From Azolla caroliniana (Eukaryota > Plantae > Polypodiophyta): 64,000 bases of DNA. The position numbers and the translations under genes are program-made. The notes under the pieces were generated by a model. It worked only from the letters and a program-made list of their open reading frames with translations, ran no database searches and was not told where the DNA came from. Below are positions 1 to 64,000 of this stretch, one piece after another. The stretch covers positions 16,740,001 to 16,804,000 of the forward strand of contig JBHGNT010000009.1 in assembly GCA_043228905.1 (NCBI GenBank), in the 5' to 3' direction. Every line of letters begins with the position of its first letter. Position 1 is the first letter of the stretch.

Positions 1-204
1 AGAGCTCAAGAGACAGAGATAGACAAAAGTATATACGATATTAACAAGACGAGATACATCCAACAATAACTAAATTACAATGGGTTGGTTTATATACCAA
101 CTAAGCTAGGGCAAGCGCCCTTTCTACTATTTACACAACTAGCTTGGAGTGTCCATGAGCTAGTGTGAAACCTATCTATGGGAAGTTGAGTTCGATTCTC
201 AACA
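1..204 (-). repeat. 3' LTR of element A (partial)
   Basis: Matches ~4775-4969 and ends ...TTCTCAACA. A purine tract GAAGGGGCG lies on the minus strand at 205-213. Confidence 0.92.
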
Positions 205-339
205 CGCCCCTTCGAACACAACTTCCATCTGTCGGAAAGTCATTCGGTTCATACTTCAACTTGTCTAGGCAGTTGTGTTGTGTATTGCGTAGCCTATCCG
301 TGTTGCGTTTGTGTATGTTGCGTCTACATCTACGTACTC

Positions 340-3300
340 CCCCTCAAGCTTGGCAATGTGGACGTCGTGAGACGAAGCTCCGAGGCAAATTGCCCGAGCT
401 TGTTGATGCCTAAGGCCTTCGTAAAGATATCCGCGACTTGTAGGTGTGTGTTGATGTGTTGGTGGTCAATTTCTCCGGCCTAGACGCGCTCACGGATGAA
501 GTGGTAGTGCACTTCGATATGTTTAGTCTGCGTGTGAAATATGGGGTTACGTGCGAGGTAGATACTGCTCATGTTGTCGCAGTACAGGCATATTGGATCT
601 TTGATGGGTACGCCCAGCTCTTTTAGTATACGCCTAAGCCATACAGCTTCGCATGCAGCGACAACCGCGCCCCTGTATTCGGCTTCAGTGCTCGACAGTG
701 CGACTATCGGCTGTTTCTTGTTGCTCCAGGAGATCGCTCCGCTGCCGAGGGAGAAAACGAATCTGGATGTGGATCGTCTATCCGCTTTGTATCCTGCCCA
801 GTCGGCGTCTATCTACCCTTCAAGTCGAATGGTCGTATTCGACTTATACAGGATGTCGTGATCCATTGTTGTACTAACATACCGTAGTATCCTCTTAGCA
901 TAATCGAGATGATGGTTACGCGGATTCTGCATGAATTGGCTAAGTAGGCCGACCGAATAACTTAGGTTGGGTCGCGTAATGGTGAGATATATCAAGCTAC
1001 CGATCAGTTGGCGATACTGAGTCGGTTCAGTCTCGACCGTGCCAAAACTGGCATCAATCTTGATGTTGCGATCAAGAGGGGCAGTCACAAGTTTGCACTT
1101 TGTCATTCCAAATTTGTACAGTAGGTTGAGGACGTAGTGTCGTTGTGAGATCATTATCCCGACTGGTGTCCGAATTACTTCAATACCTAGGAAGTAATGA
1201 AGCTCGTGTAGGTCTATCGTTTCGAATATGTCGGAAAGAAGAGATTTAACTTTGCTAATCTCGGCAAGATCCTTTCCTCCGATGACCAAATCATCCACGT
1301 ACAAGATGATGATTATCGGGCTATCCAACTCGTTTCGGATGTACAGGGAAGTGTCAGATTTTGACATCTGAAATCCGACTTGATGAAGATACTACGTGAT
1401 CTTTGAATGCCAAGCACGTGGTACTTGTTTGAGGTCGTAAAGTGGCTTCTTGAGTCGGCATACGGCGTGTGGATGAGTATGTGATTCGAATCCAGGTGGG
1501 TGTGTCATATACACTTCTTCTTCTAGCTCACCTTGGAGGAAAGCGTTTTTCACGTCCATCTGATGGAGGTGCCACCCTTTTGTTGCTGCTAGCACGATTA
1601 CGGTTCGTACTGTCGTCATCATTGCCACCGGGGCAAAGGTTTCTTTGTAATATATGTTGTGGGTCTGTGTGTAGCCTTTTGTAATGAGCCGTGCTTTGAA
1701 GCGATTTATGGAACCATCAGCATTGTGCTTCACCTTGTAAATCCACCTGCAACCAATTGGTTTCTTATTTGCGGGGAGAGAAACAAGATCCTAGGTCTCA
1801 TTTTTGCATAACGCTTCCATCTCCTCATTCATCGCGTTGAACCATTGCGGATCCTTTGTGGCTTCGGAAAGTGTTTCCGGTGCCTGTACTGACGCTACCT
1901 TCATCATGAATGCGTAATGATATGCCATGTATTCGTCATAGCCGTAGCGGTTTACAGGGTTCTTCCCGCGCATGGATCGGCGTGGCTTGTCATTTGTGGG
2001 TTCTAGGGGTTTCTTCACGCCGTCCGTGTGGATGTCAAGGCCTTCGACCTCACTGTTGAGATCGAAATGATCTTCATACTCCTACATTTTCGCCTTGCCT
2101 TTGTCTAGCAGTGGACTCGTCCGAGATGTGCTTTGATCACTTGGGGGCTCTTGTGGTCCGCTTAACCATGTCGAGATTGGACTTTCTTTGTGCATAGGTG
2201 TGAGACGATCTTCAGCTTCTATTGTTATTTCAGTGTCATCCGCATCAAGCGAGGTTGGAGTCGAAGTATTCTCCGGTACGTACCAGGATGCATATTCATC
2301 GAAGACTACATCTCAACTTGTTCGAACCTTACAGGTGGATGGGTTGTAGCATTTGTACCCCTTCTGTTCGAGTGAGTATCCTACGGGGATACATTTCTCC
2401 GACTTTGGGTCAAGATTTTGCCACGTATCTGTCAGGAATATGTACGTAGGCGATAGAGTCGAAAATGCGGACATGTGATAAGTCCGGCTTCTTTCCAAAG
2501 AACTTCTCATGAGGAGTTATGTCGTGTACTCCTGAGGTTGTGCACCTATTCATGAGGTATACGGCCGTGTTCGCCGCTTCTGCCCAGTACGATTTCGGCA
2601 AGTTCTTCTCATTCATCATGGCTCGTGCGACTTCTACTATGTGGCAGTTTTTAAGCTCAGCTACGCCATTTTGCTGAGGTGTATGTCGACACGAGAACTC
2701 TCGTCGGACTCCTTGCTTGTGGAGATATGCCGAGAACTCATCTGAAAAATATTCTTTGCCTCCATCTAATCAAAGGTAGCATACATGTCGACCCGTGGCC
2801 TTTTCCACTTCGGCTTTGAATTTCTAGAAGTGGCTGAACACTTCACTCTTTTGCTTCATTGGATAAACCCAGGTATTTCTGGAGAAGTCATCGATGAATG
2901 TGACATAGTAACGGCATCCGCCGAAAGTAGCTGTTTGGCCTGGTCCCCATACATCTGAATGTATGACATCCAGGATCCCTTTGCTTACATTCCGCTCTTT
3001 TGGGAATGGATGACGGCGTTGCTTTCCGAATTGGCATGCTTCGCACACGCCCGTGATCTCCTTTTCTGTAAAGTTCGGGAGTCCGATTACGACTCCTTTT
3101 GTCTACATGTTCTGAAGCTTCTAGAGATTGATGTGGCCTATTCTCTTGTGCCACAACTTTAAGTCGGTTTCGACTTTTTGGTCTTTTGTGTACATGGCCG
3201 ACTTTACTTTGCCATCTTTGGATGAACATACAACCTTCTCGTCTGCCGTGAGCTACGATTTGATCACCTTTTTCAATGAAGCACCCATCGTTGTTAAAGT

Positions 3301-4541
3301 GTACCTGCATTCCTTGTTCTACAATCTGGCCGACCGAGACTAGCTTTTTCGTGATGGTGGGAACATGCAGTACGTTCTTGAGGTAGGTCTGTTCGCCGTC
3401 GTTTCCGAATGGGACATTCCCGATATGTTGTATTGGATTAGTTGTATCATCACCTGTTTCGACATATCCGGGACATTCGGGCTTCCGTAATTCCCGAAAC
3501 CAATCTTCATGGGAAGTCATGTGATTGGAAGCTCCCGAATCGACAAACCATACACTATTAGGATTGGAGGCGCTGGTTGTCGCAAATGTAGACATCGAGT
3601 GTGCTTCGTGCTTCATTATGAACATTCCGCCATGGTCGTCGTAGTCGGAGTTTGTGGTGTATTTCGTGAGTTGTCAACCTGCCTCACGTTTCTTCTTCCG
3701 GCACTCTTCTTCGTAGTGGCCGGCTGGGTTTTCCGTAGTACCCGCACTCAACTGGGTTTCAGCGATTGCTCGGTCCGGCGTTATGACTCCCCCTTCCACC
3801 AAGCTCTCTGGGCCCATTCCTATTCGCTTGCCACTGGTGGGAATTAAGTCCTTGATTCCGTTGATCATTGTGGCCTTGTCCGAAATGACCTCTGTTTCCA
3901 CGACTGAAATCTAATCTATTATCCAACTGGGAGTAGAGCAAAGGACCATCTGATGCGTTGTTCCTTTGTCGAGCGTGATTCTCTTCGACCAGCAATATCG
4001 ATTGAAGGTCAAAGAAGGAGGGAGGGTTCTCCCTTGCGAGAATAACCGATCTAATTGTGCCGAAATGTGGTGCTAAGCCTCCGAGGCATATCTGCACCAG
4101 TTCGTCATTGTCAATGATGACATTGATCGATCTGAGGGCGTCACATAGCTCCTTGATCTTCAAGGCATAGTTGCTGATTGACATGTCCCTTTGTTAAAGA
4201 TTGTTCAGCTCCTGTCGAAGTTGGAGCTTTCGTGCGGCCGTATTGGCTGCGAAGATCTTCTTGAGGTTTTCCCACGTCTGCTTCGGTGTTTTAGCCTCTC
4301 GAATGTAGCCAAGCATATGATCATGAACGCATGATGCAAGGCAATACAACACATGCCTTGCGGCCAGCTCCCAAGTGGGATAGTCAGCGTGTGTTGGGTT
4401 GGGGTGTGATTCGTGAGCTCCTTCAATGTAGCTCCAGTAGCCTTGTCCGACAAGATATTGATGCATCTTGTATTCCCAAGATGCAAAGTTTGTTCTGTCG
4501 AGCTTCTCGGTAGGAAGAGTGCTTCCCATTTGATTATTCAT
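340..4541 (-). pseudogene. gag-pol: Copia gag-pol polyprotein, broken by stops and frameshifts
   Basis: ORF fragments 4194-4727 and 3759-4184 (Gag), 2888-3625 (protease DSGAS), 2824-3048 and 2410-2619 (integrase), 1392-1733 and 813-1367 (RT: LHQMDVKNAFL, LYVDDL). RNase H lies at ~350-800. Confidence 0.92.
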
Positions 4542-4631
4542 GGTGATTTCTTCTCTGTAGATGGGCCGGCTCTGTTGATCGTCGGCGTGTAGTACAACAC
4601 AGTCGAAAAATGCTTGATCAGGCAACCACAC

Positions 4632-4643
4632 GCTCTGATACCA
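4632..4643 (-). promoter_or_regulatory. Primer-binding site (tRNA-iMet) of element A
   Basis: Plus strand gctctgatacca is the reverse complement of TGGTATCAGAGC and abuts the LTR. Confidence 0.93.
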
Positions 4644-4739
4644 TGTTAAGAAATGGAATGGCAAGAGTGGTTGTAATGCAGTGGAAGGTGAGCATATGTG
4701 TGTGTGTGTGTGTGTGTGTAACAACACACACAGAGAACG

Positions 4740-4788
<49 letters not shown>

Positions 4789-4969
4789 CAAAAGTATATA
4801 TGATATTAACAAGACGAGATACATCCAACAACAACTAAATTACAATGAGTTGGTTTATATACCAACTAAGCTAGGGCAAGCACCCTTTCTACTATTTACA
4901 CAACTAGCTTGGAGTGTCCATGAGCTAGTGTGAAACCTATCTATGGGAAGTTGAGTTCGATTCTCAACA
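4644..4969 (-). repeat. 5' LTR of element A, containing (GT)n and (GA)n microsatellites
   Basis: TGTT...AACA termini; duplicate of 1-204. Confidence 0.93.
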
Positions 4970-7900
4970 CTAGAAATAGGAAAGACTCTAAGAAAGACTT
5001 CGTGTGTCATTATTGTGGTGGCCCAAACCACTATGAAAGAGATTGTAGGAAGAAAAAGAGGGGCCAAAAGAGTGGAACTACTAACAACAAGAAATATCAT
5101 CATCACGTGTGATGGTGCTTGTGTTAGTTTAGCATCCCAAGAAACCGATTGGATTATTGATTCAGGAAATGTTCGCGTCATATGCCGGTGGTGACTTTGG
5201 TAAAGTCAAAAGGGCTAACCACAGCGTGACTGAGGTTGTTGGCATAGGAAATATAATTTTGACCACGAACATGGGTTGCAAACTAGTATTAAAAGATGTT
5301 AGGCATGTACCAAACATTCGGCTGAATATTATTTCAGCCGGTAAACTTGATGATGAGGGTTACACAAATTCCTTTGGTGAAGGAAAATGGAAGCTCATCA
5401 AAGGCTCGCTAGTAGTAGCAAAATGTCTAAAACAGAATTCCCTCTATGTACTTCATGTTGTGGTGTCCGGCGGAGAGGTAAATGTAGCCAACAAGGATGC
5501 CTCGATTGAGCTATGGCATAAGAGACTTGGGCACATGAGTCAAAAGGGACTCGATGTTCTAGCAAGGAAGAACATCTTGCCAGACATAAAAGGGATGCAG
5601 TTGGAAACTTGTGTTGATTGCTTGGCCGGCAAACAATACAGAGTTGCCTTTTAACATCTGCCGCCCAAAAGAAAATTTTAGCCATTGGAATTGGAGCACA
5701 CGGACTTGTGCTATATGAAAGATAGAACTCTTGGGGGAGCATTGTATTTTGCCACATTTATCGATGACTTCTCGAGGAAGTTGTGGTGCTTTGCATTAAA
5801 GACTAAAGATCAAGTGTTTGAAATCTTTAGGAACTTTCGTGTAAGTGTGGAAAGAGAAACCGGAATAAAGCTGAAATGTATCCGTGCTGATAACGATGGT
5901 GAATATCAGGGACGATTTGAGGAATATTGTCGTGAGCATGGTATTAGACTAGAGAGAAGTGTCCCGAAAACACCTGAACACAATGGTGTGGCTGAGAGGA
6001 CAAATAGGACAATTTGTGAGCGGATAAGATGTATGTTATCCCACTCAAAATTTCCTAAATCCTTTTGGGGTGAAGCAATGAGGACTGCAATTGACCTCAT
6101 AAACCTGTCTCTGTTAGACCCCTTGGATGGCGATGTTCTCGAGAGGGTTTGGACATGTAAAGATCTATCATACAAACACTTGAGAGTGTTTGGTGGTAGG
6201 GCCTACGTTCACATCCCAAAAGATGAAAGATCCAAGCTTGATGACAAATGCAAACCATGCATATTCTTGGGATACGGCCATGAGGAATTCGGCTATAGAC
6301 TTTATGACCCAGTAGAGAAGAAGGTCATTAGAAGCAGGGATGTGGTATTCCTTGAGGATTAGACCTTACAAGATCCGAAGCCAAATGAAACGCCGGATCT
6401 CACCCCTGACTTTTCATTCACCGAACACCCAATGCCTGCCCCAGACACACAAGGTCATGGGGGGGATATCGAGGAGTATGATGGTACGGCTGATGATGCA
6501 GTCGAGGATGATGATGGGCAGAATCATGAACATCATACTCTAGGTGATATTTCAGTAGTTCCTCTGGAAGAGGAAGAGGTTAGAAGGTCTATGAGACAAA
6601 GAAGACCTTCTACTAGATATAGCCCACATGAATATGTGATGCTTTTAGATGGAGGAGAGCCAGAAAGCTTTAGAGAATCTATGGCAAATGATCATAAGGA
6701 GGAAAGTCTTGACGCCATGAATGATGAGATGAAGTCTTTGTAAGACAATCACACATATGATCTTGTAAAGCTGCCTAAGAAAGAGAGCGTTGAAAAACAA
6801 ATGGGTTTACAAGCTCAACACTGAGGAACATTGCTCACAGCCATGATACAAGGCAAGATTGGTTGTGAAGGGGTTCAACCAGAAAAAGCGAATTGATTTC
6901 AAGGAGATTTTCTCATCAGTGGTGTAGATGTTCTCAATCAGAGTTGTACTTGGGATCGCAACTAGTCTCGATCTAGAAATCGAGCAACTCAATGTAAAAA
7001 CCACTTTCCTCCATGGCGATTTGGACGAAGAGATTTACATGGATCAACCCGGGTTTGGAGTCAAAGGTAAGGAAAACCTAGTATGCAAGTTAAAGAAGAT
7101 CTTGTATGGCCTAAAACAAGCTCCTAGACTTTGGTACAAAAACTTTGACTCCTTTATGTTGAACCATGGGTATAATAGAACAAACACAAACCATTGTGTG
7201 TTTGTTAAGAAATTCCCAGATGGGGATTTTGTCATTCTGCTCTTGTATGTTGATGATATGTTGATTGTTGGTCAAGACACCAACAAGATTGAAAAGCTGA
7301 AAAAGGAACTCAGCAAATCTTTTGCCATGAAAGACTTGGGACCAGCCAAGCAAATCCTTGGGATGAAGATAACCAGGGACAGGGCAAGAAAAAGACTTTG
7401 GCCATCTCAAGAAAAGTACATTGAGAAGGTACTTGAGAGATTCAACATGGCTAAGAGTAAGTCGGTCAACACTCCACTCGCGAGCCACTTTAGACTTGCC
7501 CTACGAGTGATGAAGAGCAAGAAGGAATGAAACAAATACTATATGCCTCTGCAGTCGGTAGTTTAATGTATGCTATGGTATGCACGAGGCCGGACATTGC
7601 TCACGCAGTTGGTGTAGTGAGTTGTTTTCTCTCAAACCCTAGAAAAGGTCATTGGGAAGCAGTGAAATGGATCCTGCGATACCTGACGGGTACCTCAAGA
7701 TTCTGTCTAAAATTTGGTGAGAACCAAACTATATTAGATGGATATACAGATGCCGATATGGCTGGTGATGTTGACTCTAGAAAGTCTACATCTGGTTACC
7801 TAATGATCTTTGCAAGGGGAGCGGTCTCTTGGCAATCGAGATTACAAAAATGTGTGGCATTATCCACAACGGAGACCGAGTATATTGTTGCCACAGAAGC

Positions 7901-8204
7901 TAGTAAGGAATTGTTATGGCTAAAGAAATTCCTCCAAGAGTTGGGGCTGACCCAAGAAAGGTACATTTTGTATTGTGATAGCCAAAGTACTATCCACTTA
8001 AGCAAGAATTCTTCCTTTCACTCTAAGTCAAAGCACATTGATGTTAGATACCATTGGATTAGAGATGTGCTTGAAGAAAAGAAAATGCACTTTGAGAATA
8101 TACATACCAATGAGAATGGATCCGACATGATGACTAAAAGTTTGTCAAGGGAGAAGCTTGAAGTTTGCAAACAAAAGAGAAAATTGGATGTGCCCCCCAC
8201 TTGA
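4970..8204 (+). pseudogene. pol: Copia gag (C-terminal part)-pol, disrupted
   Basis: Fragments 5157-5654, 5685-6362, 6432-6743, 6928-7530 and 7527-8204. There is a small deletion right after the protease WIIDSG motif (~5167). Confidence 0.92.
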
Positions 8205-8220
8205 GACGGAGGGGGAGATT

Positions 8221-8973
8221 TGATGGGGCTTGTCCACTCAAGTGGAGCCCACAACATTGAGTTGGCTGAATGCCGAATAGGCTTAAGGCAAATTATAAGA
8301 AAAGTTATAATTAGTTGTATTTATATATATATATACATACATACATATATATATGCCTTTTTCATTTTTGTATGTTTTTTTGGGTGTGTGTACATAGATA
8401 TAGACGTTGGACTACAAGAAGACAGAAAGAGAAAAACAGAGAATAGAAAAAGGGAGATAGTGTGACCTGTTTTTTTACACAGAAAAACAAAAAACGGAGT
8501 GAGAGAAAAATAGAGAACAAAAGAGTGAGAGGAAGAGGAAGAGTGTTCTACCAAAGTGCAAACGTGGAGACAGAGACCTACGAGGGGTTGTTCATGTTAT
8601 CAGAGAACCATGATTGAACAACAACTATCTTGTCTACTTTGCATCAGGTTTCTTCGTTTCATGTTTTTCCTTGTTTCCATTTTTGTTAGTTTTTCTATCC
8701 ACCCAATTGGGTGAGGAATTGTAATCAAGGCTACTACCTTAGCATATACATCCCTCTAGTCAAAGCTAGAGAGGTTGTATTCGTTTGTACTAAGAAAAAT
8801 AGTGAACTTGTTTTGAACCCAAAGGGGTTCCGTGGTTTTTCCCTATTTTGAGTTTTCCATGTTAAAATTTTTGGTGTACTCTCATTTTTGTCTTGTGGTT
8901 TCATCTATTGTTTAATTTGTCTTGATTGAGTTGGTAGTCCAAATCATCCCGATTCGGATTCATATTCCTAACA
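8221..8973 (+). repeat. 3' LTR of element B
   Basis: Begins TGATG directly after the PPT, contains an (AT)n/TATA region and a GTGGTTTTTCCC motif, and ends ...CCTAACA. The partner LTR is outside the window, so the end point is inferred. Confidence 0.75.
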
Positions 8974-9843
8974 ACTAGTTCATGCCGCAAGGATGTTCCT
9001 TAGCACATCCTATGTGCCATAGCCCACGATAAGCTATGGAAGATAGAGCTGAAGTCTCCCCTTGTGCAGGGATGAGTTTTTTCATTCAAGTTCTTCCTTA
9101 TCCGATATCTTGTGTCTTTTCATGAAGTTGTTTGAGCAAAGGACCTTTAACGATTATCATCGATTGGGGAAGGCTCAAGATTTTGATACAATCAAGGGAG
9201 GCTCCAACGATTTTGAAACAATGGACCAATGGTCGCCCATTTAGGGAAATACGAAGGTGAGCTCACTGAATCCAACAAATGTTGGGCAGGGCAGGCCTCA
9301 AAATCATAGAATTGGGATCATATGCAGATTTTGGTGTGTGTTGAGCATCTACCTCACATCTGTAGATCGCGGAGATCCCAAGATTTTCATGGAATGGACC
9401 GGTGGTCATCACGGAGTTAAGGTGATATGATTGTGGGTTCTGTGCTTCTACCTCATTATGCCCTGACTTGGCTGTCTCCATGGAATAGAATTCCCCATTA
9501 ATTTTTCGATTGACTGTCTTAAGGAAATCCATGAAATCTCGATCCGATTTACTGAATCCCTGAAACCATTTTTCCCATAGCAAGTCCAATTTTTCCTTTA
9601 TCTGGTGGATGTATCATTGTCACCAATTCACAACTTGCTGAATTGATTTATTGTCACCCAATTCACAGCCTTATTCAGGAGCAGAGGAGCTAATTACGCC
9701 TATAGGATGTATGAGACAGAAAGGGAGGAACTTATCATATGTACTTATGGCTTATGCATGATAAACTGGCTCACCCCAAGGACATTTATTATGATGAATG
9801 TGACCCATCCTCCTAAAGCTGGTAAGTTAGCAATTAAAAACAC

Positions 9844-10098
9844 TATCCTCTTCCAATTGACTAACTTGATAAAGTCGAATATTCATAACAACAATATAAT
9901 GTGGAAAACATTGCACATTGATGGTAATTATCCTCTTCCAATTGACTAACGTGATAAAGTCTAATATTCATAACAACAATATAATGTGGAAAACATTGCA
10001 CATTGATGGTAATTATCCTCTTCTAATTGACTAACTTGATAAAGTCTAATATTCATAACAACCATATAATGTGGAAAAAATTGCACATTGATAGTAAT
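9844..10098. repeat. Tandem repeat, 3 x 85 bp, AT-rich
   Basis: The unit TATCCTCTTCCAATTGACTAAC...GCACATTGATGGTAAT starts at 9844, 9929 and 10014. Confidence 0.95.
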
Positions 10099-10609
10099 TC
10101 TTAAAAATAAAAATAAAACATATGGGGAGCTTAGACGATGAGCTTCTTGAGAAAGTGTCCGACAAATTCCCCTGCATAACACTAAAAGGAAGGGAACTTC
10201 ACATATCAACGTCTACTCACCCTTTTCTAGGTTTCTCATACCACATGTACACACATAGATCAAATATGTGTGAGAGAGAGAGAGCCCAGATGGTAAGATT
10301 GCCCAATAATGGAGACGAGGTGGTCATAAGTTCAACCCTTACATTTCACTGTGGCATCTAGTGAATTAAGAGATATATATGAAGTATTTAATTGAGAGGT
10401 GAGAAAATCGGTTTCGAACCCAAGGCGCAATGCTTGTAGTGTTTTTTTTTTCAAAAAAACACTACTTCCCATTAGTTAGCAAACGAAGTACATCAAAGTT
10501 CGCCCATATTCAGCAAAGCTCACACTTCTCCACACAAAACTAATCATAATCCCCACCCCGTCATTTACAACACAAGTATCCCACTGACCTTTTTTACATG
10601 GTAACTTAC

Positions 10610-11074
10610 TGTTGAGCGAGCAAGCTCAACCAGATCTAGATCGGCTGAATAAGCCAAAGCCGGATCGGTACCCGAAACGGAGAACCTAATTGGTGTCTGG
10701 ATGATATCCGGAACCAGAAGCCGGATCGGATTGAAACTGGTAGGCCGTTAGAGGCCTACGGAACCAGCCTAGTACGTAGGCATATTTTAGGGAGTCAGTG
10801 ACAGTCGCTCATGTGAGCATTGAAGTACTTGTCAGTACTTTTGTCGGTCCTTTATGGACTTGTATAAAAGTGCTCTCTGAGCACATTCTATGTACACAGA
10901 ATATTGAGAGTATTATTTTGAATAGAGTTTTATGTTCTTCTCTCTCTCTATCTCTCTCTCTGTCTCTCCTGTGTATGCTTATTCTTTGTGTTAAGCTTCC
11001 ATTGAACCTTTCTCTCTACTGTTGCTATCCGGCAGAGCCGGTTTGTGATACGCTTTCACATGGTAACTTTCACA
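10610..11074 (+). repeat. 5' LTR of element C
   Basis: TGTTGAG...TTTCACA, followed by the PBS; TATAAAA at ~10863. Confidence 0.92.
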
Positions 11075-11086
11075 TGGTATCAGAGC
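11075..11086 (+). promoter_or_regulatory. PBS (tRNA-iMet) of element C
   Basis: TGGTATCAGAGC. Confidence 0.93.
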
Positions 11087-11170
11087 GCGAGGGTTGAGAA
11101 CCTCTTTAGCCGATGAGCGACTAGTGAAGACAAATTCTAACACCCGGTGAAGAACAGAAGAGAACCTAAG

Positions 11171-14100
11171 ATGGATAGAGGAATGGCAAGTTCACTTCCG
11201 ACGGAAAAGCTCAACCGGAGCAACTATGCATCCTGGTCATATAAAATGCATTAGTACCTATTGGGGCATGGATATTGGAGTTACGTGGAAGGGACCAATG
11301 AGGTAGCGCCGGAGCTGGCACACAAAGACCTCTCGGCATGGGAGCAAGGAGTGAGTCGAGTACTGTACTGCCTCACCTCCTTTGTGCACGACTAGATGAT
11401 TGGCTTCATCAAAGATGCTAAGACGCTGAAATAGGCCTAGGAGAATTTGAAGAAGATATTCACAGGAAGTACCTCTGCCCGGAGGCTTCAGCTTCGGTAG
11501 GAATAGAACAATATCCGACAAAGGGATACTTCAGTTACAGGCTACACCGCGAAGATAAAGGAGATTTGCGACGCATTAGGGTCCATTGACGTCACTATAG
11601 ATGAGGAAGAAATGGTGCAAATCTTCCTTGGTGGTCTGGCTCAAAGGTACAAGCCTATCCGAACAGTTATCCTCACTTGGGAGAAGCCATCATCCTTCTT
11701 CGACTTGCAATCGATGCTGATGGTCAAAGGAAACCACGCAAGTGGGTCCAGGCCTACTCAATTAGACAGCCAAATGCTGTACATGGAGGCGGATCGGCCC
11801 CGTTGGCATGGTGGCCATGGTGGGTTGGCTTGCAATGGAGGCAGCTAGCAAGAGCAGGACCGAAGGCACAGGGGTAGTGTCGACAGCAGTTCCGGACCCT
11901 CCACAAGCAGGGGGAGTCAAAGCGGCGCTGGAAACCGGCAAGGAAAAGCCGACACGGAATGTTGGTACTGTGGCAGAAAGGGCCACAGAGAAACTGAGTG
12001 CTGGAAGAAGCGCATTGATTCGGATAAATCCGGATCAGGCAAGGCCGGACAAGGGAACCAACAAAGCTTGCACTACACAGAAGGATCGGAAGGATCCAGA
12101 ACCGGGAAGACAGGAAAAGGGCCAACCTTCGTGATGAAGCACAAGGCTAACTCAATGCAGAAGACTACTTCCAAATCGGACGAAGTATGGTACATTGATT
12201 CTGGGGCATCCAACCACATGATGAGCCATGAAGAGCGGTTCTCCTCTTTGGAGAAACCGGAACAACCGGGGATTGTTGAGATCGGAGACAACACCCCTCA
12301 CCCGATTGTGCATGTCGAAGAAGTCCCTTTAAGCCACGTCGGACAAAAGGGAAAGTTGATGAATGTATTACAGGTTCCGACTATCACAAAGAACCTGGTA
12401 TCGGTTAGACAAATCGTCTACCAGGGAATGCAGGTGTGGTTTACGCACCTCGGGTGCTTCATCGAGGAAGAAGGTTGGATAATTGCACAAGGGCGTAGGG
12501 AAGGGAGGATGTTCATCCTCAACAAAAATGACGTCGGCACCGCCATGTTTGCCAAAGGACAGAAGATTGAATTGGACATCGATCTCTGGCATAAGCAAAT
12601 CGGCCACGTCAACTACTGGAGGCTTCAAGATCTGCAATCAAAACAAGTTGTGTTGGGATTGCCGAAGTTTAGTGGCCGAAAGGCCCAAATATGTGAAGCC
12701 TGCCAACTTGGGAAGCAACACCGGCTTCCATCCCCCTCCGAACAAAATCGGAGCCGTAACAAGCTTGACCTAATCCATTCGGATGTATGGGGATAGGCAC
12801 AAAATGTTAGTCCTCGCGGGAGTCGGTATTTCGTCTCCTTCATCGACGACTACAACCGGCACACGTTGATCTATCTCATCGAGAAGAAAAGCGAAGTCTT
12901 CAACTATTTCCGGAACCGTCAAAGCTTAGTGAAAGGGAAACAGAGATGAAGATCAAGTGCATGCGGTCGGATGGCGGAAAAGAATACTTTTTCGGCCAAT
13001 TCAACTATTATTTGCAGCAAAACGGAATTCGGAGAGAATTCAGCTGCCGATACACACTGGAACAAAATGGTGTGGCCGAGAGAAAGCACCGGTTGATTGT
13101 CGACGCGGCAAGGGAAATGCTAGAGGAGAAGAGCATGCCCAAATTCTACTAGGCTGAGGCGGTCTGGACGGCTGTCTACATCCAAAACTGGATCGGTGAC
13201 AAGGTGTCAGCACATGAGCTGTATTTCGGGCGGAAGCCGAATTTGAGACACCTTCAGATATTCGGTAGCATAGCATATGTGCATGTACTGGATGAGAAGC
13301 GGAGGAAGTTGGATCCGAAGTTGGAGAAGTATATCCTAGTTGGTTACTCACATGAGCAGAAGGGGTATAAGTGTTATAACCCCCAGACTAAACAAGTCCG
13401 AGTAAGCCGATATGTCGGGTTTGATGAATTGGGATCATGGTACTCTACCGACTCCAACTTCTGACTCCGACTCGATTCGTGAAGATGAGGCTAGTGAAGA
13501 TGAAGACTTCGGTACTCTAGATGAGAGTCCGATCTCATTCCGGCTAAGTGGGCCAAATGAGCGGGTGAGTCGGGATGACCAGTCGGATGAAGAACCGGCG
13601 AGTAGTGGAGACTTTGCCATGCTCTCCCCACGCAAGGAACGGAGGAGAATATTCACACACAAAGAGAAGGGGAAGAAGAAGATGCCAGAATACGATACCG
13701 ACAGTGAAGGGTCAGATCGGAACAAATCTGACCCCGGAAAGGAAGAAGGCAGATCTTCAAAAAGGAAGTCTGAACCGGCCAAGAAGGGCCTCAAACCGGG
13801 TAACGAAAAGTTACGTTGGTCAACACATCAAAAGAAAGCCGTCTTGAGGTATGGATACAATGAGTACATGGCGCATCACTATGCGTACATGACTAAGGTG
13901 GCAGAAGTGCGTGAGCCGGAGAGCTACACAGAAGCAGCAAAAGATGCAAATTGGCGTGCTGCTATGGAGGAAGAAATGTGGGCACTTGATGCCAACGACC
14001 CATGGGACCTGGTTGACCCTCCTAGATAGTGTAAACATATCGATTGCAAATGGGTATATAAGGTGAAGTACAATGCCGACGGTTCGGTCAACCAGTACAA

Positions 14101-15728
14101 GGCCCGGTTAGTGGCAAAGGGATATGCACAAACCCACGGAATCGACTACGATGAGACCTTCCCTCGATAGTGAAGATGATGACGGTTCGTGTGGTACTAG
14201 TTGTTGTTGCGGAAAGGGGATGGCATCTTCACCAAATGGACTTGAAAAATGCGTTTCTTCAAGGTGACCTTGAAGAATGGGTCTATATGATCCAACCCCC
14301 CGGTTTCCAATTAGAGATGAACAAGTTGGCAGTATGCCGACTCAAGAAGTTGCTTTACGGTGTAAAGCAAGCCCCCCGAGCTTGGAATGCGAAGATCACG
14401 CATCGGTTGCGTAAGATGGGGTTTTCGGCCTCAAAGTCTGACTCGTCACTGTTCATCCGGATGGTCCGGTTTGTATCCTGCTATATGTTGACGATTCAGT
14501 CATCACGGACTAGATGAGATCGGCAGAGTGAAGTCCCAGTTGTCGGACGCATTTGAAATGAATGAGTTGGGGAACCTTCATTATTTTCTTGGGATCGAGG
14601 TGATCCGGACCCCTGACGGCATATTGCTCTCACAAAGACACTATGTGCTGAATATGCTATACAAGTTCGGCATGACGGAATGTCGATCGATCTCCACACC
14701 CCTGGACCGGAACTTGAAGCTACGTCCTACCTCCAGCCCGGCCTACGATGAGAAACAGTTCCGACAAATTGTCAGAAGACATTATATACTTGACGATCAC
14801 CCGACCCGACATCAGTTATCTAGTCGGTGTGATCAACCAGTTTATGCAGAGGCCGACTGTGGAGCACCTTCAGTGCGCACATCGACTATTGCGATATGTG
14901 AGCGGCACGAAGGACCGGGGACTGTTATACCGACATGGTATAGTTGGGAAGCTAGTCGGATATACCAATGTTGACTGGGTTGGTGATGCATCGGATCGCC
15001 GATCCACCTCCGGTTATATGTTTTCTCTTGGTAGCGCGACTGTTGTGTGGAGCAACAAAAACTAGCCAACAATGGCTCTGTCGAGCACTGAGGTTGAATA
15101 CTGGGGCGCTACCATTGTCACCTGTGAAGCCATCGGGCTTCGGCAACTGCTGCGAGACCTCCGGATAGAGGTGCCGACCCCGATCCTGATTTATTGTGAC
15201 AATGTAAGCATCATACAACTCGCCAAGAACCTTGTATTCCATGCTCGGACAAAGCACATAGAAGTGAATTATCACTTTGTTTGTGAGCGGGTCCTAAGCG
15301 GTGAAGTTGAACTTCGATATGTTCACACTGATTAGCAGATTGCCGAAATCTTCACCAAGCCGCTTGGATCGGACAAGTTGCAACATTTTTTGGAGATGCT
15401 CGGCATTCAGCCTCTCGATGTGCCGCACTTGAGGGGGAGAATAGGAACAGGAACGGATGGCACCGAACGAGCTGGAGAGGAAGAAAGAACCAAGGGGGGA
15501 GATGAGCAGATAGAGGAAGCCGAGCCGATCGAAGGAGTCGGCACATCCGAACAAGTCGGAGCAAGCGGCAGCGGTGGCAGAGTCAAGAAGGATAGAGCCA
15601 ACCAGAAGAAGGCCAAGACCCGGGCGTGGTCCAATGTGGTGAAGCGCCTAAAAACGGAAGACAAGTTGGAGACTACCAACTTGGACAAGAGCTGGAAAGA
15701 ATTGGAGGAAGCCAATTTGGTTCAATAG
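11171..15728 (+). pseudogene. gag-pol: Copia gag-pol with many stops and a charged C-terminal extension
   Basis: Gag, zinc knuckle (CWYCGRKGHRETEC, ~11960), PR WYIDSGAS, IN HSDVWG, RT LHQMDLKNAFL and RH HARTKHIEV. The frame continues past LRG to 15728. Confidence 0.9.
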
Positions 15729-15986
15729 TTGGATTCGGAAGAGCCGGATTAACTAAAGGCCAAGCGGAAGTCGACACCAACACGCATGAACCGATGGGTC
15801 GACAAGCGCTGGAGTCATAGCAGCGAAGGAGCTAAAATGGGCCTACTGAGCAGACAAGCCGACCTGCGCGGAACTGGATGGATCACAGGAAGCAGAACCT
15901 GACCGAATAAGGCAAGCTAGAGAGGAGAACCGGCTACTGCGGACACTGACACCATGATCCGACCTCAAGTTGAGCTTGAGGGGGAG

Positions 15987-16349
15987 TGTTGAACAAGCAT
16001 GCTCAACCGGATCCGGATCGATATCCGAAACCAGGAGCCGGATCGGATTGGATCCAGTAGGCCGTTAGAGGCCTACGGATCCAACCTAGTATGTAGGCAT
16101 ATTTTAGGGAGTTAGTGACAGTCGCTCATGTGAGCATTGAAGTACCCGTCAGTACTTTTGTCAATCCTTTATGGACTTGTATAAAAGTGATCTATGAGCA
16201 CATTCTACACAGAATATTGAGAGTATTATTTTGAATAGAGTTTTATGTTTTTCTCTCTCTCTCTCTCTCTCATGTGTATGCTTATTCTCTCTACTGTTGC
16301 TATCCAGTAGAGCTGGTTTGTGATACGCTTCCACACACTAACTATCACA
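15987..16349 (+). repeat. 3' LTR of element C (about 100 bp shorter than the 5' LTR)
   Basis: Colinear with 10610-11074 apart from internal deletions; flanked by the TSD. Confidence 0.9.
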
Positions 16350-16399
16350 CTTACTTGTACTGTAGCTATACATATTTGCATCTCCTGTCCACTAATGGA

Positions 16400-17160
16400 A
16401 GCCATTGGCGGAAATAACCATGTCGGTGCTTGGTAGTTCCATTTAGGCCCAAACGATGATTTTACCATTAGAGGAGAACCACCCCATTTCAGTAGAAACT
16501 TTGTACGAGCCCTTTCTACTTCATCCGAGTTCCCTTCAATCGAGTCATATCATCCGCGTAACCAAGATACCAGCTCGAACCAAATGTTTAGCAACACTTC
16601 ACGGCTTGGGAGGTTTCATTGCTGAAAAAAAAACATACATCATCTGGTCCCAATGTGCCAGACCGAGAAGCACGCCATCAACATCCATATCTCCTCAAAA
16701 AAACCAGAGTTTGTGCCAGGTTTCACTCCAACACATTGGAATACACTACCACTTGCACTATAAATCCATGACCATGTGGGTTTTGTTGTTCCGCCCAACC
16801 TTCCCCTGTTAGCTTCAAACCCTATAAGGACCCCCACACAACTCTCCCATTCACCCCGCATGCTGCCACTATCCTAAGACTTCTACTCCAAATGTTGATT
16901 GCCTCTGCATAATTCCAAAAACAGTGAGGTATCGATTCCAAAGAGTGTCCACATAACTTATAACCAGCCTCCCCACCACGACACTTCATCCACTCCCCTA
17001 CAAGTATCGCCTTATGGCTAAGAAGCCAAAACCAAACCTTTATTTTTTCTAGCATATCCAACGCCCATAGTCTCCTCCAAAACAACTTCAACAAGTCATT
17101 TGATATGCCTTTATCCCTCCAACTATTGCGAGTCTGAGCAACACCCACTGATTTGGAGCC
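16400..17160 (-). pseudogene. L1-type LINE ORF2 C-terminal fragment (zf-RVT-like)
   Basis: ORF 16822-17148: FWRRLWALDMLEKIKVWFWLLSHKAI...KLCGHSLESIPHCFWN, the pattern of the zinc-binding region that follows RT in plant L1 elements. Boundaries are approximate. Confidence 0.75.
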
Positions 17161-17404
17161 AATGATTTGCCTTCCTAGCTTAGTACTATACTAAAAAAAA
17201 CCCTCTAGTTTGTTCATTTAGGGTTTAGGGTTAACAACTTACCACTAGGGTAAGCTAATTACGATGAGAGAGAATTTTCGTGGTCGCTACAAGAATTATT
17301 TGGAAGTTAAGTTTTGTGGTCACTACAAGGGAAATTGTCATAATCTCAGGTTAGTTCTCTCAATCTCTATTAGGTTGTTTGACACGACACCATGAAGTGA
17401 GTCG

Positions 17405-18748
17405 ATGGATGTGAAAATTACAAAAGGCAAAAATGTATCGATTCTCCAAACCATGAGTAAACATCATATGCTTCTATTCTTCGTGCAAAAGATGTTATTG
17501 GGGATGATTATGATATTGATAGTCTTCGTGATTTTGTTAAGGCTTTGCTTTCTGATTTTATGGAAAAAAATGAGAAACATGCTAAAGATTGTGTGGAAGA
17601 GGATGTTGTAGAGGTGGTGATGGAGACCAAGTCTATGTTGGCAACTTTTGACAAGTTCTATGATCGCGGTATTATTTTGTATTTCATTAGCAAAATTCAT
17701 TTGGTATCATGGATTAAGCAACGATTAAATTCATTCATAATGCCTAATTGTGTTGAGGATGTGTATGTCGGTCCAAGAGGTTTCTATGATGTGGTTTTTC
17801 AATCGTCAGAACACCGTACGATTTTGATGGCAAAGGTACCAATCTTTTCTAATAGAAGATTAGTGAATGTGATGGAATGGGTTCTGGTGGTGGATTATAA
17901 AGATATTTTAAAACAACAATGTCCAATTTGGGTGACTATTGATTGTAGTAACTCATTCTTTTGGGATTTACTACCAAAATTGATGTCTCAAATTGGTAAA
18001 GTTTTGGTTGCTTCTAATGTTAAATTCATTGAAAAAATGTCGATTTGCATGTTGTGGGATACAAATTGTAAACTACCAGGATGGTTGACTGTAGATACAT
18101 CTTGATTTGGTCGATTTCGTTTGAAGCTTCAGTGGGAGACTTTTGCAGGACATTGTTTTAAATGTGGTCAGTTGGGGCATTTTATGGCTGAATGCCAATA
18201 TCAACAGGAAAAATAAGGAAGACGTTGAGAAGGATATCGTCTCAACAGTTGATATGGTCATGGATGAGGGAACATCTCATGGGTTAGAGCGAGATCATAA
18301 AGGTCATGGTCATGTTAGAGGTGTTGGGGAAGAGAATGGAGTAATTATTAATGATGACCTAGATTGTGAAGATGAAGAGTGGCATCAAGTGAAGCATAAG
18401 ATAAAAGGGAAGGGTGTTTCCATACAAAGAGACACAAAAAATACTAATGGTAAGGCATCACCAAAAGATAATTTGAGATTGAATGAGAGCTTTAGGAAAA
18501 ATCCTTAGCAGAAACAAGTGTGAAATTAGAGATTGTCTAACCAAATACAATTCGATTCTTCAGGAAGCGTGATGCGACCTCAATTTAATCAAGGGCCTTG
18601 TTCTCGTGGAGCTAAACAAAAAAATCCTATTATTGGTGGAGGGGATGTAGTACACACGAATCCTTATGCAGATCTTGAACAAGTAGTTAGTACATTCATG
18701 AATACACTTGCTCATAAAGAGCAAGTTCTTACTAAAGGTGTTAAATGA
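17405..18748 (+). pseudogene. LINE ORF1 remnant (DUF4283-like region plus zinc knuckle)
   Basis: ORF 17545-18105 (GPRGFYDVVF...VMEW...CPIWV...LMSQIGKVL), followed out of frame by CFKCGQLGHFMAEC at ~18154-18195. Confidence 0.7.
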
Positions 18749-18884
18749 AAGTGGTATCATGGAACGTACGATGTGCACCTTCTCCTCATAAGAAATATAT
18801 ATTATGGAAAACTTTATTTGATAAAGAATGGGATGTTTTATGTGCACACACACACACACACACACACAGATCTTATTCATATTA

Positions 18885-19526
18885 GTCCTCCATTTACACA
18901 TTTCTTTTTAGTGTATGGACAAGAAGCTTTATTTCCGATTGAACTTCAAGTGAGAGGCAATTGACTTTTAAGAGCATCTCTACGTGATGAAGCATTATAT
19001 ACAACAGACTTGGAGGAGAAAGAAGTATTATGATAGAAAGTCAAGAAAAGAGGCTTTTCCAAAAGGATCTCTTGTCCTTCGCTATGACAATCGTTTTCAC
19101 AATATAAAAGGGCAAAAGATGATGAATCGTTGGGAAGAACCTTTTGTGGTGCATGATCTCATTGACAATGGAAGTTATCAACTCAAGAACTTGGATAACA
19201 CTCTTCATGAACTACGTGTGAATGGGTGGCGCCTAAAGAAGTATGTGAATCGTGGACCTACCTACATTTCTATAATGGATAAGGATATTCAAGAAATCGA
19301 TGATTGGGAACAAGAAGTGGATTGTCCCCAAACATATTTCCCAACTAATTCTTGATCTTCCTTTGTTTGGCAAAAGGGAAGATTGTAATATCATTGCCAT
19401 GTTTTAAATTAAATGTGTTTCTGTAAGAGTGTGAGTTTTTTTCCACCGCTTAACGGGGGGTTTTTTTTCTCACACAATAATTTGTTATATGTTTAGTATT
19501 TATACACCTTCTTTGTCTATAGCCTA
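18885..19526 (+). mobile_element. Non-chromovirus Ty3/gypsy 3' remnant: integrase C-terminus, PPT and start of an LTR
   Basis: FFLVYGQEALFPIEL...YYDRK...LVLRYD...RWEEPF...GSYQL...VNGWRLKKY; purine tract GGCAAAAGGGAAGA at 19369-19382; TGTAAT at 19384. Confidence 0.75.
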
Positions 19527-19944
19527 TGTTGAGTGGACAAGCTCAACCGGATCCAGATAGGCTAAATAAGCCAGAGCCAGATCGGTATTTGGAATGGAGA
19601 AGCAAGTAGGTATTCAGATCGGTATTCGGAACCAAGAGCCAGATCGGATTGTAACTGGTAGGCCATTAGAGGTCTATGAATCTAGCCTAGTACGTAGGCA
19701 TATTTTTAGGAGCTAGTGTCAGTCGCTCGTATGAGCATTGAAGTACGTGCCAACACTTCTGTCAGTCCTTTTAAGGACTTGTGTAAAGTGCTCACAGAGC
19801 ACATTGAATAGAGTTTATGTTATTCTGCTCTGTTTGTCTCTCCTGTGTACTATGCATTCTAAGCTTCCATTAAACCTGTGTTTATTCTCTGTTGCTATCC
19901 GGTGTAACTGGTTTTGTCTTTGCTTCCGCACATTATCTTTTACA
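19527..19944 (+). mobile_element. Solo LTR related to element C
   Basis: Colinear with 10610-11074 from TGTTGAG to ...TTTTACA, with no PBS after it. The flanks (GCCTA / GTGTA) do not form a perfect TSD. Confidence 0.9.
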
Positions 19945-20709
19945 GTGTAATATAAAGCTAAGCAGATCTGATGTTATTTCAATGAAGCTAAACATGTTAA
20001 CATCATGGATGTGACTTAGTGCATCAATGACAGTGTTCATGGAACCTTTATGATAACGTATGGAAAAATCAAAGTCCTCGATGAGATTTGCCCATCGTGC
20101 CTTATGACCTTTAAGGTCTTGTTGGTCCCAAAAATATTTCAAGGACTCGTGATCCGTAGTTACCACAAAACGATTTCCATAAAGATAATGGCGTCATGTC
20201 TTGAGTGCATTGAATAACTGCAAATAATTCATTTTCTTGAATAGTATACCGACACTGAGCATAATCAAGTTTCTTACTCTCGAATGCTATTGGTTTACAA
20301 TCTTGATATAAGACAACACCTATAGCATAATCGCTTGCATCAGTTTCAACCTGAAAAGGTTTTGAAGGATCTGGTAAAAGAAGCGAAGGAGCCTTGCACA
20401 CCAGGTCCTTGAGTTCCTTAAAGGCAAGGCCTTGTGTAGCATTCCACACAATAGGTTTTGTAAACTTACGCGTTTGACCTTTGAGAAGATCAGTAAATGG
20501 CACTGTCAATTGGTAATAATTGTGAAGAGATTTTCGCAAAAACCTGACAAAACCAAGGAATGATCGAACTTCTTGAATATTCCGAAGAGTGGGCCAAAGT
20601 TTGACTTTCTCGATGCGAGAAGGATCAATTTTAACTCCGCGTTCAATTATGAGATGTCCAAGATAAGTAATTGATTTCTTGAAGAACTCATATTTTGAGA
20701 TCTTCGCGT

Positions 20710-21414
20710 TGTCGTAGTGTATTCCACACACTACGTGAAAACCATAAAATAATATATCGGATTTTAGATACATATAAATAAATAAATAATATATCAAAAT
20801 ATTTATCACGTGCATAGGGTAGGATTCAAACCCTACACCTCCACGTAGATAAACTTCAACTTTACCATTGTAAGAACTTATCTTTAGTGTTATACATATA
20901 GATTTAATACGTATAAGACCTTTATTTACACATACCTTTATTAAAAGGTAAAAATCATGTATTCTTTAGGGTGTGAATATTTTATTTACACGTGACATTA
21001 AAAGTGACTCATGCACATCTAGTGTGCATGAGCCCTATGCTTAGGAAATGAACAAAGCATCACATGCACATTTAGTGTGCATGGACACTTTTGGTGAAAA
21101 AGCATGAAGCCATGCTTAGCCTCTTCCATCTTTATATAAGGAGGAGAGAAATATGTATAAGGTTGTTGATTAATATACAAGGATTGATCAATCTAATATA
21201 TTCGTGGGATTCACAAATTTTTCCATCTAAATTACTCTTATAATCTAAATATTGTTTTAAATACACTAAACTCGTGGGATTCACGAGATTGCTATCTTAC
21301 TTCTCTTTCTACTATTCATAACTAGCCTTAAGTTGTATTCCTCTTCCTCCTAGTCCAAAACCTCGGCGGTTCCCACCCGACTCACGCAACGATCCGGAGC
21401 CGAAAGGCACGACA
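20710..21414 (+). repeat. 5' LTR of element E (705 bp, AT-rich)
   Basis: Direct repeat of 27085-27788; TTTATATAA at ~21131. Confidence 0.96.
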
Positions 21415-21418
21415 CAGT

Positions 21419-21436
21419 TGGTGAACCCGACGTGAA
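21419..21436 (+). promoter_or_regulatory. PBS complementary to tRNA-Trp
   Basis: TGGTGAACCCGACGTGAA is the reverse complement of the plant cytosolic tRNA-Trp 3' end (...UUCACGUCGGGUUCACCA). It is identical in element G. Confidence 0.88.
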
Positions 21437-21453
21437 AACCGGGTGGCAAGGAG

Positions 21454-23495
21454 ATGGAAAATCAACCGGAGGCTAGCAACATGATGATGATGTTCGAGCG
21501 CATGCTACAAGAACAACACGCGATGTCAGAGATAGTGGTATCAGTGGAGCGGCTCGTGCAACAAAACGGGCAATTCAACGGGAAAGATGTGTCGCGGTAT
21601 CTTCGAGACTACAAGGCGGAGATGCTACGGTGCGGAATATCGGAAGGACTACAAGTGACGTCCTTCAACCGGGTGGCGACCGACGGGCTTCAAGCAAGCA
21701 TCCATGGGCTACGACAACAAAATCCGACATGGGAGGCGTTTGCAGAAGAGCTAAAGAGGACGTTCGCCATCGAGGATTCCTCCAAGGCGACGCGAAGGGG
21801 ATTCAAAGATTGGGTGGAGACGCTGGACAAGGGATTGAAGGTCGTTGATGTGTTTTCGGCATTCGAAAGCCGGTTCGGGAGGTTGTCTGCGAGAGATCAA
21901 GCTATCCTCATACCGGACAAGGTGATCCTGTTCTTGCGAGCCGTGGACGTCCGGGACCGGAAAGATCTCGGAGTGCTCTTGGAGGACACGACCACGGAGA
22001 GTGGCCTCACCGAAACATGGGAAAGCGTGCGGGATATCGTCGCGCGATACACGAAGAGGGGGCAATGGCTTGCCAACGAGGAAAAGAGGGTTTCGGAACC
22101 AATTCCGAAACCGAGAACCGGATTGGAAGACCATCAACTGAGGGCTCGGGAGACTACAACCGAGAAGGGGATTGATGCATCTACGGTGGAGCAACTATTG
22201 AAGGAGATGGAGAATCTGAAGATCGCGATGGTGAAGAAGTCGGATGACCGCCCCACAAGCTCCAAGTATACGGACCGACGGTGCATATGGTGCGATAGCG
22301 CCGAGCACGATCGGAGGGATTGCGACGAGCATAAGGATGCGCTACGGCGGGATCTCATCTACTACGAGGGAAACCGGATTCATTCGAGGGACTCTCGGAA
22401 GCCACTCCGACCGAACTTCCGAAAAGGCGGCATGAAGAAGGTGCTCGAGGAGGAATTGGCGGCAAGAAGCGACTATGCGACAACCGCGGGAATATGTGTC
22501 GGGGAGTCATCGAGAGCAAAGACGTCTTTTTGGCCGGAAGTTCTAGAAAACACCGAGAAAACCGACTCCAACGAGATCCAAAGCACCGCGGAAGACGTCC
22601 GGGAAGCTACGGGATGGGAGTGCCCTGTCGACAAGAATAGCGTATACGCCCTGTGTCAATTGCATAAGGTGTATGTGGACGAGAAACGACGACGCACGGA
22701 GGATGCGAGCGGGCCATCGAAGATACCGGAAAGCTGGAACTCCGGAGGTAAGGGAAAAGAAAAGGCAACTCCGGCATTCAAGCTCGCCTCGGACATAGAA
22801 CAACAAACCAACTTGAAAAGAGTGTTCGAGGAAAGGATCTTGGATAGCCGGGTAGATTTCTCGCTTTAGGAGCTACTCGGAATAGCAAAGAAGGAGTTCC
22901 ACGATCTTCTCATGGATCTCGTGAAGCGAAAAAGACAAAGTACGGAGGAAAATGCTCCAAGGGTGAATGCGAACACCATTTTAATGAACGACACCGAAGT
23001 GGAGGACGAAATTCCGAACTCCCACTATACAAGGCCACATTGGGCACGCACAACTACGGAGACTCCGGTCCGAATCGGCAACATCAAAGAACCCGTGCTA
23101 GCATTGATTGATCACGGATCGGAGATCAACTTGATGTCCAAGGAGTTCTACCGGAAGGGGAAGTGGCCTATTAACACCAACCATGGATGGAAGATTCGGG
23201 CGGCCACCAAAGCAACGGAAGATCTATTTGCGGCTTGTTCGGATATGACGGTGAAGATCGGGGATGTCGAGATTGACCAAAATTTCTTCGTGCAAGATGA
23301 GGTTTCACATTCCGTCATCCTGGCCAACCCTTTATCACGGCATCACGGATGGAGACGAAGGTGCTCGATAGTGGTGCAGCTTTTGCGCGAATTCGGAGCC
23401 AAAACGGTGGGAAATCTGTCCAATTCCTAATGGTGCCGGCAAATCACGAAAGGAACAAGAGGGAACTCTTGTCCCAAGTGAGAATGGATTTTTAA
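21454..23495 (+). pseudogene. gag: Gag-protease of element E (stop at 22867-22869, frameshift at ~23325)
   Basis: ORFs 21454-22869 and 22912-23430; CIWCDSAEHDRRDC knuckle; protease LIDHGSEINLM. Colinear with the intact 708-aa ORF of G. Confidence 0.9.
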
Positions 23496-26400
23496 AGCGG
23501 ACTGTTGCGGAGTGGGGAAGTGATAGTCCGAGAAGCCCTGATACCCCACACAGGAAGAAAACTCTCGGAGCAAAACATGTACGAATCGGTCCGGATGGGG
23601 CATCTACGTACATGACCGTAACCGGAGGTTTGAAGAAAGGATGCCGACAAGTGGAGGATAAGTTGCGGTCGGCATCAATAATAAAAGAAGATGAAGAAAT
23701 CATGGGGATAGTCGAAGAAGTGTTCTATGGGAGCACGCTACAACAACTTGAAGAGCTTGCGGAAGATAAAAGCCAAGGGAACTGGGTAGTCCCGGTGGAA
23801 TCGGTCGAGATGTACGAGATCATTGCGAAAATGGAGCCGGATATGCTCCGCAAAGAACAAGCAATGGTAAGTACGAAATACAAGACCGTGGAGAAGAAGG
23901 TGAAACCGGCCGCGGGACCACTACCTGCCGATAGCGAACAAAAGAGGAAAGAAGTCTCGGGAGATCCGACACTTCGGAAGTCCGTGGATATCGGACATGC
24001 CTTCACGGATGAGACCCGGAAGAAACTTCGGATCGGTGGAGGTGGGTTCCTATTACAAAAAGAAGAAGAACGGTTTCGCGAGATGTTGGAGCAACACGGC
24101 AAAGCGTTTGCATTTACATCAAGGGAGATAGGGTGCGTCGATCCGAGAATAGTGGAGCCGATGGTGATCTTCACGATTGACCATGTACCGTGGAACCTGA
24201 AGCCGATTCCGGTGCCACGAGCGCATATTCCGAAAGTCATTGACTTGCTCAAGGAGAAGGTGGCGATGGGGATTCTAGAGCCATCAACTGCTCCGTACTC
24301 AAATCGATGGTTTACGGTTCCGAAGAAGAATGGGTCACTCCGATTTATCCAAGACTTGCAACCGGTGAATAAGGTCACGATCCGGAACTCGGGTGTCGGT
24401 CCGATAGTGGACGAATTTGCGGAAGCTTTTGCCGGTGGTGCGATATACTCCATCGGAGACCTATACTCGGGGTATGACCAATTCCAACTAGCCGTGGAGA
24501 GCCGAGACATCACAACCATGCGAACACCGATAGGATTAGTCCAAATGTGCACACTACCACAAGGAGCGACAAACTCGGTTTCTCATATGATGAACGCGAT
24601 GAACAAGGTGCTTCGAGACTGCATTCCGGAGATAACGATGCCGTTCCTCGATGACATTCCGATGAAAGGATGCGCGGTAGAAGAAAAAGATGAGACTATG
24701 GATGATCGGGGATGCCGAAAGTTCGTGGTCGACCATATTCATGATTGTGAGAAAGTGTTGCGAAAGCTAGAAGATGTGCACCTAACACTTTCCGGGGAGA
24801 AATCGGCATTCGGGCAAGAAGAAATATTGGTGGTCGGACATCTATGTGGGCCCTACGGCCGAAGACCGTCACCAACAAAGATCGATGTGATTCAAGCTAT
24901 GGAGGAAGTATGCGAGTCAACATCCGAAGTCCGAAGGTTTCTCGGTGCATGTGCATTCTATCACATATGGATTCCGCACTATGCACATATAGCGGACCCA
25001 CTCTACCACTTGTTGCGGAAAGGTAAGAAATTCGAATGGAAACCGGAACACACCAAAGCCATGAAGAAATTGAAAAAGACACTTCGGAGGGCGGAAGCAC
25101 TTAAGAAGCCGAGCTACGACCGACCGATCATAGTAACGGTTGATACAAGTCCAACCGGTATCGGGTGGGTCATCAATCAAGCCGACTCGGATGGTTCGCG
25201 GTATCCGATCCGATTCGGAGCAAAGGTTCTCAACGAAAGGCAATGTGGATATGCACAAGTCAAAAGAGAACTGTGGGGAGTCGTGTCGGAGATAAAATCG
25301 GATCGGGATTATTTGATCGGAGCCGAATTGGTGATCGAGACGGATTGTCTTCCGATACTCGAGATGATGCGGTGTTGTACGATACCGGATGTAGCTATGC
25401 TAAGGTGGATTGCATATGTCAAGTCGCTTAATCCGGAGGTTCGACACATCTCGGGGAAGGACAACGCGGTAGCGGATATGTTATCAAGGGCTCGGTTCGG
25501 AGATGACATAACCGAATCGGATAATGAAGAAATTTCCGAAGACTACTTCGCGTCGGAGCACATATGCCGAGTGAACGTAATCCGAGAATTCCGGGAAGAA
25601 GAATACGAGGGAGAAAGCTTGATGATCGGAAAGATATTACAAGAGGCCGAGGACTCAACAAACGATAAAGGAAGAAGAGCCGAGATCCGAAGGAAGAAGA
25701 GGCAAGTCCAAAAGTTCTTCTTGGAAAACGGATTAATATGGAGGGCGCCGAAAGGACCGGATGGTATACCACTTCGAGTAGTCGGGACAAAAGAGCAACG
25801 AAACCGGATAATGTCCGAGTTTCACAAATCCGATTGGGCTGGACACCGAGGAACATGGGCAACATTTGTGAAGATCAAGCAAAAATATTGGTGGAAGAAA
25901 ATGTACAAAGATGTCGCGGAGTTCACGGAAAGCTGCGAGAAATGTCAAGTCTACTCCGGGGTTCGACATCGAGATGAGTTACATCCGACATTCTCACCGA
26001 CAATCAACTTCAAGTGGATGGTCGACATAGTGGCCATGCCGACCGGGATTGGACAAAAGAAATACTTGGTATTAGCTCGGGAAGATCTCACGAATCAAGT
26101 AGAAGGTCGAGCGCTTCAGAGGAAAACATGTTCCGCGGTATGCCAATTTCTTTTGGAGGAAGTATTTTGCAAGTATGGGTGCGTAGGGCAAGTGATTGCG
26201 GACCGGGGAGAACTCGACTCGGACAAAGCTAGGGGATTCTTCGCCAAACACGGAGTTCGGTTATCGCTGACAACGGCATACAATCCGGAGGCCAATGGGA
26301 AAATCGAACGAGGACATAGTCCGATCGTGAAAGCACTTGCGAAGGCATGCGATGGAAAGGTGAAGGACTGGCCGCAGATGCTTCCGTATGCACTATGGGC

Positions 26401-27127
26401 GGATCGGACGACGCATAGCTCCGTAACAGGTTACATGCCGGCAGAACTCATGACCGGACAAGCACCGGTAATGCCGACGGAAACCGCGATCGCAACATGG
26501 ACAGTGCTACCGTGGTAGGAAGAGATGTGCCGGGAAGAACTACTAGCGGTCCGGATACGACAACTAGAGGGAAGACCGGCAGACATAGCGGAAGCAATAC
26601 GCCGACAACAAGAAGCACGATTCCGGAACAAAAGCCGGTTCGACACAAAGCACCGACTACGACCGAGGAGGATTGAAGAAGGAGATTGGGTGATCGTCTA
26701 TGACAGTAGTTTGGACCATCAATATACAACGATGCGGAAATTCGCGAAAAGGTGGTTCGGGCCATACGAGGTTCGGAAAGTCTTCGACAACGGAACGTAC
26801 CGACTGTCCGAGTTGGATGGAACAATACTACGAGTGCCTATAGCCGGGAAGCGGGTGAAGATTTTTAAGAAGCGGACCGACGACAAACCCTATGTGATCC
26901 AAGCCAAGGCCGACAACGAGGAGCAATCGGACAAAGACCACAGTGATGCGGGAAGCGAAGAAAGTGAATTACAACTCATAGTCGACATAAGGGAAGAATC
27001 GGAAGAAGCTTTGGGTGAAGACGGATATGAGGAATCGAGAACTTCGGCACATACCGGAGGATGTGCGGGTTCAGAGGGTACGAGTGTCGTGGTGTATTCC
27101 ACACACTACGTGAAAACCATAAAATAA
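23486..27127 (+). pseudogene. pol: Pol (RT-RNaseH-integrase) of element E; one in-frame TAG at 26516-26518
   Basis: ORFs 23612-26518 and 26525-27127; RT PFLDD, RH VTVDTS, IN H..H..C..C zinc-binding motif, ADRGE and WFGPY. The frame is open back to the slippery site at 23486. Confidence 0.93.
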
Positions 27128-27788
27128 TATATCGGATTTTAGATACATATAAATAAATAAATAATATATCAAAATATTTATCACGTGCATAGGGCAGGAT
27201 TCAAACCCTACACCTCCACGTAGATAAACTTCAACTTTACCATTGTCATAACTTATCTTTAGTGTTATACATATAGATTTAATACGTATAAGACCTTTAT
27301 TTACACATACCTTAATAAAAGGTAAAAATCATGTATTCTTTAGGGTGTGAATATTTTATTTACACGTGACATTAAAAGTGACTCATGCACATCTAGCGTG
27401 CATGAGCCCTATACTTAGGAAATGAACAAAGCATCACATGCACATTTAGTGTGCATGGACACTTTTGGTGAAAAAGCATGAAGCCATGCTTAGCCTCTTC
27501 CATCTTTATATAAGGAGGAGAGAAATATGTATAAGGTTGTTGATTAATATACAAGGATTGATCAATCTAATATATTCGTGGGATTCACAAATTTTTCCAT
27601 CTAAATTACTCTTATAATCTAAATATTGTTTTAAATACACTAAACTCGTGGGATTCACGAGATTGCTATCTTACTTCTCTTTCTACTATTCATAACTAGC
27701 CTTAAGTTGTATTCCTCTTCCTCCTAGTCCAAAACCTCGGCGGTTCCCACCCGACTCACGCAACGATCCGGAGCCGAAAGGCACGACA
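27085..27788 (+). repeat. 3' LTR of element E
   Basis: Direct repeat of 20710-21414. Confidence 0.96.
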
Positions 27789-28391
27789 GCATAAAACTGT
27801 TTGTCGCATAGTGTTTGTAAAACAAAGCGGGCATGTTTAGCATGTTCTTGTAATGTACGACTATAAATTAGAATATCATCCAAGAAAATAACGACAAATT
27901 TTCCAAGTTGTTCTCGGAAAATTTCATTCATTTCTTGTTGAAATATGGCCGGAGCATTCGTCAAACTGAAAGGCATAACCAAAAACTCATAATGGCCATA
28001 GCATGTACGAAATGTCATTTAGGAAGATCTTCCTCACTTTTGATGGTAGCTCGTACAGATATCAAGTTTCGTGAAATACCGAGCTTCCTAGAGATGGTCA
28101 ATTCGATTGTTAGCCAGGGGCAATGGATATGAATTCTTGATCGTCACTTTATTCAAGCGTTAGTAATTAATACACATACGCCATGTGCCTTGTTTCTTTT
28201 TTACCACGAGAACAGGTACACCCCATGGAGATTTACTATAACGTATATAACCCACTCGTAAATAGTCCTTGAGTTGCTTAGATACCTCATCCTCTTCGGA
28301 TCGACTTTAGCGATAAGGAGGTTTACTTATTGGTGCAACACCAGGTACAATATCTATGCGATGGTCTATATTACGTTTAGGAGGTAGCCCA

Positions 28392-29115
28392 TGTGATACC
28401 AATTGAGAGCTTAGATCTAAAGTATGCATATGATAAGGATATGATAGATTAATAAGAATGGAAAGAGAGAAAGAAGGGTGCCGATCCACCCAACCACCCC
28501 CGAGCGAAGGGATCCAGACGGACTCGAGCCTCGATCGGCGTCCCAGACCATCGTCGTGGCGTCGAGTCGTACCTGGTACTGGCGCGCTCGCTAGAAGAGT
28601 TGACCCACCACAAGAACATAGTCTCAACATAGTCAAGAGATGATGAAATGAGGGTATCTAGGCCTCGTATTTATAGCCAGACCTAAGGCCCCCATGCAAG
28701 TTCACACTTGGCCTAATGGGTTGTCTCAATCCTGAGTATTAAAAGTAATCCTCCCCTTCTTTACACTCTTGTTTAACCCTCACACTTTATCCACGTATAT
28801 AGAATACTACGGTACATTCTCACCACGGGATATTATATTGTCATGCCCATAACAGATGTATACGTGGTAATATAAACATTCTATTACATATGAGAGTCAC
28901 AATGGTAGTCCTCTCGTGCATACACATCTCAAAGCTTAAAATGGGATATGGATTAGTCGACTACAAAGTTAGTTGACATAAATAATAGTCACAAGTTCGA
29001 CAATTGTGTAAGAGAAAGAGGGTGGCTATATATATTGTGTTTGGTCTTATTGTCACATAAAATGTGCAAGTCAATTGGTGGTAGTTGCAAAACATGTGTA
29101 TAATTGGTTGTCACA
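28392..29115 (-). mobile_element. Probable LTR-like insertion (boundaries uncertain)
   Basis: D's RT homology stops abruptly at TGTGATAC (28392). There is a minus-strand CTATAAATA at ~28669-28677 and candidate GTCACA ends at 28993, 29057 and 29115. No TSD was found. Confidence 0.4.
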
Positions 29116-29689
29116 TCATACAATAGGGTAAGTGCCTCACCAATGATGACTGGTTTAGGCCTATGTTGAGCAAGAGATCGTTTATGTTGTTCTCAAGCCC
29201 ATGATGAAACTAGTCATCCCAATTGACATTGTCTAACAACTAGCCAAACTTTGATGCATATGTCAACACTGCCCTAGATCCTTGTCGTAGTTTGTAATGT
29301 TTGTTACCAAAGATCGACATTTGTCAAATTCCTTGAAGGTTGCTTCAAACAAGGTGAGAAATGTTGCGTAATCTTTCAAAATGGGCAATTATTTTTCCAT
29401 CAATGCCATGAATCATATTAGTAGAAAACCAGTCAAGAGGAACTGACGAGTTAGAGTCGCCTAAAGTTGTTGAAGTATCACCGAGGCTATAGATGCATGA
29501 CCAATGGATTTGGTGGAGGAATCCCCATAGGTCAACTCGTTTACTACTAAATTCTTCAAGGAGGGGTTGAAGGATGTGGAATTTGATTCATAGGTGTGTC
29601 GTTACAAAGCTCGTGCCTTGAAAAATTCTATAATTTAAGTTTCCATGGACCACTAGGATTTGGTCAGACTTAATGATGGAGTTTGACAT
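29110..29689 (-). pseudogene. gag: Decayed Ty3/gypsy (Tcn1/chromovirus-like) gag
   Basis: Manual minus-strand translation gives EEFSSKRVDLWGFLHQI ... KLRQGSRAVLTYASKFG*LLDNVNWDD*FHHGLENNINDLLL, the LRQG..V..Y...F...W....F..GL capsid signature. Confidence 0.7.
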
Positions 29690-30407
29690 GACGATGCTTG
29701 CATAAGAAGGAGGAATAGTTGAAGAGAAAGAAGATCAAACTATCATGAAAACAAGATTTCAAAACAAAACAGTAAGCTTGTATTCAATGATTTGTGTTGA
29801 TCTTCTTGAGAATCAATTATTATGAAGAGCCTTTTATATAGTCAATAAGCCATGTACGAATTAGCATGCAGACTTTGAGACTTACACATGGAAACCCACA
29901 AATAGACTTTCTCTCAACCTTACGATGACATATCCCTATAACTCTTTACATTAGTTAGATGTTACATTCAACGAATGTTTTTTTGGGGGTTTTTGTATCG
30001 CAAACTCGGAAAACCAAACCATTTCATGAACCTATTAGCAAACATGTTTGTCGTAATGCAAGCTTAATTTGTTGGACATGTGTAGGTAATTGTATATGAG
30101 AAATCTACTAGGGTCCTTTTCGATTGTGTGTATATGTATCATATTTTGTTTTGTTTTACTATTGTATATGTAGGGTTTAGGGTTTATAGTTGATACTATA
30201 GCGGTAGTGATTTTGTTTTTTCATGACCTCCATGGTGGATCATCAAGATGGGAAGGGAACATTTCTAGCTCAATAATATAGTTCTTTACTTTGTCTCCTT
30301 CTGAGCAGAGAATGCTCTGCTCTGCTTTGTTGCCTCCTTCTGAGCAGAGAGATATTTGTTTATGTACATAATTACATACAGACTACACACACAAAGCCAA
30401 ATATGTC

Positions 30408-30409
<2 letters not shown>

Positions 30410-30460
<51 letters not shown>
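30410..30460. repeat. (TC)n microsatellite
   Basis: Direct observation. Confidence 0.95.
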
Positions 30461-30647
30461 ACAACCACGATGTGCACTCTCGATTGCAATATTCATTGGT
30501 AAAGTTCTTGAACATCGAGAGTTGCTACTCACCTTCACATGTATCACGTGAAATGTAATATTTTTGGTCTCATAGGTCATATTTGACCTCCGAAGACGAT
30601 AATATAATCTATCTATATATCTATCTCTCTCTGTAACGGCTCTTTCT

Positions 30648-30812
30648 ACCGTTGCCGTTGCCGTCTGCTGTTGTCGCCGCCGCCGCCGTCGTCGTCTACA
30701 ACCGTTGTTTGCGGCCGTTGTTGCTACTGATGTTGTCGTTGTCGCTGTTTGTCGGTTGCCGCCGTCGCCATTGTCGTGTGTAGTCATTGTCGTTGTCGTT
30801 GTCGTCGTTGTT
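30648..30812. repeat. Degenerate GTT/GTC/GCC trinucleotide repeat
   Basis: gttgccgttgccgtc...cgccgccgccgtcgtcgtc...gttgtcgttgtcgtcgttgtt. Confidence 0.85.
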
Positions 30813-30962
30813 CACCTACGCTTCTGACGAAGTCATCAGCTGAGCAAACGAGAGAGCATACATGTGTTTCTACACTTGAACTTAGCGAGTAAGGCATTGA
30901 TGCTCGGCTAAATTTTTTCTGTCCTCTTTGTCTTTTCTTTCTTTTATCTTTTGATTTACAAC

Positions 30963-32364
30963 ATGACTTCTAGATGAAACCATAAGGAAACACACAAAGA
31001 AATTATAAGCAAGGAAGAATTTGTAGATGTCCTTAACCGTTTAGTTAAAATAGAAAAATGGGCCAAAGAGATTGAAGCTGAAAAACAAAAAGATAAGGAA
31101 GAAAAAGAAGTGCTTATTGCTGAAATAACGAAACTTAAAGTAGACAACACGAACCTTCAAAAACAAGTTAAGGACCTTGAGACATCTAGGGAAGATGGTG
31201 AAATATCTTCCCTAGAGGATATTAAGGACGAGATCAAAAAGGTTAAGGAAGAGGTTTAAAGCGATATGGAATTAGCAAAAACTAGGTGGGTTGATGTAGT
31301 AAAACATAATATTAAAAGAGAACTAAAGGATGAAAATATTGTAAACACTACCCTTGAGGAGGGAAAAATGCGTCAAGCTCGACGCCTAAATGTACGAGTT
31401 ACTGGGCTCAAGGAAGGGGCATCTCCTGACGAAGATACACAAACATTAGGGAAAATGTTGGGGTACGAAGCCCTACCAATCACTAAAACTTGGAGGGTAG
31501 GACGTGACACCACTAGGAAAAGAGTTTTGGTCCTTCAGTTTAAGAACTTAGAATCTAGAATCGCATTTTTTAAAAAGAGACCAATTATTCGAGGATTGGG
31601 CAGGGACCCTATCTACCTTGATGAAGACCTTACCAAAATGCAAATTGAGCATCGTAAAACTTGTATGTCGCGAATCATACAAGCTTGTAAAGAGGGGCAT
31701 CGTGCTTTTTACTGAGACGGACGTGTGATAATAAATGATCGGACAATAAACTTAGGATGACTTTATGGAACTGTAACGGTGCACTTTGGACACACCCTGG
31801 TCATCTAGAGGAGATTTTGAAGGTATCTAACATACTTTTTTTAGTAGAAACACATCAAAGCCCAAATCGAGGACTTGCATACACCCTTCACTCAGCAGTA
31901 ATTAGTAGCTTCCCATACACAAAACACTCCAATCATAGTAGAATAGGGTCTATGCCACAGAACAAGTGGTTTGATGAGGATTGTAGAGAGTTGTATAGAC
32001 AACTTAAAGTGTCATAACTTAGTGGTACTATTTCCTCAGTACAGGCTCGAAAATAGATGCGCAAGATGACACGTCGTAAAAGACAAGCTTGGGAAGCATC
32101 CCAATATTGGGAACTCTACCATATGCTCATGAGTAGGGATTGCGCCTTTGCATGGAAGAGACTGCGGGAACTGCGGCCACAAACACCCATCGAGGATCCC
32201 AATATTTGGCACACATATATCGAGAGACTGTACCATGTCCCGAACCAACCACCCATTCCAATGCCTTCCACACCCTGACCTAACATGGGGACACTTTTCA
32301 TGACCTCTAGGTTCACGAAGGTCATAAAAAAATTACAACATAGGAAATCCATGGACCACACCGG
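30963..32364 (+). mobile_element. Non-LTR retrotransposon (CR1/L2/RTE-X-type ORF1 plus internally deleted APE-ORF2), cut by element F
   Basis: Coiled coil, then RRLNVRVTGLKE...WRVG...RVLVLQF...IYLDEDLT (31266-31715). ORF2 begins LWNCNG...NILFLVETH and jumps to PQNKWFDEDC. Confidence 0.75.
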
Positions 32365-32954
32365 TGTCGTGTTGTTATGCTCTCGAGTGTGAAATGAGGC
32401 GGGACTGCGGGGGCCCTGAACCAAGGAGTGTGAGAAAGAAGAGGGAGAGTGATTCGCAGGTAAAATAGAGGGAGATGGGAACGGAAAATTCAATTACAAT
32501 GTCAGCAATGATTACAACCGGCAAGCCGGTAACAGACCCAAAACGGAGGTCCCATGCACACACCTAGACGACACAGACAATGCACCGTGGAGCCTCTACT
32601 GGAAGCACACGGGCTTACGCGTAGCAGAGGCGACCGACCCCGAAACGTAGTGGAGACCAACGGTTCCGGAGGAGAGAGCTCTGTTTCCCCCCGTCCCCGC
32701 AACACTTCGTCCTCCCCCCCTTTTTATAGGTCGCCGAGGAGGCCGTTACATCAAAACACATCAACTTTATTCTCTGTCCTTTCGGACAGAGATACGCGTC
32801 GATTTCCTAGCTAATTAATACCCTTCTTAGTACATATGCATGTCAGCCGATCTATCCCTAGCTATGTACAAGTCATAAACGCACACAAACGCGAAAAGGA
32901 TTGGGTCACGCCTCCCACCCTTGATTCATCCTAGGGGCGGTTTTCTCCACGACA
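32365..32954 (-). repeat. 3' LTR of element F
   Basis: TGTCG...CGACA termini; minus-strand CCTATAAAAA at ~32721-32730. Confidence 0.85.
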
Positions 32955-32962
32955 TCCACCCC

Positions 32963-35900
32963 AAGCAAACCGCACTCGTTGTTTTCCGAGCCCTCGCCTT
33001 CCCTGATTCGGGCGTCGCCGCCACTATCGCTCACCGGGTCCGGTTCGCCCTCATGCCGCTTCTTGAACATCTTGACCCTCTTGCCGGCCACCGGTACCGC
33101 TATCCGTGCCCCATCGAGCTCCACGAGATGATACGTGTCGTTGTCGTTCACGCTTGTCACCGTGTAGGGTTTGAACCATCTCCTCGCAAACTTACGCACC
33201 ATCTTGTGCTGATATCGAGGCTACTGTTGTACACCAACACCCAGTCGCCTTCCTCGATCTTCTTCGGTCTCAGCCGGTGTGTTCAGTTGAACTGGCCTTT
33301 GTTCCTTTCACGCGTCATGCGCAGCTTCGCCATCGCCTGCTCCATGTCCTCCAGTTTTCGCTCGAGCTGCCGAATCCGCGCCGCCAGCAACTCTTCCTGG
33401 CTCATCTCGTCCTTCCATTCCACTGCGACCCATGAAGTGATTGTCCGTTCCATTGGCATAATCGGTTTTTGCTCGTACATCAACTCCGCCGGCATGAACC
33501 CTGTCACCGAATTGTGCGTAGTCCGGTCCGCCCACAGCACGTAGGGTAGGAACCGCGGCCAATTCCCGACCTGCCCCTCACACGCTCGTACCAAAGCCTT
33601 CACGATTGGTCCGTGTCCGCGTTCTACCTTCCCATTCGCCTCTGGATTGTACGCCGTAGTGAGGGAGAGCTTGACCCCTAACCAGTCGAACATCTCCTCA
33701 GCTTCCTGCACGTCAAGCTCTCCTATCCGCCACGATTTTCCCTACACATCCGTATCGGCACACTACCTCTTCGATTAGGAACCAACACACTGCCGCAGTC
33801 GTCTTGTTCGTCGGTGCGCGGCCTTCCACTTGGTTCGTTAAATCCTCCCGCACAAGCACCAGATACCGCATTTGCCCTACTCCCATCGGCATTGTCACTA
33901 AGTCCACCATCCATTTGAAGTGGATGGTCGGCGGGTAGGTTGGGTGCAGCTCGTCTCAATGCCGGATCACGGAGTGCATCTGACAATTCTTACACGTCGT
34001 CACGAACTGGTACACATCCAAGTACAGCCCCGGCCACCAATACTTCTCTTTCAATTTCTTGAACGAGGCCCATGTCCCGCGGTGTTCGGCCTAGGGTTCT
34101 CATGGTACGCCGTAAGCAACGCGTCCTGCTTGTCCTTTCTCACTACTACGCGGAGTGGGACACCGTCTCACTTCTTAGGGTGCCTCTATATATTCTCATC
34201 CCATAGGAAGAACCAGTAAGCTTTCTTTCGGATCCAATTAGCCTCTTCTTTTGTCCATGCTGCGTCTCGAAGAAGTCTACGCCGACTTCCTCGTCCTCCG
34301 AAACCATACCATCCTCGTCATCGAACTGTGTTCTCAAAAGCATGTCGGCCATGGCGTTGTCCTTCCCAAAGATGTGTCGTATCTCCGGATTTAGGGACTT
34401 GATGTACGCGATCCACCTGAGCATTGCGAGGTCCAGAGTCGCGCATCTGGAAACCATACCGAGAATCGGTAGGCAGTCTGTCTCGATTATTACCTCCGTC
34501 CCTATAAGATAATCTTTGTCAGCCTTAACTACCGAAACGATACCCCATAGTTCGCGCTTAACTTGGGCGTATCCTCATTGTCGCTCACTGAGAACCTTCG
34601 CCCCGAACCGGATCAGGAATTGCGTGCCGCTCTCGTCCTCTTGATTGATCACCCATCAGATTCCGGTTGGGATTGTGTCAACGGTTACGTAGATGGGGAT
34701 CTCCTTGCCGTAAACCGCTTTCCTAAGAGCCGATGTTGCAGTAAGCACCTCCTTCAGTCTCCGGACCGACTCTGTATGCTCCTTGGCGCATTCAAATTTG
34801 TGCCCCTTCTTCAGCAACCCGTAGAGTGGTTCCGCGAGGTGTGCGTAGTGCGGAATCCAGATGTGGTAGAATGCGCATGCACCCAGGAACCTCCGCACCT
34901 CCGTAACCGACTTGCACTCTTCCTTCATTACGGAGATGGCTTCTATCTTTGCCGGAGACGGTTTCCGGCCGTAGGGCCCGCACAGGTGACCGACCACTAG
35001 GATCTCCAATTGGCCGAACTTTGATTTCTCTCTGGAGAAGGTGAATCACGCGTCCTCCAGCCTTTGCAGCACCTTCTCGCAGTCATTAATGTGGTCCGCA
35101 ACAAACCTCCGGCATCCGTCTGGACCAACCACCTCATCCTTATCCTCCACCGGACATCCTTTGATCGAGATGTCGTCCAGGAATGGCATGGTGATGTCTG
35201 GGATGCAGACCCTCAGTACCTTGTTCATCGCATTCACCATGTGCGCCACTAAGTTTGTCCCTCCTTGTGGCAAGGTACACATCCGCACAAAGCCGAGAGG
35301 GGTCCGCATTGCCGTGATATCCCTGCTCTCCACGGCTAGTTGGAATTGATCATACCCCGAGTACAGATCACCGACTAAATAGATTGACCTTCCGGCGAAG
35401 GCTTCTGTGAACTCGTCTATCGTCGGTTCGATACCTGCATTATGAATGGTCACCCTGTTGACCGGTTGCAGGTCCTGAATGAAGCGCAACGTGTCATTCT
35501 TCTTTGGCACGGTAAACAACTGATTCGAATATGGGGCGTTCGACGGTTCGAGGATGCCCATCTCCATTTTCTACTTTAGAAGCTCCATCAACTTCGGAAT
35601 GTGAGCTCTAGGTACCAGAATCGGCTTGAGATTCCACGGCACATGCAGCACCATGAATATCACCATCGGCTCCACGATCGTCGGGTCCACGCACCCGATC
35701 TCCTCTGGCGAGAATGCGAAGGCTTTCCCGTGCCTCCTGAGCATCCTCTAAAACCGGTCCTCCTCCGTCGGCAGTAGAAACCCACCCCCACCGACCTTGA
35801 GCTCCCGTAGCGTTATGTCAGTGAATCGGTGCCCTATCCCGACCGGTTGTCGTAAACTTGGGTCCGACGCGACCCCCTTTATCCGCTCTTCACTGCCCTC

Positions 35901-37821
35901 CGGCAAGGGTGTTGCGACTGGCCTCACCTTCTAGTCCATAGTCTTGTACCTAGTATCCACGCAGGTCGTCTGACCCGACCCGACCCTTTCCCCGAAGTCA
36001 GCGATGACTTCGTACATCTCCACTCAACTAACCGGAACTGTTAGGTCTTCACTAAGGCCTCCTTCGACAACCTCGCATAATTCTCCCAAGGTGTCATCGA
36101 AGGAGACCGCCTCCACGGCACTACCAATCTCTTCGCCAAGGCCGAGGACTCCGTACGCCCTAAGTCTTTCTTCCGCCTGCTTCTTATTCCGGCCACTGAT
36201 GCTGGCTATAGTACAACCTCCGTTATAGGAGAACCAAAATTTCTTATCTATTGTACATGTGTGGGGTTCTTCCGGGGTGTCCGGACTATCGCGTCCCCAC
36301 GCCTTGATAGCCCTCTCTAAAAATCCCCTCGGCCCTCGCCGCCGAGGGTCTCACGGTTATGCTCATGGTTCGGCCTCACCGTCAAAATTTGAACGGAGCG
36401 TTGTCCGTCCTAGCTCTTCACACGCGCGTACGCCGATCCGTTGTCAAGCACCTTCGTTTCCATCCATGCCGCCATAATGTATGGCTCGCCTAGTATCACC
36501 AGGTGCGAGGAGGTCTCCTGCACAAAGAAGTGTTCATCTATCTCAACGTCGCCGATCTTTACGCGTACATTCGGGCACGCACCATGCAGCTCCTCCGTAG
36601 CACGTGTCCCCGCGCGTATCTTCCACCTGTGCTTGTTGTTGATCGGCCACTTCCCCTTTTTGTAGAAGTCCATGGACATTAGGTTGATCTCCGAGCCGTG
36701 GTCTATCAATGCCACCACCGGCTCCTGCACGTCCCCAACCCGGACAGGGGTCTCCGTAGTGGCTCTGGCCCAATGCGGCCTCACGTAGTAGCTGTCCGCC
36801 AACTCATCCTCTAGGGTCGTGCAGTGTCTTCTAGGTGCGTCATCCACACCTCCACGGGCTTCTCCGGCTCCGGCTCCGATGAGAGCCGCATCCGCTTCAC
36901 CAAGTCCACAATGGAGTCGTGGAACTCCTTCTTGGCAATTCCGAGCACTTCCCTGAGCAACAACTCCATCTTGCTGTTGAGAATCCGCTCCTCGAGGACC
37001 TTCTGCAGGTCTTTTGACCTCTCAATCTCCGTGCTTAGCCGGTAACCAGCCCTTTTCGTTTTATCCGGCACCCCGGTGTTGCCGGCATCGTTCTGCTTTA
37101 GTCCGAACCGGGTCTCCTACCGTTGTGAGGGACCGGCCCTTCCCGCGCGCTTGTCTTCTACCAGAACCTCGTAGTTCTGCACACGGCTTCCATGAAGCCG
37201 GTCTTTTCTTCGATCGGATCGTCCCATCCGGTGACCTCCTGAATCCGTTGTTCCACGTGGTCCGCTTCCTCTTTCCTCAGTCGAACCACGGTGAGGCCTT
37301 CCAGCACTAGCGGCCAGAATCCGAAGCCTTTCGCCTTCCGGCCCTCGTCGCCCCCGACCCGGATACCCGCCGACGCAAAGTAGTGGACGGCCTCTGCATG
37401 TCGCGTTGCGGCTTCTTCCATCAAGTGCTTCATCCCGCCGCGCCCGGTGTTCAACTCTAGGCCTTTCCGCGTGTCGCCGGCATGCACCTGCCCATTCCAA
37501 AGGTACACCACGTTGGCCCGGAGTGCCTCTACGAAATCCGTGCATTCTTTCCAGATGTGACCGACAACGCCACACCACATGCATCGTTGCCCCGTCATTG
37601 GCCTCCGATCACGAGGTTGATCGTCGTTGTCCCTCCGTGCTTGTGCGATCTGGAGGTCGCGCACCATTTGCGTCAACTCTTCTAGAGCCGCCCCTCTGGA
37701 AGAGCCTTGGACCACTCCGCTCGAGGTTGCGCCCGTCTCGATCCAATTCTGAGTCTCTTCCTTCCCAGCCGGCACCGATACCGGCTCCTCGATCTTCCTC
37801 GCTGGGACCAGCCCTGATGCC
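32963..37821 (-). pseudogene. gag-pol: gag-pol of element F, many lesions
   Basis: ORF pieces 36811-37071, 36410-36847, 35046-35567, 34656-35009, 34146-34457, 33713-33910, 33283-33711 and 32906-33202. Confidence 0.92.
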
Positions 37822-38668
37822 TGTTGGGAGACAGGTCCCTCTGGATGGGAAAGGAGAAGAACAGTGTCGAGGCCAAGACCGGATGAGGAGTACCCGGCTA
37901 CGGAGAGTCGGATGGTGCAGACCCGGTGAAGACCAGAAGAGGAGTACCCGGCTACAGAGAGCCGGATGGTGCAGACCCGGTGAAGACCGGATGAGGAGTA
38001 CCCGGCTACGGAGAGCCGGATGGTGCAGACCCGGTGAAGACCGGATGAGGAGTACCCGGCTACGGAGAGCCGGATGGTGCAGACCCGGTGAAGACCGGAT
38101 GAGGAGTACCCGGCTTCGGAGAGCCGGATGGTGCAGACCCGGTGAAGACCGGATGAGGAGTACCCGGCTTCGGAGAGCCGGATGGTGCAGACCCGGTCAG
38201 GAATGCTCACCGGATGAAGGGACATATTCGTAAATATGTTTTTGAGAGTCCATCGAGGCTATATTTGTAAATAGCCGAAAAGTCATATTAGTATAAATAT
38301 GACTTAGGGAAAACTTTTAGTTACTACTGTGTTGTCATTTCTTGTTGGTGCAAGAAAAGAGAGCGCGTAATTGTGTACAGTGAGAGAGAGAGAGAAAGAG
38401 GTCGTTGCCTCTGTTGTAACCGCTGCCTGTGGCGAAGATCGTGAGCACGAGGTCGTTGCCTCCGTGAACTCACTATTGTACATTCTAACATAGTGATAGT
38501 TTGTAGCCTGTGGGCTGCCGTGGTTTTTCCCTCTTTGGGTTTTCCACGTAAACATCATGTGTACTCTTCTCTTCTTCGTGTCGTGCTTTTATTTCCCGTT
38601 TTTCTGTGTATGATTCTAAGCTCGGTTGTGGCCGAGCGTTGCGTATAAGGAGCCTTGAGTTCCCATCA
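37822..38668 (+). repeat. 5' LTR of element I
   Basis: Starts TGTTGGGAGACAGGTCCCTCTGGATGGGA, homologous to the start of solo LTR K; TATAAATA at ~38292; ends ...CCCATCA before the PBS. Confidence 0.88.
37875..38197 (+). repeat. 6 x 54-bp tandem repeat in the U3 region of the element I LTR
   Basis: The unit AAGACCGGATGAGGAGTACCCGGCTACGGAGAGCCGGATGGTGCAGACCCGGTG starts at 37875, 37929, 37983, 38037, 38091 and 38145. Confidence 0.96.
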
Positions 38669-38670
38669 AG

Positions 38671-38682
38671 TGGTATCGGAGC
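38671..38682 (+). promoter_or_regulatory. PBS (tRNA-iMet) of element I
   Basis: TGGTATCGGAGC, one mismatch to TGGTATCAGAGC. Confidence 0.88.
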
Positions 38683-38697
38683 GAAACAACACAAAAA

Positions 38698-39314
38698 ATG
38701 GACGAATCGTTTGGCGGCATGTTCAAGCTCACCGGCTCCAACTATTCGGTATGGAAGTCGAAGATGAGGGACATGCTCATGGTTTAAGATCTTTGGTTGT
38801 TGGTTTAGTTTGGGGACAAGAGACCGGACAAAATCGATGCCACGATATGGGAGGTGATGCACATGAAGACAACGGCTTACATTCAATGCTTCATCGACAT
38901 GAGCCTATACAACAACTTCAATGAAGAGAGCAAGGCTCATGAGCTCTGGGAGAAGATCGTCATTATGTTTCAAAACAAAAATGTTGTTAATCAGGTTTCG
39001 GTGTTCCGGAAGCTAGTAAGACTCCGGTACCAAGATGGCTCCAGCATGGCGGAGCACATGAATGCCTTCCAGGGCTGATCCACCAGGCAACTTCATTGGA
39101 AGTACCTCTCTCCGATGAGGTACTTGCACTACTCCTGCTTGGTTCCCTCCCGGATAGTTGGGAGACGTTGGTTGTCACTTTGGGCAACGTCAGGCTGGAA
39201 AGAAAGCGGTTATCCCTAGCAAGAGTAAAGTCGATCTTGCTAGATGAGGAGGCATGTCGGAAAGACAAAGATACGAGCTCCGACTCCAAAGCGCTCCTTA
39301 CCGAATCGGAACGC
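38698..39314 (+). pseudogene. gag: Copia gag of element I, N-terminal part
   Basis: MDESFGGMFKLTGSNYSVWKSKMRDML...ALLLLGSLPDSWETLV; contains stops. Confidence 0.88.
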
Positions 39315-40019
39315 TGTCGTGAAGAAAACCGCCCACAAGAGGAATCGGAGGAACAAGGCGTGGGAAACGGCTCTACACACACACGCGCGCCAAGAAGTAC
39401 CTAAGGACGAAGTAGGTACATACGAGGATCCTAGGTGGGTAGATTCGGTTAATGCCAAACGGCCTCTTGACGGGCTATAAAAGGAAGAGGAAGAATAGAA
39501 GTGGGGGATCTCCCGCGGAGAGGACGAAGTGCTGCCGAACCGATTTCGGAGCTTCTCTCTCACTCCTGCTCTCTCTGTCTTCTGCTCCATCGCGTACCTG
39601 TGCAGGTTTCGAGGAGGCTCGCGCTGTTCCGTGGAACGCCCCGAGTGCGTCCTGCAGCACCTCCGACCTGTTTTCCCTTTCTGTGCGTCGCGACATACGG
39701 GGGTCGGCAGCTGTTCGCCGCCCTGTTCGTTTCGTTAGTATCTATTTTGTGCCCCACCGTGGGTTGTAATACTTTAGTCTGTTATTTTCTTGCATTCGTA
39801 AGTACATATCTCTCGTTGTTGCGTCCATCTGCGTCGGCGTTTATTTGTGATCTCTGTTTGTTGGGCCGTGTCCCTGTGCAATCGTCGGTTCTGCGCAATC
39901 GGATCTTCGGTTCTGTGTAATCGGGTCTCTCTCTCTTACTCCTCTCTCTCTTGCTCTTCGGTTCGAGACCCCCGTGGTCCCTCCTCCTTTCTACACGCAA
40001 GGGCGTAGAAACCCCGACA
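39315..40019 (+). repeat. 5' LTR of element G
   Basis: TGTCG...CGACA; CTATAAAA at ~39475; direct repeat of 54454-55158. Confidence 0.97.
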
Positions 40020-40022
40020 TCT

Positions 40023-40040
40023 TGGTGAACCCGACGTGAA
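40023..40040 (+). promoter_or_regulatory. PBS complementary to tRNA-Trp
   Basis: TGGTGAACCCGACGTGAA. Confidence 0.88.
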
Positions 40041-40062
40041 AGAGGCGGCAAAAGAGTAGGAA

Positions 40063-42189
40063 ATGAAGGGGGCGGATCTTGCAGAGGCCATGGCTTCGGC
40101 CGTGGATCGGATAGTAAGCGCGCGCGAGGGCACCGGCGCCCTCGATAGAGCTATTGAGGCGGTCGTCGGAACGATCGGTCGATTCACCGGAAAAGATGCC
40201 ACGAAGTACCTAGCGTCCTACGGTGCGGAAATGTTAATGCGGGACATTCCGGAAGACAGGCGTCTGGCCGGTTTTCCCCGAGTGGCGATGCCGAGCATCC
40301 ACGCGGAGGTGCTCGAGGTGCGGGCGGAGAGCCGTACCTGGGAGGAGTTCGAAGGTCGGCTCCTGGAAAAATACGGACTGGACGACGCGCTCCGGCTTTC
40401 GAAGCGAAGCTTCATGGAGTGGGTGGAGTCTCCCGGGAAGGGAAGGAATGCGTCGGCACTCCTCCGGGAGTTCGAGGAGAACTTCGCGCGCCTTTCGGCG
40501 CTTGACAGGATGGTCCTGGATACAAGCCGGGTCCTGCTGTTCGTCAAATCGGTTGACGAGAGGGATCGGGGTCACGTGGGCGCCCTGCTAGAAACCGAAG
40601 ATGGGCTGACAACCGACTGGGCGGCGGTCAAGAGAGCCTGCGGCCGTTTCGACAAACGGCGAGAATGGGAGGATGACAGAGCAACCGGGTCGGGCTCAGT
40701 CGCGGCGAGGAAACTCGAGCCGGCGCAGCCGGTGCGAAGGGAAGAGACTCGGGAGTGGCTGGAACCTGGTTCGGCTCCGACCGGCGTGATCGGAGGCTCG
40801 ACTGGGGGAGCTGCGTTGGAGGAACTGACGAGGGCGATAAAAGACCTCCAAATCGCACAAGCCCGCAGAGAAGGCGGAGGACCTGCTCGTGACCGACGGC
40901 CGGCGGCAGGGAACAGGTGCATGTGGTGCGACGGGGTCGGCCACATCCGAAAAGACTGCGGCGATTTCGCAGAGGCGCTGAGGAACCGGGTGGTGTACCT
41001 ATGGGAAGGCCGGGTTCACGCCAACGACACGAGAAGGGCCCTAAACCGAAACGACGGGCGAGGCGGAATGAAGAGGTTGATGGAAGAGGCGGCGGCCCGA
41101 CATGCGGAAACCGTCCACTACTCGGCGTCGGCCGGCATTCGAGTCGGGGGCGGCGAGGCCCGAAAGGAAAGCAAAGCCGGATTCTGGCCGACGATGCTAG
41201 AAGGCCTTGCCGGTGCAGGGCTTAAAAGGGAGGAATCGGACCGTGCGGAGAAACGGGTGCGGGAGATGACCGGGTGGAGCGACCCGGTCGAGGAAAAGAC
41301 GGGCTTCGTGGAAGCCGCTTGCCGGAACTACGAGGCTCTGGTAGAAGAGAAGCGGGTGGGGAAACCCGGGACGACCGGGCCCTCACAACGATACGAGACC
41401 CGGTCCGGGCCACGACGGGACGAAGCCGGCGGGGCCGGTACGCAAGGTAAACCCCAGAAGGGCGGATACCGTCTGGGGACGGAGATAGAAAGAACCACGG
41501 ACTTACGGAAGGTCCTGGAGGAACGGATCCTCGACAGCAAGGTGGAGCTGTCGCTACGGGAGGTGCTGGGAATCGCCAAGAAGGAGTTCCACGACTCCAT
41601 CGTGGACTTGGTGAAACGGAAGAGGCTGTCAACCGAGGCAGAACCGGAAAGTCCGGTGGAAGTGCGGACGACGCACCTGGACGACATGGCGCTGGAAGAC
41701 GAGTGGGCGGAGAGCCACTATTCGCGGCCACACTGGGCCCGAGCGACCACGGAAACCCCGGTAAAGATCGGCGATGTCCAGGAACCGGTAGTAGCTTTGG
41801 TGGACCACGGATCGGAAATCAACCTGATGTCCATGGACTTCTATAAGAAGGGCAAATGGCCGATCAACACCAAGCACGGGTGGAAGATAAGGGCGGCGAC
41901 GCGCGCCACCGAGGAACTTCACGGGGCCTGCCCGAATGTACGGGTCAAGATCGGCGATGTCGAGATAGACCAGCACTTCTTCGTGCAGGAGTCGTCATCG
42001 CACCCCGTCATACTGGGAGAGCCGTACATCACGGCGGCTCGAATGGAGACCAAGGTGCTGGACAACGGTTCGGCCTATGCGCGGGTCAAGAGCCAGGACG
42101 GGCGCCATTCGGTCCAGTTTTTGACGGTTAGGCCGAACCACGAGCGTAACCGCGACTCCCTCGGTTCCGATAACCGAGAGGATTTTTAG
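40063..42189 (+). CDS. gag: Gag-protease polyprotein of element G, 708 aa
   Basis: Uninterrupted ORF with CMWCDGVGHIRKDC knuckle, DLRKVLEERILDSKVELSLREVLGIAKKEFHD (DUF4100-like, from memory) and protease LVDHGSEINLM. Confidence 0.93.
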   Translation: MKGADLAEAMASAVDRIVSAREGTGALDRAIEAVVGTIGRFTGKDATKYLASYGAEMLMRDIPEDRRLAGFPRVAMPSIHAEVLEVRAESRTWEEFEGRLLEKYGLDDALRLSKRSFMEWVESPGKGRNASALLREFEENFARLSALDRMVLDTSRVLLFVKSVDERDRGHVGALLETEDGLTTDWAAVKRACGRFDKRREWEDDRATGSGSVAARKLEPAQPVRREETREWLEPGSAPTGVIGGSTGGAALEELTRAIKDLQIAQARREGGGPARDRRPAAGNRCMWCDGVGHIRKDCGDFAEALRNRVVYLWEGRVHANDTRRALNRNDGRGGMKRLMEEAAARHAETVHYSASAGIRVGGGEARKESKAGFWPTMLEGLAGAGLKREESDRAEKRVREMTGWSDPVEEKTGFVEAACRNYEALVEEKRVGKPGTTGPSQRYETRSGPRRDEAGGAGTQGKPQKGGYRLGTEIERTTDLRKVLEERILDSKVELSLREVLGIAKKEFHDSIVDLVKRKRLSTEAEPESPVEVRTTHLDDMALEDEWAESHYSRPHWARATTETPVKIGDVQEPVVALVDHGSEINLMSMDFYKKGKWPINTKHGWKIRAATRATEELHGACPNVRVKIGDVEIDQHFFVQESSSHPVILGEPYITAARMETKVLDNGSAYARVKSQDGRHSVQFLTVRPNHERNRDSLGSDNREDF

Positions 42190-42247
42190 AGAGGGCTGCC
42201 AAGGCGTGGGGCCGCGACAGTCCGGACACCCCGGGAAAACCCCACAC
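42180..42247 (+). promoter_or_regulatory. Predicted -1 ribosomal frameshift signal: GGAUUUU plus H-type pseudoknot
   Basis: Conserved in E (23486-23548) and F (minus strand, ~36259-36326). pol is in the -1 frame and open from this site. Confidence 0.8.
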
Positions 42248-44032
42248 CTGTACGATAAAACCGAAGAAACCTTGTACCATAGGTAGGGAATTTTTGTTCT
42301 CCGACAGCGGAGCGTGTACGATGGTCGGCATCGGCGGCCGAGAGAAGACAAAGGCGGAGGGGAGGCTTCGAGCGTGCGGAGTTCTCGGCCCGGACGAGGA
42401 AATCAACGGAGTCGTGGAGGCGGTCTCATTCGACGACACCTTGGGAATGCTGGGAAAAGTAGTCGAAGCAGGCCTTAACGAAGACCGGACGATACCGGTG
42501 TGTTCCGAGGAGATGTACGAAGTCATCGCGGACTTCGGTCGAGGGCTCGAGTCAGTTCGGACGGCCCACGTAAGCACCAAGTACAAGACTGTGGACCGGA
42601 AGGTAAGGCCGGTCGCGGCACCCTTACCGGAGGACAGCGCGTCGAGAATCAAAGGGGTTGCATCGGACCCTAGTCTACGAGATCCGGCCTGCATAGGGCA
42701 TACCTTCACCGACGAGACGCTCCGAGAGCTCAAAATCGGTGGGGGCGGGTTCCTACTGCCGGCGGAGGAAGACCGGTTTCGGAGAATGCTCGGAAGGCAC
42801 GGGAGAGCCTTCGCATTCTCGCCGGAGGAAATCGGGTGCGTTGACCCGACGATCGTGGAGCCGATGGTGATATTCACGGTACCGCATGTACCATGGAATC
42901 TCAAGCCAATACCGGTTCCGAGAGCTCACATCCCGAAGTTGATGGAGCTGCTGAGGCAGAAAGTTGATATGGGAATTCTCGAGCCGTCGAGCGCCCCATA
43001 TTCGAATCGATGGTTTACCGTACCGAAGAAAAACGGTTCGTTGCGTTTCATCCAGGACCTGCAGCCGGTCAATCGAGTGACCATTCGGAACGCTGGGATC
43101 GGACCGACCATAGACGAGTTCGCGGAGGCCTTCGCCGGAAGGTCAATTTACTCGGTCGGGGATCTATACTCAGGGTACGACCAGTTCCAGCTAGCCGTGG
43201 AGAGCAGAGACATTACGACGATGCGAACTCCCCTCGGCCTAGTTCGGATGTGTACACTGCCGCAAGGAGGGACCAACTCGGTGGCCCACATGGTGAATGC
43301 GATGAACAAGGTTCTGAGGGACTGTATCCCGGACATCACCATGCCGTTTCTGGACGACATCCCGATCAAGGGATGCCCGGTGGAAGAAAAGGACGAGACG
43401 ATCGGGCCGGACGGATGCCGGCGATTCGTGGCGACGCACATCGACGACTGCGAGAAGGTACTGCAAAGGCTAGAGGAAGCGAGACTCACCTTCTCCGGGG
43501 AGAAGTCGGCCTTCGGGCAGTCAGAAATCATGGTGGTCGGACACCTGTGCGGACCATATGGCCGGAAACCGTCTCCGGCAAAGGTAGAAGCCATCTCCGC
43601 GATGAAGCCCGACTGCAGCTCGGTCACGGAAGTACGGAGATTCCTGGGGGCATGCGCGTTCTACCACATATGGATCCCGCATTACGCACACGTCGCGGAG
43701 CCACTGTACGGGTTGCTGAAAAAGGGGCGAAGGTTCGAATGGCTAGACGAGCACGCGGAATCGGTCCGGGAGCTGAAAGAGGCCCTTGCAGCGGCACCGG
43801 CACTCCGTAAGGCGGTATACGGGAAGGGTACCCCGGTATTCATAACAGTGGATACCAGTCCGACCGGGATCGGATGGGTCGTGAACCAGGAAGACGAGGA
43901 CGGCAATCGGTTTCCGATCCGATTCGGCGCGAAAGTCCTCAGTGAACGGCAGCGAGGATACGCCCAGGTTAAACGCGAACTCTGGGGTATTGTTTCGGCG
44001 GTTAAGGCCGACAAAGACTACCTGATAGGGAC
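42180..44032 (+). CDS. pol: Pol of element G, 5' part (RT and N-terminal RNase H), interrupted by H
   Basis: PYSNRWFTVPKKNGSLRFIQDLQPVN, PFLDD and ITVDTS. It ends at YLIGT, where H begins. Confidence 0.92.
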
Positions 44033-44403
44033 TGTTGGCCGGTCAGAGAAGGCAAATGGGAAAGCAAGGTCGGATCGGATAAATATAGAAATAGGAATAG
44101 AATTATTAGGAGGGACGGATCCGGTAGTTGTAACCGATCCGGATCCGAACCGATTCGGTTTCGGTTAACGGTTGCTTACCGAGCACCGATTGTAATCTGG
44201 CCGGATGCCTATAAAAGGATCCGATGTTTTGTAATGAAAGCGCGAAGAATTAATATAGTTTTGCTTATGCTGATTAATCTTGTCTTCGTCTGTGCTTAAG
44301 TGTAATTATCATACGCGTGTATTAACATCCTATCCCTACCACCCCTTTGGAGAAGTGTCGGATAGACACCTGTGTTGCGGCTAGTCCAGCCATACATACA
44401 ACA
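44033..44403 (+). repeat. 5' LTR of element H
   Basis: TGTTG...CAACA; CTATAAAA at ~44209. Confidence 0.97.
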
Positions 44404-44409
44404 CTATTT

Positions 44410-44419
44410 TGGCGACCAC
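44410..44419 (+). promoter_or_regulatory. PBS, probably tRNA-Arg
   Basis: TGGCGACCAC, 6 nt after the LTR. J has TGGTGACCAC at the same place. The tRNA identity is from memory of plant tRNA-Arg ends (...GUGGUCGCCA). Confidence 0.65.
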
Positions 44420-44455
44420 GATTCCTGCAGAGTGCAGAGGACAACCGGGGGATGG

Positions 44456-47400
44456 ATGTCTAGACAAAATAACGACCACATCACCGAAAGAGGGAGACGC
44501 CACGCCGAACGGCAGCGACGACGGGAAGCCCCGCAGCAAGCCGTCGACGAGATCCGGAGCGATCGGTCATTCTCAACAACGCTTCGGCAAATCGCAGAAA
44601 ACGCACTGCAGTTCCAGGTTCTACAAGCTTCCGACGAAGGCAGTAGCATAACCAGCCTCCAAGAAGCGGAGACACTACTACAGACTCTCGCTGGCGGCGA
44701 CGGGGACGCAGCGGCATTTGCAACATTAGAGGCGGATTCGGATAGCGGGGAAAGCGTGGGATCCCGCTATAAAAGCAGCCACGGGAACAACCCCTTTGAG
44801 TCGGATCACTCAGCAACATCGGAGCCAGAGGAGGAACTAACTCTGGAGTTCGGTGACCGGCAATCGCCGAGGAGGGAGGAGCGGATACCAACACCACCCG
44901 CGGAGGAACCGCAGGAGCGGTTATCAACACCACCCGCGGAGGAACCGCAGGAGCGGATATCAACACCACCCGCGGAGGAACCGCAGGAGCGGATACCAAC
45001 AGCACCCGCGGAGGAACCGCAGGAGCGGATACCAACACCACCTGCGGAGGAACCGCAGGAGCGGAGACCGACATCGGAGGAACCAGCGCAGGAGAATCAG
45101 TGGGACGACACGATGCCGTATCCGTACCCAAAGTATCGGGATGAGCCCGACGGAGAGGCACATGTGTATGCATTCCTGCGAACATGGGAAGCCAACCACG
45201 TGTCCCAGAGACTGACGGAGGCCGAGGCCGACCGATCCAAAGTCGCCGAATTCGGCATGACATTAGAAGGACCGGCGGCCCGGTGGCACGACAAGCACTT
45301 ACCAGGCAGCTTCGCCACGTTCGAGGCATTGAAAACCCAGTTTTTACGCTTGTTTCATAGACGAGTGGAACAAAGGGAATTGGTCGGACAATTCTACACC
45401 ACTCGGCAGGGAGAAAACGAGACGGTCCCACAATTTATCATTCGTTTCCAGACCTTGCACAGTCAATTAGCAAGAGCACCACCCGAAGAGGAGGCCAAGG
45501 CAGTCTTTTTGGCTGCGTTAAAAGACCCACTTCGAGCGATGTGTGGAATCATCGATTTCAGCACCAGCACAATGGACCAAGTCATTGATCGGGTCCTGGA
45601 AATGGACAACACGAGCCCCTTCTTGCCGATGGGGGCGTTACACCAGGCGCTTCCGAAGGAGGAGGACCTCCGGTTCCGACAAGCCCTACAATGCACAACA
45701 TGCCTAAATTCGGGGCACTCGACCGTTGACTGCACCCTGCGCGCACAGTGCATGATATGCAATTCTCGCGCCCACACAACGAACCAATGCGAGTATAACC
45801 TGTTAACTCGACAAGCGGCACCGGTCCGACACATAGAACCGCGCAATCGGGACCCGGAAGAGGATCGATTCCGGAGGGACGACCGCTACCGACGAGAACG
45901 CGGCGACAGATACCCCGATAGAAGACGCGACAGCTATGACCGAGAGGAGAACCGAAGGGATAGCTACCCCCGGGACCGGTACGACCGAGAGGAGAACCGA
46001 AGGGATAGCTACCCCCGGGACCGGTATGACCGAGACGAATCCCCGGAATATGAGCGACGCAGAGAAGAAAGGCGGCCAGGGAACCGGAATTTCCGACGGA
46101 ACCAAAGGCGTGGATTCTTCCGTAGAGAGGAGCGTCGGGAGGCAACAAGGAATGACAAACCAGTCGCGGCACCGGAGAACCGAAAAACCGAGGACAACCG
46201 CCGGGGAATGCCCCTTCCCCGAACATGGGAAAAAGGAGAATCCAGCAACACGCACAGGGTGTACTGTTATTACTGCCGAAAAGAAGGGCATTACAGTAAT
46301 CAATGCCCAAGCAAAACAGCCGACAAGCAGCCAGCAGTCAACATGGTGACAGCCGAAGTACAGCAGGTTACCACGCGGTCGAAGGGGAAAGCCGCCGAAT
46401 GGGAAGCCCAGGAAGCAATCAGAAAACAAGCGGCACAATGGATCAAAGAAGCCAACGAACAAGGTGCGGCGGAAGTAAGAAACCAAAATATGCCAAGGGA
46501 GGAGGAAATCGTACAGCCAGGAGAAAACCCGACATGGCAAGCACTACAAGATTGTCAGATCGTGCTGCCGTTGGCACGGTTACTACAGTTGGTGCCGCGG
46601 TTCACAGCAGACTTACAAGCCGCCGTGAGCAAACCGACGCCGACGCCGGCACCGGCATTTTTCTCCAACCCGGAGGAAGGCCCAGCGGTGGTTGATACAA
46701 GTAGCCCAGCAATCACGACAATCGTCAAAGGAAAGGAGATTCCAGGAACAATTATTGACGGAGGCTCCGGGGTGAACGTCATTAGTCGACAGACATGCGA
46801 CGACCTTGCCGACTTTGCGACACCATTGCACGCTGCTGTACATAGAGTACCTTTCCAATGGACAGAAACGGAGGAGGCAGCCTACCAAGCGTTGCAGGTC
46901 ATGCTGTCACAAGCTCCGGTGGTGCAGCCGCCGGACTGGAGTAAAAGCTTTCACGTCTTCGTCGACGCGTCGGACGTAGCAATCGGCAGCGTTTTGATGC
47001 AACTCACGGAACCGAAATGGTATCGGCCGGTGTACTACGCAAGCAGGAAACTCTCGAAAGCCGAACGGAACTACTCTACAACGGAACGAGAGGCATTAGG
47101 AATGGTGTACAGCGTCACAAAGTACAGGCACTATCTGCTCGGACGAAAGTTCTCATTCCACGTTGACCACTCGGCGCTACTCTACCTGGTGTCAAAGGCA
47201 GCCCTGACAGGAAAACTCGCACGGTGGACGCTGCTATTACAGGAATTCGAATTCGACATTTTCCACCGACCCGGGGTGCAGCATGCGGTAGCAGACTACC
47301 TGAGCAGACTAGAATCCGGAGAATCAGGGGACGGCGTACAGGACGAATTTCCCGACGCCGAGCTGTTTAAGGTCACGACGGCACCGGCAACGGAAACCAC

Positions 47401-48781
47401 AGTAGCGGACGAAGACAAATGGTTAACCGAAATGCATCAGTTCCTGAGCACCGGAGTTCCCCCGGAAAACCTGGACCGAGACGAACGGAAGAGGATGGCA
47501 GTACGGAGCAGACATTTCTGCTTGGTAGGAGACACCCTCTATCACAAGGGGGCAGATGGCGTATGGAGGCGAGCAGTGCGGAGCGATGAAAAGGATCTGA
47601 TCCTGAGGGAAGCCCACTGTGGAATTGCAGGCGGGCATTATGCCGGTGAAACAACAGCCCGGAAGATATGGCAGAGCGGACTATGGTGGCCGACTACCAT
47701 GAGAGATGCCGTTAAGTATAGCAGGGAATGCGACCTGTGTCAACGACTGGGCCAACCCACGGAGCAGGCCCGGATGCCACATCACCCGGTCTTGCCATTA
47801 GAACCATTCCAAAAGTGGGGCTTGGACTTTGTCGGCCCCTTTAAGCCACCGGCAATGCGGACCGGAAATCGGTATATAATAGTGGCTACCGACTACTGCA
47901 CCAAATGGGTAGAAGCAAAGGCACTACGGGACAACACGGCGGCGTCCACGGCCAAATTTTTATATGAATGCATATGGTGTCGGTACGGATGCCCGATTGA
48001 GCTGATCAGTGACCAGGGAGGACATTTCCTCGGGCAGGTGGTGGAAAGTTTGACATCATTCTATGCGGTAGTACACAAACGAAGCACTCCCTACTACCCT
48101 CAAGCCAACGGATTAGCGGAATCAACAAACAAAACGCTACAGAACATCCTTAGAAAAATCGTCAATGAGAACCGGACCGACTGGGACACGAAGTTGCAGA
48201 GCGTGCTGTGGGCGTACCGAACGGCGTACAAGACTAGCATCCGGACGACCCCGTTCCGACTGGCATTCGGCTTGGAAGCAGTCATGCCAGTAGAATTCCA
48301 AATTCCTAGCTTAAGAATACAGGTTAAGGAGCGGTTAAGCGAGAAGGAATCCGAACGAATCCGGCTGAAGATGCTGTTAGAACTGGAAGAAAATCGAATA
48401 GCCAGCCTGCTACAGCTAGAACTAGAGCAAAGGAGGAGGAAAGCCTTTGTAGACCGACACCGGCGCGGTAACGAAAAGGAATTCGAGATCGGGAAACCGG
48501 TATTACTGTTCCAGACAAGGATGGGGAGCATGCCAGGGAAATTGCGATTTCGGTGGACCGGACCATTCTGGATCACAAAGGAGTACAATGGGTCTTACCA
48601 GCTCGGGACGTTGTCAGGAGAAGTTGTGGGCAAATGGGCAAATGGTTTTCGCCTAAAACCGTATAAGGGGCACATGCCAGCTAACCCCTTCAAGCAAGAA
48701 CCGACACCGACGCGTAACAACGACGAGGAACCGACAACAGTGCGCACCGACCCGAACACATCGGGGGGAACCGAACAATGA
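44456..48781 (+). CDS. gag-pol: Gag-(truncated protease)-RNaseH-integrase polyprotein lacking the RT catalytic domain, ~1441 aa from the first in-frame ATG
   Basis: Capsid (TLEGPAARW...QGENETV), three CX2CX4HX4C knuckles, PR start IIDGGSGVNVI fused to ADFATPLH...FQWTE, RH VFVDASD, IN PFQKWGLDFVGP / ISDQG / NGLAE, and RWTGPF. No (Y/F)xDD motif. Confidence 0.93.
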   Translation: MSRQNNDHITERGRRHAERQRRREAPQQAVDEIRSDRSFSTTLRQIAENALQFQVLQASDEGSSITSLQEAETLLQTLAGGDGDAAAFATLEADSDSGESVGSRYKSSHGNNPFESDHSATSEPEEELTLEFGDRQSPRREERIPTPPAEEPQERLSTPPAEEPQERISTPPAEEPQERIPTAPAEEPQERIPTPPAEEPQERRPTSEEPAQENQWDDTMPYPYPKYRDEPDGEAHVYAFLRTWEANHVSQRLTEAEADRSKVAEFGMTLEGPAARWHDKHLPGSFATFEALKTQFLRLFHRRVEQRELVGQFYTTRQGENETVPQFIIRFQTLHSQLARAPPEEEAKAVFLAALKDPLRAMCGIIDFSTSTMDQVIDRVLEMDNTSPFLPMGALHQALPKEEDLRFRQALQCTTCLNSGHSTVDCTLRAQCMICNSRAHTTNQCEYNLLTRQAAPVRHIEPRNRDPEEDRFRRDDRYRRERGDRYPDRRRDSYDREENRRDSYPRDRYDREENRRDSYPRDRYDRDESPEYERRREERRPGNRNFRRNQRRGFFRREERREATRNDKPVAAPENRKTEDNRRGMPLPRTWEKGESSNTHRVYCYYCRKEGHYSNQCPSKTADKQPAVNMVTAEVQQVTTRSKGKAAEWEAQEAIRKQAAQWIKEANEQGAAEVRNQNMPREEEIVQPGENPTWQALQDCQIVLPLARLLQLVPRFTADLQAAVSKPTPTPAPAFFSNPEEGPAVVDTSSPAITTIVKGKEIPGTIIDGGSGVNVISRQTCDDLADFATPLHAAVHRVPFQWTETEEAAYQALQVMLSQAPVVQPPDWSKSFHVFVDASDVAIGSVLMQLTEPKWYRPVYYASRKLSKAERNYSTTEREALGMVYSVTKYRHYLLGRKFSFHVDHSALLYLVSKAALTGKLARWTLLLQEFEFDIFHRPGVQHAVADYLSRLESGESGDGVQDEFPDAELFKVTTAPATETTVADEDKWLTEMHQFLSTGVPPENLDRDERKRMAVRSRHFCLVGDTLYHKGADGVWRRAVRSDEKDLILREAHCGIAGGHYAGETTARKIWQSGLWWPTTMRDAVKYSRECDLCQRLGQPTEQARMPHHPVLPLEPFQKWGLDFVGPFKPPAMRTGNRYIIVATDYCTKWVEAKALRDNTAASTAKFLYECIWCRYGCPIELISDQGGHFLGQVVESLTSFYAVVHKRSTPYYPQANGLAESTNKTLQNILRKIVNENRTDWDTKLQSVLWAYRTAYKTSIRTTPFRLAFGLEAVMPVEFQIPSLRIQVKERLSEKESERIRLKMLLELEENRIASLLQLELEQRRRKAFVDRHRRGNEKEFEIGKPVLLFQTRMGSMPGKLRFRWTGPFWITKEYNGSYQLGTLSGEVVGKWANGFRLKPYKGHMPANPFKQEPTPTRNNDEEPTTVRTDPNTSGGTEQ
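44874..45065 (+). repeat. In-frame 36-bp tandem repeat (QERIPTPPAEEP, ~5 copies) in the Gag N-terminus of H
   Basis: caggagcggataccaacaccacccgcggaggaaccg repeated. Confidence 0.92.
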
Positions 48782-48793
48782 TGCGGCATATGT

Positions 48794-48819
48794 AAAAAAA
48801 AAAAAAAAAAAAAAAAAAA
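48794..48819 (+). repeat. Poly(A)26 tract just after the pol stop of H
   Basis: Direct observation. Confidence 0.95.
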
Positions 48820-49224
48820 GATGATGACGTGGTGCTACGGGTAGAAAAGTCAAGACCAGAAGATCAAGAAAATCATGGTAATGATGAAGGAGGTAGTTAC
48901 AACCGTCACACGGGTGCACGAGCTATTTAAAGCACAGAACGTGGGGGCGCCGAGGTACAGGACTTAATACGTGCGTCAATTAAGGAGTCATAATGACAGA
49001 CACGTAGGAGATTCGACACACGCGGCAAAGAAACGCAAGCATGACACGCGGCAGCAAAAATAGGACATACTATTCATGACACAGCATGCGCAGGCGCCAA
49101 AAATAGGACATATTATTCGAGGCAGAGGACGTGCAGACGTCGAAATTAAAAAGTAAGATGCTAATTATGGCAGAAGATACGCACGCGCGAAAAACAGGAA
49201 AAGGCGGCTCGAGGGAAACGCCAC

Positions 49225-49232
49225 TATATAAA
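49225..49232 (+). promoter_or_regulatory. Putative internal TATA box for the accessory ORF
   Basis: CTATATAAAGG ~140 nt upstream of the ATG at 49368, preceded by several ACGT and ACGCG motifs. Confidence 0.55.
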
Positions 49233-49367
49233 GGAAGAACCGGGGAAGGGTTCACTTTTTACGAATTTTCCCACAAGCAAACGCAGGCTCATGACAGCAA
49301 GATCCGACGCGCAGAACACCTACACCCCGACCTCAGACCACAGGCAGCAGCAAACGAAGAAGAAGCG

Positions 49368-52310
49368 ATGGCACTGTCGGACGGAGCGCGACAATGGCTG
49401 ACGGAGAACGGATTAGGAGGGCTGCTGCGGGTCGCTGACGCTCCACCACACAAGGAACCAGAGCAGGCGGCAACAGCGGTGGACTTAGCAGAGGTCACTG
49501 AAGGAGCGGTACAAGCGCTCACAGGGATTTCGGAGGGAGGACTTCAAACAATAGAGCTACCCTCGAGCCAAATATTCTTCGAGTATTTCGGCGAATATTC
49601 CCTTAGCAGCAAGGCGTATCGCACACAGGGCGGAGAGAACCTGCTGTTCGGAGCGGTGGCCCGCGCCCTGATGGAGTACGGGTTCGTGAACCCTCGTCCG
49701 GCAGCCATAGCCAAATACCGAGCAGCGATCGTCATCGCGACATTCGAAGGCCTGCAGGTGGACTGGCTCCACTTCATCACCGAAGGACTAAAAGAGGCGA
49801 TCAAGCACTTGGTGGAAGGGAAGAAGCCATGGTCCGGAATATCCCAATGGTTAACAGTGTTGGTCCCACCGGTGTCTCCCATCAAGCACAAGCAAAGAAG
49901 TCGGCAGGAGACTACCCCGAAGCAAACCATGAAACGCCGACGAATCCTAGAGAAACACACTCCAAGATGGACACAGGAAGAAGAAGCGCCGCGGGAAGAA
50001 GGATCATCCCGACAGCCGCGGGAAGAGGGATTATCCCGACAGCCACGGAAAGAAGGCTCATCTCGACAACCGCGGGAAGAAGACTCATCCCGACAGCAAA
50101 GGGAGGAAGGCCCATCACGGCAGCCACAGAAACAGCAACAGCAACCGACAATGAAGAAGAAAAAGGCGGAAAAAGGCAAGGAGAAGGTGGCAAAGAAGAC
50201 CGGCAAAAGGCAAACCGACACCGAACCAGTAACGCTCGAATCGGAACCGGTACCAGTAAAGCAACCAATAATGGCACCGACGGAGGACGCTGAAACAGAG
50301 GAAGACTCATCCGAACCGATGTTAATACTACCACCCAGGCAAGGAAAGGAGAAACGAGCGACAAGACCGACCCCAACAGCGGACGGAACTCAGCAAAGGG
50401 CAAAAGAACCGCCTCCAGTAACCGGAACAGAAGCGACACAGGATGAAGGTCCGTCTGCACCAAACACGGCAGTACCGGAACCGACGGCGGCGGAGTTCGA
50501 AGAACAAAGAAAGGAACAAGCGCCGGAACAAGAGAAGAGGCCGGAGAAACAGCCGGAAAAATAGCCGGAGCTAGGCACGCCTGCTGACACCAACGAAGGC
50601 AGAACAAAGGCACAATGGCTAAGGTTGTTGTCAGAGCAGTTGTCGGGAGTAGCAGACCAGATGGAGAAAGAGGAGGAGCAAAGAGAAGAAGTGACTAGGA
50701 CGATGACTAAGGATATGGTCATGCTCCGGGCACAATTACATGAGCTGCAAGAAGAGCTAGCACAGGCAAAAGAAGGTAGCCGACAAGCACAAGATGGCAC
50801 CGAGCCGGTCGGGACATCTGAAAAGCAAGCCGAACCAGAAACGGAGAGGGCCTTGCAAACCGGCCCTGAGACCGAGAAGTTAATAGCAACTTTGAAAGAA
50901 GAATTACAGGCTCAGGAGGCATTGAGAGATAACGAAAGAGAGCAGCGGAAGTTGGCAGAAGACGACAGACGGCGAATGGAGGAAGGCCTTCGCCGAAGCA
51001 AAGCCACCAATGACCGACTACAAGAAGAAAACGGGACACTGCAAAAGGAAAAAGATAGGCTGCGCCGACGAATGGAGCAGGAAATTGAGCGGTTGCGAGA
51101 GGAACTCCGACAACAAAAGGACCGGGATGATCAGTTGCGAGCTCAGGCGAACCGACGCCTAAAACAGAAGACGGAGGAATTCGACAGACTATGTAAGGAT
51201 TATAAACAGGCCACGTCGGACATCAAGAATCAGGCAGCAACGTACGACCGACAGTTAGAAAAGCTGAAAGAGCAGCTCAAGGAAAACCGCTTGGAATTGT
51301 CCAAAGCAAGGGAGGAAGTATCGGTGGAGAAGACCTTGACGTCGGAACAAAGAAAGGAGATGGAAGTACTTCGGCAGAAAGTAGGGGAGCTGACAAAGAG
51401 CAGGAATGAGGAGAAAGTGAAGTTGACTTTCGAAATCAACAAATGGCGGAGTACCTGTGACAAGCAGAAAGTCGACTCTGAAGCTCAAGCTCAGTTAATG
51501 GCCGACATCATCAAACGGATAAGGAAGGAAAAACAAGCAGCTTCGGAACAGGCTAAAGCAGGGGTTGACCGAATTAAGTTCATCATGTCAAGCTGGAGTA
51601 CCCGAGCTCAGGCCAGCATAAATGAAAGCACGGAGAAACTCTGGAAGGAATGGGCACAACAGGCAGCTGAACTGCAGACACTCCGAGCTGATGCAGAAAA
51701 TCGGAAGAAAACTGGAGATGCGTTCTATAAAATGGACGAAGAAAGTATCGTCAACATCCGGGAAGAACTGTCGGAGGATTTCTATGCTCTAGCAGAAGAG
51801 CATCTCAAGGAAATCCGAGGGTTAGTAGAGAGGTTGGATGACGGGCAGCTCGAAACCCAACTAGAATTGGAAGGGTACGAGAAGGACCGACTGCGACAGG
51901 AAGCCGCGGGACACACAACGCCGATCTCCATTAGTGAGGGCGAGCGACCGGCTGAAGAGGACCCAACCAACATTGCACCCCGACAAGAATTACCCGAGGA
52001 AGAACTTCCGGAGCAAGAGCAGGTTGATGCCGGGGATGATGCAGAGTGGAGACAGAGAAGTACCGAATCCGGGGAGGAAAGGACACAACCAGTGGAAACC
52101 GGAGAAAGCGGTACCGGGAACGGAACGGAGGTAGAGCAGGACAGACCCGGACAGGATACAGAAGAAACACCGGTTCTACCGGTAGAAGCAGAGTCGGAGC
52201 AGCAAGATGCGGAAAGGCAGCCAATCCAATCGGACGTCGGAGACGGCACAGGCAAAACAACACTTGAAACCTCGGAGCGGAGTTTGCCTGATAATTTGGA
52301 GGAAGACTGA
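49368..52310 (+). CDS. Accessory protein of H (~980 aa: globular head, disordered linker, long coiled coil, acidic tail); one in-frame TAG at 50562-50564
   Basis: ORFs 49131-50564 and 50625-52310 are in the same frame, separated only by a TAG within a QPEK repeat. Homologous to J 57984-60755 (YFGEYSL.SK.YRTQG; IATxEG..VDW; WAQ.AAELQ.LRAD..NR). Confidence 0.85.
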
Positions 52311-52360
52311 AGCCGGCTGTGGGTTCGAAGTGCAATGCACTTTCCCACGGGCGTGCCATG

Positions 52361-52731
52361 TGTTGGCCGGTCAGAGAAGGCAAATGGGAAAGCAAGGTCG
52401 GATCGGATAAATATAGAAATAGGAATAGAATTATTAGGAGGGACGGATCCGGTAGTTGTAACCGATCCGGATCCGAACCGATTCGGTTTCGGTTAACGGT
52501 TGCTTACCGAGCACCGATTGTAATCTGGCCGGATGCCTATAAAAGGATCCGATGTTTTGTAATGAAAGCGCGAAGAATTAATATAGTTTTGCTTATGCTG
52601 ATTAATCTTGTCTTCGTCTGTGCTTAAGTGTAATTATCATACGCGTGTATTAACATCCTATCCCTACCACCCCTTTGGAGAAGTGTCGGATAGACACCTG
52701 TGTTGCGGCTAGTCCAGCCATACATACAACA
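52361..52731 (+). repeat. 3' LTR of element H
   Basis: Identical by eye to 44033-44403. Confidence 0.97.
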
Positions 52732-52736
52732 GGGAC

Positions 52737-54381
52737 AGAAGTGATCATCGAGACGGATTGCCTGCCGATTCTCGGTATGGTTTCCGGGTGCGCGACTCCG
52801 GACCTGGCGATGCTCAGGTGGATAGCGTACATCAAGTCCCTGGATCCGGAGATACGACACATTTCCGGGAAAGACAACGCCATGGCCGACATGCTTTCGA
52901 GGGCGAGGTTCGACGACGAGGGCGGCATGGTTTCGGAAGACGAAGAAGTCGGCGTGGATTTCTTCGAGGCGGCATACATAACGACCGACGGGATGAGCAC
53001 TCCGGCGCTTAACGAGTTCGACGCGAGCAAGTACGACGGGGAGTGGCTGCAGATCGGCGGGTTTTTGAAGACAATGACGCCCGATGCGTCAAGGACGAAG
53101 GACGAGGCCAACCGGATCCGGAAGAAAGCATATCGATTCTTTCTCCGAGATGGGCATTTGTGGAAGCACCCGAAGAAGAGGAACGGCGTCCCGCTCCGGG
53201 TGGTGGCGATGAAGGAAGAACAGGAGGAGCTACTGGCGGCCTACCACGACAGCCCTTGGGCTGGACACCGTGGAACGTGGGCGACATTTGAGAAGCTGAA
53301 GGGGAAGTACTGGTGGCCGGGGTTGTACCAGGACGTGCATCGGTTCGTGACAACTTGCGAGAGCTGCCAGATTCACTCCATAGTCCGACATCGAGACGAG
53401 CTTCACCCTACGTACCCTCCGGCCATCCATTTCAAATGGATGGTAGATCTGGTGACGATGCCGATGGGGGTAGGACAGATGCGGTATCTGGTCCTAGCGC
53501 GGGAAGACCTGACGAACCAGGTGGAAGGCCGAGCCCTTCAGAACAAGACGACCGCGGCCGTGTGTCGGTTCCTGATCGAGGACGTGATATGCCGGTACGG
53601 GTGCGTCGGGAAGATCGTGGCTGACCGAGGGGAGTTGGACGCCGAGGAAGCCGCGGAGCTGTTCGATCGGCTGGGAGTCAAGCTCTCGCTCACCACTGCG
53701 TACAACCCGGAGGCGAATGGAAAGGTGGAGCGCGGACACGGGCCGATCGTTAAGGCGCTGGTTCGGGCATGCGGAGGCCAAGTCGGTAACTGGCCGCGAC
53801 TTCTACCTTATGCTTTGTGGGCAGACCGGACCACGCACAGTTCGGTAACCGGGTACATGCCGACGGAGCTCATGTTCGGCCAGAAGCCGATCATGCCGAT
53901 TGAACGGACGATCTCCTCGTGGGCAACGGTCGACTGGAGGGACGAGATGAGCCGGGAGGAGTTGTTGACCGCACGTATACGACAGCTCGAGCGGAGACCG
54001 GAGGACGTGGCACTGGCTACGGAGAAGCTCCGGGTGGCGAGGACAAAGAACAAAGCCCGGTTCGACCGAACGCACCGGCTACGACCGAAGAAAATCGACG
54101 AAGGTGACTGGGTGCTCGTCTACGACAGCAGCCTCGACAACCAGCACCGAGCAACGCGGAAGTTCGCACGGAGATGGTTCGGGCCGTACACGGTACAGAG
54201 CGCCAACGACAACAGGACGTATCATCTGGCGGAGCTCGACGGTACGAGAATAGCGATACCCGTGGCCGGGAAGAGGATCAAAGCTTTCAAGAAGCGGCAC
54301 GACGACGAACCCGACCCGATTCTCCTGGACAGCAGCGACGACCGATCCGAGGCCGAGGAAGGGCCGGCAGGCGAAGAGTAG
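52737..54381 (+). CDS. pol: Pol of element G, 3' part (rest of RNase H and integrase)
   Basis: Resumes EVIIETDCLP in frame with YLIGT; HDSPWAGH..CESC, ADRGE, NGKVE and WFGPY. Confidence 0.93.
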
Positions 54382-54453
54382 AGGCGGGCCGGTTTTCTCC
54401 GTGCCAACTTAATTTGGCGCATGCCGGTGGATGCGCAGTTAGGTGGGGGCGGA

Positions 54454-55158
54454 TGTCGTGAAGAAAACCGCCCACAAGAGGAATCGGAGGAACAAGGCGT
54501 GGGAAACGGCTCTACACACACGCGCGCGCCAAGAAGTACCTAAGGACGAAGTAGGTACATACGAGGATCCTAGGTGGGTAGATTCGGTTAATGCCAAACG
54601 GCCTCTTGACGGGCTATAAAAGGAAGAGGAAGAATAGAAGTGGGGGATCTCCCGCGGAGAGGACGAAGTGCTGCCGAACCGATTTCGGAGCTTCTCTCTC
54701 ACTCCTGCTCTCTCTGTCTTCTGCTCCATCGCGTACCTGTGCAGGTTTCGAGGAGGCTCGCGCTGTTCCGTGGAACGCCCCGAGTGCGTCCTGCAGCACC
54801 TCCGACCTGTTTTCCCTTTCTGTGCGTCGCGACATACGGGGGTCGGCAGCTGTTCGCCGCCCTGTTCGTTTCATTAGTATCTATTTTGTGCCCCACCGTG
54901 GGTTGTAATACTTTAGTCTGTTATTTTCTTGCATTCGTAAGTACATATCTCTCGCTGTTGCGTCCATCTGCGTCGGCGTTTATTTGTGATCTCTGTTTGT
55001 TGGGCCGTGTCCCTGTGCAATCGTCGGTTCTGCGCAATCGGATCTTCGGTTCTGTGTAATCGGGTCTCTCTCTCTTACTCCTCTCTCTCTTGCTCTTCGG
55101 TTCGAGACCCCCGTGGTCCCTCCTCCTTTCTACACGCAAGGGCGTAGAAACCCCGACA
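54454..55158 (+). repeat. 3' LTR of element G
   Basis: Direct repeat of 39315-40019, preceded by AGGTGGGGGCGGA. Confidence 0.97.
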
Positions 55159-55162
55159 ACGC

Positions 55163-56143
55163 GGAAGACATAGAAACCGTAGTCCCAAGAACCGGGAGAA
55201 GTCAGGGACCCGGTGAAAGTCAAGGGGGAGACCTACTTGCTTCTATTGCGGCAAGCCGGGACACTTCCAGAAGAACTGTCGGCATTTCCGGAAAGACAAG
55301 GAAACCGACGGTACCGATTCGAAGTGGACACTGGACCGGAATGGTAAAGGCCGGAGGGGGCCGGACCGGAAGGGGACGACGGCAATCGCGGCAAGTGAAG
55401 AAGAGCTGATGCTCATCACCGAGGAGAGTGAGATAAACCTTGCCGGCGACGAGATGACCTGGGTGGTAGACTCCGGAGCGTCGTTCCACCTTACCCCGGA
55501 CCGGAAATGCTTCTCATCCTACTCAGCCGGTGATCACGGCTATGTCTGGATGGGGAATGAAGGTACATGCCGAATTGTCGGCATAGGAGACGTGTGACTG
55601 ACAACACCAACCGGATGCAAGTTGCTGTTGAAGGATGTTCGACACGTTCCAGAGGTTCGTCTGAACCTGATATCAGCCGGTCGGCTAGATGATGAAGGCT
55701 ACACGGGTAGCATCCGGAACGGTGTCATGAAGTTCAGCAAAGGGAGCTTGATTGTGGCTCGGGCCCGGAAGGTCAACACGTTGTACCTGATGAACGCCCG
55801 GTTATGTCCAGAAGAAGTGAACGTGGCATCTGACACTACCGGTGAGCTGTGGCACAAGAGGTTGTGTCATATGAGCGAGAAGGGGATGAAGAGGCTTGCA
55901 TACGACAACCTCATTCCAGTGAAGAACGTGCACTTGGAGAAGTGCACTGATTGTCTGGCCGGTAAGCAAAACCGGACCTCCTTCCGACCAAGGCCACCGA
56001 TGAGACGTAATGCACCACTGGAGTTGGTGCATACGGATGTGTGTCAAGTAGACACGAAGTCACATGCTGGAGCGCAGTACTTCGTGACATTCATAGATGA
56101 CCACAGTTGGAAGCGGTGGGCCACACCGTTGAAGACGAAGGAT
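55163..56143 (+). pseudogene. gag-pol: Element I middle piece: gag zinc knuckle, protease and integrase N-terminus
   Basis: CFYCGKPGHFQKNC (~55238), WVVDSGASFH, LWHKRLCHMSEKG and LVHTDVC. Confidence 0.92.
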
Positions 56144-56577
56144 TGTTACCGGCCGGCAAAGGAGTCCAGAGTGGGAAACGGAGAGCTAATTAAGTAGTAG
56201 GAATGTGGTTGTAATTAAGCTATGAGTGTGGACGGACGGACCGGAATCGGTATGCCGTTCCGGATCCGGACCGATCCCGAACAGGTGCGGATGGCACCGT
56301 TTTGTAATACAGACCGGAAACTTATTTAAAGGCCCGGATACAATGTAATAGTTAGCGGTTAATTAATGAAAGCTTAAGCGTTGTTATCTCTCTGTGTTAA
56401 TTGCCGTTCTGTCGTAATTGTTATATATTACGCGTGTTATGAAAGACGATCCTAATAAGTAACTTAATTAAGTCGGATTAAGCGTTGAAGTCTAATCCGG
56501 TTGCCGTAACACCCTTTGGTGAAGTGTCTCCCGTAGACACCCTGTGTTAGGCCATTGTTCGGCCCGAAGAGTTAACA
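56144..56577 (+). repeat. 5' LTR of element J
   Basis: TGTTA...TAACA; direct repeat of 60810-61243. Confidence 0.96.
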
Positions 56578-56630
56578 CAGTTTTTGGTGACCACGATTCC
56601 TGTTTTTGAAGCGAACGACGGCACGGATGG

Positions 56631-59600
56631 ATGTCTAGATCAACGCACGACCTGGTTACAGATCGAACTCGACGCCTTGCCGAAAGGCAAAGGAGACGCG
56701 AGGCTTTCCAGCAAGCGGCGCAGGAAATTAGAGCGGATCGCTCGTTTTCCAACGTAATCCGGAGGCGGAGGACTCCCTCTGGTTACAGCAAACATCGCAC
56801 CTGGACGACGGCAGCAGCCTAAGCAGCCTCCGGGAAACCGAATCCCTTCTCCATGCGTTGGCAAACGGAGAAGGCGAAGCAGAGGCCTTTTCAGCATATG
56901 AATCGGACTCCGAAGGGGAATACAGCGTGCACACGAACTACTGTAGCAGCAACGAAACCCCGGGCGGACCGGAGGACGAAGGATCAGATACCTTACCGAC
57001 ACCGGAACCGGAACCGGAAGTGCTAATGCTGGAACCCCCGGAACCAGCAGAGGAAGAACGACCTCCAACACCGGAAGTCGAAGAGGAGAGGCCTCCGTCA
57101 CCAAAGGAAGAGAAACAACCGACACCGGAATCAAATCGGGAAAGACCACCGACACCGGAGAAAATTCCGGAACGAGCACCAACACTACCAGCCTGCGCAC
57201 CGATACCGGACGACGACATGCCGTTCCAGTACTCCAAGTATAGAGATGATCCGGACGCGGAAGCTCATGTGCACGCCTTTGAACCGACATGGGAAGTCAA
57301 CCATGTCTCCTAGCGATTGACCCCAGAAGAAGAAGAACGCTCTAAGATAGCGGAATTTGGCGTCACATTGGAGGGACCAGCAGCAAGATGGCGCCGGACG
57401 CAGGACCCGTCTACCATCAACACCTTTGCAGATTTAAAAGCTAAATTCATGCATTTTTTTCAAAAGGAGGTGGACCAGACCGTAATGGTAGGCTTATTTT
57501 ATACCATCCGGCAAGAGGCAGGGGAGAGCATTCCCCAATTTGTCATCCGGTTTCAACAGATGCATAGTCAGCTTGCCCGTGCACCCTCGGAGGAGGAATT
57601 ACGGACGATATTCCTAAACGCGCTCTAGGAACCCCTACGCACGGTTTGCACGGTAATCGATTTCCGCACAAGTACCATCGACCAGGTCATTGACCAGGTG
57701 AGAGATGGAAAAGACAAGCTCCTGGCTCACACTGGGAGCACTTCAATGGGCGTTACCGTCCGATGAAGACCTTCGGTTTCGGCAAGCAATACAGTGCACA
57801 ACCTGCTTGAATTCCGGACACTCGGCTCTAGAATGCACTATGAGGACGCAATGTGTAATCTGTCAATCCAAGAGCCATACGACGGATAAGTGCGAGTATA
57901 ATCTGTTGAATCGGCAAGCACCGCCCATCCGACAAATTGAGCCACGCAGCAGCCGGGATGAAGAAGACGAACGTTGGCGGCGAATGGACCCGCAAACGCT
58001 GTCGAAAGCCGCCAAGACATGGCTGAAGCAACACGGGCTCGAGGGCTTCTTGATGATGATGGAAGTACCGCCACACAAAGAAGCCGACAAAGTGATCAAG
58101 GAAATCGATACAGAGGTCATAACGGCAGAGGCGATTCGAGCGTTAACAGGCCTTCCGGAGGGAGGCATACTCACGATCGACAATCCAACCCCGGAGCAAC
58201 TCATCAGGTATTTTGGTGAGTACTCTCTAGCCAGCAAGGGCTACCGGACACAGGGCAGCGGAGATATGCTGTTCCGCGAAATTGCTCGTGTGCTCCATGA
58301 ATACGGCCACGTGTACCCTAGACCCCCTGTCATGCCGCAGAACCGGGCAAGGATGATCATCGCCACCTATGAAGGGATCAAGGTGGATTGGCCAGTATTG
58401 ATCGCAGACGGGTTGTGTGCGGCGATCGAGATCGTCAGAGGCAAAGACGGCAAAGAAGGCCGAGACGGACGAAGGATATGGCACGCCGTAACAAAGTGGC
58501 TCACCTTGCTGGTGCCACCCGTTCAGACCGTCCAGCCCAAGAAGCAAGGAAGAGTGGCGGACGGCACCCCAAGGACGGCTTCCAAACGGCAACAATTGTT
58601 GGCCTCTAAGGCCAGTAAGGGAAAGGCGGCGGATGTAGAACAGGAGGCAGCAGGAAGCGGCAGCCGGAAGTGCCCAACGGAGGCGCAGGAGGAACCACCG
58701 GCACGGCCCGTAAAGGTCACACTCCGCCGACTGGTGAATCGAGAAATGGACCCCTTGGCGGCAAAACTCAATGCCGGAGCTCAGGAGGAGGAAATAGAGG
58801 AGGAGCCTACGGAGCACCTCCAGCGACGGTCGTCGGCAAGGACCGTTGAGACAGCCGGGAAACGTTCGGACCCTCAAACGGAGGGAACACCGGCTCCCCA
58901 TACTAAGACTCCCACGCCAAGGAAGGAACCGGAACCAGTGCAGATGGCACCGGAAACAGAAGCCCCGGCACCACCGGCAACACCGGCAAGTCCCATCCCG
59001 CCAGAGCCGGAAAGGTCACTGCAGCCTCCCTCGGTCAGCCAAGAAGAAGCGCAAGGGGAACCAGGACAGCATGATGGTCCACGGGCAGAAACGGAACTGC
59101 AACTCGGCGCAACCAGGTGGGACTACCCCTCTACAAGTGAGCCCATCTATCAAACCTCCGTGCAAGCACAACAAGGCACCGGTAGCCTGTGGCTCTGGTG
59201 GATAGGCGAACAGATAGCCGGAGCAGTGGGGTATATTGAGGCGGAAGAAAGAGTGCACAGCGAACGGTTGCTCGTCACAACCGAACAATTAGAGACGGCC
59301 CGGTCCAGAATCCGATGCCTTGAAAAAGACTTGGATCAGGTCACGACAGAGATGGCCAAAATACGGATCCAATCACTGGTGACTCCGGTAAGTGTACAGA
59401 ATAAAGAAACGGAACGACTTGTACATAGCAATAAGACCCCTGCAACGGAAACCGTTCCAGCGAGAGATACGGCGCAAGCTCAGGAGCTTGCGGAATTGAG
59501 AGAGGAACTTGCCGCACAAGAAGCGCTAAGGAGCCGTGAACGAGAATTGAAGACGGCGGCCGAAGCCGAATTAAAGAAGACTGCTGAGAACCTCCGCCGG

Positions 59601-60755
59601 GCAGAGGAGAGCCTCCGGAAAGGCCATCAAGCGTACGACCGGCTAAAGGAGGAGAAAGACAAAGTGCAACAGGAAAAGGACAAGCTGTAGAAAACGGCGG
59701 AAACAGAGATGGAACGGCTAAAGGAAGAGCTCCGCCAGCAAATGGACCGCGAGGACCGGGCCCGTCGTCAGATCAACGCATGGCTCAAGCAAAAGACGGA
59801 TGATTTTGAGCACCTACACCGGGACTACAAACGGCTGGAAACGGAGCATAAAGAACGGATGGCCGAGCTCCAGCAGGCAGTTGATTGGGCCGCGACGGCG
59901 ATCGCCGACGAACGAGCGGAAAATACAAGACGCTTGGATGAGGCGGAGAAGGTCCGGATGGAACTCCAGAGGCAGCAGCAGGAAGACAAAGAGAGAGCGT
60001 CAACAGTATTGCAGAAATTACAAAGCACATATCAAAGGCAATTGACGCATTACAAGGTGCAGGCGGAGGACAACGTCAAAATCATCAAACAACTGAAGGA
60101 GGAATGGCAAGCGGCGGAAACCAAATCGCAATTGGGAACGAGCCGGATTCAGTCCATCCTCCGGGCATGGCTGAATCAGACAAAACACTTGATTGATGAA
60201 AGCTCCGTAAAATGGTGGACAAAGTGGGCACAAAACGCGGCGGAACTCCAGTTGCTACGGGCGGATGTGGCAAACCGGCAGAAGGAAGGAGATGACTATT
60301 ATACGTTGACTTCCGAGGACTTCACCGCCATACGGGACGAGCTGGCTAACGACTTCCAAGTCCTGGCAGATGAACAGCTGGCGCAGGTCAGGCAGCTTGT
60401 AGCTCAGCTGGACGATGATAGGCTGGACGCTCAAATCCAGTTTGAAAACTACGAGCGGTCCCGGGTGCGGGAAGAAAAAGCACGGGAAGCGGCAACGGTT
60501 AACCTTAGTGATGAGGAACTGTCGCTGGCTGAGGGCCAGCCAGGAACCAGTCAACCGGAGACCACTATGACGCAGGGAGCAATGACGGAGACGCCGATGT
60601 CAGAGCCACAATCGGAGGAGCAGCCGCAGCAACCACCAACGGACCCGCTGCAGCAGACTACAACAGAACAGCAACAACAACAACAACAACCACTTCCAGA
60701 TGAACCATTGGAGCCTCTCGAACAAAGCATTCTGGACATTTTGGACGAAGAATAG
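56631..60755 (+). pseudogene. Gag::accessory coiled-coil fusion of J (3 TAG stops, ~2 frameshifts)
   Basis: Fragments 56631-56822, 56858-57313 and 57317-57628 (Gag, aligning to H), 57705-59690 (two zinc knuckles running into MDPQTLSKAAKTWLKQHGLEG), and 59709-60755 (coiled coil, same frame). Confidence 0.88.
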
Positions 60756-60809
60756 CAAGGGTCGGTTGTGGATTCGACGTACAAGGTACTGTCCCATGGG
60801 CGTGCCATG

Positions 60810-61243
60810 TGTTACCGGCCGGCAAAGGAGTCCAGAGTGGGAAACGGAGAGCTAATTAAGTAGTAGGAATGTGGTTGTAATTAAGCTATGAGTGTGGACG
60901 GACGGACCGGAATCGGTATGCCGTTCCGGATCCGGACCGATCCCGAACAAGTGCGGATGGCACCGTTTTGTAATACAGACCGGAAACCTATTTAAAGGCC
61001 CGGATACAATGTAATAGTTAGCGGTTAACTAATGAAAGCTTAAGCGTTGTTATCTCTTTGTGTTAATTGACGTTCTGTCTTAATTGTTATATATTACGCG
61101 TGTTATGAAAGACGATCCTAATAAGTAACTTAATTAAGTCGGATTAAGCGTTGAAGTCTAATCCGGTTGCCGTAACACCCTTTGGTGAAGTGTCTCCCGT
61201 AGACACCTTGTGTTAGGCCATTGTTCGGCCCGAAGAGTTAACA
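60810..61243 (+). repeat. 3' LTR of element J
   Basis: Direct repeat of 56144-56577. Confidence 0.96.
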
Positions 61244-61248
61244 AGGAT

Positions 61249-63306
61249 CAGGTGATATCCGTCTTCAAAGAGCTCCACGCGAGAGTGGAAAGAGAAACCG
61301 GCCGGAAGTTGAAGGCGGTTCGAGCAGATAACGGAGGAGAATACCGGGGGCAGTTCGAGGAGTTCTACCGCTCGAGGGGAATCCGGCTCGAATTTACCGT
61401 GCCGAAGACGCCAGAACTAAACGGACTGGCCGAGAGGATGAACCGGACCATAATGGAGAGGGTCCGGAGTATGCTAGCGCATGCAAAACTACCCAGGAAG
61501 TTTTGGGTTGAGGCACTGTCGACGGCGACATATGTGATAAATAGATCACCCTCAGTACCCTTGGACGGAGACACGCCACAGAGAGTCTGGACCGGTAAGG
61601 AAGTGTCCTACCGGCATCTGAAGGTGTTCGGGTGTCTCGCGTACGTGCATGTAGCTAAGGACCGGAGAGGAAAGTTAGATCCAAAGACCTGGCCATGCAT
61701 ATTCCTCGGTTACGGTGACGATGAGTTCAACTACCGAGTGTGGGACCTGGTTGACAAGAAAGTATTCCGGAGTCGAGATATTATCTTCATGGAGGACAAG
61801 ACGCTCGCCGACTGGGAGTCGAAGAAGAAGATAATGAACTCCGAGTTGACCGGTAAGGATCGACTCTACGATGAGCAAACCCAACCGGCAAGAGACCGGT
61901 TAGCATTCGAGGGACCAGCCGGTTACGGTGAGGACACCGAACAGGCTGAAGAAGAAGTAGAGGAAGCTGAAACCGGAACCAGCCAAGACCCCGAATCGGA
62001 TTCGGATGAAGAGCAAATGGAGGAGCCCGTTACCGAAGCCCGAAGACGGAGATACCCTCTCAGAGAGAGAAGGGCCCCCCGGAGATTTTCGGATGCAGAG
62101 CATGTTCTGCTGACCGATGAGGGGGAGCCAGAAAGCTTTGAAGAAGCAAAGGATGACACCCACAACCGCAAATGGTTAAGTGCCATGCAGGACGAGATGG
62201 ATTCCTTGCATGAGAACCATACATACGAATTGGTGGAGTTGCCGAAAGGAAAGCGGGCACTCCGAAACAAGTGGGTGTACAAGTTGACACCGGGAGATGT
62301 CGGCAACCCCCCAAGATACAAAGCTAGGATCGTGGTGAAGGGGTTCCAGCAGAAGAAGGGTGTGGATTTCGATGAGATATTTGCCCCGGTAGTAAAGATG
62401 ACCTCCATCCGGACGGTGCTGAGTATAGCGGCAAGCATGGACCTCGAGGTAGAGCAGCTAGATGTGAAGACGGCATTCCTTCATGGTGACCTCGAAGAGG
62501 AGATCTACATGCAGCAACCGGAAGGATTCGTGGAGAAAGGGAAGGAGCACCTGGTTTGCCAGTTGAAGAAGAGCCTCTACGGGTTGAAGCAGGCCCCCCG
62601 GCAATGGTACCGGAAGTTCGACTCCTTCATGACCGATCAAGGGTACCACAAGACGCAGGCTGATCACTGTGTGTTTGTGAAGAAGTTCGAAGGAGACGAC
62701 TTCCTGATACTCCTTCTATATGTGGATGACATGTTGATCGTCAGACGGGACCAAGTCAAAATACGGATGCTGAAGAAGGCTCTCAACCGGACCTTCTCAA
62801 TGAAAGACTTGGGTCCGGCAAGACAGATGTTGGGGATGCATATTATCCGGAGCCGGGCAGCGAAGCAATTATGGCTGTCACAGGAGAAGTACGTGACAAA
62901 GGTGCTTCACCGGTTCAACATGTCAGATGCGAAACCAGTCGGATCGACACTCCCGGCAAATTGTAGGCTATCTGGTAAGCAAAGCCCGAAGACGAAAGCA
63001 GAGAAGGCGGATATGATGAGGATTCCATATGCCTCTGCCGTCGAGAGCTTAATGTACGCAATGGTGTGTACCGGCCGGATATAGGATACGCAGTCGGAGT
63101 GGTAAGCCGGTTTATGAGCAATCCCAGCAAGGAGCACTGGAACGCGGTCAAATGGATACTCCGGTACTTGAAGGGCACTCCGAATATGTGTCTCCGATTC
63201 GGTTCCGGAAAACCTCAACTTGACGGTTTTACCGATTCGGACATGTCAGCTGATGTGGATACCAGCCGGTCTACATCCGGGTATCTAATGACATATGCAG
63301 GGGGAG
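61249..63306 (+). pseudogene. pol: Element I integrase core, RT and start of RNase H
   Basis: ORF 61210-63084 (RADNGGEY, NGLAERMNRT, QLDVKTAFLHG, LYVDDML); frameshift at ~63072; then FTDSDMSADVDTSRSTSGY. Confidence 0.93.
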
Positions 63307-63683
63307 TGTTGGGATTTCGGTCCCTCCGGATGGGATGTCCGGAGATGAATGACGGCAAGCCCGGTTGCGGTTACGGAACCGGAGGATGAAGAGTACCCGG
63401 CATGAAGCCGGATGAAGAGTACCCCGGCTACGGAGCCGGATGACGAAGACCCGGTTTCGGATCCGGATGATGAAGACCGCGGCTACGGAGCCGGATGACG
63501 AATGTACCCGGAGAGAGATCCGGATGCGGGGACATATTTGTGAATATGTTTACCAAGGGCCCTCGAGGCTATATTTGTAGATAGCCCGAAAGTCATATGT
63601 GTATAAATATGACTTAGGGCAAACAGTTGATGTTGTTGCTCATTTTTCTGGTTTTCCACTTAGAGAGAGAGCTAAGTGAGCAG

Positions 63684-63714
<31 letters not shown>

Positions 63715-63977
63715 GAAGAGGTCGTTGCCTCTGTGTATTACCGCCGCCTGTGGCGAAGACAGTGAGCTGAAGGTTGTTGCCTCGTAGCTTCACCATTGTA
63801 CATCTCTGCTTGTAGTGATAGTTGGAGTTTGAGGACTCCCGTGGTTTTTCCCATTTAGGGTTTTCCACGTAAAACATCCTGTGTACTCTTCTCTCTATTG
63901 TCTTCGTGCATTTTGTATTTCCTGTTTTCTGAGAGTTGATCTATTCCTCGGTTTTGGCCGAGCACTGTTTTCCGACA
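63307..63977 (+). mobile_element. Element K: solo LTR related to the element I LTR, inserted in I's RNase H
   Basis: TGTTGG...CCGACA; 5-bp TSD GGGAG at 63302-63306 and 63978-63982. Shares its start, GGGACATATT, GTATAAATATGACTTAGGG and GTGGTTTTTCCC with 37822-38668. Confidence 0.93.
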
Positions 63978-64000
63978 GGGAGCTGTTTCGTGGCAGTCGA

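Follow-up and report, generated by a model that had tools for sequence, protein, structure and literature searches.

In alpharetroviruses, the protease is encoded in frame with Gag. The proteases of myeloblastosis-associated virus (MAV) and Rous sarcoma virus (RSV) are made in an amount equal to that of Gag (PMC3185560), and a −1 shift of ≈5% leads RSV ribosomes into pol (PMC5009743); the latter source, in the portion available, assigns the RSV protease to pol and in this respect differs from PMC3185560, which is followed here. The −1 signals of dianthoviruses and umbraviruses, which are decoded by plant ribosomes, consist of the heptamer G_GAU_UUU, a nearby stop codon, and a stem-loop with long-distance pairing (PMC5009743). 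In arteriviruses, G_GUU_UUU is the site of −2/−1 frameshifting that gives rise to nsp2TF (PMC4937337, PMC6675879), a process that needs nsp1β and PCBP bound to a C-rich motif and has no obvious RNA structure, and Trichomonas vaginalis virus 1 (TVV1) is a proposed user of −2 frameshifting among relatives that shift by −1 (PMC3542737). Comparable among plant LTR retrotransposons are Ogre and Retand, which are split after the protease (GAG-PROT from RT-RH-INT), by a spacer or intron in Ogre and by a single stop codon in Retand, and Tcn1 and Selgy of non-seed plants, in which frames overlap between Gag and protease. The REXdb lineage table gives no lineage in which a post-protease overlap is the prevailing layout (PMC6317226), and the accessible part of a recoding review, citing a 2003 survey, names two plant element types with split frames only, both of them +1.

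The elements described here resemble alpharetroviruses in that the protease is in frame with Gag, pol would be reached by a −1 shift, and the putative stimulator is a pseudoknot. They differ in that they are plant Ty3/gypsy elements with a G_GAU_UUU heptamer, an immediate stop codon, a compact knot of ≈50 nt, and a DHG protease. They share the heptamer, the nearby stop, and plant ribosomes with the dianthoviruses and umbraviruses, but have a local, predicted H-type pseudoknot in place of long-distance pairing.

Element lineage and the junction after the protease

The window, i.e., the whole 64-kb stretch of DNA analyzed, harbors three related elements denoted E, F, and G (Table 1). As a sequence-only reading of the window had it, each carries the heptamer followed directly by the 0-frame stop codon, and the −1 frame is open into reverse transcriptase (RT) in E (GFLKRTVAEWG, ORF 23372–26518) and G (GFLERAAKAWG), both of which give Pfam RT/RNaseH matches; the −1 frame of F is open over the ≈100 codons translated. 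The same reading had called the three elements diverged. The motif is indeed present in all three, but G groups with F in a single subclade (86% amino acid identity over protease and RT, vs 75% for G and E). G is a young element, with 3 mismatches in 705 bases between its LTRs, and pol is open in the −1 frame over 1165 codons in all eight G-family copies fetched. E is decayed, its frame being interrupted by a stop at 22867 and, upstream in the protease, by a 1-nt break, and F, a decayed copy as well, carries stops. The signals of E, F, and G are real, but the earlier reading had missed the decay of E and F, the Phygy identity of the elements, and a sister family in which pol lies in the +1/−2 frame.

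Table 1. Coordinates of the signals and element features of G, E, and F in the window.
Feature	Position	Strand	Remark
G slippery heptamer G_GAU_UUU	42180–42186	+	0-frame codons Asp, Phe
G Gag-PR stop codon UAG	42187–42189	+	first part of 6-nt spacer 42187–42192
G stem 1, 5′ arm GGGCUG	42193–42198	+	
G stem 2, 5′ arm GUGGGG	42206–42211	+	inside loop
G stem 1, 3′ arm CAGUCC	42218–42223	+	
G stem 2, 3′ arm CCCCAC	42240–42245	+	
G rival hairpin (CCGG)	42221–42235	+	overlaps stem 1 3′ arm; kept only in G/F subclade
G Gag-protease ORF, 708 aa	40063–42189	+	retropepsin domain ≈41746–42126; DHG motif from 41803
G pol ORF, −1 frame (RT, RNaseH)	42174–44168	+	interrupted by nested element 44033–52731
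G pol remainder with integrase	ORF 52654–54381	+	
G 5′ LTR	39315–40019	+	3′ LTR, 54454–55158
G target duplication ACGC	39311–39314 and 55159–55162		
G primer-binding site	40023–40039	+	complementary to tRNA-Trp
E signal	23486–23549	+	heptamer 23486–23492, then stop UAA
E stem 1	23498–23508/23520–23530	+	11 bp
E stem 2	23512–23517/23544–23549	+	
Element E, decayed	20710–27788	+	LTRs 20710–21414 and 27085–27788; PBS at 21419
E target duplication			GCGT/GCAT
F signal, decayed element	36261–36326	−	heptamer 36326–36320, then stop UAG
F stem 1	36313–36306/36290–36283	−	8 bp
F stem 2	36300–36295/36266–36261	−	

Other elements are interleaved with these. The gypsy element nested in G has identical 371-bp LTRs, a 5-bp duplication (GGGAC), a largely missing RT, and extra long, coiled-coil-like ORFs (49107–52310), and a more deleted relative of it occupies 56144–61243. 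The 5′ part of the gag region of F (37821–38252) contains at least six copies of a 54-nt tandem repeat, and Ty1/copia fragments are found at 6714–7821, 11849–12796, and 61189–63084.

Judged by the NCGN target duplication and the tRNA-Trp primer site, the elements appear to fit the Phygy clade of non-chromovirus Ty3/gypsy elements, a placement by features. The duplication is perfect in 14 of 18 copies with an LTR pair (20 fetched), the primer-binding site is the complement of the 3′ end of a genomic tRNA-Trp, and the domain order is GAG-PR-RT-RH-INT, with no extra ORF and no chromodomain in a Pfam scan. REXdb characterizes Phygy by an NCGN duplication, a tRNA-Trp primer site, and an ORF organization entered as not determined, with a size of 7.7 to 10.0 kb that is a descriptive range from one species, Physcomitrium (PMC6317226, in the part available). 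Our elements match this description in the 4-bp NCGN duplication, the primer site, a short, coding-filled layout, and close Physcomitrium homologues, but the G and E types (7.1–7.3 kb; the G family, 7.16–7.33 kb) are smaller than the REXdb range; the sister family measures 7.8 to 8.0 kb. Physcomitrium, Riccia, and Adiantum supply the named homologues of Gag-protease and RT, which suggests a non-seed plant as host; a search of viral contigs returned no relatives. The composite pattern of heptamer, GUGGGG, and CCCCAC has 2739 matches in the 523-Mb assembly vs none for a reversed control; these matches represent copy number, not independent evolution. Two further relatives, L202 and L203, lie on short contigs of prokaryote genomes (a cyanobacterial metagenome-assembled genome and a Streptomyces assembly) and are most likely contamination. 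Three tandem tRNA-Trp(CCA) genes spaced ≈700 bp apart are found at L201:44–1521.

The end of ORF1 was identified as a protease by a fold search rather than by a sequence search. Its model (pLDDT 83.5) folds as a retropepsin, with Ddi1, XMRV, and HIV retropepsins as the best fold matches (E 6e-6), and the junction therefore lies after the protease. PDB sequence searches did not detect the protease, and Pfam protease models matched only 5 of 46 members, G not among them. The motif at 41803–41811 is D-H-G, invariant in 77 aligned sequences, where D-T/S-G is the usual motif. By analogy with the MAV protease, which has low specific activity, D-H-G might be appropriate where the enzyme is as abundant as Gag.

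The signal recurs at the ends of related Gag-protease frames. Among 120 homologues, the C-terminal residues are DF in 69, GF in 3, NF in 3, and PL or PF in 23; in the five PL/LL-type loci for which DNA was examined, the heptamer stands five codons before the stop. We analyzed 80 metagenome loci that were anchored by protein and not chosen by signal, of which 60 were scorable, with a protease end and an open RT frame (7 lacked the protease end, 12 had no RT in the locus, and 1 was blocked). All 60 harbor G_GNU_UUY within five codons of the stop, although most come from one accession series with many near-duplicates and are not independent samples. Pol is in the −1 frame in 58 of them and in the +1 frame in 2, and the heptamers are GGAUUUU (51), GGAUUUC (4), GGGUUUU (2), GGUUUUU (2), and GGUUUUC (1). 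Thirty loci of the same genome, anchored upstream, comprise 12 that are open and have the heptamer (10 of these with G_GAU_UUU in −1), 8 that are blocked, 3 open without heptamer, 3 without RT, and 4 that are unrelated; blocked and heptamer-less loci are as expected of decayed copies.

The predicted pseudoknot and a rival fold

Downstream of the heptamer, the stems of E, F, and G are as previously written, and the pair cited as covarying (alignment columns 19–39) is G-C in G, A-U in F, and G-U in E. Of the 27 −1 types, 25 have a spacer of 5 to 7 nt; in the other two it is 3 nt if additional pairs are counted into stem 1. Stem 1 of G is just 6 contiguous bp, and an Rfam search of the 64-kb window matched no family. 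To these junctions we applied an alignment of 30 junction types (alignment A2; protease and RT identity of 54–91%), which is nearly gapless through stem 1. It was derived from 31 junction clusters by omitting the deletion copies L089 and L176, replacing L062 with L083 and L001 and L032 with G and E of the window, and adding F. With the pseudoknot imposed, in a geometry chosen after seeing the aligned sequences, 82% of cells are paired, and double changes are seen at 14 of the 17 pairs. The paired fraction was reached in 0 of 500 shuffles and the number of double-change pairs in 2 of 500; slid controls pair in 38 to 44% of cells.

Across the 30 types, the covariation of both stems exceeds that of a home-made null (not R-scape) that takes the tree into account, with columns evolving independently on the protein tree; for stem 2 this holds with a free register. 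Stem 1 pairs 15–43 and 18–40 rank first and second among 1378 column pairs (E 0.022 and 0.034), and the stem 1 pairing was reached by 18 of 3000 simulations. In the plain alignment, stem 2 is not significant (293 of 3000), owing to a loop 3 of variable length (11–16 nt); with the register left free in both data and null, stem 2 scores −13.3 vs −10.2 kcal/mol (0 of 3000). The GUGGGG/CCCCAC helix, earlier called invariant, is so in G, E, and F, but lineage-wide it changes in a compensatory manner, to GCGGGG/CCCCGU, GCGAGA/UCUCGC, CAAGG/CCUUG, and GAGGGU/ACCCUC. Since the codon phase of CCCCAC differs between E and G, this motif is not merely an encoded peptide. In both stems an arm pairs better with its own partner than with that of another family (0 of 100,000 permutations), and in 27 of the 30 types no other site within ±600 nt scores as well as the junction; equal or better sites elsewhere number two for G, one for L098, and 29 for the poorly scoring L123. 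The held-out L202 sequence (46% identical) has the heptamer, the stop, and the −1 frame, retains 11 of the 12 pairs of stem 1, some as pair types not seen before, and, as judged by eye, keeps five of six stem 2 pairs.

A different fold merits consideration. In the nested minimum-free-energy structures of G and F (z of −0.5 and −1.2), stem 1 is replaced by a CCGG hairpin, with stem 2 staying in place in G, and 31 distinct junctions of the G/F type preserve this hairpin well, as they do stem 1 (six pairs in 31 of 31). Many −1 signals are simple stem-loops, and it is conceivable that frameshifting is driven by stem 1 alone or by a switch with this hairpin, leaving stem 2 to packaging or dimerization. 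We consider this very unlikely. As a lineage-wide structure the hairpin was rejected (41% of cells paired, reached in 51 of 500 shuffles), and the stem 2 core columns are paired in 29 to 30 of the 30 types, with one column U-A in 12 and C-G in 8; per-column p-values for this stem use the fitted register and lean toward structure. Within the G/F subclade, competition of the hairpin with stem 1 represents a possible conformational tuning of the signal.

Routes to pol in the −1 types

Programmed −1 frameshifting after the protease, with a pseudoknot predicted 5 to 6 nt downstream, is the best explanation of these junctions and very probably the correct one. The Gag-protease frame would be read to G_GAU_UUU and its stop, with RT-RNaseH-integrase encoded in the −1 frame. 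There, a predicted H-type pseudoknot, presumed to fold in vivo, would likely make a minority of ribosomes slip back by one base, to yield Gag-PR-Pol. The tRNA-Asp and tRNA-Phe would slip in tandem from GAU_UUU to GGA_UUU, giving D-F-L-E-R at the G junction. Most ribosomes would stop at once, and Gag-PR would outnumber Pol, as in alpharetroviruses. We infer −1 slippage because of these features and known signals (PMC5009743), the available text of which confirms GGAUUUU as a documented −1 shift site; what the sequence-only reading led one to expect (protease in ORF1, heptamer phase, −1 overlap, spacer, and covariation) held throughout.

Splicing might instead carry the message past the Gag-PR stop into pol, in the manner of Ogre, where an intron separates GAG-PROT from RT (PMC6317226); the RNA structure would then serve another role. 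A protease-end motif occurs in 21 of 120 pol hits, one of them false, and the other 20 are Riccia gene models that fuse both ORFs, which would be in keeping with splicing. Here, however, the ORFs overlap rather than being spaced, the best-shared donor-like GT near the site is present in no more than 8 of 29 types, and three RNA runs from related copies reveal no joint at the junction, at a thin summed depth of ≈40 over both strands; splicing is accordingly highly improbable. In the Riccia models (P0191–P0283), protease and RT are joined by heterogeneous linkers, which are possibly false introns bridging the frameshift.

We attach the same low probability to separate translation of pol from an AUG of its own, whether ribosomes reinitiate there or enter internally. 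Such a start is more plausible for the +1/−2 sister family (L142 and L143; see below), where an in-frame AUG precedes the site by 3 or 6 codons in both types, but a pol-frame AUG is found in the overlap of none of the 27 −1 types, whose first Met falls anywhere from codon 2 to 107. Even for the sister family, a +1-frame AUG is present anyway in 7 of the 27 −1 types, its position differs between L142 and L143, and both retain the pseudoknot, with changes that are compatible. Least probable of all is that RNA polymerase slippage in the U5 run, which most types do possess, adds a base to some transcripts in the absence of any ribosomal shift, since types with GGAUUUC, GGGUUUU, or GGUUUUC have a shorter run, no indel is listed at the site at ≈40-fold depth (from which a few percent would escape), and a 3′ pseudoknot at ribosome distance is left unexplained. 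Stop-codon readthrough was rejected because no intact copy among those examined encodes pol in frame 0.

A sister family with pol in the +1/−2 frame

L142 and L143 group together with 100% support, and their clade is nested among the −1 types. Their site is AG_GUU_UUU, with pol in the +1/−2 frame and the knot 5 nt downstream; the −1 frame closes at once in L142 and a few codons later in L143. A genome search with the spacing of the pattern left free gave 100 matches, 98 with the same spacing, one with an extra U, and one apparently unrelated. Loci L142, L143, L171–L200, and L204–L240 represent the family, which is absent from the window. In 12 copies fetched, which were selected partly for long open frames, the −1 frame is closed after 2 codons in all 12, pol is open in −2/+1 over 1154 to 1155 codons in seven, and both ORFs (737–739 and 1154–1155 codons) are intact in six, with LTRs 99.4 to 100% identical. 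The family is derived and young, with ≈100 copies that include intact ones. The arrangement itself is old, with pol under selection, because L142 and L143 pol sequences have a dN/dS of 0.088 at a dS of 1.16. The sister-family knot is among the strongest, L142 and L143 differing just by compatible stem 1 changes. RNA reads on this family numbered 20, too few for any reading.

As to how pol is reached here, we lean modestly toward a −2 slip on AG_GUU_UUU, with +1 slippage and reinitiation at the upstream AUG as rivals. By the same slight preference, one base may have been lost from the site in what would be an active family, the shift changing from −1 to −2 with the knot retained; this would constitute a natural −2 frameshift that relies on RNA alone, is driven by a pseudoknot, and provides an essential polymerase. 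Shorter spacers favor −2 (PMC3458567, in the part available). The sister-family spacer is 5 nt, but since 9 of the 27 −1 types also have a 5-nt spacer when the terminal pair is counted, spacing alone does not decide direction. G_GUU_UUU would allow A-site re-pairing, and a long ORF lies in the −2 frame; re-pairing in the P-site after a −2 slip would be poor, as in arteriviruses.

The likeness to arteriviruses extends to the immediate −1-frame stop that, together with G_GUU_UUU, most copies have in common with PRRSV. In place of protein factors on a C-rich motif (CCCANCUCC, none of which is found in the sister-family junctions listed), the sister family has a pseudoknot, inherited from −1 relatives, that starts 5 nt downstream. 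The signal would thus work like the arterivirus signal without being one. TVV1 offers a precedent for a proposed −2 user among −1 types.

Our literature search, which covered few subscription journals, returned no description of frameshifting, −1 or −2, in Phygy or bryophyte elements, and the portion of PMC7466625 available makes no mention of ORF or Phygy. As judged from sequence, the −1 signal is genuine and well supported, a variation on an established mechanism in a lineage for which we did not find it described, and the −2 derivative is possibly rarer. A plant retrotransposon lineage thereby gains a well-supported −1 signal, positioned after the protease as in alpharetroviruses, and a −1 overlap at this point would offer a layout for Phygy, which REXdb leaves undetermined. 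The frameshift may also explain why Riccia gene models join the ORFs at heterogeneous points. Finally, as the −1 and +1/−2 families share one knot, whether one base of spacing sets the direction of the shift in nature becomes testable; the −2 switch, if true, would amount to a test, run by evolution, of the spacer/tension model for the direction of slippage.

Follow-up and report, generated by a model that had tools for sequence, protein, structure and literature searches.

It is well known that gypsy elements outside the chromoviruses carry extra open reading frames (ORFs) and that VANC proteins resemble the PMD. The function of the extra ORFs of plant LTR retrotransposons is described as an open question by Vicient and Casacuberta (PMC7264820). 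VANC, the accessory protein of the VANDAL (MuDR) DNA transposons (PDB 9LNJ, 9LNK), binds short motifs and removes methylation, and its conserved domains are split by variable, tandemly repeated linkers (PMC5735166). A coiled-coil region is predicted for VANC21 (PMC13547354) and VANC structurally resembles the PMD of MAIN/MAIL1 (PMC13547354; bioRxiv 2024.09.27.615353). The PMD (PF10536) occurs in the host proteins MAIN, MAIL1 and MAIL2, which act on chromatin at DNA motifs (PMC5418596; bioRxiv 2024.09.27.615353), and as PMD-A in Ogre; this gypsy-borne domain was reported to be like the DUF1985 of VANC (bioRxiv 2024.09.27.615353). Ikeda et al. called the ancestry of the gypsy-borne versus the host PMD 'fully open' (PMC5418596), and a 2026 atlas argued that VANC stems from captured MAIN-like genes (PMC13547354).

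Among the other gypsy elements with extra ORFs, Athila elements are non-chromoviruses that have neither an additional RNase H nor a chromodomain, a single gag-pol frame, a 5-bp target duplication and a sense extra ORF after pol (PMC6317226, PMC11728184). In the REXdb tables their primers are tRNA-Asp/Asn/Ala (PMC6317226). The antisense ORFs of the Tat elements Retand and Grande encode a globular domain and a coiled coil, and lie behind pol and ahead of the 3' LTR (PMC11963269, PMC7264820), and for Grande gene23 an internal promoter of its own and a nuclear location have been shown (PMC7264820).

We analysed a 64,000-nucleotide stretch of the Azolla caroliniana genome (GCA_043228905.1 JBHGNT010000009.1:16740001-16804000), called the window below, in which two gypsy elements, H and J, carry an extra gene that we call ORF2. 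Like VANC, ORF2 is a transposon-encoded accessory protein with a coiled-coil region and a variable, tandemly repeated linker between conserved domains, and the VANC21 fold is predicted over its whole head. It differs from VANC in belonging to an LTR retrotransposon and not to a DNA transposon, in its shorter domain with 8–10% identity, and in having no DUF1985 or DUF287 match and apparently no general motif arrays. Its likeness to the PMD is indirect, through VANC21; no sequence match was found and the head is half the length of the Pfam model. Moreover, most PMD ORFs of Ogre run antisense, and they lie in Tat elements with an additional RNase H (PMC5418596), and this second RNase H family of Tat elements (Ogre, Retand, TatI-III) was not found here with Pfam. 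The ORFs of Retand and Grande differ from ORF2 in being antisense, in lineage and in their Pfam domain, Transposase_28, which is unmatched here; their coiled coils are SMC-like (PMC11963269). The elements share with Athila the features listed above, predicted nuclear signals and, as described below, language-model leads, but have a tRNA-Arg primer, no PF03078 or PF20167 match, no transmembrane helix, no purine tract, and a coiled-coil region of ~450 residues with its own conserved block. Compared with the REXdb tables only, the lineage is therefore Athila-like in layout and Tat-like in primer (PMC6317226).

Results

Structure of H and J

Element H (44033–52731) has LTRs that are identical over 371 bases and a 5-bp target duplication, GGGAC. 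The LTRs of J (56144–61243) match at 427 of 435 compared positions and its target duplication is AGGAT. The features of both elements are given in Table 1. H is nested in a different gypsy element (39315–54753), which has near-identical LTRs and is interrupted in its RNase H region; J is nested in a copia pol gene (55900–63084). No polypurine tract is present ahead of the 3' LTR at 52335–52360 in H or 60785–60809 in J; both of these sequences finish in GGGCGTGCCATG, followed by TG.

Table 1. Coordinates in the window of the parts of elements H and J.
Feature	Position	Strand	Remarks
5' LTR of H	44033–44403	+	371 bp, TG...CA
Primer-binding site of H	44410–44422	+	Complementary to host tRNA-Arg(TCG); starts 6 nt past LTR
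gag-pol of H	44456–48781	+	Single frame; private in-frame deletion of ~1.5 kb
Non-coding spacer of H	48782–49367	+	Likely (putative) internal promoter of ORF2
A-tract in H spacer	48794–48819	+	
TATTTAAAGC in H spacer	48924–48933	+	
TATATAAA in H spacer	49225–49232	+	TATA; initiator-like TCA follows, A at 49254
ORF2 head of H	49368–49883	+	172 aa, mostly helical, globular; VANC21-like fold predicted
ORF2 linker of H	49884–50564	+	Basic NLS-like clusters, 9-aa tandem repeats, Pro-rich; closes with private stop
ORF2 coiled-coil region of H	50565–51902	+	Putative coiled coil, from sequence
Conserved C-terminal block within coiled-coil region of H	51465–51902	+	WAQQAAEL at 51651
ORF2 acidic tail of H	51903–52310	+	Short conserved hydrophobic/acidic motif at its end
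3' LTR of H	52361–52731	+	No purine tract ahead
5' LTR of J	56144–56577	+	
gag of J	56629–57983	+	Broken and truncated; fused by private 4.8-kb deletion straight to ORF2 ATG
ORF2 of J	57984–60755	+	923 codons; conserved block at 60225
3' LTR of J	60810–61243	+	

In H, ORF2 occupies 980 codons (49368–52310) on the sense strand, following pol and preceding the 3' LTR. Across 201 aa, the heads of H and J share 43% identity (E 2e-52), and a C-terminal block, WAQ..AAELQ.LRAD..NR, is common to both proteins. The initial annotation was thus correct in describing a sense ORF of ~980 aa after pol with a homologue in J, and the motifs that it quoted for the head and the C-terminal block are present. It was also correct that the protein has no transmembrane stretch and is not an Env, since the maximum 19-residue Kyte–Doolittle mean was 0.9–1.3 in four subfamilies and no segment reached transmembrane strength.

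Both elements are defective. H lacks RT entirely and PR for the most part (junction at ~46803–46806), and J has lost everything from the middle of gag to the ORF2 ATG, including pol and the ORF2 spacer (junction 57983/57984); its gag carries stops too. ORF2 itself is interrupted by an in-frame TAG at 50562–50564 (codon 399) in H and at 59688–59690 (codon 569) in J, and no stop was found at the corresponding position in any relative where this position was locatable (24 for H, 10 for J). Therefore, neither window copy encodes the full protein, and of the idea that H lost PR/RT and J all of pol while both kept this gene, the losses are borne out and the keeping of an intact gene is not. Programmed read-through of the stops was ruled out, as they are private and at different places in H and J.

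ORF2 is a standard gene of an autonomous lineage

Searches of the 523-Mb genome with the two heads gave 4524 (H) and 4486 (J) first-look candidates and at least 150 matches each. Among the matches listed, 83 heads belong to the subfamily of H (H1, at least 93% identity) and 48 of these lie within stop-free frames of at least 985 codons. RT, RH and INT were upstream of ORF2 in all 26 fetched H1 loci. In a second subfamily, H2 (81–83% identity), the RT of the family was upstream in 12 of 14 loci. The J-like loci comprised 12 of 20 with RT, one without RT-INT and seven cut by nested insertions. At least three distant subfamilies (head identity 30–41%) had INT in place upstream of the head in 18 of 20 loci, with the same gene order where readable, and most had the C-terminal block. 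The order LTR-gag-pol-ORF2-LTR, with ORF2 between pol and the 3' LTR, was seen in every subfamily examined. Full-length relatives have a gag-pol of ~1950 codons with RVT_1 present and a complete gag with its own zinc knuckle; Pfam found no additional RNase H or chromodomain in the 1950-aa polyprotein. In public collections the head has 169 relatives (50% clustering) and the C-terminal block 242 matches, and none of those listed had an informative name. The elements form an abundant and autonomous Ty3/gypsy lineage outside the chromoviruses, and ORF2 is its regular second gene. Many of the relatives are, like H and J, inserted within other retrotransposons. One relative, L038, showed a CpG observed/expected ratio of 0.85–1.34 across all element parts, which means no CpG depletion and fits young age or low methylation.

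To measure selection we used pairwise Nei–Gojobori comparisons of real H1 and H2 copies because synonymous sites are saturated between H and J. The dN/dS was 0.11 for the ORF2 head and 0.09 and 0.07 for the coiled-coil parts, compared with 0.11 for gag and 0.04 each for RT and INT. Values for the linker (0.43) and tail (0.55) were higher. Within-subfamily values for the head are biased by the choice of loci, which was based on head similarity and, for many of the H1 loci, on open frames. ORF2 is under purifying selection, and the initial annotation had proposed selection on the protein; its statement that the linker and tail diverge freely was too strong.

When 20 heads were compared with their integrases, the trees gave the same main clades and pairwise identities were correlated (Spearman 0.80); the head has changed at several times the rate of INT. 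ORF2 has thus long belonged to the lineage, descending vertically together with the integrase, and H and J are not independent acquisitions, as had been supposed; the gene came to both with pol.

H1, H2 and J all have a tRNA-Arg(TCG) primer site. In three copies (L031, L047 and L088) 18 nt match the end of the host tRNA, compared with 13 nt in most copies, and the extended match may have arisen when the primer was copied during reverse transcription. Two members of distant subfamilies, L129 and L133, have the primer sequence TGGCACGCCCGG, unlike H and J.

The head is predicted to have a VANC21-like fold

We aligned the head with its relatives (110 rows, from 108 of 150 listed matches); P0136, a TPR protein, was removed as a false match. 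An AlphaFold model from this alignment (model 1) had a pLDDT of 94.4 and pTM of 0.88, and a model of a 36%-identical head from another subfamily (model 2) had a pLDDT of 90.3 and pTM of 0.86. The two models are not independent because most of the alignment is shared. With VIA-align, the best match to both was VANC21 bound to DNA (9LNK): Z 6.1, rmsd 3.6 and 163 of 172 residues aligned for model 1, and Z 6.3, rmsd 3.5 and 168 of 174 for model 2. It was the only match above Z 2.5, the score of the next rows, among 48,161 PDB representatives. The VANC21 structure paper is reportedly that of Tanaka et al., 2026. The head aligns to residues 305–533 of VANC21 only, is ~60 residues shorter and is 8–10% identical; a Z of ~6 at this identity is modest and falls short of the value that the tool itself advises for helical domains. 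This middling score gains weight because of the near-complete coverage (95%), the gap in Z of 3.6–3.8 and the fact that VANC21 is itself a plant transposon accessory protein.

With Foldseek, VANC21 was the top match for model 1 (E 1.8, TMq 0.44; Z 5.8 after realignment) and the 50th for model 2 (E 9.2), where its TMq of 0.48 was the highest listed; neither E value is significant. The ESM Atlas gave language-model leads to Transposase_32 and ATHILA clusters at 0.84–0.88, below the 0.9 mark. Pfam found no match to DUF1985, PMD (PF10536), Transposase_32 (PF20167) or ATHILA (PF03078) in the 110 heads, no DUF287 in these heads or the full ORF, and only sub-threshold coiled-coil noise in both full ORFs and 13 C-terminal blocks. 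Sequence searches of the PDB with two head profiles gave nothing below E 0.07, and a fold search of viral protein models (BFVD) with the head gave no match. Genome searches with PF20167 and PF10536 returned nothing, but neither did their controls, and this result does not indicate absence. Three genomic matches to PF09331 (E 0.7–0.8) were discarded; they fall in loci of an unrelated gypsy pol and have no score against the head profile.

These data predict that the head shares the VANC/PMD fold. A VANC/PMD-like head had been guessed from sequence patterns, and the guess agrees with the sole structural match and with the language-model leads. Unnamed extra ORFs of plant retrotransposons repeatedly contain the pattern IT...I..ALGLP..G and G..(V/I)DW.

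Outside the fold, the conserved basic columns of the head are K82, K116, R118 and K152 (75–93%). The linker carries basic clusters, KRRR at 189 and KKKK at 263, which may serve as nuclear localisation signals, and the tail ends in ..DIL.. or ..DNL.. in several subfamilies. One sequence with a stop, L132, was left out of the C-terminal alignment.

The spacer upstream of ORF2

The element TATTTAAAGC was present in the spacers of 24/25 H1, 10/12 H2 and 10/10 J loci. A TATA followed ~29 nt on by an initiator-like TCA was found in 25/25 H1 and 11/12 H2 loci, and in 0/10 J loci. The last 165 nt (55 codons) ahead of the ORF2 ATG show low divergence and a dN/dS of 1.2; they are conserved as DNA and not as protein. 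An N-terminal extension from the ATG at 49158 was rejected on this value, and on the Met at 49368 being the aligned start in distant homologues. These features of the spacer suggest that it may act as an internal promoter of ORF2, like the one described for Grande gene23 (PMC7264820).

Over 25 loci, the H1 spacer contains two to four copies of a degenerate 43/49-bp repeat unit carrying GACATRCTA, a type of unit present once in H2 and absent from J. In H1 this resembles a VANC target array on a small scale (PMC5735166). In four other subfamilies (one element each; the H2 LTR is partial) no 7–8-mer was enriched above shuffles. In this sample, VANC-style motif arrays do not appear to be general in the lineage. 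Right after the pol stop, H1, H2, J and L133 have a variable A-rich/AAT-repeat tract, often flanked by TGACGT, which is possibly a nucleosome-free or terminator element.

Discussion

A shared fold by itself shows no function. The reading we favour, tentatively and at somewhat less than even chance, is that ORF2 is a DNA-binding regulator of the nucleus, with a VANC/PMD fold, through which its own family stays transcribed despite host silencing. ORF2 would be transcribed from the internal TATA/initiator promoter in the spacer, with translation probably starting at the ATG at 49368. The protein would be imported into the nucleus through the basic clusters behind the head. The head may then bind family DNA, in the LTR or the spacer, the coiled coil may drive oligomerisation, and the conserved C-terminal block and acidic tail could recruit host chromatin or transcription factors. 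Against this reading stand the modest structural scores, the missing Pfam match, the net acidic head of H, the J spacers that lack the TATA and initiator, the apparent lack of general motif arrays, and the copies that have an open pol but no head.

A broader claim is possible yet doubtful: that in LTR retrotransposons, within an old lineage where no PMD, DUF1985 or Transposase_32 can be recognised, the element itself encodes a sequence-specific anti-silencing factor with the VANC/PMD fold. If it is true, the VANC/PMD fold is an ancient retrotransposon module from which the extra ORFs of Athila and Ogre, MAIN/MAIL and VANC could descend, and the 'env-position' genes of plant gypsy elements are counter-defence genes, not envelopes. 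The literature searched, which left most subscription papers outside its coverage, contained no VANC-like fold or anti-silencing system in an LTR retrotransposon. The compact 172-aa head, the young intact copies and the diverged subfamilies in one genome allow a direct test of subfamily-specific DNA binding and silencing relief; heads that bind subfamily-specific DNA and lift silencing would mean an anti-silencing system in an LTR retrotransposon.

The same fold evidence would serve a role for ORF2 in the integration complex, as its tether to chromatin or its nuclear-import factor, with the head on DNA or chromatin and the coiled coil bridging to integrase or cDNA so that insertions are steered to repeat-rich regions. 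Such roles for extra ORFs are proposed by Vicient and Casacuberta (PMC7264820). We think this somewhat unlikely. In its favour, the integrase has no chromodomain match and H, J and many relatives are nested in other retrotransposons, but nested insertion is common in repeat-rich genomes, and the acidic tail, ending as it does in a hydrophobic motif, bears a closer resemblance to a regulatory recruiting module.

The place of ORF2 in the env position, its sense strand and its long coiled coil could instead indicate a cytoplasmic scaffold, RNA chaperone or movement factor, 'env-like' but without a membrane anchor. A domain of Athila is predicted to form pentamers via coiled coils (PMC13547354), and the head of H is net acidic (13 K/R versus 19 D/E). 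This is unlikely, given that the sole structural match is a DNA-bound nuclear protein, that the head has no match among viral protein models, that NLS-like clusters follow the head, and that the elements have a complete gag, zinc knuckle included.

It would be a fairly improbable outcome for the fold match to be a helical coincidence and for ORF2 to target a host protein, such as a silencing or RNAi factor, and bind no nucleic acid. The modest Z, the non-significant Foldseek values and a head that evolves several times faster than INT, as conflict proteins do, would be expected in that case. However, the match spans 95% of the domain and stands 3.6–3.8 Z over all other rows, VANC21 is another plant transposon accessory protein, and independent language-model leads point to Transposase_32/ATHILA.

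The initial annotation proposed that enzyme-less elements preferentially keep ORF2 in a helper/satellite-like system. We examined retention in 88 H1 gag matches, anchoring on gag to avoid selecting for ORF2. The head was at full-length spacing in 57 copies, at long spacing in eight, which we took as nested insertions, and at short spacing in five, where parts of pol are missing but the head remains; 18 had no listed head. Seven of these 18 kept pol with the head cleanly deleted, three had lost both, three were full length and five were interrupted or cut. In several copies pol is still open and the ORF2 head is absent. Losses of pol only and of the head only (5 versus 7; binomial p 0.77) showed no bias, so deletion derivatives do not keep ORF2 more often than pol. 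Breakpoints were all different among the deletion copies, and the junctions of H and J each occur once in the genome. Thus, the satellite idea fails. An amplified single deletion form, the mark of non-autonomous satellite LTR elements, was not found, and H and J are one-off deletion or decay products of autonomous families. That pol-less elements retain ORF2 for the benefit of the carrier copy is very improbable: besides the five short-spacing copies it has one further J-family case (L068) in its favour, and against it are the reverse losses, breakpoints of which no two are alike, the single H and J junctions, the stops in both window copies and the missing ORF2 spacer of J. A regulator that keeps its family transcribed would act in trans, and the single copy encoding it would gain nothing from it, in agreement with the lack of bias among the deletions.

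At least 15 of the 88 young H1 copies have undergone large, clean internal deletions, each with a breakpoint of its own, a high rate for elements that are 96–100% alike. In one copy (L092, G000:C18:5053177-5063176) a deletion has brought pol and the C-terminal part of ORF2 into one reading frame of more than 2300 codons.
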